Made by a program: the position numbers and the translations under genes | NCBI RefSeq assembly: GCF_021028975.2 | Contig: NC_059430.1 | Coordinates: forward strand, 101,370,001-101,434,000 | Source: Sphaerodactylus townsendi | Lineage: Eukaryota | DNA length: 64,000 nt | Direction of reading: 5' to 3' | Part shown: positions 1 to 64,000 of the stretch, in pieces | Layout: each line of letters starts with the position of its first letter | Position numbering within the stretch: position 1 is the first letter of the stretch | Notes under the pieces: generated by a model | Seen by the model: the letters and a program-made list of their open reading frames with translations, nothing else | The model's database searches: none | Told to the model about the DNA's origin: nothing

Positions 1-1690
1 ATGCTTCCCAATGAATCCTAGCCTCAGATTTAGCATACTTAGATGCAGTATCAGCAACATTCAGCTTCTCAGAAACAGAGACGACTAAAGTGGGAATAAG
101 AATGGAGGAAAGAGTTGAGCTAATGTATGGTCCTCTTCAGAATCTTCATCTTCCACTTCCTGCAAGCAACTGAAAAAAATATCCCTTCAAATCTTAACAA
201 AATGGCTACACTCATGCTAAGTTAATATTACAACCTCATAAAAGCACACTTTCTTTACATGGGGGGTCTTAAAGAGGTCTATCTCTGGAAAACCCCAGGT
301 CTGGAAAATGGGTGTCAGATAGACATCTTGGATAGACCACTTGTGGTTGTGCTGACTGACATGATCTGCCAGTTTGTTGTGGATGCCTGTTATGTGGATG
401 GCCCACATGGAGATGCTGTTGGCTACAGTGAGTTCCCAGGTCCTCATAGCCTCCAAACAAAGGGCCATGGACCCCATGCCCCCCTGCTTGTTAAGATAAC
501 ACATAGTATATGCATTGTTGGTTTGGATTACAACTTTCCTCCCACTAAGTACGTCTGCAAAGGAGATGAGGGCAAAACGTACAGCACGTGACTCAAGATT
601 ATTTATGTGTAAGGAACAAACCCTCTCATTCCAGTCTCCGTATTCTCCTGCTTCTGCAGTGAGTGCCCCAGCCCTGGAGGGATGAATCAGAAGTGAGTAT
701 GTCCTGAGGGCACCAAGCCCCAAGGGAACCCCCTTAGAAAGGTTATCCATGTTGAGCCAATGGACCTAATCACAGCACAAGGAATTGAGAAATGGTGATG
801 AAGAAAATAGAGGGGTGGAGATGATGAACCACAGCTGAAGTGGCACATGCAAACACACGTATGTGTGAACACAGTAGTGGTTGATACCATCAGACACAAG
901 AGTCTTTGGATGGCAACAACTGATTGCCTACATTGTCATTTAAAAGAGCAGGCAACATGCATTAATTTCAATGCCCTTTCCCGAGGGAAGAAGGCTCTGG
1001 ATGCTGAAGAATCTAAAAACAGCTCCAACAAAGGGGGCCAAGGTCACAGGAGTAAGTTTGGATTTAGCAATGTTAATAACAAATCCTATGTGTTTAAGTA
1101 ATGGGTCAGTGTGGTAGATTAGATTATGTTTGGGCAACTGTAAATGTGGGTCATTTGTTATTTGTTACATGTTAATAACTGCTTCTTGTGGTGTTTTGCT
1201 ATCATGGTGTTAATATTTGTTGCTATCTTATGTGTTTCAATGGTTTTATGTGTGTTTTATGTTCAATGTTTTTTTAAAAGAAGAAAATTAATAAAAAGTA
1301 TTATGTAAAAAAAAACCCACATCCTAGGCTATGGCATGTTGCGATTACAACCTTCACCTGTGAATGGAGCTTAACTTCAGAAGATGCTGTAATCAGCCAG
1401 TCATCCAAATTAGTGAAGACTGAGCAACCCAGCGTATGAAGGTACGCAACTACCACAGCCATACACTTGGTAAAGACCTATGGTGGCAAGAAGAGAACTA
1501 AGGGTAGAGAGGGCACACCCTCCCAGTCATGTGACAGTTTGAGCAGGAAGGGGCTGTCACGTCACTTACTGTCTGGGAGGGCCACTCTCTTCTGTTGCTA
1601 GGGCTAAGGAAGAAATTGTTTCAAACAGCAGGCCTGCACAAGCACAGTCCCATGTGGGGCTGAACTGAAGACCAAATGTGAACCAGAACT
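1..1690 (-). mobile_element. Old, fragmented DIRS-type retrotransposon remnant (RT, RNase H, start of methyltransferase-like domain) in KPNA6 intron 3
   Basis: Minus-strand translation near 1320-1490 gives VFTKCMAVVVAYLHTLGCSVFTNLDDWLI (degenerate YLDD). 940-1137 gives GFVINIAKSKLTP (RT C-terminus). 217-750 gives HINNLESRAV..QTNN..YLNKQGG..HITGIHNKLADHVS..PEIDLF, homologous to pol of the intact element. An A-tailed insert interrupts it at about 1140-1315. Confidence 0.8.
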
Positions 1691-2179
1691 TCCTCGGTGG
1701 TCTCCCATCCAAATACTAACCAAGGCCGATCCTGCTTAGCCTCCAAGATCCAACAAGATTAGGCTAGAATGGATAAATACTATTTGGTTCCTCTTCCTCC
1801 AAGATGTGAGCTGACAAGACTTCTTCCTCCTCCAGTAGCCTATGTTGGATCCAGTGTCATTTGGGTACTCCCTTCCACCCCTGTAATGGCTATTCTCCGC
1901 TTGGTCACTATGCAGCCTTGACCAAAGTTATCTATGAATTGGAATTGCTGACTTTCTTCTTCCCTCCCCATTTATTTTCTCTTCTGTATCATCTGGATTG
2001 TGTTATAGGCAACTACACTGAACAGTAGGCCACCCTTAAACAAAGTGGCAAAAAGGCAGGAAACAAATGCAGTAAATAAACACCCAGTCTTTCAGGACAG
2101 TATACCCCAAAAGGCATCCTGAAGTGTTAATGCAATGAGAATGTTACAAATGAAAAACAGCCTTTCAATAATTACTTAC

Positions 2180-5100
2180 CCCAGCAGTGGTAGAGCTAAC
2201 GAATGAATCAGCCAGGGGACTGTCAAACATAGTAGAATCTTCGCTAATCAGCTCCACATTTCTTCGTTTAAAGAGCTGAAATAGAAAACAGACTGCATTA
2301 AGAGGAGAACAACTAGGGTTGAGAAGGCTTACAGATATAAGTGATACACAGATTTCTGCAATTTCAAGCCTACAAGGAGATATGCAGGTCACTGAAGTCC
2401 ACTCCACACTGGGACAGATGTATCATTTTTCCTTCCCCCAGGAGATTGCAGTGGACCCTGCACATATTTTCCAGTTCATTTCCGAAGTCATAAAAACTAG
2501 AAATTGGCCTCTGTACACTAGATTCTCTGGGTCCAAACTCTGTCACACCCTATATTTCACAAGAGTGATACACAATGCATGCAGCCCTAGCAATAAGCAC
2601 CTTTGTAGCCATTGTATATCAGAAGCTAGCAATTTCCCCTACCTGTATGATGTAGGAACCCTGAGGGGCAGGCACACTGTATTCAGCCACTCCCCACAGC
2701 CCAATCACCCCAAAATACTGTTTATGGGATTGCAGCTCTAAATCACTAGGGACCAAGTTTTACTAGACCACATTTAGATTAAAAATGTACACAAGCTTTT
2801 AAGCACTCAACAGGAGACCAATGGTGCCTTCACAGTTTGCTACATCTATGTTCCAATTAAGGAATTTAGTCAATCTTCTTTTTAACTTATTAAAATCAGT
2901 TTAAGCATTATTAAAACCTCAGTCTGGTGCTTTCTTGAAATACTCAAGAAGATTGAGAACTTTCTTTGCTTGGACATATATAGTACAAGAACCAAAAATA
3001 CAAACAACGGCACCTGTTGCTACCCAATACAATAATTGAAACTATCTACTATGCAGCTTTAATTCATGTATTTAAAACTGTACCAAATACAGCTTTAATT
3101 CATATATTAAAGGGGGGAGCCATTATTCATCAGAACATAAGAGGCAGAGTACCCTGCTGGATCAAACCAGTGGTCCATCTAGTCCATCCCATTTCTTACA
3201 GTGGTCAACCAGTTGTCCTGGAGGATCAAACAGGACATAGATGCCAAGGCCTTCCCCAGTGTTGTTCAGTGGTACAGCATCTGCTTTGCATATGCAAGAT
3301 TCCAAGATCAAATCCCCAGCTTCTCTAGTTAAAATGATCAAGAAAGTGCCAATGTCCAAACTTTGACCTGAGAACTGAAGACCCAACTTTGATCCACTCT
3401 ACTATTTTGCAAAGCTCCCCAGATACAAGACAAATCACAAATCCCACCCTGCAAATAACCAGCCAATGATCCACCTAAGCTACACAAATGTTTCAGGGTA
3501 ATCAGAAGCAGTTAACTCTGACTGCCTTCTAGCCAAGAAAAACACATCTGTCACCCTACACAAGTACTACCTGCTGCTCCCGCTTCTGTTTGCGCAGCTG
3601 GATCCCTTCCTCCTCTCTTCTCCGTCGCATCTCCTCAGGATTCAGTGCCTTGTTTTTGTAGCTCTTCATTCTGTAGTTGTTCTCTTTTGCTGGGCTTGCC
3701 ATGGTTTCTGCAGGGGGAAGAGGAAAGAAAGATGCCATATCTGCTAAGTCAAATGGAAACAGGTCTCTAGTCTTCGGTGCTGGCATTGGATTACACATGT
3801 ATTCAAATGATAGCGGCTGGTGTAAATCATATAGCAGAGCTTGTACAAATCAATCGTCAACTGTTACACATAAGAACCAAGAAGTACCCTGATCAAAGCT
3901 GTGCAGCAGATCCCATTGCAAAGACAGGGTTTATTTTAATATATATGTTATTGATTTTATTTTTAAATAATAATGATATAATTATAAATATAATATATAA
4001 CTGAATAAATCTTCACAGAGAATAAACATGACAAAACTTTCATAGACACCCCCCATATACATACACACATACACACATAGTATATACTCGCATATAAGTC
4101 AAACTTTTCCAGCACATTTTTTGTGCTGAAAAAAGCCCCCCTCGACTTATATGAGAGTCAGGTGTCTTTTAAACAATATTTTAGAGTTTTTACTTTGTCA
4201 GCCGCCAGGGGGCACAGTTTTTAGGCTAGCGGCACCAAAATTTCAGGGATTTTTCAGGAGACTCTCCTGATGATACCACCCAAGTTTGGTAAAGTTTGGT
4301 TCAGGGGGTCCAAAGCTATGGACCCCCAAGTTTCCAATGGGAGCTAATAGTAGATGGGGCTACATTTTGAGGGTCCATAACTTTAGATTCCCTGAACCAA
4401 ACTTCACCAAACCTGGGTGGTATCATCAGGAGGGTCTCCTAAAGATACTCTGAAATGTTGGTGCTGCTAACATAAACATTCCTCCCCTGACCAAAAATCC
4501 AGTTTTGAAGAATTTTAACTCTAGTGTTTTACTTTGGTTGCTGGTCGAGCTAAGGGTTTTGTACGTTTAAAGTTATTGTTGAGACCATATTGTTTTAGTT
4601 GGCCCTCTTTTCCACTTACAGAGCTAGTTTACTGTTTTTCTTTGAAATAAATATTCAAAAACATTTAACCTACTGTTGCCTCAATTAATGTAATTTTATT
4701 GGTATCTATTTTTATTTTTGAAATTTACCAGTAGCTGCTGCCTTTCCCACCCTCGACTTATACGCGAGCTAATACGTTTTCCCAGTTTTTTGTGGTAAAA
4801 TTAGGTGCCTCGACTTATATGCGGGTCGACTTATACACAAGTATATACGGTGTGTGTGTGTGTATAAAAAAGCGAGTCTTGACTTCTATCATTCTCCTGG
4901 AGGCGACCTCGGGCATCCTGATTGGGTGATTTCCCAATCCATTATCAGGGAGGCAGGTACTACTTTTTTGCTGCAGCTTCCTGTGATGGGTTGGGCATCC
5001 GATTTGGCCCCAGTTCGTTTCCTGCCTAGCAGGGAGTGCAGGTCTTGGAGCCAAGCTCCAATTCTTCTGAGTTCCAACCTTTTTCTTCACTTCTTCAACC

Positions 5101-8100
5101 TCTCCATCCTGTGTACCCTGTCTGCGTGAGTCTTTTCCGTCGTTTTGTTCAGTCTTCGTGCGTCCCCCCCTCCCTCGACGAGCTCCCGCCAAAATCGGCC
5201 GCCTTAAGATGGCCGCCACCCGCTCTTTCTCCCCCCCTCCTCCCGAGAGCTTCGCCAGCACAGCGGCGAGAGGACGAGGGCAGCCACCCGGTCAGGGTCA
5301 CGAGTGCCCGAGGGATCGGACGCTTCTTCAGAGGGCTCCGCGTCCGCGACGGCAGCGGCTGCCCCACCCCCCAAGCCGACCGGCAAAAAAGCCAAGCCCA
5401 AAGGAAAAAAGGCGCGCAAGCAAGGCGCCAAGCGGCAAAAGCACCATGATGACATGGTTGCTCAGCCCGCCGATGGGAGCACCAGCGCCCCTCTCAGGGC
5501 CGCGGAGGGTGTCTCCTCTCGCCCCCCCCAACGCGAAGAAGTCGCAGACGAGGAAGGGGGGAGGCGCTCCAACGCGGACAGGGCAGACCAACCCTTCTCG
5601 GAGGAATCAGGAGAGGCTTCAGAGGCAGACGCTCCTGCAACGCCCAGGCAAGGTCGGGCAAGGGGGAGGGGGAGGAGCCATCCGGCAACTGGCAAGGCCC
5701 TGTCTCCTGCCAACGCCAACCCCTGGGCTAGTACCTCCTCCTCACATTTGATGAAGATGTTTACCAAGGCCTTCAGCAAGGCATTGGATAAAAGGGACAG
5801 GGAAAAACGCCACACCAAGGGAAAACACAGTTCCCAGCACAGTGAGAAAAGGAGGAGACCTGTCTCCAGCTCTTCCTCCAGTTCTGGCAGTCCCCGCCCT
5901 TCCTCCTCTAGATATAGGGACTCCCTTGCCATTCCAGGAGAGGAGGAATCCAGTGAGTCAGAGTCTGGTAATTCCTCAGACCATTTCTCAGAGGGAGGCG
6001 ATCCCCCCATAGAGACCAATGAGCAATGTAAACGTTTTTTCAAACAAGAGAATTTAGCCCTCATGATGGCCAAAACTATAGCCACCCTCGAATTACATGA
6101 TGCCGCAGACGCTGAGGACCCCTCTTCGGCATCCACCTCCAAAAAATCAGTCAAGGGGGTCCCGAAAGGGAGTAAGGACATCTTTCCCCACTCAGAGGAG
6201 ACCCCTCAGGCTTTTCCTCTCCCGGAGTATTTCGAGAGAAGGATGAAGAGGGAATGGCTAAATCTGGAAGCTAGTAGATCCGCCCCAAACTTCCTTAAGA
6301 AGTTGTACGTGCTCCCAGAACACATCCATGCCATCATCCAGACGCCACTAGTCGACGCACCCGTGGTGGCCCTCCAGTCCGCAGGGCTCGTCACTAAGGA
6401 CGGGGAGGGCACAATCAGAGATCCTTCTGACAGGCGAAAGTTGACGCCTTCCTAAACAGCATCCACGACAGGCTTGCCCTCACCATTAGAGCACTAGCAC
6501 CATCCTCCACCATGGCAAGAGCAGCCATAGTTTGGGCCCGCAGGATTCTTGCCATCATTCCCCCAGAGTTCCAGGGGATTAGAGAGGGTGTGGAGAGAAT
6601 GCTCCTGGCTGTGTCCTTCTGGGCAGATTCCACCTTCGACGCCCTTACGCTAGTTTCCCGCATCTTAGGCTTGGGAGTAGTGGCTAGGAGGCACGCCTGG
6701 CTCCGCCAATGGCAAGCCGACTTCCATTCCAAACAGGTGGTAGCCTCTTACGACTACCACGGCTCCCAGCTCTTCGGTAAAGAATTAGATGCTGTACTTG
6801 TTGAGTCCAAAGGCCACAAGAAAACTATGCCCAGGTATGTCAGATCCGACCAGGGCCCATCCTCAGCTAAGACTCACACAACCTTTAGGTCACAACGCAC
6901 ACTAGCGAGACCCTCCAATGATGGCAGACGGTGGTCTAACCAAAACTCCTTCCGTAGGCGCTCCTACGGCTACAACAATAACAATGCCTCAAATAACTCT
7001 TCCTTTCGTTCCACTAACTTCAGACAGCCAGGACGAGGCGGCAAGTCCTTTCAACCTGGCCGGGCAGCCAGATCCTGACCAGCAGGACATTCCGGTCGGC
7101 GGCCGCCTCCAATCTTTCCACCTTCATTGGACGGGCGGGCATGTCGACCGTTGGACCAGGGAGGTAATCACATCAGGTTACCTCATCGAGTTCTTCCGCA
7201 CCCCAAAACCCCACTTCCATCAATCCCCGGTCCACAAAAACCCCATAAAAAGAGAAAGAACTCTAGACGCCATTCACCACCTACTCAAGATCAAGGCGAT
7301 CGAGCCAGTTCCGTCCTCTCAACGTTTCTGCGGAGTTTACTCCCACTTTTTCACAGTTCCAAAACGCAACGGAAAATGGAGGGCCATCTTGAACCTGAAG
7401 TCTGTAAACAAACACATCCGTCTTCACCGGTTCAAGATGGAGACCCTCAGATCTATCACAGAGAACCTTCGCCCGGGAGACTACCTCTCCTCTCTGGACT
7501 TGACAGAGGCCTATCTTCACGTGCCGATCAACCCCCTTCACAGGGCGTTTCTCAGATTTGCAGTGGGCAGCCAGCACTACCAATACAAGGCTCTCCCCTT
7601 CGGGCTAGCCACCGCGCCCAGGGTTTTCACAAAAGTACTCCTGGCCCCCATCACAGCCCTCCGAGAACAGGGGATCCACGTCCACCCCTATCTCGACGAT
7701 ATCCTGGTGAGGTCCCCATCCAGGCAACAGAACTTGCAGGACCTCTCCACCGTCATATCGACTCTGACGCGGCACGGCTTCCTCATCAACTTCCAGAAAA
7801 GCTCCCTGAGTCCCAACACTCGCATGCGCCACCTGGGAGCAGTCATCGACACAACCCCTAGCAACGCTTCTGTTCGGTCCCTCACGACAAAGCAGTGAAA
7901 ATTCAGAGACTTGTCTCCCTATTTTTAGCAGCCAGAAGAGCCTCCATTCTACAGCTTGCCAAACTGATGGGACTGTTCATCTCTGTCATAGACATGCTGC
8001 AGTGGGCGAGATTTCACGCACGGACCCTACAGAGGACTCTCGCCCATTTCAACAGCTTAATTATGCAAAAACAGGACCTGACGATTCCCCTCACACCTCA

Positions 8101-11100
8101 ACTCAAGAACAGTCTAACGTGGTGGGCCCACCACAGAAATCTATGCACAGGCAAGGTTTACCTACCAGAAAATCGAATACAGGTCTTCACAGACGCCAGC
8201 CTCCGAGGCTGGGGAGCGTCCTGCGAGGGCCATCTGGCACAAGGCACCTGGACCCTGGAACAAGCCCAACTGCCAATCAACTTGCTGGAGATGATCGCCA
8301 TCCGCCTAGCTCTACAACATTTACGCCCGCATCTGCAGAGGCATCACATCTTGATCAGAACAGACAACATCGCAGCCAAGGCCCATGTCAACCATCAAGG
8401 GGGCTCCCGATCCACACGTCTCCATCAGGAGGCATCCCGGATCCTCTCCTGGGCGGAATCTCACCTCCTATCCCTCACAGCAGAACACATCAGTGGAAAT
8501 CTAAACGTGGAAGCAGACTGGCTAAGCAGGCAGACGGTGCTGGAGGCGGAATGGAAATTACACCCCAACATCTTCCATCTGATAAGTCAAAACTTCGGCA
8601 CTCCAGTCATCGACCTGTTCGCATCGGCAGAGAACCACCAACTGCCTCACTTCATCACCAGATACTTCCACCCTCGAGCCAGGGACACCGATGCCCTGAC
8701 CTCGCACTGGCCACCCAAACTCCTCTATGCCTTCCCTCCAATCCCAGTCATCCCCAAACTCCTGAGGAAGACCTGCAAGGAGAAGGCCAGGGTCATTCTA
8801 GTGGCTCCATGGTGGCCCAGGCGACCATGGTTTTCCTCCATTCTGCAACTCTCCATCGCTCCACCCCTGCGGCTTCCCACCCCGACAGACATGCTGACGC
8901 AGGGCCCAGTTCATCATCCCGATCCTCAATGGTTTTGCTTAACCGCTTGGAGCTTGAACGGGAATCCTTAATTAACAAGGGGTACTCCAAGAAGGTGGCC
9001 GACACCATCATCGCCTCTCGCAAACCCTCTACCATCAGAATCTACAACTCCTCCTGGAGAACATTCGTTCAGTGGGCCAACAAGCACCGTGCTAATCCTC
9101 TCCGTCCTACGGTACCTCAAGTGCTGCAGTTTTTACAGGAGGGTTTCGACAGGGGCCTGAGAAGCTCAACCTTAAGAAGACAAGTGGCAGCCCTGTCCAC
9201 GGTCTGGCCCCATCTGCAGGGAGTGCCCGCTTCCAGACATCTAGACGTGATAAAATTTCTGAAGGGAGTTAGACAACAACAAACTCCAGTAGTCCATAGA
9301 TTCCCTTCGTGGCGTCTGAGTACGGTCCTCAATGCCCTAGCTAAGCCACCATTCGAACCAATTCAATCCATAGGCTTAAAATGGCTCCGCATGAAACTCC
9401 TCCTCCTAGTGGCCGTCACGTCCAGCAGCAGAGTGTCAGAGCTATGCTTCTATCCATTAACTCTCAGTTATGTACTTTCCACAGAGATAGAGTGGTACTA
9501 AGGCTAGACCCATCCTTCGTTCCTAAGGTAGGATCCCTATTCCACATGAAACAGGAGGTAGTCCTACCCACATTCTTTCCCTTTCCTTCTCACCCGAAAG
9601 AAATACTCTGGCACAATCTGGATGTCCGCAGAGCACTCAAGGCCTTTATCCTTAGGACCGAACCCATCAGAAAGACTGAGACCCTGTTTGTCAATGTTTC
9701 GGCACCTAACCTAGGTTGTGCCATGTCTAAAGCGTCCATCAGTTCTGCCATAACATCCTGCATAGCAGAGTCTTACAGAGCCTCAAAACTTCCTGTGCCA
9801 CTAGGTATCACAGCGACTTTCGACTAGAAGTCGCTGGCCCACTAATGCGGCTCTACGTCGCCAGGTCCCCATCGAGGACATTTGCAAAGCGGCCACTTGG
9901 TCCTCCCCGACCTCGTTCACGAAGCACTATAGATTACATACCTTAGCGGCTAACGAGGTGGCCTTCGGGCACAGAGTGCTAGAGCACATATTCGGGGACT
10001 AAGAGGCCCACCCCATAAGGGACACTGCTCGGGGAGGTCCCAATCAGGATGTCCGAGGTCGCCTCCAGGAGAACGGTCCATTGGTAGACTTACCCTGAAG
10101 AGGCCTTCTCCTGGACGGCGACGAGGGCATCCTGGCCCCCCCTGGAGCCTTTTCAGTTACACATTACAGTTTAAGTTAAGTTCAAAAAGCAAGGAGTAAT
10201 AGGAACTCAGACCAAGTTTTAAGATAGTTTTTTGTGCTTCTACAGTTTGCTGTGTTGTTCTTCCTGTTGTGTTGTTTGTATACCGACTCTCTAATTTACT
10301 AGTACTGCTACGTTAGTCAAGTTTCTGGGGCCAAATCGGATGCCCAACCCATCACAGGAAGCTGCAGCAAAAAAGTAGTACCTGCCTCCCTGATAATGGA
10401 TTGGGAAATCACCCAATCAGGATGCCCTCGTCGCCGTCCAGGAGAAGGCCTCTTCAGGGTAAGTCTACCAATGGACCGTTTTCTATGTTACATAAAGCCA
10501 CTATTCAAGTAATATCTCTGTAAGGATTAGTCTTCTTTTAAAGATCAGAATAAATGAAACATCTGCTACACGTTAATTATATTAACTACAAATCAAACTG
10601 TTGCCCTTCTTACTTTTCAAAAACATCTATAGATATTTTTAGACATTAATACCATATTTTAGTTGCCTTTCTTCATAACATTTAGACATATCGTACAATT
10701 TGCATCCCTCATGAAACTCCTGTTTCGGTCATCTATCTGTTTATGAGACTAGTAAGCTTTGCCATTATAGCACATTCTCTCATCTTTTCTCTCTACATTT
10801 CTCAGTCAGGACAGGTGTCTGCTTTCCATCTGAATTCCAATATCACTCTAGCTGCAGTTAATGACGATAAGAATAATTCTTGTAGTTTTCCAGGAAGATT
10901 CTTTGGTAGGATCACCGATAAGACAAGTCTCTGCATCCATTTGAAACTCAATTTCCAGTATTTTGGATTTCTGCACGTACTTCCTTCCATTTTCTTTTAC
11001 TTTTTTACAAACTCACCGCAAATGGTCAAGTGTTCTATTTTCTTTCTTACATTTCCAACAGGTTTCTTTCACATTTTTGCTCATCCTCGCTATATTTTTT

Positions 11101-14100
11101 GGAGCGGTGTACCATGTATAAAATATCTTGTACCAGTTTTCCCTCAAAGTATGATAGGTTGTAAAATTAATATCCTTCATACATAATGACTCCCATTATC
11201 CAAACCAATCCAGCTGCTTCATGACATAATTTAATATTAGGTACTGCCAGTCCTCCTCTTTTTGTCTCATAACATTTTAAATTTTATCCTATGTTACTTG
11301 CCATTCCAGATGATTTTTTTAATCTGGGACTGCCATTCCTTCAGTTTTATCTTTTATAGAGACAGGAAGTATTGATAAAAAACTCATCTTAACAGCTGCA
11401 GTTCTTCCCAACAATGAAAATTTTATTTAGACCATCTTCACAAATCTTGTATTTTCTTCTATGTTGTTACAAAATTATCTTTAAATAATGTATCATTTTG
11501 CCCCTTTAAATTAATTCCAAGTTATTTAACTTTATTTGAATAATATTACAACCAGTAATTTTGTCAATATCCTTTTCTTCTTGTTTTGTTACAATTCAAA
11601 AAAAGGTTTTCTTTTTATTAATTTTATATCCTGAATGAAAACCAAACTCTTGTATTTGGTCCATCAAATACTTAATTGATTGTTGTATATCATCTACATA
11701 ACTTTTTATCATATATTCTTCTCCATTAACACTCAAACCTTTCATTCTTTGATCTCTTCTAATCTTTGTTGCCTTTGAAAGCTGATGAGACTTCTAAAAA
11801 CAGCCTCATTCTTCGACCAAGTGTTTAGGGTATTTTGATAACAGCAATTCATCAGATTTTATTCTGGTTTGATATGTCTGCTTGGTATGAACCCTGAATG
11901 CATGTTGCTGAAGGGTCTTTTTCCTATTGCTGCACTGGTATTATAGTGTTTCAGCATACCTTGCCACATTATTTTAAAACTGATCTATTGTAAGGTGTCT
12001 TGATTAAGGGTATACACGTCTAAAAAAAAAAATGAAAGTTGAAAAGCTTTGAAACAAGCAAACTTCTGCAGGGGGTCTTGTAGTGAAACCAGTAATCCAG
12101 CCCAGCCCTGGAAAACCAGTTCCAGGAAATCTTTACACAGTGCAAGCAGGGTCAACTCTGCTTTACCTGCTGCTTTTCAGGACACTTTCCCTCCATGTCT
12201 CTTCCTGCTGCCATCTTCACCAGTGATACTGAAAGGAAGGATGTACAAATGATGGCCTCCCGTTCCTATAGCAACAAAGCATGTCACAAATGTAGGCTTG
12301 TGACTTCACTGCTATGTTAGGACACAGAAGGAAACAGTTGGAAGTTTCAGACATGCTCTGGCAACCACGAACTGGAGAACTGCCAGCATCACTTGTGACA
12401 ACTGCAAAGCAGTGCTAGTCAATACCACCCACAACTGCAATGTCTGGCAAGGTCCTACCCTGCAAGGAGTCACATAGTCCAAATACTTTCCTCTCTACCT
12501 TCCTAGCTGGACCAACTCAGAATCCCTCATTTATGACTTTTCACTCTTCCAGTTCCACCGTGCAGCCTCTGCACACACACACACAAACTCCCAACAAGGC
12601 TTTTCTGTTTCTAGATTCTTCCCATGTTCTTAAAACACCTCTATGTCCCTCTCTGGCTTAAGCTCTCCCTTCAGTGCCCAGCTTCCCAGCAGACACCCCT
12701 CCCAGCCCCAGCTCAAGGCCCCAGCTCAAAGCACATTTAGTCATCCTGTCCTCTGCAGTTTGGCAATAGGGAGACAACAGATTGTGAATTCTTTTAGGGC
12801 TCCAGGGACCAATACCCAGTCTCTGTCCTTGAAGATAGGAAAGATTATAAGCCTACCTAATTCAGTCTTGAGGAAGGTCAATAGGCTCAGGTGTTCTTCA
12901 GCGGGGACCTAGGACTGCTGCACTCCCCAAGTCAGTTAATAAAATTGGCCTTGGGAATTCAGCACTTCTAGATTCAAAGCTTAAGCCACGGCCTCCTGGT
13001 CCTTGGCTCTCTTCCAACACACTGCATTGCCTCCCTCTGCTTCCTATCATGCTATTAATTGCTGCTGAGTAATATACAGACTCATATATTTAAAACTGGG
13101 ACTCCCATTGTTGAGTCAGAGGGAGACGCAGACAGACAAGGAGATGCTAAGGGAAAAGACTGGACAAACATGGCTGTGTTTTGTTCACTGCTGTACCATA
13201 CAAAAGGGAGGTCCAATCAGAAAGAGGCAGCTGGTAAGGAAAAGTGAGCATGGGGTAGCCAGCAAGGCTTAGAAAGTCACTTTATTTTGTCAGGAATTAG
13301 AAAAGACAGTAGAATAGCCTGTGTCATTATTAGGCACAGAGTTTTTAAAAAGTAGGGCTGTACCAGACATCCCTTATTCAAGACAAAAAAAAGGTTTTCA
13401 GGGGGTAGGGAACATCAAGTATTCCCACCACACCCCAAATTTTAGGGTTGAGTCCCACAGAAGATTTCCACGCACACAACAGTTCTTGTAGGAAGTACTA
13501 AAACTACTCCTCATTATCTGCTTGTGCCAAGTGAAAGTGATCATACCCTGCCACTTTTTTCATGCGCAACACTGCAGCACAAGACATTTCTGCTGGTAGT
13601 TTCAAAACCAGACTAAGTGAAATCACATGAACCATGTACATTTCACTGCTCCCATATAGACATGTATTTACTTTAAAATCACAAAGTGATTGGTGTTGCT
13701 GGAGCTGTTGCGCAAGGGGAATGAATGGTATGAAGTGACTTTTATTTTCCATGTACATACATCATTGGATCCAATCCAGAATATCAACAGATCTCATCCC
13801 CTGCAACAGCACCTTCATTTGTCACTTGGTCTCCAATCGAGCATTACAGCAGGATTACATGGTAGTCAGCCAACTCAGCTACAGATTTGAATCTTTTGAG
13901 ACACCCCACATTGCTGCTTTCTTTTTGCCATTGGGCAAAATAATACAATGTGTGACAGATCAATACTTCAACTTTCGCCACCTAAAGCGAGTCCCATAAG
14001 CTCCATGTGCACCCCAGTGGTCCAAACTCTTTCCTCTGGGCTGGCAACCGAGAGCTCAGCTCTTATCTCCCAGAGGGCTGGGTTTGGCGATGGCGATGGG

Positions 14101-14881
14101 GTCTCTCGAACCACACCCTAAGACAGAAAAGCAATACTGTTTTTCTGTGGAAAATTTTTCCACATCTGATGAGACTAGGGCAATGTGCTCTCAAGTCATG
14201 ACAACCCAGTCCACTGTGTATTCATGGCAACAGATGAGCAGAACTGGTTGACCACTGGCTTCCTCTGTATAGTAAGCCTGGACTACCTTGCTGGTCTCCC
14301 ATCCATGTACTACCCTGCTTAGTTTTCCAGTTCTGACAAGCTTCAGCCACACTGGGCTATTCAACTGTGAGACAGGCTAAATGTGACTATATGTGAAATA
14401 TGAAGAACTGGCAAAACCCATTGTAGTCGCCCATGGAGGAGCTTAGAACAATAAGGCTGGCTCCTCGATCTGGACCAAACTTTTTCCAGGCTTGTCCATT
14501 GCGTATTTGCCATCTTCTGCTAACATTTGGCAACAAGCCGAAGCAAAACAAAAATGGATTACTTCTTGAGCTGGGGAAAGCTGAAGAGTTTCCACATGCT
14601 TTTGGTTGCTCTGAACTAACTGATTTCAAATAGTTCTGAATCAGATTGTGCTTAACCTAAAATGAAACTCATAAGCAGTACAGAGCTGTTAATGAAGCAG
14701 AAGGTGCCATAATGACCTCAAAAGAAGAAAATCAAACCCTGCCAATGTAAGAGTGACTGTTACAGGCCTTTACTACATGAAAAAGTGTGTTAAGTTGTAA
14801 ATTTTATAATTTAATTTTTTTCATATTATTTTATTTTTAGTATTTTATTATTTTTCCTTTATTTATTTATTTATTTAATTT

Positions 14882-14916
<35 letters not shown>

Positions 14917-17900
14917 TTATATTAAACTTCTATACCGCCCTTCCCCAAAGGGCTCAGGGCGGTGTCCATTAATTATATAAAATAGTTAAAATCCATTACA
15001 CCCCAATCCCAGTTAAGAACCATATATAAATTATAAAAATTCAGATGGCGATTAAAATTGTTTCCCCTTTAAATGTAAACAAACAACACACGTATATGTG
15101 ATTTTCTGTACATTTTTACAGGTATTCCAATAAAATAATCTGTACATAAAGCTTTCAATGTGTCTGACTATAACACTTAAACTATAGTGTGTGTTTAAGT
15201 TCACCTTAATATTTCAGTTCAAATACTGTGACTTGGAAAAACCTCTGATATTTATATCAGTCATAAAAAAGGTATTTTTTGTTCTATTACATATCTTTTG
15301 TGTGGCTACTGAGGGAGAATGCATGTTTGGGAAATTTAAAAAGGAGTCAAACAAGTATGCTAAATCAGATCGTGTTATTTAGGGCATCAGAAATTTTTCC
15401 AATTCTGATTTTCCATGAAAATCCACATGGGTAGGGATCCAAACACACTTCAAGGGTATACAGGAGCTTTCATACGAGAGCTTTTGGCATGATGTCAGAG
15501 TAACATAAATGGTTTTGAGTGTTACTAATTCACAGGAACACAATGTGCGCTTCCTGTTCCTGAACATTAATGTCTAAGTGAAACCACCACACTGGACTTT
15601 TATGTGCTCAGAAAATATCAAGACTGTATTTTGGTTGTAAAATTGTACATATGAACCATAATTGCAGGGAATTTGAACATGCTGTTCCTGTGTGCCATGG
15701 GAACTTCCCAGACTGTTTCTCTGAATGTATATTCATGCTTTGAAACAAACAACCTATCCAAAGTCACTGAATATTTCATAACACGTCTGCCATGCATGCT
15801 TTTTCTCCTGCTCTCTCCCACTTTAAACTTCCCCCTCAGCTCGTTACACGGATCCATACAAATTTGGAAACTAGGCCCAAGAACATGCTTTTCAACCTTT
15901 CCACTAACACCATCACTTCTGCCTAGACAGCTACATTCCAAGGATTGCCTGGCTGTGAAACTCTTAGCACTCCAAAAAAGCAGCGCACAGAAGATAAGGA
16001 ACCTGACACAGCTATCCTCAAGATGGTTCAGCACAGGCAACTGAAAACAAAAATGAATACCATCATTTTTTAGTTCTCAGGGGTATTTACAAACTCAGAT
16101 GCTTTTGTCATTGGTGGACACCACTCCCCGCAGATGAAATGCTACAATTCCCCCCTCCCATTTCCAAGATAAGCTCATGAGTTAAATCAAACTAGCTTAC
16201 TACAGAGTACATGTCATCATCAGCCCACAATACCAGATAAAGCACGAGTCATGAGCCATTTGGCAGTACACGTCACCTACAGGCAGCAGTCACGTAACGC
16301 TCCAACTATTCAACTCAAACCAACCAAGAATCAAGGATTCAGCAGGTGAATCTGTGCCAAGCATGTGGCAGTCACCACAGAGTGACTAAGATTGTTTCCC
16401 TTGCTCTTTTCCCACCAACTTTTGCAAAACTGTGAACTTCCAAAAATTTTCTATGCCAGCTGAGACCATCTAGCTGAGTATTCCATCTAGTTAAGAGGCA
16501 TCTAGCTGAGATATTTAGTAAAAAAACACCAAGATTGTGAGAGCAACGAAATTTCACAGCAAGGCTTCAATGCAAATATTAAATTAAAGAACACGTGCTT
16601 ATCTTGGTCTGAAGATTTTAAACCACTACTGTCCCATGAGATAGTTACATAAAGGAAGAGTCAATTTGATCCTGTATTTTTCACATTTCTATGTGAAAAA
16701 TGCTTCAGAGGAAACATTTTTATCAACATTTAAGTGTTTAATGTTGGATGACAGAATAAAAATGCATCATCCTCTGTGTTCAACAACTTTTCAAAATTCC
16801 ATATAAAGTAATGATGAAACTGGTCAGTGTGTAAGGGGGTTAACATGGAGACAGGATGATCTCACTATGACCAAATGTGATCACTTTTCAGGAGGATTTT
16901 GCTAAAAATATGAAGTCGGGGGATGATTTCTCTATTTTTTCCTCTAAGGATTTTTTAAAATTTCCACTCCCAAAACATGCAATTCTTCCATAATATTTAT
17001 TTAAAAGATTTATATGCCACATTTCTGCCTAATCAAGGTCTCCAATATGCTATGTGCACAATATATTACTTAAAAATTCAGTTTTCAAAGTTTGAAGTTT
17101 CTCCTGATATTCAAACATATGGCTAGCCTTATTATGACTGTACGATGCTTTTGGTACTAATAAATGCATTTTTCATTAAAAAATCTTTTTGCTGTTTTAG
17201 AATAAGAAAAAATGAATTATACATAAGCTAAGGAAATTGACACATACTATCTCCCGTTAGTATTCAGCAACCTTATAATGCTGCTTGTACAAACTTTGGC
17301 ATTTAGCTTAAATTTCATAAATATGCCAAATAGTGCAATTTTACAGGCTAAGTTATCAATGACACATTTTATACTATAACAGCAATAAAATAAAGAGTAG
17401 ACGTGATAAGACTTGATAGACTTGCCTATATTTCTATTTTCCCCATGCCTTCAACATTTATATTCCCAAAAATCTGTTTACAATGTTGAGGAATGCCAGA
17501 TGTTTACACTCAGAACTGCATCTAAGGTATCTTTGCCATTTACAGCTGGCCTAACTAACTGTTCTTTTCAGGATAATAATTTACTGTTATCAACCACACA
17601 AACCCCTTAAAGACACATGGGAGTGTGAGCATAGTAAAGGCCAATTTAAGGGCTAAGAAAAGAAAGTAACAGTCCAAAACAAACCCTGCTCTACCCATGT
17701 CGATTCTCAGCCTACGTTCCAGTCCCTCTTGACTACACTTCCCAAACAAGCCTAGGACACTGGAGAAAAGACCAGACCAAATAACCAAAGAGACAGCAGA
17801 AGCCATGATCACTAGAAGGGAATAAGCGGGTGGTAAAGGTAGGAAGAAAAGATGACCTAAAGCTACTCCAAACCCCTCTCAGAGGGTCTGCCAGTAAGTC

Positions 17901-20900
17901 ACGCTGCTGGTCAGAGATATCCATTTCAAGTATATGTGTGTTGTCAGCATAATTTGATGTATTAAGTGTGCCACTGACACGAATAGCACATATTAGGTGA
18001 GCCTGTGAACGCAAGTTACAATTCTACAGTAATTCAGAATGTGTTTCCACTTTTGGAGTGATCTTTCCTTTTGTAAAAAGAGAAAGTTTCCAGTCATTCA
18101 GGTTTAGAAACATGGGGGCAACTACTAATGAAGTGGTAAAGGGGGCAACACCTACTGAAGTGGTAAATGTTTTTACTAGTTCAGGGCCCTCACCATAATT
18201 ATAATTATGCCTCTAGAGTACCACAGAATGTGTTCCTCAATGCGTGCATGTGCAGGTCACAGAACCAAGAGATACCCCATCAGCCCACAATGGATCACTA
18301 GAGTACTGTACCTCTGCTAGCAAATCCTCTATTCAGGCAATTCATTTGATTGCCTGGTGTGGCCATCACCACCGCAGACAAGCTTACAATGCAACAACAT
18401 CGACGGAATGTGCCCTTTTGCTGACCAGCCAGACTGCAAACAAGAGAAGAATGGAAAAGCATTTGACCATCTAAGAAGTCAAGCTATTGCTATAAATGGC
18501 CTTTCCACATGTTAAGTCAAAGCGATTCCCCAACATTGCAACAGGTGTAAGATGCCAAACCCCTGACACTGTGTCCTCCGTACCTCCTAACAAAAGCAAC
18601 TCAGCACATGAAAGCCCAAGACAGATACAGGCAGGGCCTCAATCACACCTCGTGACCACAGCAAAGGGATACCCGGGATGTTACCTACGGCCACGACCAG
18701 AGAGAAAACAACATTACGAAGTCTTAAAAACTATCCACACAGCTAGAATTTTTCCAGCCTTTACATATCGTCCAGTGTGAGTGAGGTTTTGACAGACCCA
18801 ATGAATATTTTCACAACTGCACCACAGCACATGAAATGATAGCCAGGGGGCTGTCAGACTAGAGATTGCCCAGTGCAGTTTGATTGGCACTTATTTGTTC
18901 CAAAGGGGTTCCAGCAGTTTGGTTTCTGAGACATGTTAAGCAAATAGGGCTTACCCTCACAGAATGCAGGGTATAGAACCATTACTACCCCCAACTTGCA
19001 TGCTATTAAAATATCTATACACTGCCTTTCTTCTAAGCTCAGGGTTATGGTGTTGCTCACCAATCAGGACTTTCAGGTGGGCTGTATGGGACACAAAACT
19101 GACCTACAGGATTGTGGTCAGTTCTAAAGTTGCTGCAGAGGTAAGTCTGTTGTAGAATTTAAAAAACCTTCTGGTATCTTAAAGCACTAGCAGATGTATT
19201 GTGAATTACTATATTTAAAAAGCTTGCTAATCTTAAAGTGCCAGAAGACTGTAGTTTGATGGCAATTATAAATAACACTGGAGGACAATGTGAAGTGCTT
19301 TATTACTTGCAGCAGTCAAGATTCACACTACTCATAGGTAGCAAAGTGCTTTTTCAACACAAGGTCAAGAAGCCTACAGGCAAATTCAGTTTAGGTACTG
19401 TGTCACAGCTTCCAACCACAGGCAAATCATGCAGTGACCCTTGAAACTTCTTCTCTGTACATGTGCTAGCCAACTGTACCCTGACATACAAATAGAAAAC
19501 CCAAGGACAGCCTTGCCTTCTTAAAGAGCTATTGAATAGACCATGGTTTTAGCTAAAAGTACAAGACAAACTCTAGGCTTTAAATTATTTGGCAATTGCA
19601 CCATTCCAAGACAACACTCAGGTATTTTTCACAGAAATAAAGGGAGAGGACCCCAAGATCTCTTCCTTCCTTAAAACCAGGCACTGAAGCTCATAATATA
19701 TGGATGTGCTCGCTCTTTTGTCTGACCTGTGGCCTAGCCCGAGGGATGAAGGTTGTGTGGTAGAGGTTCTTTATTTTGCTCCGAGGCTGCTTCTGATAAA
19801 TGCGAGGTCTATTAACAACAAAATTGCTACTCTCCGGGATTACCTTGGAGAACAAGCTGTCGACCTCAACTCAAAATTGACCCATGAAAGGGTCAAGAAC
19901 TCAAAGAGATGCAATTTTAATTCTTACTGTGCTTCTGCTTCTGATGCACCCACCAGTTCATAGACTAAAGATCCACCCCCAATCCTAGTTGTCACAAAAG
20001 TTCAAACTCTCTGTCACAGTCTAGCAAGGAAACACTGCAACAAAACAGGATCTCTTCCTAGCATACCAATTGTATTACTAGATGACTAAAGAATTTTATA
20101 CTAGACATAACACCCTTCGAATGCAGTTAAAATCCAGACAACAAAAAAAGGGAAAGAATGGGAAAAAAAACTGTTGAAAAGCTGGGAAGATTTACTCCCA
20201 TCCTTCTCTTAATAAACAGGCAAAGGTAACCAACAGCCAATTCTTCCATTACAAAGACAGGACAGAATTTTGCAACCTCCTTCTCACACTCCAAAGTCGG
20301 CCTTGCTGTGCGCAAACAGGAGCTCAGCTGCTGTCTCAGAAGAGCTCACAAACACTTCAGACTGCAGATTCTTGAAGAAAAAAGTTGTACAGGACTTTCT
20401 AGTATCTACATAAGTTGTTAGAAGAAACAAGAATTGGAGAAACTACAGCAATTTAACTATATAATACCAGAAAACATGAAGCATCTGTCCCATCTGTCCT
20501 TTAGGAAAGAATGCAAAGCAAAAATATTTTGCAATGCCTTTGTGGGGTAAATAATTAGACTTTCACTGTCATATATTGACTTGTTTTAATTAGGATGGGA
20601 TTAGACTTTTATTATCATATTAGACTTTTTCAGCTTCTGGTTAATACTTAATAGCAATAATTAGACTTTTATTGTCATATACTGACTTGTTTTAATTAGA
20701 GTCGGGTTTTGGTAGCCATTAAGCCCCCCCCCCCCCCCCCCGCTTTGGGTGGAATGGGAAAGCAGAGTGCACGTGTTTCAATGTAAGTAAAACCTCTGTG
20801 TGTAATATGATAATTACTAAAAAAAAACCCACGGTATTACACATTCTATCGAATTAAAGCTACAGTCAAATGAATGAATCCTCCTTTCATACTCACCCAA

Positions 20901-22582
20901 GAACCATTTCTCACCCTAACACTGGCAGGACTGAAATTAGTATTTTCGAAAAATAGTACATTATCCTAGAGGGCCTGAGTACCCAAATGCTGTGGTTGTT
21001 ACTTCCCTACATCAAATTTTTACAGATTAGTAAATAGCAACTTGCTTGGCCACCTGTAACAAGTAAGAACTGGAAGACTAGGCAGAAAACTCTTGTTGAA
21101 AACTAGCAGCCCCAATGGGGTTCCCTTGGTGAACAAGAGATTAATAAAGTCTGGATGTGAACAAGTAGACTGGTAAAAAAAATTGTAGACTAATTTTTGT
21201 ATCTGTTTGTGGTGCCACTTTGCAAAACAGTAATGCAAGATAATTCAGACTACAAATAATATTATAGCCTTTGTTATACTTCCTAAACCAAGGGTACGAA
21301 GCAAGCAATAAGACAGCCCAATCTAAGCCACTTGTTTGAACTGGTACAAATGGGCCATCTAATTTCATTATCACTGCAAGAGCAAAAAGCTATAACAGAC
21401 AAATCCCCTTAGAAAAGGCTTTGAGGCCTTGGGGCAACAACAATTCAGAGGCAGAGCATACATGTCATATAGAAGGCCCCTGGTTTCAATACCAGTGTAT
21501 GATTATTGTATTTTTGAAGTATCCTGATCAGTGACTGTATAAATAAATAAGTAAGTAATAGCAGTGTATAGACACCAGGCAGTCAAGACTAGAGAGTGGC
21601 AGTGCGTCAAAAAAGACAGCACCACTTTAGATACAGTGATGGCCGACTAACACCAATGTTCACACTGCCTCATGAGAACATGCAATCACACAATACACAT
21701 TGCAAAGTTATCACTAGAATCCCTGTTATGCATATGTGTCTGGATTTACTCCCTGCTCTTCTCAACCATAAGAAGTCTCAAAGCAGCTTACAAACTCCTT
21801 TCCCTTCCTCTCCCCACAACAAACACCTTGTGAGGCAGGTGGAACTGACAGAGTTCTGAGAGAACTGTGACTGGCTCAAGGCCACCCAGCAGGTTTCATG
21901 TGGAGGAGTGAGGAAACAAACCTGGTTCTCCAGATCAGCTGCTTATGTAGAGGAGTGGAGAATCAAACCCAGTTCTACTCTTAACCACTTTTCCGCGGAG
22001 GGGAAGGCCGGGAACGAAAGCTGGAGTGACTCAAGGAATTGCCCAGCATCCCTAACGTCATATGAAAATACACAGACCGAGGCATCAATTTACAGCACCG
22101 TGACAGAGTCTAGCCAGCCAACCCGCCCTCCTCTGGACTGCTGGGAAAGAAGCAGAGCAAACAATGGACCCACACTTCAGGGCAAGGGGGGGGGGATTAA
22201 CTTTGCCCCCTTTCCCAAGGCAACGTACTGCCCCCCCAGAATGCAGGCCAGGCTCTCGGTCGGGATGGGGGCGCGACCGGAAAACCAAGAAATGTGTGTG
22301 TGGCGGGAGAAGCAACTCCATCCGCCCCCGGCCACCTTACGTCGCGCCTACCACAAAACTGGCGGTCCAGAGACCCAGAAGCCGAAAGAAGCATCGACAC
22401 CCCCACCCCCCCTCCTCCTCAAGAAGGGGAGGCCCAGCGCCACTCAGCAGGACAGCAGAGACTAACGAAAGGTTTCGCTAGTCACCTCACACGGGGAGAG
22501 GGCTGTCAGGCCGCCGCCTAAGCCGGAGAAGGGGAGCCTAAGGCGCCCCTCAGGAAAGGCAGGCTCCGTGTCTCTCACCCAT
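2180..22582 (-). CDS. KPNA6: Importin subunit alpha-7 (karyopherin alpha 6), 5' portion; coding exons 22582-22579, 3707-3571, 2275-2180; gene continues beyond the left edge
   Basis: Spliced translation M|[46 protein letters not shown]|[32 protein letters not shown] matches the importin-alpha IBB domain of KPNA6. Exon 1 is ATGG|GTGAGA inside a CpG island; all junctions are GT-AG and in phase. Confidence 0.93.
4078..4850. mobile_element. Non-autonomous Tc1/mariner (Tc2/pogo-like) DNA element with an internal palindrome
   Basis: Inverted ends GTATATACTCGCATATAAGTC ... GACTTATACACAAGTATATACGG, repeated CTCGACTTATA subterminal motifs, internal inverted repeat about 4200-4330 vs 4370-4490, flanked by CA/TG microsatellite. 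Confidence 0.65.
4892..5013 (+). repeat. DIRS left inverted terminal repeat
   Basis: 4911-5013 is the exact reverse complement of 10325-10427; 4892-4926 is complementary to ICR 10039-10073 with one mismatch. Confidence 0.95.
5209..7078 (+). CDS. DIRS gag-like ORF1 (frameshift near 6438; start uncertain, nearest ATG at 5209 is out of frame with 5304-6455)
   Basis: ORF 5304-6455 (..[16 protein letters not shown]) continues in another frame as [28 protein letters not shown] (6512-7078), typical of vertebrate DIRS gag. Confidence 0.8.
6918..8971 (+). CDS. DIRS pol: reverse transcriptase, RNase H and DNA N6-adenine methyltransferase-like domain (frameshifted at about 7860-7880)
   Basis: RT motifs [23 protein letters not shown] and YLDD (7689-7700); RNase H motifs FTDAS, INLLE, TDN and NVEADWLSR; C-terminal IDLFAS...LYAFPP. 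Confidence 0.92.
8950..10002 (+). CDS. DIRS tyrosine recombinase (frameshifts near 9445 and 9815-9840)
   Basis: [15 protein letters not shown] (catalytic Arg at 9430), LDVRRAL, an indel-scrambled H-S-T-R region at about 9813-9830, then [14 protein letters not shown] (Tyr at 9928); stop TAA 10000-10002. Confidence 0.9.
10039..10134 (+). repeat. DIRS internal complementary region (ICR)
   Basis: 10039-10073 is the reverse complement of the left end (1 mismatch). 10072-10134 is the exact reverse complement of the right end 10418-10480. The two halves overlap at AA. Confidence 0.95.
10325..10480 (+). repeat. DIRS right inverted terminal repeat with right extension
   Basis: Inverted copy of the left ITR followed by an extension ending ...GGACCGTT. 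Confidence 0.95.
10640..12000 (-). mobile_element. Degenerate L1/Tx1-clade LINE ORF2 fragment
   Basis: Broken minus-strand translations [19 protein letters not shown] and a C-terminal YWK...LTAARVI..RWK region; AT-rich. Confidence 0.7.
14830..15060 (-). repeat. (ATTT)n microsatellite forming the tail of an L2-type 3' end
   Basis: ATTT array followed by CTTCTATACCGCCCTTCCCCAAAGGGCTCAGGGCGG. Confidence 0.55.
19700..19867 (+). mobile_element. L2/CR1-clade LINE endonuclease N-terminal fragment
   Basis: Translation [27 protein letters not shown] resembles APE endonuclease motif I. Confidence 0.7.
20100..20790 (+). mobile_element. Degenerate L2-like LINE 3' fragment
   Basis: ORF2-end-like [16 protein letters not shown] followed by a T-rich 3' UTR containing an approximately 44-bp direct duplication. 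Confidence 0.45.
21745..21990 (-). mobile_element. tRNA/CORE SINE (Squam3-like)
   Basis: Shares CACAACAAACACC..GTGAGG..GAACTGTGACT..CAAGG..CACCCAGC with the other copies in the window. Confidence 0.75.
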
Positions 22583-22900
22583 GCCTGCGAGCCTCGCTCT
22601 CGCTCTCTTGCACGCGCTTTCGTTCCCTCCCTCCGGCAGCAGCTCCGGCGACGACAATATGGCGGGCAAGGGAAGCCAGGCCAATGAGCCGAGGCGCCTG
22701 CGAGGGAGGACGGGGGCTCAAGAGGAAGCCGACGGCGGCCGAGGTGGGACAGAATGCCTCGCCGATACGCGCCTCTTCAACCAGCCGTCTAGCCACGCCC
22801 CCTTAATATAGAGGAAGGCGTTCGAGGAGAGGGAGGGTGCGGCTCAGCTGAGGATGGGCCGGGAGGGGTGTGGCGGCGGTGTCTCAGTGGCAGAGAGTCT
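22200..22900 (-). promoter_or_regulatory. CpG-island promoter and first exon of KPNA6
   Basis: Sharp rise in GC and CpG, CCAAT at about 22681, YY1-like GCCATATTG on the minus strand at about 22655-22663, GC boxes, and the ATGG|GT exon end. Confidence 0.8.
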
Positions 22901-23759
22901 CCCATACGAAGCAGGTGGAGATTTAAATTTGTGTCCCAGTAAATCTCCCACGTTCTTCTGGTGCCACTTTACGTGTGCACCAGAGGCAGCTTTGTGGACA
23001 AAGAAGGCGTCTTAATAAAGTCGTGGGTGCAAATATGTCTTAGTACACACGCTCTCCCTCTCTCTTTGCTTCACTATGTGCCTGTGTAGATATCCCGTAT
23101 TCTCAATGGGAATCCAAAGCGACAGTCTCTCCTTCCCCATTTTATCAAAACAACCCTGCAAGGTATTGGGGGGGGGGGGGAGAGGAGGAGTAGGAGCGGT
23201 TCAGAGGTTGATATCCGAGTTGTGCAGATGCAGTTGTCTGGGCTGGTAGAATGAAGCGGGGCTCAGTTGCCAAAAAACAAAAACTCCTTGCAAGGAGAAA
23301 ACTAAACGTGGAAAGAGGTTCTCACTGTCCTCTTCTGCTGCAACACTAGAGTTCAACTTGAAGGGAACTTACTAACCTTAGGGCAGCATTTCTTTTAAAC
23401 ACCTAAGCTTAATAAAAAGTTTTTGAGAACTTGAAAGCTCACATGCTGCTTTGTTATTTTAAGCGTAACCTACTGTAAACCATGTTTCTGATTCCAAATA
23501 TGCAAGGACTGTCTAAGATTCAGTAATGAAGGGAAGATGCCTAGAAATACTGAATTTTTTTGTTATATATTATTGTATGTACATTTGATGGAATGCACAC
23601 AGATCGTACTATAGTCCTGGGGCTCTTTTGGATTAATGGAAAATGCCACGGAGTGAATAACAGAGTGAATAAAATATTTTGATATATACATTTGATATAT
23701 ACATATATACATACTATGGAAGCTTACTGGGCAACCTTGGACCAGTCACACAGTCTCAG

Positions 23760-23905
23760 TCATGACCCTGGCTAGTGTTTGGATGGGAGACCTCCAAGGA
23801 ATAACGGGGTTGCAACAAGAGCCAGGCAATGGCAAACCACCTCTAATGTCTCTTGCCTTGCAAACCCTTCGGGGTTGCTGAAAGTCAGCTGTGACTTGAC
23901 AGTAC
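23760..23905 (+). mobile_element. 5S rRNA-derived SINE (5S-Sauria-like), partial
   Basis: 5S box C-like GGATGGGAGACC followed by an RTE/BovB-type tail GGCAATGGCAAACCAC. Confidence 0.7.
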
Positions 23906-24707
23906 AAAAAACTTGTGGACAGCAGATTTAATGTTTCTAAGGTACCACAAGCCTTCCTTTTAAAAAAATGTGTAAATAAGCTTATACGTGTAAAACATGT
24001 AAATAACTCTTCTTAAATGTTTTTTAAAATTGTTAAATATTTGTTTCCTGGCAAAACCCACAAATTAGTCCTTTCTGCTAAGGATCCAGGGCCCAATACA
24101 ATGCGACTTGTTTTCGTTCTTTGATTCGTTAAGCACAAGACATTCTTCCTGAATTTTTTAGATCTGTGCCTGATGTGACATGAGCAGGCATCAAAATAAG
24201 ATTACAGGTGGAGCTCTCATACAAGTTGGGATTAGAGATATCAGATGTGAATTAATACCAATAAGTCATTAAGTACATAAATGGCTCCAGGTGCATTCAG
24301 GCATTTATTTTTCTTTATTTCATTTACTTCATTTACACCCTGCCTTTGTCACTGAGACTCAAGGTGGATTACAATATATATATATAAATTCAATCAACAA
24401 CATACAATTGAGGCACAATTTGCATGCCAGTGTGCACAGCCTTCGCATTCAAGTCCAGGGGCTCCTAACCAAACCATTTAAAACAAGATTACACCTTTCT
24501 AAATCCACTGAAATCATATTTATACCCTACTTTTCTCTCTCTCTCTCTCACTCCCCCCCACAAGGGCCCAAAGCAGCATACAACAGTGTCCCTCCTGCAT
24601 TCTCTCCCCACACACAAACACTGTGAGATTACTTTGGCTGAATGGGTGTGTCTGGCCCAAGGTGATCATGAGAGTTTCTGTGGTGGAATGGGAATCTGGT
24701 TTTCCTT

Positions 24708-25009
24708 GAGAGCCAGCATCATGTAGTAGTAAAGAGCAGGTGGATTCTAATCTGGAGAACCGGGTTTGATTCCCCTCTCCTCCACATATCTGGTGGAGTC
24801 ATATCTGGTGAAGCTGATTTGTTTCCCCCCTCCTACATTCCTGCTGGTTGACCTTGGGCCTGCCAAAGTTCATTCAGAACTCTCTTAGACCCACCTATCT
24901 AAGAAGGTGTCTGTTGTGGGGGGATAAAGAGAAAGGAATTTGTAAGCCCCTTTAAGTTTCCTTACAGGAAAGAAAGGCAGGGTATAAATCCAAACTCTTC
25001 TTCTTCTTT
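24708..25009 (+). mobile_element. tRNA/CORE SINE (Squam3-like) with (CTT)n tail
   Basis: A-box TGTAGTAGTAAAGAGC, B-box GGTTTGATTCC, ends AATCCAAACTCTTCTTC. Confidence 0.8.
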
Positions 25010-25043
25010 CCCGGATTCTAATTATGCACTCTAACCTCTAAAC

Positions 25044-25191
25044 CAGGGGTAGGGAACCTGCGGCTCTCCAGATGTTCAGGAACTACAATTCCCATCAGCC
25101 CCTACCAGCATGGCCAATTGGCCATGCTGACAGAGGCTGATGGGAATTGTAGTTCCTGAACATCTGGAGAGCCGCAGGTTCCCTACCCCTG
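25044..25191. mobile_element. Palindromic hAT (Charlie-like) MITE
   Basis: 148-bp near-perfect palindrome CAGGGGTAGGGAACC...GGTTCCCTACCCCTG with an 8-bp TSD CTCTAAAC on both sides. Confidence 0.9.
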
Positions 25192-25620
25192 CTCTAAACC
25201 ATGCTGGTTATCAATGGATCTCTAGAAAATGTAATTCTGCAGTTGAACAGGGTGGCTATGCAATTCCTGGATTAAATCTCACCTTATATATTTGTTCATT
25301 CATTTGTTCAAGGATTCTAGGTTCGAAGGTACTGGCCAATGACTCTCTTATTTAGCTGTGGTATGAGTATGATAATTGTGTCATACCTGACAAGGATATT
25401 CTAAGGCTACTGACCTGACAGAAAATGTTAAAGAGCTGAAGTGTTCTGTCTAAAATAGTTAGGAACATTATGCAGAGTTATGCAGAGGCAAACCAGCTAT
25501 GAACTTCTCTGTGTGGGGGGAGGGGGGACTAAACTGGCCGTAATTTGACTGCAAAAAAAGTATGATTCTTTAAAAGTACCTTTTTCCTTGTCTCAGGTGT
25601 CAGAGCTGCTTTAAATTGTA

Positions 25621-26000
25621 AATAGAATAGAATAGAATAGAATAGAATAGAATCTTTATTGGCCAAGTGTGATTGGACACACAAGGAATTTGTCTCCGGT
25701 GCATATGCTCTCAGTGTACATAAAAGAAAAATACATTTGTCAAGAATCATAAGGTACAGCACTTAATGATTGTCATATAGGTCTAGTAAGCAATCAGGAA
25801 ACAATCAGTAGTAATGAAAACATAAAATGTAAAATCATAAAATAAAATAAAATAAAATGTCAGCACAGGCTATAGTCATACAGTCATAAGTGGGAGGAGA
25901 TGGGTAATAGGAATGATGAAAAAAGTAGTGCAGTAATGATATAATAAGTATATAATAAATAGTTTAACATTATCGAGGGAATTATTTGTTTAACAGGATA
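25621..26000 (-). mobile_element. 3' end of a Rex1/Babar-like LINE with (CTATT)n tail
   Basis: (AATAG)n array followed by CTTTATTGGCCAAGTGTGATTGGACACACAAGGAATTTG, recalled as a squamate Rex1-type 3' UTR. Confidence 0.6.
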
Positions 26001-26636
26001 GCCACATTGGTGGCCCTGATGAAGGCAGGACGGTAAGATATACATTTTGTAAATATATAACCACACAGATCTGCATTTATCTCCCACAAACACAGAGAAG
26101 AGGGGTGAATCTCCCAAACATCCAAATGTGTACTGGACCACCAACGAGAGGCCTGCAATTCCCTTAAAGAGGACCCCTGCCCCAGGGCTTATTCAGATTG
26201 TTCCTTCTGCTTACCTAAAAACATGTCCCATTATACAAAGCCTGAATAAACATACATCGAAGGGCTTGAGCTGTGTTAGTTTCTAAGAGTTAGTTGCTTA
26301 CATGGAAATCCTCCACACCCTCCAAATCCTTAATGTTCATGAAACTAGCTTTGGCAAGGGAAAGACATTCTGCATTTGAACAGCCACACTCTCCTATCAC
26401 TTACTTGTCCCAGGACTGAGTCCTGGGTTCAGATTCTGATGCTTCCCTCCCTCCCTTCATGAATGAATGAAGCTGAACTCCACCAAGAACTCCCTCACAG
26501 AAACATTTTAAGGTGTCCTTTTATTAAAATGTGCGTCACTGTTCTGTGTGGCTTGCTTTGCTGTTGTCCGGCTGTCAGCGTGTTTCCTGGGACAGCCGCC
26601 ATGGCCTCAGGACTTGAGCCTGACCTGGGGGAGACT

Positions 26637-29636
26637 TCAGGTTGTTCGTGGCCTGTGGCTCCCACCCATGGCAATGTAGACGTCAATGGGAACGTTGGGC
26701 AGGGTCAGGCAGTGGCACCCTGGACATCTTCGCAGCTGCCTGCCCAAAAAGAAAAAAGGGACAGAGAAAGAGATTATCCCCATGTTTTTTCTGTGCCTCT
26801 GATAGGTCAATCCACACATAAGATGGAAGGCAGAGGCGTATCGCCAAAGGGGACATATGAGGTTAAATGTTCCCGGACTGTGGCCATTGTCACCCCCCAC
26901 ACCTCTCCTCCTTCCCCCGGAGTCCATACACTGACTTCAAGACCTGGTGCAAAAAAAGTTGTTTGGTCATGGTGGGGGAGGGCGGCCGCCCATACCGGGG
27001 TGGGGTGGAAGACTCAGATTTTACACCAGGCCACATTTCCCCTAAATACACCTCTAATGGGAGGAATGATGAATGTGACCAGGAATGGGACATCATAAGA
27101 AATTAGCATTTCATTTCATGCAAAGTAGCAGTCCTAGTAGTCCAAACTTGTCAGAACTTGGAAGCTAAGCAAAGTAGGCCACAGAGTACTTGAATGGGAC
27201 AGTACCAAGGAATACTGGAGTTGCTACAGCGAGAAAGGCAATGGCAAACCATTTCTGCTTGTCTCTTTCCTAGAACACCCCAAGAGTGGGGTTGCCATGA
27301 GTTGTGGTTGTGACTCAACCCCATGCCCTTCTTGCAGATGTGAGTTTCTGAGCTTTATCATTACGGACCACGAGTTCAACATACAGGGATTGGTCCACAT
27401 GATCCCTTAGGTTGACCTCAGACTCAAGGCTTATGCTGTTCCCATTCTTTTCAAGGGGACTTGGTTTCCCGATGGGTTATGCCCAAAATTCACCAGATTC
27501 TTTACACAACAAATGTGGGATTCACTACTGGGGAGGCAGAAAGGGTCACGGAGGTACATAGCTTTAAAAGGGGATTAGACAGATTCCTGGAGAAGAGGTC
27601 TATCAATGGCTACCAGCCTTGGTCACTCCATAGTCAGAGGCAGCAATCCTCTGAATCCCAGTGCAACACCAGGAGGCAACATCAGGGGAACAGCCTTGCC
27701 CTCTATGTCCTGTTTGTTGACCCACCATGGCAACCAGTTGACCACTATGTGAAACAGGTTGCTGGACTACATGGACCACTGGTCTGATTCAGCAGGGATT
27801 CGCTTATATTGTTTATGGGGGAAAGGAGCACCTGGATTTTCCACTGAAAAGGTCAAAAGGGACTCAAGGTAGATCTGCTTTAAAGAGGGTACACCCTGCT
27901 AGCAGGACTTTTTCTTACACACAGTACCCCTAAGGGCTGCCCAAAGGATTTATAGCCAGCTTGTCTAATCTCATCAGATCGTAGAAGCTAAGCAGGGACA
28001 GCCCTGGTTAGCAGTTGAATGGGAAACCACCAAGGAAAGTCGAGGGTTTGCTGCAGAATCAGGCAGTGGCAGACTACTTCTCTTCGTCTCTTGCCTTAAA
28101 AACTCTATAAGGGAGGGGTGGCCAACCTATGGATCTTCAGATGTTGATGGACTGCAATTCGGGCTGAAGGGAATTGTAGTCCATGAACATCTGGAGTGCC
28201 ATAGGTTGGCCACCCTTGCTATAGGGTCACCATAATCACTTGACAGCAAAAAAACCCCCAAACTTATGTGGAGTCCCTCCACTAAACCTACAAGGTTCAA
28301 TGCCCAAAGAAACTTTTAAAAAGCCATACAGATTCTATAATGTGAATTTACAAGTGAAACCGTTTATTATAGGACTGTTTGCTTTTGCCCTGGCCTGGGT
28401 GGCCCAGGCTAGCCTGATCTAGTTGGATCTTGGAAGCCAAGCAGGGGCAATCAATGAAGTTCAGGGCTGCGACGCAGGGGCAGGCAATGGCAAACCACCT
28501 CTGAATGTCTCTTGCCTCAAAAATTCTACAGGGTCACCAAAAGCCAGCGGCGACTTGATGGCACTTTCCTCCATCACCACCACCACATTAGCTTTTAGCA
28601 TCTATTAGAAACACCCTTTAGGTAAAATAAGTCAAACAATGTCTTGTTCCTCGCAGTCACTTGCTTAATTGACTCTGCACCTTGCAAATTAACTTATTCT
28701 AGTGTTAGGCCATTCACTCTTCCACACCCCAGGTTCCAGCTTTGTTCAGGCTAAGCATTTTTTGCTGATCTACTGTCAGATTTACTCTGAAATTATAGGG
28801 CTTGGTGGTTGACCAGAGGTAATTTGGTCCTGAAAGATTCGGCTGTTGATTACTACCATTTCTCCAGGGATGCTGGAAAAGTTGCCAGTGACAAATTAGG
28901 AACCGGGTGCCACTTCTGCCCTCCATTTTTAGGCTCACAGTGCAAAAAGCTACACAATACTGTAGGGATCTGCAGTATGTGGCTATGGAACCTAACATAG
29001 CTGTTTTAAAAAGAAAATGAAATCGGTATGTTAAGGTTCATGGGAGGAGGGGGATGTGTGAAGGGAATGGCAGGCAAAGATGTTTTATGGGACCAAAGGG
29101 CTTCTTAGAGATGCTTAACAGGAAGGGGAATGACAGAATTGAGCAGCTGCCGGTAATCCAAGAGTGAGCCAAGCACAGATTTATTCCAATGTACTAACTG
29201 GAACAATCACATAAGGCATGCCTGTGTATTTATTACCTATTGTGACATCTCGCATGGGCCATTTCCTTATAAAAGACTCACAGCAACCATCATGTAGAAA
29301 TTTTATAGATTGCTAATCACTGTGCCAGTTATCAAGTTGAATGTTATCGGTTATGAACATAGGCATTCTTATATCGGCTCTCTGCGTCTGAATGTGCACG
29401 TTGTTCTCTGTGGCAAAAGGATGTTAACTCCCATGATAGCTAACATTCTGCTGTTGTTGCACAGAACAGCAAGCATTCATGGGCACAGCCATCATTCTAC
29501 ATTTACCCAGTCCTTACCTCGTTGCAGTGCGCTCAGGGGCAACCGGCTCCTGGGTATCAGGGGCAGTCGCCAGACTGGGAGAATCTCCTGCCTCTATGGG
29601 AAATCTCCGAGCTTGTGGGGTCTCTTGGGAGCTCAT
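26637..29636 (-). CDS. FAM229A: Protein FAM229A, 73 aa; exons 29636-29518 and 26739-26637
   Basis: Spliced product MSSQETPQARRFPIEAGDSPSLATAPDTQEPVAPERTATR|QLRRCPGCHCLTLPNVPIDVYIAMGGSHRPRTT* carries the FAM229 motifs RRFPIEAGD and QLRRCPG. GT-AG phase-2 intron, AATAAA at 26520-26525 (minus), located beside TSSK3 and BSDC1 as in human. Confidence 0.9.
27130..27320 (+). mobile_element. 5S rRNA-derived SINE
   Basis: GGAAGCTAAGCA...GAATGGGAC...GGAATAC 5S-like head plus GGCAATGGCAAACC tail. Confidence 0.65.
27540..27810 (+). mobile_element. CR1 LINE 3' end
   Basis: SFKRGLDRFLE ORF2 terminus and GGACCACTGGTCTGATTCAGCAGG 3' UTR. Confidence 0.7.
27955..28258 (+). mobile_element. 5S rRNA-derived SINE with a nested hAT MITE (about 28112-28218)
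   Basis: ATCTCATCAGATCGTAGAAGCTAAGCAGGGACAGCCCTGGTTAG head; palindromic insert flanked by CTATAAGG/CTATAGGG. Confidence 0.75.
28390..28585 (+). mobile_element. 5S rRNA-derived SINE
   Basis: GCCCAGGCTAGCCTGATC..GGAAGCCAAGCAGG head and GGCAATGGCAAACCAC tail. Confidence 0.7.
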
Positions 29637-29889
29637 GTCCGAGCCCCAGACCTATCTGATTAACAGAAAAAGGATGAGTGGGGTAAGCCCCCACCACCCA
29701 GGAGCTCCATATCAGACCCACACACCTGCCCTCCTCATAAGTCCATCTAGCAGAGTACACAGTGCTAGCAAAGATGGGTAGCTCTGCGATAAGGTATACA
29801 AGATAGGAAATGCAAAACTCTCCTGGGGGAGCGGAGGGGTACAACCATATCTACATTGCTGATTGTAGGTGGTTAGAAGTCAGTAGGCC

Positions 29890-30050
29890 TTGATCTGGAT
29901 GGCCCAGGCTAGCCTGATCTTATCAGATCTCAGAAACTAAACAGAAGGCCACCAAATAAGTCCTGGGAGCAGGAGCAGGCTGTGGCAACCCTTGAGAACC
30001 CTACAAGATCATTATAAGCCAGCTACAACTTGATGACATTCTCTACCACA
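29890..30050 (+). mobile_element. 5S rRNA-derived SINE, internally deleted
   Basis: GGATGGCCCAGGCTAGCCTGATCTTATCAGATCTCAGAAACTAA matches the other copies. Confidence 0.6.
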
Positions 30051-33000
30051 ACCAGAAGTTGGTGGACACCCAGTTCAGCCTTGCTGTCCATCTCTAGGGA
30101 AACAACAGAGGCTAGCCATTACAAAAAAAGAGCCCTTCTGCCCAGGTCTGGGACCTTTCCCTTCTGATTGCAGTAAGTTTGCCCACCTTTTTTCCTTAAA
30201 AAAAACCCCAGGAGGTGTGTCTTTGAACAGCAGCTTCTCAAGCAGAAGTAAGGCAGGAGAAGCTTTTCCTAGAATTAGGGAAAGCTTCAGCAGTTTCTCA
30301 GAGAACCAGCAGAAGACACAAAGGCCTTCCTTCCCCTTAGATGTGTGTTTCTGCCTTAAAACTGAATGATGTCCTCAGGGGCACATGCTCATTTGAGAAC
30401 AAAGCCCAGGCATTCCAAAGGCGTTCAAGACATGGGACAGGCCTGACTCAAGTCAAAACATCCTGTGAGACACAATGGGCTCGGCTTGGCCTTCAGGACC
30501 TTGTTGTCACAAGCCATACCTGTCAAAGGCGGAGGAATGCTCCCTAGAGTCCACTGGGCAGCTTGAAGGAGCCTATTGCAAAGGACAGGCTCGGTTGGAG
30601 CCCAGAGGGATGCAGCAACATGGCTGCATTGTGACCTGAAACTGCAGTGCTTACATCACAATGCATCGGAGAGCCTTGAAGGACCAGGCCTGGAACTCTC
30701 TGGACCCTTGGCTTCTAAGGCTTGGGAACTCCCACTGGAGACCTTTCCAGGCCCCGTGAAAACCAACTGGAGAGTGCCTCTCCCTCTTCCCTGGCATCTC
30801 CTATTGTAGCCTTCTCCTTGTCTCTCTTATATGCTCCTGTACTCTTAAAGGACACTCAAATGGGGTTGGGAGCAAACAAAAGAGAATTCTGGGGGGCATG
30901 GATGTCCAAATCTATGAGCGAAAAAACTCTGTATGGTTTGTTCTCCCCTGACTTCAGCCTTAAAAAGAACTCTTCTCACCACACCAGCATCAGTAAATTT
31001 TATCACCCTCAGCTTCAGGTAAGAGCTTGCTTCCTCCTAATGAGTGTGTTGACATCAGCTGAAACGTTAGCATGGGATCTCCAGCAGTAAAAGATACAGA
31101 ATTTCTAGCCATTTGCCCTTCAGGTAGCCCACTTCCTTTCCCTCAGCCCTTAGCCATTGCAGAGGTGAGATGTGAAAGTCTGGTCTTCTTTTTTGCTTTT
31201 GTCTAGGTTTGTGTGTGTTTATATGAAGACACCCAAGAAATTGGATTCCAGGGTTCTGTTCTTCTAACAGTTGCTCTTTCCACAAGCCCAAGGGAATTTC
31301 TTCCACTGAAACAAAATACCTCTTGTAGAAACAAAAGGCTGCTTGGACCAGAATGGATCTGAGCTTCAAAGATTGCTAGGCAGTGCCTCAAAGAATGCTG
31401 GGCAGATATTACAGGCGCAAATGGTGCAGGAGGGTTTAGGAAGAGAAATACGGTGCAATAAATCATGGGTCAGGATCATGACCTAACTAACACTGATGAA
31501 CATGGAGGGAGAAGAACAGGTGTTCTAGACTGGAAATTTAAATGCCAGTATCAGACACAGGGCATGGAGATGTCTGGTAGAAATAACTTTAAAGTTCCCA
31601 GACTCCTTTCTCGCTTTAAGACAATTATGGCCACTGGCTGCATGGCCAATATCCAGGATGGCTTCTGATTTACCAAGCATCAACATCAGCCCAGGGATCA
31701 CCTGCTGCCCCTGATTCCAAAGGCTACCGACAAAATTATTCTCCTGTTGTGATCTCTTTACTCACTTCTGTAAAAAAAAAATCCTCAAGTCATTGAGACT
31801 TTTCACTTTACAAAATAAGTTAACTAGAGAGGGAAAGTTATGATACCATTATGAATGGAGTGTGGCAATGCTTTTAATACAAACAAAAATGCTGTTTTAC
31901 TTATTGTAGAACAACAACCATAAGGTGGCCAGTAACAAACAGCTTCCTCAAAGGACTGGAAGTTAAATACATGGAAGCAAACCATAGACTAGCAGTGGCG
32001 TTAAAAGCACATCTTCTGTTTTCTGGTATCCAGAGGTCAACTTTTACAGCAGTGATTTCTTATTCTTACTTCGAGGCATCTATTTCGCGCATCAGACTGC
32101 CGAAGAAGGGCCTGACAGACTCATCCCCCCCTTGTTTTTATGTTTTGTGTGGCAAAGCAACACCACTTAGCTCTGGGAGATTTTGTCCAGTCCTGCGTAA
32201 ATCAGATCAATTTGGTTCACAACAGACTGTTGAAAATTAACTAGCTGTCCTTCCAACCGGCACCTCGGCTTTATATCTCCTTTCGAACAACTCAAAGCAT
32301 TTTAGCATCAGAGGTAGGTAAAGCTTAAAATACAGCAAATTTGAAGCTTCAGAGCTAATCTAAGATTTGAACCTGCATTTTCCCATTCTGCTCTCTGGCC
32401 ATACCATCATGCCAGTCTTCTCTGGACTACTCTTTCCAACTGTGAAGAAACCTAGTCCACAGACTGATTCCCCATCACACTCCACAGCTGCAAACTCTGT
32501 GGGAATTCCCTCACCTGATAAGAAAGAGGGTTGAGGAAATCGGAATACTTACTCTTAAGAGTTGCCTGATGTAGCTAGACCCCAACCCTGCCACGCAGTC
32601 TCAAGCCAGCAGACTCCCATGATGGGGGGAAAAACAGAAACTTAACTGTCCATGTTCAATGCTAATAACTAGCAGGCCTACCTACACTACACACTACAGT
32701 AATCTCTTACCCCAAGGCCACCCAGCTGTAGGCCTCTTGGCAGGTTAACCCATCACTGTTGAGAGATCAGTGCAGGGCCAGTTTTTTGTCCTTTGGAGAA
32801 GTATGAATGGCCTCTTCCCATTGGTGCAAACCCACTACCTCCAGCTTGTGGCCTTCGGGTAACACAAGGTTGCATCACAATGACAGCTCAAAGTTTTAAG
32901 ATGTCCAACCTCAGTTTTCGCCCCTCATCAAAGGACCTTGTCTAGGCAGGAAAAATGATCTAGCATCCTGGGCTGCTACTTATGCAGGCCCTGGTCTGGA

Positions 33001-33079
33001 AGGAGAAGGACAGTGATGTGTGGACTTTGTGATGACATGATGCCTTGAGAGGATGACCGATGAGCAAGTTAAAAACACG

Positions 33080-36000
33080 ATGGAGGAGTTCCTTCTCTCC
33101 CATGGTTACCAAGTGGGCAAAACCATTGGAGAAGGGACATATTCAAAGGTCAAAGAAGCTTTTTCAAAGAAACACCAGCGAAAAGTGGCCGTGAAAATTA
33201 TAGACAAAAAGGGAGGACCAGAAGGTAAGCTGCAGGAGAAGAGCACAGGGTAAGCTCAATAGGCAGGTGATCTTGCTGCCAGGTACCTTGGAACAAGGCT
33301 CCACTATATTTCCAGGGGACATATTCTTTTGATGGACACTTCCATTGCAGAGTCGGTTTCTTTCACAAATGCAGACAATGCTCTTGCAAAGAAACCCTTT
33401 CTAGAAAGAAGATGGATTAGCCCTGCAGGTGTATGCATAATTAGATTTGACTGGGTTTTTTTCCAGGTTGCTGAGAAAGTTCCTTTGCAGGGTTTGTTGT
33501 TTCTGCAGCCTTCTCCCCCAGAGCACATGGTCTTGGCCATGCATTCCTCTCTCACAAAGATAATGAGAGCCAGCGTGGTGTAGTGGTTAAGAGCAGGTGC
33601 ACTCTAGTCTGGAGAACCAGGTTTGATTCCCTGCTCTAGCTGTGGAGGCTTATCTGGTGAACCAGATTAGTTTGTGCACTCCAGCACACGCTAGCTGGAT
33701 GACCTTGGCCTAGTCACAGTTCTTCAGAGCTCTCTCAGCCCTACCCACCTCACAGGGTGTTTGTTGTGGGGGGGAGGGGGAGAAGGGAAAGGAGATTGTA
33801 AGCCCCTTTGCGTCTCCTTACAGAGAAAATCCAAACTCCTCCCCCTCCCTCTTCTTCTAATGTTTGCCAATGTCAATTGGCTACCACAATATTTAACAGC
33901 CCTAGAACAATCTGAGGCATCTTCAGACTTTGTTGGAAGACATGGGGGAATCTTTAATTATATTGCTGCATGGGAGCTGCTTTTCATTAGTATTAGCATA
34001 TAGGGGGGTCCACACACCACTGTAGGGTTTGATAGAATTTTCCATGGTAAAGACCACCCAACCAGCACTTGTCCACATGGTGGGGGCTAACTTACATGCA
34101 AGCATATAATAAACCCGTTACAGAACAGTTATACCAGACATCACTAGCACCAGCTTCTGCCAAAACTGATCCAGAATTCATGGATATTTGAAGGGCACAC
34201 TTAGTTTTGCATCTGACTGGGTTTGGCTGCTAATAGAAGTTCTCCACTGTTTGGGGCAGGGCTGCTCTTTCCAATTTTAGCAGCAGTGTGCAAGATTCTT
34301 AGGCCAGTTCAGAAACTTATTCTGGGCCACACTTCAGATTAAACTGCCACGATCTATGCAAAAAAAAATTATTAGCACATGATAAACTTAAAAGATTGAA
34401 AGGTGACTCCTCTGAGACAACTTTACAATTGCTTGACAAACAGGTTCCTGCATATTTCTTCGGCTTTTGAAGACAGCATATATTCTGATTATGCTGCAGT
34501 TAGTGGTTAGATTGACCATGTTGGATCTTAAGGCTGCAACTTGGCTTGGGGTAAACCCCATTGACTAGAATGGGACTTACTTCCAAGTAGAGATGTCTGT
34601 CTCCCTCTCTCAGCTTCAGTGGTTCTAATTTCACAGCAGCCAGTGTTTTTTGCCTGCTGGAAAAGATCCCAAGTCACTTCAGATCTATTGCAATCTAGCC
34701 AACAATCTTTGAAGAAGAAGAGTTGGATTTATATCCCCCCTTTCTCCTGTAGGAGACTCAAAGGGGCTTACAAACTGCTTTTCCTTCCCCCCTCACAACA
34801 AACACCTTGTGAGATAAATGGGGCTGAGAGAGCTCAGAAGAACTGTGACTAGCTAGCCCAAGGTCACCCAGCTGGCGTGTGTTGGAGTGCACAGGCTAAT
34901 TTGAATTCCCCAGATAAGCTTCCACAGCTCAAGCAGCAGAGTGGGGAATCAAACCCATTTCCTCCAGATTAGAGTACACCTGCTCTTAACCACTACGCCA
35001 CTGCTGCCCCATTGCTGATGATTTCCTTCTTCCCATCAAACCAGGTCAATGACACTTAAAGTTTTTTCTTGTGGTATCACAAGAGGCAAGAAAAGGAAAC
35101 TCTCTACTGAACTTTCAGAATGGTTATATAAACCTTCCTCTCTAAATTGCTTTTTAGCATATAATCTAGATACTGAGGTATGCTAGAGGGGAAGGGAAGA
35201 ACTAAAGAAATGATAAATGCAAGTTTTTACACACAGTTTTAAAACTTTTATAAACTCTTAATTATTTGCCTTGTTTGTTCCCATAACCCTGTGGTGCAGA
35301 ACGGTAAGCTGCAGTTCTGCAGCCAAAGTTCTGCTGACGACCCGAGTTTAATTCCAACAGAAGCTGGTTTCAGGTAGCCAGCTCAAGGTTGACTCAGCCT
35401 TCCATCCTTCTGAGGTCAGTAGAATGGATACCCAGCTTGCTGGGGGATAAAATGTAAATGACTGGGGAAGTCAATGGCAAACCGCAACATAAACATATTC
35501 TGCCTAGTAAATGTGTTGACTTGGGGCTTGCACAGGGGACTACCTTTACTTTTCTGTTTTTTGTTGTTCACATTGGATGTGTACTTGACTAATGGTGTTA
35601 GCCCCCTTAAGCTAGGAAAGGCTTATAAATCCCCCTCCACATGATAATTAGTTTAGTGACCTTTTGCTCCTCTTCCCTACTGCCATTTCCCTCCCCATGT
35701 CACTCTACATCTGGAGTCTGCAACCTGCGCCTCTCCAGATGTTCATGGACTACAATTCTCATCAGCCCCTGCCAGCATGGCCAGTTGGCAGGGGTTGATG
35801 GGAACTGTAGTCCATGAACATCTGGAGAGGTGCAGGTTGCAGACCCCTGCTCTACATCATTTACACCATCCACTGCAACTCTCATTTCTTTTCTGGAAGA
35901 GTCTGCAAGGTCATAAGAAAGGCACCAGTTTGTTGGCACCATGATGACCCCATCCAATGTTGGCTTCTCCAGAACTGCATTATTCCTTTTTCAAATTCCA

Positions 36001-37134
36001 TCCTGAATGGCCCAGGCTCACCCAATCTTGTCAGATCTCAGAGGCTAAGCTCTGTTTAGTATTTGGACAGGTTATCACGAAGGAAGTCCAGGGCTGTTAT
36101 GCAAGGGCAGGCAAATGACAATATTTGTCTCTTGCCTTTAAAACCACACATGGTCGTCCTAAGTTGGCTACCAAACTTGATAGCACTCTCCACCACCAGA
36201 ATCAGGAACACAACAGCAGAAGACATGGTGTTCCTCTTGGAGTAGACAGCTTTGTAGAAAAGTGAGTCATGACTAAGCAAATAACTGATCTACTAATGAC
36301 CTGAACTTTCACAAAACATCACAATCAGAGCATCCAAAAATCATGATTGAGGCGTGACTATGTTCTCCTTTAGTCAACCAAACATCCACTGATGCACCAG
36401 GGCCAATTGTTCAGCTATGACTTTTCAATGATAAATTATTCCTTAGACCAGCTCTGCCATTTTCCTTTCCAGAGTTTATCGAGAGATTCCTTCCTAGGGA
36501 GCTCCAGATCGTCAAGCGCTTGGATCACAAGAACATCATCCGCGTATATGAGATGCTGGAGTCCACCGACGGGAAAATCTACCTGGTGATGGAGCTGGCA
36601 GAAGATGGCGATGTCTTTGACTGTGTGCTGCAAGGCGGGCCTTTGCCCGAGAGCAGAGCAAAAGCCCTCTTTTGTCAGCTGGTAGAGGCAATCCGCTACT
36701 GCCACAGCTGTGGTGTGGCGCACCGTGACCTGAAATGTGAAAATGCCCTCTTGCAGGGCTTCAACCTGAAACTGACTGACTTTGGATTTGCAAAACTGCT
36801 CCCCAAGAACCGCAAGGAGCTGAGCCAGACGTTCTGTGGCAGCACTGCCTATGCCGCCCCCGAGGTGCTGCAGGGTGTGCCCCACGATAGCAAGAAGGGT
36901 GATATTTGGAGCATGGGGGTGGTTCTCTATGTCATGCTCTGTGCCAACCTGCCCTTTGATGACACAGATATCCCCAAGATGCTTTGCCACCAGCAGAAGG
37001 GGGTTTCCATCCCAGGCCACTTGGGGATTTCAGAGGAATGCCAGGACCTTCTCAAAAGCCTGTTGGAACCAGACATGATCTTGAGGCCTTCCATTGAAGA
37101 AGTAACCTGGCATCCATGGTTAGCAAACCCCTGA
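33080..37134 (+). CDS. TSSK3: Testis-specific serine/threonine kinase 3, 268 aa; exons 33080-33224 and 36473-37134
   Basis: MEEFLLSHGYQVGKTIGEGTYSKVK..VAVKIID..GPE|EFIERFLPREL..HRDLKCEN..DFG..APE..WHPWLANP; GT-AG phase-1 intron; AATAAA at 37164-37169. Confidence 0.97.
33565..33858 (+). mobile_element. tRNA/CORE SINE (Squam3-like)
   Basis: GAGAGCCAGCGTGGTGTAGTGGTTAAGAGC head, B-box, CTT-rich tail. Confidence 0.82.
34710..35008 (-). mobile_element. tRNA/CORE SINE (Squam3-like)
   Basis: Reverse copy, (GAA)n GAGTTGGATTTAT...CTTAACCACTACGCCAC. Confidence 0.82.
35285..35555 (+). mobile_element. Sauria SINE (Squam1-like)
   Basis: GCTCAAGGTTGACTCAGCCTTCCATCCTTCTGAGGTC core, ATGGCAAACC, ACCTTT tail. 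Confidence 0.75.
35711..35849. mobile_element. Palindromic hAT MITE
   Basis: Same family as 25044; 8-bp TSD CTCTACAT. Confidence 0.85.
36000..36198 (+). mobile_element. 5S rRNA-derived SINE
   Basis: GGCCCAGGCTCACCCAATCTTGTCAGATCTCAGAGGCTAAGC head. Confidence 0.6.
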
Positions 37135-37586
37135 GAAGAGGACCATGTCCAGAACTCTCCCCAAATAAAAGGGGACAGGCCGTTTCCAAAATGCTCACAT
37201 ATATTTTAACGTTATGCTCAGTTTTGTAGTCTATCCTTACCCCAACCTTTATTCATGTCTGAAAATGGGGTGGGGAAAGAGGGAGAAAAAGTAGATTGGC
37301 AGATAGTCTTGCCATTCCTCTCAGATCAGGGATTAGATTTACCTGTAATATAAGCACTGGCCTACAGAGGTCCAGATGTTTGGAAACTAAACCCAGGGCC
37401 ACCAAATAGAGAAGACCGCATTCTTCTGCAACCTTGCAAGGGCACCTACCTCCAACCCTCTTCCCAAGGCTGTATTGAAGGAATATCAACACTAAATTAA
37501 AAGGGATACAGTAAATAACAGAAAGGTGTGGATGCCTCCTCCACAACTCTCCTTTACAACTTCGTATGGAGGATTACACTATAGGT

Positions 37587-37732
37587 CCATGGTGGCGAAC
37601 CTTTGGCACTCCAAATGTTATGGACTACAATTCCCATCAGCCCCTGCCAGCATGGCCAATTGGCCATGCTGGAAGGGGCTGATGGGAATTGTAGTCCATA
37701 ACATCTGGAGTGCCAAAGGTTCGCCACCACGG
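37587..37732. mobile_element. Palindromic hAT MITE
   Basis: CCATGGTGGCGAACC...GGTTCGCCACCACGG; 8-bp TSD CTATAGGT. Confidence 0.9.
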
Positions 37733-38308
37733 CTATAGGTCTTGCTGCTGACACAGAAAATACTCCCTTACTTTCAGTTACATGCCCCTAAGAAATTGTC
37801 TTCCACCATCTGGTCTTTACACAAACAGATATTGGTCCATTCCAACTAGTAATGGTTTTCAGGCTCCCTCTGCCTGAAAACGCAAGGGACTCAATCCAGC
37901 CTGCAAAGTACTGAACTTGGGCTCTGCCTAGCAAGATAGCACATACATCCTATCAGTCTCTGCAGCTCACCCTGGTTGGGGAAAGGGACACGTGCAACAC
38001 TGGAGGTGCAGAAAGATGCTCAGAAATTCATGTCCTCAGAACTGTGGGAGCAGGGTCCCCTGGGGAGGCAGAACACACCTACCAGGGATGGAAGTGGTCT
38101 GCAGGTGGCAGAATTCCCAGATCCTCTACAACTGAGGCCCAAGCAATGGCTGAGGAACACAATGCTCCATTTTGCTCACCGAAACCCAGAATGGGAATTC
38201 CTTAAGCAGTTATTGGACTGAAGGACACGCCTCAAGCAGCCAGGCGGGCCCCACATTACTCCCAGCTTCTTCCTCCTTTCTCCCTAAGCCCCCCAGAGCA
38301 TGTCTGGA

Positions 38309-38590
38309 GAAAGAAGAAGAAGAAGAGTTTGGATTTATATCCCCCCTTTTTCTCCTGTAGGAGACTCAAAGGGGCTGACAATCTCCTTGCCCTTCCCCCC
38401 TCACAACAAACATCCTGTGAGGTAGGTGGGGCTGAGAGAGCTCCGAGAAGCTGTGACTAGCCCAATGTCACCCAGCTGGCGTGTGTGGGAGTGCACAGGC
38501 TAATCTGAATTCCCCAGATAAGCTACCACAGCTCAGGCGGCAGAGCGGAGAATCAAACCCAGTTCCTCCAGATTAGATACATGAGCTCTT
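38309..38590 (-). mobile_element. tRNA/CORE SINE (Squam3-like)
   Basis: Close match to the 34710 copy. Confidence 0.8.
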
Positions 38591-38780
38591 TTCCTTCCAA
38601 TTCATATTCCCAGCCTGACCTTTCTGCTCCTCCCATAAATGTGCAAAGGCAAGATCTCCAAAAGGGTGAAAACACACAACACCCACTCCAGAACACACAC
38701 CCTCCCCACCCACCCTGCACAACACATTCTGGTGCAGAGAAAAAGAGATGGACGCAGGCAGGCTATTTCTGTAGAACTCC

Positions 38781-41700
38781 TTTAATTGCTGTTAATGGCC
38801 AGTCTGTAAAAGGTTCAGGAGAAAGTCATTATTACAAAACTAACAGCTGTTAGAGTCACTTGTTTGCCCCCTGCTAGAAAACTGCCCAGGGAGATGTAGT
38901 ATAATTTAAAAATAAGAAAATATTGCACAACCAAGGGGGAAAAGGGGAGCTTGGGGGAAGGGGAGAATCCTAAAGGAGAATGAAGAAATCAGAGCCCCAA
39001 CACTTTCTCCCAGTCCCAAAGGGGGCAACAGGTCCTTTCAAGGGAGTAGTCTTCCTGGAACTCAATTTGGCTCTAGGCTATGAAGTCCTGCCCTGTCCTC
39101 TCTTAAAAGCAGGCTGAGCAAGAGCCCAAGAACTTCTGCCCAAGTTTGAAACTCAGCTGCATGACGTAAGACACAGATGTAAAGCTTGATACAGTCTGGT
39201 TTCCATGTACTTGCAGCCTAAACACCAAGACATTCTTTAGCCTGCAACAGTAGCAGGTTCAGGGGTTCTCCAGTCTTCAAGAGACTGGAAAAACAGAACA
39301 CAGCAGCCTTTGTGACCTGTCCGAACAAGTTGTGAAGCTTTGATGGGCCCTAAAGACACAGCCAAAAAGCAGCTTCCTTGGCAACATTTTGTCTATTCTT
39401 CTTTAAGTGCTGTACCAGCTCTGCAAAGGAGCAGGGGAAATGCACAGGCAACACATATCACATTCCCTATCCAAACTGCTGCTATGAAACAAGACTGAAG
39501 ATGTGTTTGGATTATGCACAAACCCTGTGCTGTGCTTACAGCGGCCAGCGAGCTTCAAAAGCAAGCCTCTCCCTCTTCCCTGAACCTTTTAACTCTGACC
39601 CTTGCATTCAGTTTTTTTCCCCAACAGCTTTGTTTTTACGGACCAGGACAAACAAGATCCTGTGAATGAGCCCCCACTTGATCAGAAGCCTCAGTGTGCC
39701 CGTAGCAGCTACACATTCTGACAGCTGCTACAGCCACTCACAAAGAACCTCGTCACAGTGTTTTTTTGGTGCCGCCGCTTGCTCACTTGAGTCCATCAGC
39801 AATCCCTGGCCAACAGAAAAGGAGGAAAGCCACAGTAGCTTTCTTCTTACGACAGCAGAGAGAAGGAGGGAGCCAGAGATTGCTGAAGGGAGGCTAAGCA
39901 GGTGAGTGAATGAGCAGCCAAGGATGGATGCAGCTGCTGTTGGACTGGAGAGCAGTGACACCCATCCAGAGGCTTCTGACTTGAGAGTTGGTCAAAACCT
40001 GCAATGTGAACACAATGTGAGTCGGAAACAGGCCATTTTATTGCACAGGGGAAAGGCAGGTGGTGGAGTACAAAGGGACATTTACTGTGCAATCCAAAGG
40101 AGAGGGGTGAAGCTGCATTGGAAGCAGCAGAGGGGTTGCGCCAGCACCACCGGCGGTGCACAAAGTGGCACAGACATCAGCACAGAGGGACTTATTTTGG
40201 TGATGGGACAGCGCAGCGCCAAAAGCCAGAGGTTTCCCCGCTGGCATCACTTCTGCACCACAGGATGCTGCACGGGCATGGACAGGAGCGTTCCAGGGGC
40301 GTTTCAGACCAGGAACACTCCTCTTCAGTGACACAGAATCATGCCACCAGGGGTAGTGTAAGCCATATCCCTCTAGGGCTTTCCTGGGAGAGAAAGCAGT
40401 TTCTCCTTCTCCTGCGGCCGCTGCGTCCCCAATTGCCTCTTTGCAGGCAATGCTGCATCAATGTCCCCAGCTGCCGTTCTACGGCCCTTTGGATCAGGTT
40501 GCCTATTTACATTTTCTGTTGTTGCTACATGGAATTGGGAGATGATTTGTTCTCTCATGCTGCCCCATTCATTTCAGTAGTACTGGCTTAGGAGAATTTC
40601 CTAGCAGATTGTACCCTAAGGAGATAAAGTCTCCACTTTGGACCCATATTTTAAAAAGCGTCTCACCAGAACTGTTTTTCCATTGTTCTTTGACATATCT
40701 GCAACAGGCAGGAGGAGGAGGAGGGATACGCCCTCCTGTACAATACAACTTCCTCCCCACACAAAAAAAGAAGATGCCAACAGAAGGAATGCAGAGATAG
40801 AAGGAAGAGCTCCTTGGAGACGGTTCAGCCAGATGGGCATGGCTATTCTGATGGCTCTTGGGAAAGCTGAAGCAAAGCCCAGCACAGCAAGGGAGGTTTT
40901 CCAGATGGGCCTGAGATGAATGCCTGTGGACAGGGATCACTGGGTGCTGCTGAATGGCATCAGTAGAAGGGAAAGAAAGAGAAGCAAGAGGCTTTGGCAA
41001 ACACCAACCCTTCAGAGCAGACCGTGCCACTGAAGCAAGGCTAGCAAGGCAACTGGCCAAGAGGAACCAAGCTAGTGATGTTCCATGAGGGCTCTTCAAA
41101 GGAAGGCACAACCCAAGGGGGACACCTCCTGTACAACTCTTAGTGATTTCATGGCACCTGTCGTAAGAGACGGTTCCCGTTAGGTTGAACGCCGGATTCC
41201 GCACAAACAGTTCTTTCAATGTTTAAAAAGTGCTTCAAGTCCTGCGGGGAAGAAGAAAGAAGGGGCTGGGAACGTGGCAGGGAAACTGAGGTAGGGAGAT
41301 GTTCCAGTTCCTGGGAAAAAACTGAGCTCTCTACGAGGGGAAGCAGGCAAGGGGTCGAAAGGACACTCTGTGGCCATGCTACAGGTTCTCTCCCCTTACA
41401 ACTGGCTTGCGGGTCACAACAGAAGAGGGATTTGCCCTCGATCCCCGCCCCCCAACAAAACCTTGCTGCATTTCTGTAAAGTCACACAAAAGGGAGCACA
41501 GCCAGCAAACGGGCAGCCTACGGAGCAAGGGAGAACAAGAGTTTCTCTTATCGGTGCAATCAAATTCAAGGACACTCTCCCGCACCCCACTGTCCAGCCA
41601 TCCCCCGAAACTACCACCACTCAAGCCAAAAAGAAAAAAGAAAAAGAAAAGAAAAACTAAAAATCCACACTGCGGAAGTTCCAAGAGTACTTTTAGTCCA

Positions 41701-41993
41701 GAGGATCCACTGGAAAGTTGCGCCCACCGCCGCTTTCTACATAGACACATCCCAGAACAATGCTTTCCAGCACCCCCTCATGTGATATCAGCCACTTTCG
41801 GATCCAAATGTGACGTGGTCCAAGATCCCCCAACAGGGTTTTTTTTAGCAGAGGTGAGATGCATCCAGCCTGGAACACATTTACACAGGAAGAGAGACCA
41901 GTTGTTTTGTGATTTAATTCACATTGGATGGTGCAGAGGAGGGGGTGGGGCGGGGGACGAGCCCAGGATGCACAGCACGGGGAGCAACGGTGA
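38781..41993 (-). other. Probable long 3' UTR of BSDC1 with candidate ATTAAA poly(A) signal at 38781-38786
   Basis: SINE-poor stretch after the stop codon; ATTAAA followed by GU-rich sequence on the minus strand. Confidence 0.45.
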
Positions 41994-44900
41994 CTACTCC
42001 CAGTTTTCCCATTCTTCATCTTCCAGCTACAGACAGGACAGAGAAAGCACAGGGATATGGTGTTAGATAGGATGTCCAAACAAGGAGTCACAGGGCTTTA
42101 TACTGTGGTGCAGTGGTAAAGAGCAGGTACACTCTAATCTGGATTCCCTGCTCTGCCACTTGAGCTCTGGAGGCTTACCTAGAGAACCAGAGTAGCTTGT
42201 GCCCTCCAACACAAGCCAGCTGGGTGATTTTGGGCTAGTCACAGTTCTTCGTAGCTCTCTCAGCCCCACACACCTCACAGGGTGTTTGTTGTAGGGGAGA
42301 AGGGAAAGGAGATTGTCAGCCCCTTTGAGTCTCCTTACAGGAGAGAAAGGGGGGATATAAATCCAAACTCCTCCTCTTCTATAAAATGCTGAAGTGGATT
42401 ATAAGATGCCAAACTGATGAGTCAGTTAAAGGCAAATGTTCAGTGCCACTGATCCACATTTGATTATGGTGACTTTCATGAACCAAAGCTCACTTTGCCA
42501 GACTGGATCCAGGAAGCTTATACCCTGTAAAACCGTTTTGGTCTTTAAGGTGCTACTGGACCTAAATACAGAAGGAAGACAGCAGCCTTCTAATTAAAAA
42601 AAATTAATTGGCTAGTCATCTGCCTGTTAGCCAACTGCATTTAAAATCACCTTGTACATTATCAAAGACTCACTACTGGTATATTTTTGGAGATACTGAA
42701 AGCAGCACAACAAAACTTAACATACAGCACAGGGGAAAGTACCACTGAAGGTAAGAAAAAAGGCCAGATTTAAAATGTTACTTTCTGTTCCTCACTGCAG
42801 TAACACAGTGGAACCAGAACAGCTTCAGAACAGATGAACTCTTAATATACAGATTCTTCCTTTCAAACTTGGCCTCCCTGAAAAATCACTGTAAACTTAT
42901 TAAACTGATCCAAAGCATGCACGACACACATTGGATCACCAGTGGATGGAGGACGGGAACCAAGAAGAAGAGTTTGGATTTATACTCTGCTTTTTTCGAC
43001 CATGTAGATTCTCAAAGCAGCTTATAAACCCCTTTCTTCCTCTCCCCATAACAGACACCTTGTGAGATAAATGGGGCTGATAAAGTTCTGAGAGAACTGT
43101 GACTAGCCCAAGGCCATCCAGCAGACCTCATGTGTAGCAGCGGGGAATCAAACCTGGTTCTCCAGAGTCCACCACTCTGAACTGCTACACCATGCTGGCT
43201 GACACTGCCAATCAACAATAACACCTACATTTCAATGCACCTACACCATCCCCCCCCCACACCTGTCCCATCTTTTATTTGCAAAAGAGGGACACTCTTC
43301 TGTCTCAAGTGCTTTACAGCCTCCCTTTCCACCAGAAGCGGCTGCTGCCGACACAGCCCAGAGGAGGAGGAGGAGGAATACTTGATTGATAAATGCCAAA
43401 CGTCATTTTTATACCCAACGTGGCTTTTTCCCTGGACTTGTAAATCTGGCTGAGGCAGAGAGGAACACAGGAAGGGTGTGCCTAGAAACTGAGCCGATGG
43501 ATTTGACTGTTCTAAGAGGCACGTTCAGCAGAAACAGCAAAATAATAATAATAATGCACATTTCAGACAGAAACCAGTGTTCTTGCCAGTAAGAGTGAGA
43601 GAAGCACATCCACAACCAAAAAACCTTTCAGGGACTTCTCTCACATGCCTCCTTCAGAAAGAAAGTCACCTCCACTACCAGGAGCTTTTGGAGGGCCTCC
43701 TCTAGACAGGCTAGGCCAAGGGTCTGCAAACTATGGCTCTCCAGATGTTCATGGACCACAATTCTCATCAGCCCCACCACTTGGCCATGCTGGCAGGGGT
43801 TGATGGGAATTTTAGTCCATGAATATCTGGGCTAGGTCATAAGGCACTGTGGTCCACTGCAAACACGTACCTCCTCGGAGACATCCACCTTGGAGAGTGC
43901 CAGCTGCACCTCTTCCTCTGTCATGTCCAAGTCAAAGTCCTTTTCCCAGTCCTCGCTGATATCCGTGCTGGAGCCTGAAACAAAAGCAGGGGCGGCCTTA
44001 GTGATTCTGGGGCCTGGAACAAAATCCCAGGATGGGGACCCAGGAGGTCACCCACCCAGGAGCACCCCAAGGAGTGGTCCTCACCCAGAGAAAGGCAGGC
44101 AACACCACCACGCTTGCAATCCAGCAAATGCCTGAGCCCTGGACTGCAAGCTGGTAGATGCACAGGTGGGCACAAGTAGCTGTGGCTGGGTACAGGTTGT
44201 TGCCTCAGTCGCCACTGATTCAAGCAAGTGTGATCACCTGCTACCATAAGAGGGTGGCCGGCCACAAACAGCTGCTGCAACCCCAGCTCCATAGCAGCCT
44301 GTTCTTCCTTTTCCCCCGCTGTGAGGAGGGGCAGGCCTAGGACCCTTTTCAGAGCCTTTTTTGTTGCTAGTTTGCTTATGACCTTCAAGTCAGGCATCAG
44401 GCTCTCGGAAGCTGCCTGATAGCGGATTGCCCTGGCTGCTACCAACTAAAATGGTAAAAGGTCTAGAATCCATGCCCTATGAGGAGAGACTTAGGGAGCT
44501 GGGTACGTTCAGTTTGGTGAAGAGAAGGTTATGAGGTGATAGGAGTAATGGGTTCAAGGTGAAGGAAAAGAGATTCCACCTAAACATCAGGAAAAATATC
44601 CTGACGGAAAGGGTTGTTCAACAGTGGAATGTGCTACCTCAGAGTGTGGTGGAGTCTCCTTCGGAGGTTTTTAAAGAGAGGCTGGATGGCCACCTGTTCG
44701 GAGTGCTTTGATTGTGTGTTCCTACATTGCAGGGAGTTGGACTTGATAACCCTTGTGGTCTCTTCCATGATTCTATGATACCCTAAACTCCATGGCCCCT
44801 GTTACAACTCCAAAGGGCAGAGAGGTAAGTGATGGCGGTACTATGGCAGATGGGCAGTCAGGGGCACTCCAGTGCAGCCCCTCCCCTAACATAGGCCCTG

Positions 44901-47900
44901 CGGTACTTTCACAGCCCCTGAAAACGAGAGCTGCTCTAGAGGGACTCTCCCGGTCCACCTTCCACTATGCAACACAAAGACCCGTCGCAATACACAACAC
45001 ACAATATTCTCTACTGTCAGAGCTGCATGGATTTTAACACATTTACAACTGCACTGCATAAACATGGAATGTGCATATTCCAGAGTCACGGAGGATGAGC
45101 AAACGTTTGTAAACAGACAATATTGCAAAACCCACCCCTACAAAGACAGAAATGCACTCCAGCAGTGTCTGCACTATTTCTGAATCCCACCTTTCTTCCC
45201 GTTATTGGAGGGCGTGGATTTCCCGCTGTCCGAGTTGAGCTCGAAGACTCGCAGGTCTGTGGGCCCATCTTCCCGGGCAGTTTCTATCCTGTTTGCCGGC
45301 TTGCTCTCAGGCTGCTCCTTGGGTTTCCCTGGAGAAGGCTTCGCATCCTGCAGGGCTGGAGGGGGTTGCACGGGTTCCTCGGGCTTTGGTGATGAGGCTG
45401 GTTCTTCTGCACTCGCCTCCTGAAGCCTCTGAGAGAGGTCTCCTGCCCCAGAGAGCTGGGCTCCAGTCTGTAAAGGGGCGGCAGGCACGGCCAAGGGGTT
45501 TGGGATCTGAGTCACCAAGGAGACGCTCTCGCTGCTTTCTGACGGGGTTGCCGCTGTTGGGATGCTCAGCATAGCCCAGCTTTCCACGGATGCCTCCAGG
45601 GTCGGAGTGACGCATTCTGTGGAGATGGGGGAAGATGGCTTCATCTCTTGGGAAGACTGCAAGCTGACATGGGATTGGGGAGCCGGTGATGACCCAAGAA
45701 ATTCCTCTGTGGCAAGAAGGGGAGGGGGAGAAGAGCAGCCAAAGGGTTTGACTGACAGCACTATCAGGCAGTACACAGTCCATGTAGAAAGCACAGTGGA
45801 ATGATTAGAAGGGGAAAGCCCTCTTTCTTTCAATCCCCCCCCCCCCCCATCTGAGACAAATGAAAACAGAAGGATGTGCGCTGGACCTAAATCCGAACAC
45901 AGCAATTGCTGCTCAAGAGATTACCTGGAAAGGTGATTAGTTTTCCCTCTCATCAGCATGATTATATCAAGTCAGGCCTATTATGTATGTCATTTATGAG
46001 GTCACAGGGCAAGACAAGCTCCAACATAGTCACTACTAATATATTTTGGTCTCCTGCATCCATAACAAGTATTTATACAGTGCTACAATAGAAGAAGAAA
46101 AAGAAGAAGAGTGTGGATTTATACCCCACCTTTCTCTCCTGTAAGGAGACTCACGGTGGCTTACAAGCTCCTTTCCTCTCCCCACAACAGACACCTTGTG
46201 AGGTAGGTGGGGTTGAGAGAATTCCGAAGAACTGTGACTAGCCTAAGTTAACCCAGCAGGAATGTAGGAGTGCAGAAACACATCTGGTTCACCAGATAAG
46301 CCTCTGCCATTCAGGTGGAGGAGTGGGGAATCAACCCGGTTCTCCAGATTAAAATCTACCTGTTCTTAACCACTAAACCACACTGGCTCTTTCCTACAAT
46401 ACACGTACTTGAGAAAGCCCATGAAGAAAAGGACAAGGCAACATACTCCAGTATGCCTGGCAGCCTTAGGAACAGCACAATGCTTGCACAGGGTCTCAAC
46501 TAACTACTGGCCCTGATAACCCATACCATTTTAGTTGGCCAGCAGCCATGCAGTCTTCCATCTCATGGCAATCAGGAACACCCCAGCCAGATGATGCTGT
46601 AACAGCTGGTTCCTTCATATTCAACCTTAGCAGATGCAATGAAAGATTTACGCCCAAGTCCAGCCACAGGCTGAGTACTTTCGCACATACCAAACCTAAA
46701 TTATGACAAATCATTTAGCCCTACTTTCTTACTGAGAATCAATAGTGACCGCAAATTTTTAACACAAAGCAATAAAGACAGTTTGAAACAAAGCTAGTGC
46801 CATTATGCAGCTGGGAAACAATTGCAGCTCACTTACCCTCTTCCTCCTCCCAGCCTGGCTCCTCAAAGTGAACGCTCTGCTCAGCCCGCTGCTTCAGGGC
46901 CTCCCTTCGGACTTCCTCCTGGGTGAAAAAAAAATCCTTTGGCTGTCAGAAACTGCTCTAATAGGTCCCCTGCTGACTAGTAAGACAACACATAGCTTCT
47001 TAGTGTCACAAGGCTTTATGGTATCTTTGGCCATGCAAGAATGTCTGTTATGGAACAGTACTCAGTGTGAGGACATTTTGGAATGGTGATCCATGAACAC
47101 AGGCAAGGAGGGGAAGCCAAATCGGAGCTGCACTTCCAGGGATTGCTAAACTAGGCAAACCCAGAACACAGCAGAAGGCATGGAGAACCAAAGGCAGCAG
47201 CAATGCCCTGGAGAAAGTGGGGGAAGCTACATTCCTTCAAGAATGGAAATTTGTTTCGCTTTGGCTTTGAGAAGCCTCCTATCATAACAGGAGAGACAGC
47301 AAACAAACAGGCCATCTCCTGACTGCCAGGAAGGCACCGTGAGATCCACATGTCAAAAGAAATGAGCTCTATGGCTGTTTTCAAAGCCCCAAACACAAAT
47401 ACTCCCAGTGTCAGGTGAGAGGTTTGCTAGATCACCAAGTGGCATTTTGTTCACTGTGTTACCTGGCAGACTTTTGGGCCACCAGGAACTCTCTCTGTTT
47501 AAAAGGGTATTAAGACACGGTCAAGCAAAAACCCAGAATGCTGATCGCCCTTTAGACCTGAAGCCCTGCTTAGCCTCAGCTGCACTGGACATGCAGCCTT
47601 CTCTGTCACTGCCATGAGATCACCAACTTGGCAACACTGATTTTTCAGGCAGCTTCTGATGCTTTTGGATGTGCCCTCTCAAGCCTGTTGCAACCTATGC
47701 TGGGGGGTAATAAGAATTGTTGCGAGGCTTCCAGAAGCCCAGTCTCCAGAAGCGTAGCTGGACCAGAGTGCGCCTGGTGCACACTCTGTGTTTTTCAACA
47801 CACACCCCGGCGCCCTGCCCCCCCCGCCCCTCCTTACCTTAGTGCAGGCTGGAGAAGCAGCCTGTTCCCTTCAGGCTGAAAATGGCCTTGTGAGAACTAC

Positions 47901-50900
47901 ACTTCTCATGAGACCCTGGGGCTCGCAAGGTCTCCTATGAAGTGTAGTTCCCACCTGGCCTTTTTCAGTCTGAAGGGAACAGGCTGCTTCCCCAGTCTGC
48001 ACTGTTTGACAAAGGCAAGTGTGTGGGGAAGGTGCCACCGGGGGGGGGGGGGGGCGCACGTACTGCGGGGGCGATTTTCCGCCTCAGTTGCGTGCCTGGT
48101 GCAATGCGCACACACAACACCACCACCCCCGGTCCCCTGGTAGCTCTGCCTCTGCCAGTCTCTTCAGGGACTCCACTCCATAAGCCTGCAAACTCTGCGG
48201 GATGCATACACTTTGTATCTGAAACCACTCAGACCAGATTTGGTATCTACTCACAAGAAAGTTGTGTAAGGCAGGGTGTACGTGAAAGGAAGAAAGATGC
48301 AGACAATTACAGTCCTTCCCAGCACGCAGGGTCTCTCTCTCTCAACACATGGTGAAGAACTGTTCCTTCAAATAACCTTTTGTGCCACATGTAATGATAG
48401 CCTACATCAGAGCACATCCACATGCACACCAGCTTTTGCCCCAGGGGAGCTCTGCAGTCTTACCTGCTCCAACTGATGGACTTTATAGAAGTAGCGCTGC
48501 CAGAACTCTGAGTGGGACACAGCTACCGGGACCTGGGATCATTGGATAGAAACAGAGGAACAATTACAAAGTGAGGACTTAATTGATACAGCTTGCCTTA
48601 AACTCAGTCATGCATGGAAGATCTCCTGCACCATCTCAAGCTAACTGTAACCACAGAAGTCTAGGCTTAAAGAACAAACCTGTGCTGGGCCACCTTACCA
48701 TTTTGGTGTAGAGCGAGCGGATGGATGGGCTGCTCCCCAAGAGTTCTGAGATCTCCTTTTTCTTCTCTTCTAGGTTGAAGCATGACAGCCAGGCCTCAAA
48801 GAGTTCAGAAGGTCCTGCAATGATGGAACCAAGATGGTCAAACCAGAGATGCAAGTAACTGATGCACACTCAAAAGAGCAAAGGTGTAGGAGGAGACACT
48901 CTATGACACAACTGTAGGCATCTACCTAAGAGTCCAAAATGCCCTGCATCATAGTCTATTACTCCACCCAAAAGAACCAGAAGCACCAGGAAACTGCATT
49001 CTTTCTATCACAGAAACAGTAGCGTGATTCCAGCCAGAGAAGCAGTGGCAGGAGGGAGCTGGTTTCCCTGCTCCAATAGCTAGTTATTATTATTATTATT
49101 ATTTATTGGGTTTATAGACCAGTTGTTCTTGGCAAACAAGAGTGCTCCAGCCTACATCATCGGCCAGTAAGTCATAGGCCACAGGACAGTTGTGCCATCT
49201 CTCTCCAAACAGGGGCAGAAGCCCAACTGGATATAAATGCAGTGGGTCAAATAGATCACTCTCTTCCATTCCCCTCACTCTCCTTTCCTCATGTATTTTG
49301 CTTTTAATTGCAAGCAAGGCTGGTGTCTCCACTCATGGGCGCTGCTCTGACAGACAATCACCTGGAAAAGCAGGATAAAAATGTGGCCAGTAGCAGTGCT
49401 TTTTGACTGACAATGGGGAGAAAGGATATGTGCACTTACTGTCTGTGTCATGGAAGTTTGTTCCCAGTGAGGATGAAAGTTGGCCTCTTTATCCCGCACA
49501 TTTCTCCCCAGCTGGGACCCAAAGCAACTTACATCATTCTCCCCTTCCATTTATCCTTGCAACAACCCTGTGGAGTGGATAAGGCTCAGTGTGTGCAACT
49601 GGCCCATGGTCACTCAGCAAGCTTCCATGGCGAAGTAAAGGTTTAATCCTGGGTCTCCCAGATCCTGGTCTGGCACTTTGCTGTCTCAGCAAATAAAACA
49701 AAGTCTGTCTGCTTTGACTGGATGACCAGTCCTTTGGAAAAGCCTTGCTGGTCCAGAATGATGTCCCTTCACTTGACGGTTGCCATCATTCAATTTTAAA
49801 CCCCAAGGAGGAAACTGTGGACCCCAGAAAAGCAGGGAGCTGTATCAGTGAAGCTGTTCTGCTGCCTGCCTCTTCCCTCTAGATTTTGGTAAATATGGAA
49901 AGTCTACAGACCAGAGTTTGCATGGGCAGTTACAGACTAACCACACATACACGTGCTATGCTCACTGGCATGGCATGCAAAATGGCAAAGCGGGGACGAG
50001 CACAACTTTATGTGGACTTCCACCTGCCTACTCAGACAGCCCAAGAAGCAGGCAGGGGGAGTTCATGTTTTTGGGCATAGCCTGTTCTTCTCAACGCCTT
50101 TGTAAATGGTTGCAAAACATACAATTCCCTCTATTCCTCTGCCCTCCTGCCACCAACTGAGCCACACAGAGAAAACCCAGATAGCCAGGCCTGTCCTGCA
50201 TGATCTGGGGCAGCTGCCTACACTGCCCCTTCTGGCCTAAAAAGGGAGACATTCACGTACAGCCATCCACAATTGAAAAACGGAGCAAGAGCTCATCCTG
50301 GTTGCCTGTGACAGCCTCAGACAGCTCAGACAGGAAGGAAGGATAGCTTTGTAACACTTTTCCCAGTTGGACAAACAGCCCTAGAGTAGTGTGGGGAGGG
50401 AAGAAGATATGGGTGGTGCAAACCTGGCTCTCACTAGAGACAACTGCTCTAGAATCCTCATTTATGTGAAAATTTCTTGCCCAGGCACTAGGCACACTTC
50501 ATGGCCAAGCAGGAATTTGAGCCTGGGACCTCCCAACAGAACTCCATGTCCCACCCGCTACGCCAATCATTCAGTTACAGTCATGGACCAGCAGCCTTGT
50601 TTCCCACATACTTTGACTTCACTATACAGTTCTCTTAGGCTAAGAAGCTTCCTTTCTCTTTATTTCAGAATTCTTGTCAGTCCATCCTAGGCTTGGGTAT
50701 ATGAAGGCAAATGGCATGCCCTTTGCTGCTATTCAGTGGGTGCCTGGCCTGTTTTCCAGACAGCTCTCACACCATGCATCTCCCTTGCTCCAATTTTCTC
50801 ACATCAGACGAGCCCCCGATTTACCATCTGGTTCGTTGCAATAGGTGGCTGGATCAGACTGAAGACTGTACAGCCGGGCCTGGAAGAGAACAGACAGGGA

Positions 50901-53900
50901 GATTAGTATAAACTAAAGAGACCACTGTTCTGTGTACATAAATTCCCATAGTGCAGGCAAAAGCAGATGGGGGTGGGGGTTGAAGCAGTACCTTGGCACT
51001 GTCATACAACTCAGTGGTCCCAGAGGGGGTTGCCATCAGAGTTATGACATCACAGTCGATAGTCTTGTCTGGCGAAGGGGCAAAAGTGTCCGAGATTACG
51101 CCCAGGAAGTTGGAGAGACCTTTCCTCACTTTCTCTGTTGTGCCTGAAGAGCCCTCCGTCTTCTCAAAGACAAAAGAAGGGACAGGGATGGGGATTAAAG
51201 CAGAGGAACCAAAGATAGTGCTAACTTTCCAAGGCCATCATGTTTGGGCCTTGATGTACCACAGTAATACAGAGAACAGTCAAGCATCGAGGTGAGGGGA
51301 TCTCAGTCATACAATAATCATTCCCAGCACCTCCCAACCTCTCCCCCTCCCACCCTTGCTCTGTCGCTCTCAGGGCCCACTCACAGCCAGCTTCTCTTTG
51401 ACCACGCTGGCAGTGGCTGCAATGGTGCAGGCAGTGTCATGCTGGACCACCTGGCCAAACTCAGTCAAGTCCCGTTTCATGAACTCCAAGGCCTCTGTGG
51501 ACTGCAGAAGAAACAGAGAGCAGGACAGACTCAGTGTAGTGCTGAGCACACCCACAGTGACTGCAAAAGTCATTTAAAATGGAAGCCAGAAACCTCTTAG
51601 TAAGGCAAGGGAGTGATCTTCAACAGAACAAACACTGCTAAGTCTAGAAGCACTATCCCTTTTGACAATTTCACTGCAGCTTTAGGCTCTTCAGATCATC
51701 TGATCTTTCGTCTTGGGAAGAGGTGGGCGAAAGACTCAGCAGCCCTAACTGGCTGCCCCAGGACAGTCCCAAGAGTGTGAGAGACACAGAATGTCCTTCT
51801 CTGCCCAGGAAGAAAAACTAGGCAAATTCCTTGACTCCAGCAAGGATACTTTATTCCTCTCTTCAATCTTTCCCTATAATGTTAAGTAGCATGAGCTGAG
51901 CAGCTGGCCAGGAACAGAATGGGAGGAGTGATAAAATCTTGCAATCCGTTACAGGTAGGTGACCCATCAGCCTTTAGATTGTGAAGACTCACCAGAAAGC
52001 ACCCACAGCCTGCTAAAGCAGCTCACTATTGTCTACATAATCACCTGGCATAACAAGCTGTTATTATTCCCATTTTAATAGCTAAGGAAGTGAGACATAG
52101 AAATAAGTGACTTGCCCAAGGCCATTCCGCAATTTGTAACCAAGCAGGAATCAGAAGTTGCATCTCAGTACTCCAAGTCAAACCACCTTGGCTCGAAAGC
52201 CACATTGAAGGCCAAGCTACATGTTATATTTAACACGTGATTGCCACAGGGACTTGAAGCCAAATGCATCTGTGCGTTCCCCATGGCAACAAATTTAGAA
52301 GCACTGCAGGGGGCCGATTTGTGTTGGGATTACAGCACAGGTAGATGAGGAACTCTACCTTGAAACAATCCTGGGGGGAGTTATTTGCTGTGTCAAGGGA
52401 TGTATGTGTACTGAACACAGGTTGAACAACACTTCTCTGTGGGGCCTTTCAGGTTAGGAAAATAGTGTGAGAGAGTATCTTGCTCTCCTCACACTGTAGA
52501 TCAGAACTGGGCCCCTACCAGCACCCTGAAGTGAGTTTCAAGTCCCTGTAGTAACCACGTATTAAACACATAATATGACCTTGAGGCTTAAGTGTGATGT
52601 TGGCTGAGGCAAACGCTGCCTCTAACCAGGCAGTTTATTTAAACTGGACTGCTCCCTGTGCATAGCAGTCATGCCTTCTTCTGACTGGAAGAAGGTAGAA
52701 GAGAGCATACACACACACAGGAATCTATGGGGGTGGGGTAAGGTGAGTCAGTCAGTAGCAAACCAATTTCAGGAGTGTGCATATCTTTACTCTCCTGCAA
52801 GCCTACAAATGTTGACGCTCACACAAAGTAGCCGACTGACCAACCTAATTCCCAAACAGGAAAACAGAGGCTCAAAAGGATTATTTACAACCTCAATTTG
52901 AAGAAATAAGTGAAGCAAGTGAAAGCATACACCCCCAACTTGAGAAGCACTTAATGAAACATTCCCACTTTGGAAGCTGCTCAGTCATGCCTCACAAAAG
53001 ACCATACAATTTGACAGGTACAGGCTACATCTTTCTGACAACATTCACATTCATCCATACCCCCGTTTGACAAAAAAACAGATTGTACCTACCTTCTCTT
53101 TGACAGTCTGAATGCTTTGCTGTAACCAGCTCCTCCACCAGCCTCCATCTTCCCTGTTACAGGACAAACACATGAAGCTGAAAGTGGGAATTTTACAACA
53201 TAAACTCATGCCAAGGAATGCTTTGTGAACACCAGTTTATTCTCAACAACCCTATAACCATCAACTCTGCTTCAGAACAAAATTTCTTTTTAACACAACA
53301 TCCTTTTCTGAAAGCTAGACGAATACTTCACATTCCCAGGCATTAGGTTCACATGTTTCAGAAGAGTCCATGAGACATTGTTATGTGTAATTACACCAAA
53401 TGGCTAACTGGGGCCCTCCTTTCCCTGAGGATATTTTTGTGGTTGCTTCTCTTTCAGCAACATTTTCCAAGATCGCCATTTAGATGGAAACTTTTTTTTA
53501 AAGTAACTTAAAATTCTAGGGCCTAATTTTAGTCTAAGTGATTATTACATTCTGTTAGTAGCGAATGGGTCAAAACTGAGCACTAGTCATGAATAGACTG
53601 TGGATAATCACCAGAAGTGACCTGTGTGTCAAAATAAGAGAAGCAGTGACTTGTATAAAGGATATTACTGGGGCTGAAGCCATAAATTAAAGCTACAAAC
53701 AAAGCTACTGCATATTTACAACTACTCCCTTAAAAAAAGATGCCTGAACGACAGAACAGATTACTACAAGTGCTCATGGCCCACAAGAACACATGAAATT
53801 GCCTTGTACTGAACCAGAGTTTTGGTCCATCAAGATAAATATTGTCAAGGCAGATTGGCAGCCACTTTCCAGGGTTTCAGGCAGAAGTCTTTCACATCAT

Positions 53901-54733
53901 CTCCTACCAAACTCTTAACTGAAGGTACCAATCCCTGACTCTGGGAGTTGAACACCAAGTGGATGGTCTACCACTGAGCCATGGCCTCTCCTCTCCCAAA
54001 CAATTCAAATTAGAGGCAATGATGCTCTATATTTAAATCATATAATTTTAACCTGGGTGAGAGAAAAAGAATGCAGTTCTGTTGAATTATTCTTTCCTCT
54101 CAAAAGGCATTTCTAAAGAATCCTTCTGAATTCTTCATGCTTGATTGAAAAATATAATTTTGCACCCAAACAAATGATTGTCACTGAACCGTGGAACACC
54201 TGTCAATGTACAAAACTGCTTCATAGGCTAACAGAAAAGCACCTCAAGGAAGCTCGGTTTAGCAATCAAGCTCTTTGGGAAGCCTGTTTATCCCCCTCTC
54301 CCTATACCTCTGCCAACTGCAAATAACGCAAAACACAGCAGTGCTTACTCACCCATCCACTGACAACGAACTTGAACCCAAGGCCCCTTCCCTTCTTTCC
54401 ATCCCCCAGCCCATCTCTCACTTCTTACGTCCAACCCAAGCATTCAGAGCCCGCCCAACGTACAGTGTACCCCCCAAAGACCCGCCCCAGAGGCAAGATC
54501 TCCCCCTCATCTTTCCCCTACGGTCGAAGCTTCACAGAGGGAGCGGAGGAAACCAACTATGCTGCCTTCGAGGAGAAGCCCAGAGTCCCTCTGTACATGC
54601 TCAGGGGCACTCAATTCCGCCGGGATGCTTCGGGCAGCCTCTCTTCCTCTCCGCCCCACCCACTTCTCCCCCGATCCCCCCCAAGTAGTGGCACCGCCCC
54701 CAGCGCTCCGTCTGTTTCTTACCCTTCCGCCAT
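41994..54733 (-). CDS. BSDC1: BSD domain-containing protein 1, 443 aa; exons 54733-54723, 53153-53093, 51501-51385, 51159-50992, 50879-50825, 48814-48699, 48532-48464, 46918-46837, 45706-45191, 43974-43871, 42026-41994
   Basis: Spliced translation [120 protein letters not shown]. All introns are GT-AG and the exon lengths sum to 1332 nt in frame. Confidence 0.96.
42103..42380 (+). mobile_element. tRNA/CORE SINE (Squam3-like)
   Basis: Family match, ends ATCCAAACTCCTCCTCTTC. Confidence 0.78.
42962..43200 (-). mobile_element. tRNA/CORE SINE (Squam3-like)
   Basis: Family match. Confidence 0.75.
43717..43830. mobile_element. Truncated palindromic hAT MITE
   Basis: CTCCAGATGTTCATGGACCACAATTCTCATCAGCCCC...GATGGGAATTTTAGTCCATGAA. 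Confidence 0.7.
44440..44780 (+). mobile_element. CR1 LINE 3' fragment in BSDC1 intron 9
   Basis: [18 protein letters not shown]-type sequence with a GATTCTATGA terminus. Confidence 0.8.
46091..46391 (-). mobile_element. tRNA/CORE SINE (Squam3-like)
   Basis: Family match. Confidence 0.8.
47841..48003. repeat. Long imperfect inverted repeat, probably the core of a MITE, in BSDC1 intron 7
   Basis: AGTGCAGGCTGGAGAAGCAGCCTGTTCCCTTCAGGCTGAAAA..GAACTACACTTC..GAGACC pairs with GGTCTC..GAAGTGTAGTTC..TTTTCAGTCTGAAGGGAACAGGCTGCTTCCCCAGTCTGCACT. Confidence 0.75.
53787..53990 (-). mobile_element. Older tRNA-derived SINE (related copy at about 3250-3400)
   Basis: Minus-strand head GCCATGGCTCAGTGGTAGA and a CR1-like tail. 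Confidence 0.5.
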
Positions 54734-54900
54734 CTTGGTCTCCTGACGTCACCACTATTTACTGACCTTTGACCTGCCACAAGACGCCCCGCCCCTTAAG
54801 GCCGTAACCGCTGTTTCCGGCATTTCCCGCACTTGTATCAAGAGGTTCCGGGCTCAGTGTAATCGTCAATCTACTTCCGGTTCTCTATCGAACCTGCAAA
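54720..54900 (-). promoter_or_regulatory. BSDC1 CpG-island promoter
   Basis: YY1 motif CAAGATGGCGG over the ATG, CRE TGACGTCA (54744-54751), DR1 TGACCTTTGACCT (54763-54775), GC box, several ETS TTCCGG. Confidence 0.8.
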
Positions 54901-56009
54901 CCAACTTTATTTCTATCGTGCCCTACTAGAGATCCAGCAGCTGCCCCGAATTTATAACGCTCTGTGCCTTTTTCGTTTGGGTATTATGTTTTTGCTTTGT
55001 ACTCTTAGATTATTGCAATTTAACAAAACGCGGAAATAATGACTGAATAACATTTCATCTTGGGCCTCTATAGATAGAGATCGACGGGAGCTGCGTAGGT
55101 CCAAATGCAGTAAATGCCTTTTATTAAAACCAGATAAAAGCGCTTTACTGCAAGGCTTTTTTTGGCTTTTGATTTTGCTTTGCATCTATTTGCAGCCTCG
55201 GTCTGGTTTGGATTACAGATACGTGCTTTGAGTTAGCGAAGAGAGCTAGAGGAAAAAAATCTGCTAGGGGAAAATAACCTAGGCGAGATCGGATTTATAC
55301 ACAGCTAGGGAATATGCCTCATCTGGGCTTCCATTGTGTCTTGACCGAGAAGTCTGAGAGTTTAGACTTGCGGCTATTGTGTATATTTTCAGTTTGGATA
55401 TTCCATTTTCCTTATTCTTTTTCGTGCAGCGTGCTACATGGTATAATACATCAGGTGTGAATGTTAACTTCATGCACTTGATGAAGTGAATTCTGACTTA
55501 AAACCTTGCGGCGGAATTTATTGTTGATATTAATATTGTTATTAGTTTTTTTTTTGATGCTACTGGGCTCCTGTTGAATTTTACACAGCACTACCTATTC
55601 AAACCTGGCTGGCAAAGCACCAAAAATGCTGGCAAAAGATTTTACTTGGAAAAGCTCCTTTCTCGCTTCAACACGCAACTTGATGAAGAGCACCGCAGAA
55701 TCTGAATGCTTGTATAGTGCTTTGTGTTCCTTTGGTTGGTCCTAATGAAATGCCATGACTTCCCTTTTGGTTTTTGTATTTCCCTTTTGCTCAGAAGGTT
55801 GATGATTATGACAAGAACAGAGGGCCAAAAGCGTTTGCACAAAAAATGTTCAGAATTTTTTCTCACTTTTACCTGGCACTGGAAGGCAATTAGTCTTTCC
55901 TCTCTGCAAACTACAGGTATTATAGTGGACAAGGAAAGCAGGTGACAGTTGTGGCCAGGAGTGCCTTCTGGCAGCTTTGACTGGTTAACCAGTCGCAATC
56001 TTTTGATTT

Positions 56010-57062
56010 TGCTTTTTGGGACCAGTGCTCTTTAACTTATTCATAAATGACCTGGAAGTAGGGGTGGGTAGCGTGGTGGCCAAGTTTGCAGATGATACCA
56101 AATTATGTATGGTGGTGAGAACCACAAAGGATTGCGAAGAGCTCCAAGCGGACCTTGATAAATTAGGTGAGTGGGCTCAGAAATGGCAAATGCAGTTCAG
56201 TGTAGCAAAATGTAAAGTGATGCACATAGGGGCAAAAAATCCAAACTTCACATACACGCTACAGGGGTCAGTGCTATCAGTCACAGACCAGGAAAGGGAT
56301 TTAGGCGTCTTAGTTGATAGTTCCATGGGAATGTCAACTCAATGCATGGCAGCTGTGAAAAAGGCAAACTCTATGCTGGGGATCATTAGAAAACGAATTG
56401 ATAATAAAACCGCAAAGATTGTCATGCCCTTATATAAAGCAGTGGTGCGACCGCACTTGGAGTACTGTGTCCAGTTCTGGTCGCCGCATCTCAAAAAGGA
56501 TATTGAGGAGATAGAAAAAGTGCAGAGAAGGGCAACAATGATGATTGAGGGACTGGAGCACCTTCCCTATGAGGAGAGGCTGCAGTGTTTGGGACTCTTT
56601 AGTTTGGAGAGGAGGCGGCTGAGGGGGGATATGATTGAAGTCTATAAAATTATGCATGGGGTAGAAAATGTTGACAGAGAGAAATTTTTCTCTCTTTCTC
56701 ACAATACTAGAACCAGGGGACATTCATTGAAAATGCTGGGGGGAAGAATTAGGACTAATAAAAGGAAACACTTCTTCACACAACGTGTGATTGGTGTTTG
56801 GAATATGCTGCCACAGGAGGTGGTGATGGCTTGAACAGATTTATGGAGGAGAAGTTGATCTATGGCTACCAATCTTGATCCTCCTTGATCTCAGATTGCA
56901 AATGCCTTAGCAGACCAGGTGCTCAGGAGCAGCAGCAGCAGAAGGCCTTTGCTTTCACATCCTGCACGTGAGCTCTCAAAGGCACCTGGTGGGCCACTGT
57001 GAGTAGCAGAGAGCTGGACTAGATGGACTCTGGTCTGATCCAGCTGGCTAGTTCTTATGTTC
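56010..57062 (+). mobile_element. CR1 LINE, 5'-truncated, with a 272-codon open RT C-terminus
   Basis: [59 protein letters not shown], then a CR1 3' UTR ending TTCTTATGTT. Confidence 0.93.
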
Positions 57063-57179
57063 TTTCTGGAGCAGTCAAGCTCTAGCCTCTGTGGTGCATG
57101 CCCTGGTTAAATCTTGATTAGGGCTGTACTTAAAAAGTGTTTGTATGCTTCAAGTGGTGCAGAATGCTGCAGCCAGGGT

Positions 57180-57752
57180 ACTGACTGCAGTGGGTCATAG
57201 GGCTTATATTACTGCAGTCTTGACCCAACTGGTTCCCAGTTTGTTTTCAGACACAATTCAAGGTGCTCATGCTGATCTTTAAAGCCCTACATGGTTTGGC
57301 ACCAGCCTAACTGAAGAACCACCTACTGCATTGTGAACCTGTCCAACCACTACAGTCATCTTCCAAGGCCCTGCTGCGGTTGCATCTGCATTCTAAGATT
57401 AGATGAGTTATAACTTGGGAGAGAGTCTTCTTGGTCATAGCACCAAAACCATGGAACACCCCCCAGAGAGACTTGACTATCCTCTGTTGCCATCTTCCAC
57501 CAATAGGCAAAGCCTTTTTTGTTTTATTTGGCATTCCCTCAGCGATCCTGCCTTCCTGCTGTATGTTTAATAGCGGTTAATATTTTTGTATGTGTATATT
57601 AGCTTGGTTTTAATCATTTTCATGATGCATTTTTGTTGGGGCATAATGGTTTTTAAGATGTGTTTTAATATGTATTTTTTAAAAAATCTGTTAACTGCCT
57701 TGATGGCCCGGATGACAGCAGAAAGGTAGGGTATAAACTTGCTAAATAAAAT
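57180..57752 (+). mobile_element. L2 LINE 3' fragment
   Basis: QFKVLMLIFKALHG-type ORF2 end, T-rich UTR, GGGTATAAA...AAATAAA tail. Confidence 0.7.
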
Positions 57753-58789
57753 AACACTACACCTGCGACATATCTGTCATCTGTAATCCTTTTAAATGAC
57801 AAATGAATTAGATGCATTGGGGAAAAGCTCTTTCAGCTCAGTCTTATGCAAGTTCACCTGGAAAATAATTTCCACTGAGTTCCAGAGGACATATTAATTA
57901 ATAAGCGTACAATAAATTGCGGCCTCAGTACTATGTAAAAATTATTATGAGCGGACATTCAATAATCACTCTACACCACAGAGTGATTAAAAATATGGTC
58001 AGGAAAATATTAAATGGAAATGGGAAATGTGCATTTATTCCATTGGGAAAAATCAGGCCGTCAGTCAGATTGGCTTCCACATTTGATGCACTTGATGCAA
58101 CCCCCTTGGTTAACAGGCTGGATTTATGATCTCTCCCAAAGGGGAGAACTGGCAGTGCTTCTGTGCAGGACTCTTTTAATCTAGATATGTGAATTACTGA
58201 TGAATCCTTCTGTTGGTTGCAAGCAAACGTGGGGGGGGGGGGGATGGCTCCAACGTCAACCCTTCTGTGTCCAACAGAACACAGCTGCTGCCCTAATTAT
58301 TGCCTGTGAAAGCCATCTCAGGAAATACAAAGAAAGGGTGCATATAAACCATCCTTTGGCTACAAAGGATTGTGTTCAAAGGAAGCACCAGGTCTGTGTG
58401 TATTTGCGTAAGGCCATTGTTTAATTCTGGGAAAGGTGAATGGCTCTCAGCACATGCAAAGTGTATATCTCCCTTGCGTGTGGATTAGCAGAGCTGGCCT
58501 GTGTTCAAATCCTCATTCAGCTGTGAAGATCACTGTGAGGTCTTGCAGTTACTCTCTCGTACAGGCTTGTTGAAAGGACAAAATCCAGGGGAGGAGAATC
58601 ATGTACACTGAGTTTCTTGGAGAAAGGATAGGATAAAATTGACTAAATACATAAATGAAATACTTTACTCTTTCTGTTCAAGAGGCTCCTGCATCATACA
58701 GACCCACAGCAATATTAATAACGTACCATCAAGTGACAACTGACTCATGGTTATTTCTAAACCATGGGTTTTCAGGACAACAAGTGGTT

Positions 58790-58910
58790 TGCCATTGCCT
58801 TCCTTTGTCCATAAATTCCAGACTTCTTTGGTGGTCTCCTATTCAAGTTCTAACTGTAACCAATCTTAGTCAGCTTCCATGCTGTGACAAGATATGGTTA
58901 GGGTGGGCTG
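58790..58910 (-). mobile_element. 5S rRNA-derived SINE, degenerate (similar minus copies at about 1695-1775 and 14285-14365)
   Basis: GTGGTTTGCCATTGCC and GGTGGTCTCC motifs. Confidence 0.5.
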
Positions 58911-59404
58911 TCAGGCAGACAAAGAGGATGAAATTCAGATCTGTAATACAAGTGAATCAGGAGAAACAGCCAGGGCTTTGAAAAATACCAGGAAAGGAAG
59001 CAATCTAAAGTCCAATATATATATATATATTAAGAACACAGCAACTCCTACTTGTCTGTCCCCCTTGAGGTGGTGTTGTAGAGAATTACACTCCAGTAAT
59101 GACAAACATTCAAAGCACATAGTCACTGAGAGATTGAACTGTGAACCCGGATATCCCCAGTGCACATCTTATATCTCTAGCATGCTCAATAGCAGCCCAT
59201 CCCAATGTCCAATCAGACTCTGACATTAGGAATAGGAAAGTGGGGTGGGGGGATGTCAAACCTTCAAAAAAATGAAGAAAGTTTGAACTGAACATTTGGG
59301 AAAAACTTGAAAGAATACGTTAAAGTTTGGGAGGCCAGCAAGATGAATGGGACATATGGGTTGCCTCAGCCAAAAGCCCAGTGAAACATCTCCATCTTAT
59401 AGGC

Positions 59405-59842
59405 CAGTGATGACGAACCTGTGGCACTCAGAGCCCTCTCTGTGGGCACGTGCACACAGAGTTCGTCATGTGGGAGGCGGAAAATCACACACATACACCC
59501 CACACACATCTAGACTGGCCTGGGCCACTGAGCATGGCGTGTGGGCACCACGGTGAGCAGGGAGGACTCAGCTGGCAGGCCTGGTGCCTGTGCTCTGGGT
59601 GGCTGTTGCCTATGGGGGGGGGGGGCGCAGAGGAGGCAGAGATGCTAGAGAGGCACAGAGCAGTGCGCTCGGGACTTGCTGCAGGCTAGAACAGGCTGGC
59701 CCCTGCTCGAGCGGGTGGGGCGGAGGAAGAGGGAGCCAGACCTCAGCATTCAGGTTAAATTGCTGGGTTGGCACTTTCCGATAAATAAGTGGGGTTTGGG
59801 TTGCAATTTGGGCACTCGGTCTCAAAAGGTTCGCCATCACTG
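59405..59842. mobile_element. Non-autonomous hAT element
   Basis: TIRs CAGTGATGACGAACC / GGTTCGCCATCACTG; 8-bp TSD TTATAGGC. Confidence 0.88.
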
Positions 59843-60764
59843 TTATAGGCCCTGCAGAACTGGTTAACGTCCCACAGGGCCCTGGTCTCTGCAGACAGAG
59901 TTCCATCAGGCTGGAGCCAGGGCCAGAAAAGCAGTAAAGAAAAAGCACCTGCAGCAAGTGCAAGTTGACTCTGGTTGAGGTCAACCGAACATCCTTGGGG
60001 CCAGGGATCACCAGGAGGTTGCAATGAGAGGACCAAAGAGTCTTTTGTGGGCAATATGAGGAAATGTGGTCCTAAAGATATGAGGATCCCAGGCCGCACA
60101 AGGCTTTAAAGATTTTTTAATGAGAAATACAACTTTAGTTTGTGTATGGTGCTTTTGATATCTATAATCAGATGGGGGGGGGGGAGAGGGGCATTTCTGA
60201 GCACCCTACCAGTCCTAATCATGATATCATAAACATCTCACTCATGGAGCAGAGCAAGGGTAAGATGGCTGCCAATATTAATTCAAGGGCTTTGATATCA
60301 AGAGGATTTGTCTGACACATGGCATTAGTCTTATTCCTCCCAAATTAAGTATGCATAGTTTCACACAGTGCCTTTGCTGCGGGTACAGCTGCTGGAATCT
60401 AGTTCGCAACACCCTAACCTTGAGATCAAGCACCTGGCTCTGGCTTCACAAAGAACTTGCAAATGCCCATACTCTGATTTCATCAGCAAACTGGCTAGAT
60501 CACCATACACACTTTCACATTGCATTTCTTGTTATCACTTTTAGCATAGCTATACATTTGGTCAGGTCTGAAAATCTCAGGTTAGAAGGCTAGCAGACAT
60601 TTGTGGGGGGGGGGGGCAGAGCTCTATTCAGTACCTATTTAGAACTACTGAATATGGATGGTGAGGGAGTTGCTGCAGCCACCTGTAACAGCTGTGGTAT
60701 GTTTGTTCTTTTGAGGGAGGATGTGGGTAGCTACACCTGCAGCAACTTGATTGCTCTCTTGGAA

Positions 60765-61360
60765 GCTGAACATGAGTCAACAGTGTGATGTAGCAGCTAA
60801 GAAAGCCAATTCTGGACTGAGTCAATAGGAGTGTAGTGTCTAGATCAAGGGAAGTGATGGTCAGACCTTTGTGTTGGACAGACCTCACCTGGAATATTGT
60901 GTCCAGTTCTGGGTGACACAATTCAAAAAGGATATTGATCAGCTGGAGCATGTCCAGAGGAGAGTGACCAAAATGGTAAAAGGTCTGGAATCCTTGCCCC
61001 TTTAAGACTTAATGAGCTGGGTATGTTAAGTCTGAAGAGGAGAAAGTTAAGGGGTGACATGATAGCCGTGTTTAAATATTTGAAGGGTTGTCATATTTAA
61101 GAGGAAGCAAGCTTTTTTCGGCTGAATTAAACTGCAAAAAAAGAGATTCCACATGAATATTAGAAATAACTTTCTGAATAGAAGGGCTGTTTAACAGTGG
61201 AATACACCTTTGAGGGTGGTGGAGTCTGTTTCTTTGTGGAGGTTTTTAAACAGAGGCTGGATGGCCAACTGTCAGGAGTGCTTTGCTTGTGTGTTCATGC
61301 ATGGCAGGGAGTTGGACTGGGTGGCCCTTGTGATCTCCTCCAGGTCTATGATTCTATGAG
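60765..61360 (+). mobile_element. Degenerate CR1 LINE 3' fragment
   Basis: [11 protein letters not shown]...[15 protein letters not shown]-like sequence, CTATGATTCTATGA end. Confidence 0.8.
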
Positions 61361-62176
61361 TGGGAATTCAAACCTAAGTATCCCAGATCCTGGTCTGACA
61401 CCATTACATCACACTGTTTCCAGTCCCAGGTCAAAGTTCCAGGTAGAGATGTAGGATATGGGATAATTTTTTTAAAAAAAGAATAAAAGGATTAAAAATT
61501 ATTGATCCTACTAGAACTTCAAATGAGAAACCATCTCAGATAATGGTTTTCCTGCATGTTCCGCTTCCTGATAGAGCCAGTGCTTTCTGTTCAAGGCTGG
61601 AAGTGCCGTTTGTAGGGATGAGCCCCGCGAACCCAGCAGAGCCTCAGAAAGAGCGCAGGAATGCCTGTGCCATCTGTGTCCTTCTGGGCGCACATGCTCA
61701 CCCACCCCCCCAGGCCCCCCGTGAGTCACAGGTCATGAACTACCTGACTCACGGTCACCAGGTGTTCCAGACAAAGGGACAAAAGGGCGCTCGCCCCCAG
61801 GTATGGATTTGGCTTGACGCGAGCGTTTCCCTCCCTTGCGTAGAGCAACCCCAGCGATGTCATATTCTATATAATTATTCCAGCTCTCTCCCAGCCTCCT
61901 GAGTCCGCACTTCTTAAGAGCCCTAATTAAAGGTGCCAGGGATCAGCACATGGTAGAGTTGCCAGATCCACGGATCACGCTTCCTGCTGCTGGCTCTCTC
62001 CACCGGATGATATCGCTGCGTCTCGCCTCTTCCTTGCGACCCTCGCGGGCCGACTTCACCCATTAATGGGAAAGTTCCTGGTAGACTGCTGCCCTGAAGG
62101 ACATTTGGACCTGGCTGTTGTTGGCAGCAGCAGCCACTGGCTTGCCCATTGCCTCCTCCTACACCAGCAGCAGCTG

Positions 62177-62685
62177 CAGAGGTGGGATCCAGCAGGTTCT
62201 CACCAGTTCCCGAGAGTGGGTTATTAATTATTTGTGTGCCGAGAGGGGGTTACTAATTGCGTCCGCTTTTCCATCTCCATGCCCTCGTCTCCCCAAGAGG
62301 CATACTGCCTTTGAACGTGAAGGTTCCATATAGCAATTGTGACTAATAATGTAACTCCCTGAACTGGGTTAATCCCTTTCAGGTACTGCAATTCATTGAT
62401 TCTCAGCCTTTCATACCTTTTATCTCACCAGTCTCTATCAAAGAACCTGTGTGTTTCACCATTGCTGTGTTCAGATTTGTGAGTTGGGGCGTTTTCTATA
62501 ATGTGATGATGATTTAGAAATGACCTGGTGCAAAAAAAATTTGGGGGGTCGTGGTGGGGTGGCTGCCCATGGGGGGGCATCCAACTCAGGTTTTGCCCAG
62601 GTTTGTGCAGGTACGCCTCTGCCCCCTTTGCTGAGGGGGGGCTGGCGAGGGAACCTGTTACTAAATTTTTTGGATCCCACCACTA
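62177..62685. mobile_element. Non-autonomous hAT-like element
   Basis: TIRs CAGAGGTGGGATCC / GGATCCCACCACTA; 8-bp TSD AGCAGCTG. Confidence 0.8.
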
Positions 62686-64000
62686 AGCAGCTGGCTCAAA
62701 CCTGGCAGGCTGCTGCACAACAGGAAGCAGCAGGCAAGTCTGTGGAGCCGCTCAGCTCAGCATGCTCCAGGGCTATTTGAGCAAGCCAGGCTGTCCCCCG
62801 TTATCAACAGAGAGGCTATTGAAGTTGGGGAGATTTTGATATTTTTTTATGGAAGACGCTTCCTGCTTACTTCAACCTATGCAGGGCATCATGAGACCCT
62901 TTTTGTGCCCTTCTGCTATTTATAGAGAAGACTGTCTCTACTGGCTTCTCTCTCTTCCTTTCTCATCTCTCCCTCCTTCCTCAGAAGGGATTTCCAGAGG
63001 AAATACGCTTGGCTGCTAAAATAGCCAGTGAATTCCCATCATCTGTTTGCAATCAGGATTTGTCAGCTTCACAAATGTCAGTGGGTCTGAATGTTTCCAG
63101 GCTTCCCTATCCTGGGAAGGGTTTTTCAATCCCCACTCGCTGCAATTGTTTTGTCTGCAATCGCATCCTCCCTCCTGGGGCTCTGGGGGATGGAGATGGG
63201 TTCTTGTGCAGTGGGTAGGTAGAGGCTGGAGATCGCCTGCTATTACAACTAATCTCCAGGTGACAGAGATCAGTTCACCTCGAGAAAATGGCTGCTTTGA
63301 AAGGTGGTTTCTAAGGCATTATATCCCATTGAAGTCCCTCCACTCCCAAAACCCCACCCTGCTAAGGCTCCATCCCCAAAATCTCCAGGTATTTCCCAAC
63401 CTGGAGCCGGCAAGCCGACCAGCGGGGTAAATGCTGCATCCCAGCTAGCCTGCATCATGGCATAATTTGTGGTAGGGGCCCTATTGCTGTCTGGTCTGAG
63501 AATCCTGCTTCTCAACACATGTGGGGGGGGGGGAGCACCATCTGCGCCCTCATCTTTGTGCAACCAGACCACAAACCCAGTTTCTGAATGGAAAAAACAG
63601 CATCTCATTTATGCTTAAAGCTCTGAGTGGCAAATCTCTCTCCGTATGGAACCTTTCTGGGGTAGCCGCCAAAGACTGCAGCAGGCAGACCCAGGTGGAG
63701 TTCCAGGCACAGCCTATGCCCAGGGGTCTCTCAGCTGCCTCTTCCACCTGCCACCCTTGGCAATAGTTTTTCATATCCTCTTCCCTGCTTTTGCTCCTGA
63801 GCCAAAGCTCACAAACGAACTAATGGATATTTTTGAAACATTCTAAGAAAAAATATATTCACCAGCATAATCAAAACATAGGTACTAGTTACACATACTT
63901 TTCCTTTGCTTGTTAGGGTATACATAGTTCTAAAATAAAAACAGTTATTTCTTTAAAAGGGGGTGGGAGAATGAATGGCTTCATAAAGGAGACATTTATG

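What the first reader, a model, noticed from the sequence alone, without database searches (positions are those of the whole stretch)
4892..10480. Structurally complete, apparently very young DIRS1 retrotransposon inside KPNA6 intron 1
Seen: the 103-bp ITRs are identical, the 63-bp ICR-to-right-end match is perfect, the ICR-to-left-end match has 1 mismatch in 35, and CpGs are undepleted. The coding frames are broken by a few tight clusters of small indels (about 6438, 7860-7880, 9445, 9815-9840) rather than scattered nonsense substitutions. Known: DIRS elements integrate through circular DNA using a tyrosine recombinase and are not known as intact elements in mammals or birds. Inference: this is a recent, possibly polymorphic or active insertion, and the clustered indels may be assembly consensus errors in a multi-copy repeat.
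Basis: partly seen in the sequence, partly recalled or inferred. Interest (0 to 1): 0.7.

Follow-up and report, generated by a model that had tools for sequence, protein, structure and literature searches.

The report
Young lizard DIRS1 with leaky stop
This is a complete jumping gene of a kind already known from lizards, likely young, sitting backwards in intron 1 of KPNA6; its broken spots are likely assembly errors, and one stop signal kept across its relatives suggests that ribosomes likely read through it and slip at it to make the element's two enzymes.

Summary
This is a 5,589-bp DIRS1-like retrotransposon (gag, RT-RNase H-methyltransferase, tyrosine recombinase, exact 103-bp ITRs, ICR), antisense in KPNA6 intron 1 of a squamate reptile.

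It is likely young: about 0.25% private divergence, a 99% sister copy, and one contig suggesting an empty site in a related organism. Polymorphism within the species is untested. The indel clusters are likely long-read assembly errors: other copies carry up to 360 small indels beside near-perfect ITRs.

Less ordinary: gag ends in TGA-C in 59 of 59 junctions examined; family representatives show it 20 of 20 times against 1 of 36 at true ORF ends. Coding constraint switches from gag to the +1 (RT) frame at this stop. RT and recombinase share no start codon, and the recombinase frame continues in frame behind the stop. The likely reading is one leaky stop giving Gag, Gag-recombinase (readthrough) and Gag-RT (+1 shift). 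It is untested, and key older papers were unavailable.

The scan earlier noted the long-read noise, the terminal splice donor and the gag-TGA-recombinase layout on other DNA.

The parts
4892..10480 (+). Full-length DIRS1-like retrotransposon, 5,589 bp
4892..5013 (+). Left ITR; 4892-4926 pairs with the ICR, 4911-5013 is exact against the right ITR
5209..7078 (+). gag-like ORF1 (LAP2alpha-like Pfam hit); ATG at 5209 inferred; frame broken near 5267 and 6437
7073..7079 (+). End of gag, TCC-TGA-C: candidate readthrough and +1 shift site. The RT frame starts with Asp at 7077, the recombinase frame follows in the gag frame at 7079
7077..8971 (+). RT (YLDD) - RNase H - DAM-like methyltransferase frame; broken at 7858-7876, self-compensating pair at 8040/8057
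7079..10002 (+). Tyrosine-recombinase frame (971 codons in unbroken copies, the first 628 overlapping RT); broken at 7858-7876, about 9447 and 9815-9836
9087..9414 (+). Patch of 13 differences from the sister copy, 12 synonymous, nearly identical to another copy (mosaic or polishing cross-talk)
10039..10134 (+). ICR: 10039-10073 complements the left end, 10072-10134 the right end; the two overlap on AA, the complement of the shared TT
10325..10446 (+). Right ITR (exact part 10325-10427)
10447..10480 (+). Right extension (rE) with a splice-donor-like GGTAAGT; ends in TT shared with the target
3708..22578 (-). KPNA6 intron 1
3571..3707 (-). KPNA6 exon 2 (IBB domain)
2180..2275 (-). KPNA6 exon 3 (approximate limits)
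   Evidence: weak hit, E 0.82, to importin alpha-7
22579..22582 (-). KPNA6 exon 1 coding end (ATG G) in a CpG island

Best explanation
This is a complete DIRS1-like tyrosine-recombinase retrotransposon, likely young, lying antisense in KPNA6 intron 1 of a squamate, whose clustered frame breaks are likely long-read assembly errors and whose family likely makes its recombinase and reverse transcriptase by readthrough and a +1 shift at the single gag stop. Shown: anatomy, termini, a TT(C/T) target without duplication, many related copies, purifying selection between copies, and the conserved TGA-C with a switch of coding constraint. Taken from the DIRS model (inferred here): a sub-genomic RNA is reverse transcribed, the ICR and ITR copies restore both ends, and the recombinase inserts the joined ends at a 2-3-nt match. 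Inferred: age about as old as or younger than allelic divergence in the species; errors at the clusters (about 0.8); readthrough to the recombinase (about 0.7); +1 shift into RT at the stop (about 0.55).
For: Domains: RVT_1, RT_RNaseH, Dam and LAP2alpha in the window; Phage_integrase and an HSTR...HY motif in the sister copy. The nearest named RT relatives are squamate proteins at 44-49%. All 28 right junctions recovered are followed by C or T. The 26-nt terminal motif has 119 exact matches in the genome, control 0. pN/pS against copies 5-14% away: 0.14-0.26 in gag, 0.08-0.40 in the recombinase, 0.13-0.31 in RT. Age: 14 of 21 window-derived substitutions lie outside the clusters (0.25%), and ITR plus ICR give 1 mismatch in 201 pairs; flank contigs differ at 8 of 1,182 sites in a second sample of organism A and 23 of about 950 in organism C. 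Empty site: a 149-nt contig of organism C starts matching at 10479 with 70 letters unlaid, the length predicted from the end of the high-copy repeat in the left flank. Errors: L004 has 7 indel events in its first 2 kb and 268 in the rest, 250 insertions to 25 deletions, a similar substitution rate throughout and ITRs 103/103; 7 of 9 close copies have 105-360 indel events. Flank contigs of sample S1 show 0 differences over 1,956 bp, while all contig depth shows the sister state at 5267, 6457-6458, 7858, 7861, 7876 and 9424-9429 in 4 of 4 runs. Recoding: TGA-C 4-6 codons before the RT motif in 59 of 59 distinct junctions; 20 of 20 family representatives against 1 of 36 true ORF ends; syn/nonsyn 61/17 in the gag frame and 7/59 in the RT frame before the stop, 74/36 in the RT frame after it; the overlap has 0 stops where 10.6-14.3 are expected (0 of 2,000 shuffles, 4 copies); no shared ATG.
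Against: Only assembled contigs could be laid, and they drop rare variants: probably real private bases are also fully replaced in some runs (5354 in all four, 10052 in X2), and run X2 does not show the gap at 7868. The errors are therefore not proven. The empty site rests on one contig whose loose letters were not shown. The invariant GAC could be a conserved Asp, although 21% of RT-frame Asp codons are GAT (P=0.008). Only 9 of 20 families have a codon before the stop that is a listed antizyme site (TCC 7, CCG 1, CCC 1, PMC1874602 passages). A 3' stimulatory fold is weak (mean z -1.1 against up to -0.8 elsewhere). In distant metagenomic relatives only 9 of 25 have TGA-C, the stop lies 6-55 codons upstream, and the lack of TAA (0 of 25 against 5 of 42) is not significant (P=0.15). 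No ribosome, RNA or protein data.
Confidence: 0.72

Rival explanations
1. The indel clusters are real mutations and this copy is dead on arrival or was hit by clustered repair events after insertion.
For: Contigs cannot show absence of a single-copy variant. The lone indel near 5267 and the sister copy's own lone gag indel look like ordinary mutations.
Against: About a dozen small indels against 14 point mutations, clustered at P=0.0002. The same assembly shows insertion-rich noise beside intact ITRs in many copies. Some private bases survive at single-copy depth (10052 in X1, 79.6; 7374 in X2, 33.6; 5366 in X1, 67.1) but no cluster state does among the rows shown (40 of 517 letter rows, 12 of 62 gap rows).
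Confidence: 0.2
2. RT and recombinase are made from spliced or internally initiated RNAs, and TGAC is kept as a branch point or as an Asp codon rather than as a leaky stop.
For: CTGAC matches the branch-point consensus (recalled). The element carries a conserved donor-like motif at its right end. An earlier, unchecked scan note reports a gag-recombinase splice in an Ngaro element.
Against: The AG that would follow is present in 10 of 20 family representatives and flips at a synonymous Pro position (my reading of the print). Splicing past RT would not explain why 628 overlapping codons stay stop-free yet unconstrained (pN/pS 1.3-3.1 in that frame). I did not search formally for distant splice sites.
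Confidence: 0.25
3. The insertion is old and fixed, and its terminal repeats look young because of gene conversion or assembly polishing.
For: ITR identity alone allows up to 3.5% divergence. Noisy copies also have perfect ITRs.
Against: 99% identity to a copy on another contig along the whole length, high CpG content and a likely empty site in organism C.
Confidence: 0.07

Closest known systems
Anolis carolinensis AcDIRS2 and Xenopus XtDIRS2/3 (DIRS1-like; PMC3266345 Table 3 passage; PMC9210276 passages)
   Same: 5.6-6 kb, divergent plus conserved ITR parts, right extension, two overlapping ICRs, gag / RT-RH-MT / YR, long ORF overlap, T-rich junction. XtDIRS2 has a 102-bp conserved ITR and ICRs of 43 and 61.
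   Different: A different family in another squamate. I did not have the Repbase sequences, so there was no direct comparison. The passages I saw do not discuss how RT and YR are translated.
Dictyostelium DIRS-1 (PMC7192593 abstract, Introduction, passages; PMC5633606 passages)
   Same: ICR complementary to both ends; overlapping ORF2 and ORF3. The ICR is required for transposition and the proteins act in trans, so even a broken copy could be mobilised.
   Different: DIRS-1 clusters at centromeres and has longer ITRs; these copies are dispersed and this one is intronic.
Ornithine decarboxylase antizyme +1 frameshift (PMC1874602 passages)
   Same: ORF1 stop UGA with ORF2 entered in the +1 frame. 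UCC-UGA is the commonest site here (7 of 20) as there, and C after UGA is the weakest termination context.
   Different: Cellular and polyamine-regulated, with a 3' pseudoknot in mammals. Here the codon before the stop varies, no firm stimulator was found, and a third, in-frame readthrough product is inferred.
Gag-pol stop-codon readthrough of gammaretroviruses and UGA-C readthrough of alphaviruses (recalled, no call)
   Same: A single leaky stop after an upstream ORF with a long in-frame continuation. Distant DIRS relatives show TGA-C (9 of 25) and TAG-G (5 of 25).
   Different: Here the readthrough product would be Gag plus a 628-residue unconstrained linker plus recombinase, while RT lies in another frame.

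Membership tests
DIRS1-like superfamily | Inverted terminal repeats with a conserved and a divergent part | tested here: met
   103 bp exact plus 19 bp divergent
DIRS1-like superfamily | Two ICRs complementary to both ends, overlapping at the junction, and a right extension | tested here: met
   34/35 and 63/63, overlap at 10072-10073, rE 10447-10480
DIRS1-like superfamily | Co-oriented gag, RT-RNase H-methyltransferase and tyrosine recombinase | tested here: met
   Pfam (Dam and Phage_integrase below the curated cut-offs); YLDD, AFPP and HSTR...HY motifs
DIRS1-like superfamily | No target-site duplication; 2-3 nt shared with the target | tested here: met
   TT at both ends; 28 of 28 right junctions followed by C or T; the base before the left end varies
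DIRS1-like superfamily | No DDE integrase or protease | tested here: met
   No such Pfam hit in the 6 window frames and 3 sister frames scanned, plus strand only
DIRS1-like superfamily | RT groups with DIRS1 references in a tree | not tested
   Only a similarity search was run; no labelled references were held
DIRS1-like superfamily | cDNA intermediate and recombinase-mediated integration | not testable with these tools
   Model from PMC3266345 and PMC7192593
Ngaro / PAT elements | Split direct repeats | tested here: not met
   The repeats are inverted; no long identical direct repeats
Antizyme-type +1 frameshift site | Second ORF in the +1 frame whose conserved part starts at the ORF1 stop, without its own AUG | tested here: met
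Antizyme-type +1 frameshift site | Shift-prone codon before the stop | tested here: inconclusive
   9 of 20 families match sites named in the passages of PMC1874602; CAA 5, GCA 3, TCT 2 and AGC 1 do not
Antizyme-type +1 frameshift site | 3' stimulatory RNA structure | tested here: inconclusive
   Mean z -1.11, 8 of 20 below -1.5; other windows reach -0.83 and 6 of 20
Stop-codon readthrough | Weak stop context with a selected open in-frame extension | tested here: met
   TGA-C 20/20 against 1/36; 0 stops against 10.6-14.3 expected
Stop-codon readthrough / +1 frameshift | Measured recoding or fusion peptides | not testable with these tools
   No RNA holder listed

The most novel reading that the evidence does not exclude
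DIRS1-like retrotransposons decode one UGA-C three ways: termination gives Gag, in-frame readthrough gives Gag-linker-recombinase, and an antizyme-like +1 shift at the same stop gives Gag-RT. This would explain the long-known stop-free overlap of the recombinase frame with RT and the missing start codons, and would give a vertebrate example of two recoding events at one codon.
Probability: 0.4. Interest if true: 0.65.

Novelty: new member of a known kind. Interest (0 to 1): 0.38.

Why it matters
As an insertion it is ordinary: young full-length DIRS copies in lizard genes are documented. It does warn that frame breaks inside repeats of this assembly should not be read as decay. The part worth following is the conserved leaky stop. 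How DIRS elements make RT and recombinase was not addressed in any passage I could read, and the 7-nt site at 7073-7079 makes that testable with standard reporters. If both events occur at one codon, it sets the Gag:RT:recombinase ratio and adds a natural model for competition between termination, readthrough and +1 shifting.

Tried and rejected
1. Polymorphism in the host species: runs X1, X3 and X4 have no contig over 10490-10499, so no verdict. The loose end at 10502 in X1 matches the neighbouring repeat family, not an empty allele.
2. Expression: no RNA holder listed.
3. An element-encoded splice acceptor in the ITR: the AG is present in only 2 of 20 full-length copies, so it is rejected as a family feature.
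4. An RT frame selected open upstream of the gag stop: 6 stops seen against 7.1 expected from composition, rejected.
5. A conserved -1 slippery heptamer before the stop: found in 3 of 8 copies at two positions, rejected.
6. A conserved 3' stem-loop: inconclusive.
7. No relatives in viral contigs.
8. Literature on readthrough or frameshifting in DIRS: six searches listed 4, 0, 1, 0, 3 and 0 papers. I judged the listed ones off-topic from titles and abstract starts and did not open them. Term look-ups in PMC2685390, PMC6681497, PMC3783388, PMC5633606, PMC4157794 and PMC7192593 gave no such proposal. Goodwin and Poulter 2001 and Poulter and Butler 2015 are not held, so the idea may already be in print. 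No supplements were read.
9. Rows dropped before counts: one search used 55 distinct loci after removing 5 duplicates; 11 lacked an open RT or a recombinase motif, 7 had an interrupted overlap frame and 2 had a later stop, leaving 35. The '35 of 35 open' line is circular and is not used; the 59-of-59 count is anchored on the RT motif across loci L001-L090. In the metagenomic set, 48 of 80 loci had the motif and 25 of these the long in-frame continuation.
Full report
Observation. The element spans 4892-10480. The ITRs are exactly complementary over 103 bp (4911-5013 / 10325-10427) inside a 122-bp arm. The ICR matches the right end at 63 of 63 and the left end at 34 of 35 sites, and its halves overlap on AA, the complement of the TT found at both ends. 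CpG o/e is 0.59 against 0.20-0.22 in the flanks. Pfam finds LAP2alpha (gag region), RVT_1, RT_RNaseH and, below cut-off, Dam and an integrase N-terminal domain; the sister copy adds Phage_integrase, also below cut-off. The host gene is KPNA6 on the minus strand: an IBB exon at 3571-3707 is 100% identical to snake and gecko importin alpha-7 entries, 95-96% to the best bird hits and 91% to mammals, and exon 1 ends at 22579. The host is a squamate; the best named RT relatives are also squamate.

Family. A DNA search of the own genome scored 30 of 2,371 candidates and returned a 99% copy on another contig, ten other full-span matches at 76-91% and further families near 70%. The 26-nt terminal motif occurs 119 times, up to twice per element. 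Protein searches found dozens of open RT frames, falling into 24 clusters among 44 usable loci. Two of 20 full-length copies examined have all three frames open; the 99% sister has its own gag break. All 28 right junctions recovered are followed by C or T and no target duplication is seen, as in the 3-nt junction model (PMC3266345, passages). pN/pS between copies 5-14% apart is 0.08-0.40 in the three coding frames, so these lineages diverged while replicating.

Age. The window and sister copies differ by 48 substitutions and 15 indel events. Outgroup copies assign 21 substitutions to the window copy, 14 of them outside the indel clusters (0.25%, 95% range 0.14-0.42%); 16 could not be assigned. 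One mismatch in 201 ITR and ICR pairs gives the same figure per site, with a wide range. Flank contigs differ at 8 of 1,182 sites in a second sample of organism A and at 23 of about 950 in organism C. The insertion is therefore about as old as or younger than allelic divergence in the species, and polymorphism is possible (inference). In organism C a 149-nt contig (depth 19) starts matching at 10479 with 70 letters unlaid. Seventy is the distance from the last word shared with the high-copy repeat in the left flank to the junction, so this is likely the empty site, but the letters were not shown. Runs X1, X3 and X4 have no contig over the junction and give no verdict.

Indel clusters. There are six affected sites, not four, and 10 of 15 events lie within 25 bp of another (P=0.0002). 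In one search most of the 9 outgroup copies are closer to the sister state at the five clusters (6 to 9 of 9). The assembly has a clear noise signature in this family: L004 has 7 indel events in its first 2 kb and 268 in the rest, 250 insertions to 25 deletions, a similar substitution rate throughout and perfect ITRs; 7 of 9 close copies have 105-360 events. Contigs of sample S1 match the flanks without a difference over 1,956 bp, and in 4 of 4 runs all depth shows the sister state at 5267, 6457-6458, 7858, 7861, 7876 and 9424-9429; at 7868 it is 3 of 4. Some private bases of this copy survive at single-copy depth, and no cluster state does in the rows shown. Contigs drop rare variants, so error is likely (about 0.8) but not proven. 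An earlier unchecked note (e1-9956481) reached a similar view for other copies.

What is known. DIRS1-like elements with this anatomy are described from Anolis (775 copies, 42 families) and Xenopus (PMC3266345; PMC9210276; passages). Among 28 anoles, 6,873 polymorphic Dirs insertions were counted, and a 5,672-bp one is listed at distance 0 from VAV3 (PMC7561263, passages). In Dictyostelium the ICR is required, the proteins act in trans, the cDNA is mostly linear and single-stranded, and inverse PCR found no junction (PMC7192593, abstract, Introduction and passages).

The gag stop. In unbroken copies gag ends in TGA and the recombinase frame follows directly in the same frame for 971 codons, the first 628 overlapping RT. 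The overlap has no stop where synonymous shuffles of RT give 10.6-14.3 (0 of 2,000 in each of 4 copies), while the third frame has 30-38. Its amino acids are unconstrained (pN/pS 1.3-3.1). Long overlap is a known trait (PMC3266345). Anchoring on the RT motif in loci L001-L090, the nearest stop in the gag frame is TGA-C, 4-6 codons upstream, in 59 of 59 distinct contexts. Family representatives, whose RT cores go down to 47% identity, give TGA-C 20 of 20 times against 1 of 36 at the true RT and recombinase ends (Fisher P about 3e-14; families are related, so this overstates independence). In 15 within-family pairs, changes in the 45 nt before the stop are synonymous in the gag frame (61/17) and not in the RT frame (7/59); in the 90 nt after it they are synonymous in the RT frame (74/36) and not in the recombinase frame (23/93). 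RT lies in the +1 frame and starts with the GAC of TGAC. Eleven of 20 families have no upstream in-frame ATG, the other nine have one at scattered distances, and the first Met of the recombinase frame ranges from codon 14 to 488. The commonest site, also in the window, is TCC-TGA-C, the antizyme +1 shift site in the weakest termination context (PMC1874602, passages).

Limits of that reading. In 25 of 48 distant metagenomic relatives the same layout holds (single stop, long in-frame continuation, RT in +1), but the stop is TGA or TAG in mixed contexts and lies 6-55 codons upstream; TAA is absent (0 of 25 against 5 of 42, P=0.15). Eleven of 20 families have a codon before the stop that is not among the antizyme sites I read about, and a 3' structure is not established. 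Another note saw the gag-TGA-recombinase layout in Naegleria (e1-636573). Six literature searches and six term look-ups found no proposal of recoding in DIRS (38, 41, 53, 66, 76, 77), but two main reviews are not held and no supplements were read.

Mechanism. Shown: structure, target rule, copy number, selection, conserved stop and frame switch. From the established model: reverse transcription, end repair by ICR and ITR, recombinase insertion at TT(C/T). Inferred: readthrough to a Gag-linker-recombinase (about 0.7), a +1 shift to Gag-RT at the same stop (about 0.55), both together about 0.4.

Verdict. The element is real, likely young and of a known kind; the breaks are likely artefacts. On its own it merits about 0.2. 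The conserved leaky stop is a testable lead on how DIRS elements are translated and raises the overall score to 0.38.

Noticed in passing
window 10361-10094 (minus strand): On the KPNA6 strand the right ITR gives an acceptor-like site and the ICR the only GGTAAGT of intron 1, bounding a possible 268-nt cryptic exon with an early stop. The acceptor AG is present in only this copy and its sister among 20. No RNA data.
   Followed up: partly
window 9087-9414: Mosaic patch: 13 differences from the sister copy, 12 synonymous (P=6e-7 at a neutral share of 0.25); in the 300-nt bin from 9092, 1 difference from L003 against 11 from the sister. Recombination between co-active lineages or polishing cross-talk.
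   Followed up: partly
window 8727-8745 and L002, L013, L015-L017: The methyltransferase motif reads AFPP, whereas a 2026 preprint (10.64898/2026.05.21.726589, passages) gives Asn-Pro-Pro for nearly all DAMs; activity may differ.
   Followed up: no
window 9424-9448 and 9815-9838: Two of the clusters fall on or beside recombinase catalytic motifs; this may be chance or polishing conflict from diverged families.
   Followed up: no
window 4975-4985 and 5206-5220: A conserved CTTCCTG (ETS-like) in the ITR across the copies printed, and a YY1-like motif around the gag ATG; motif names recalled.
   Followed up: no
window about 4078-4851: Very high-copy DNA-transposon-like repeat with a nested 121-bp inverted repeat (4209-4487), ending 40 bp left of the DIRS junction.
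   Followed up: no
G000 C3:154055388-154066298 and C963: DIRS termini or RT frames repeated at 5-10 kb spacing, suggesting tandem or locally duplicated copies.
   Followed up: no
window 36421-37134, 45174-45920, 56007-56834: A TSSK-type kinase exon, a BSDC1-like exon and a CR1-type LINE RT fragment; names recalled from the translations.
   Followed up: no
L105, L107, L117, L119, L122, L124, L127 and others of L091-L170: 16 of 48 metagenomic DIRS relatives have no stop within 200 codons upstream (or up to the contig edge) in the gag frame, which suggests a different gag-pol arrangement.
   Followed up: no
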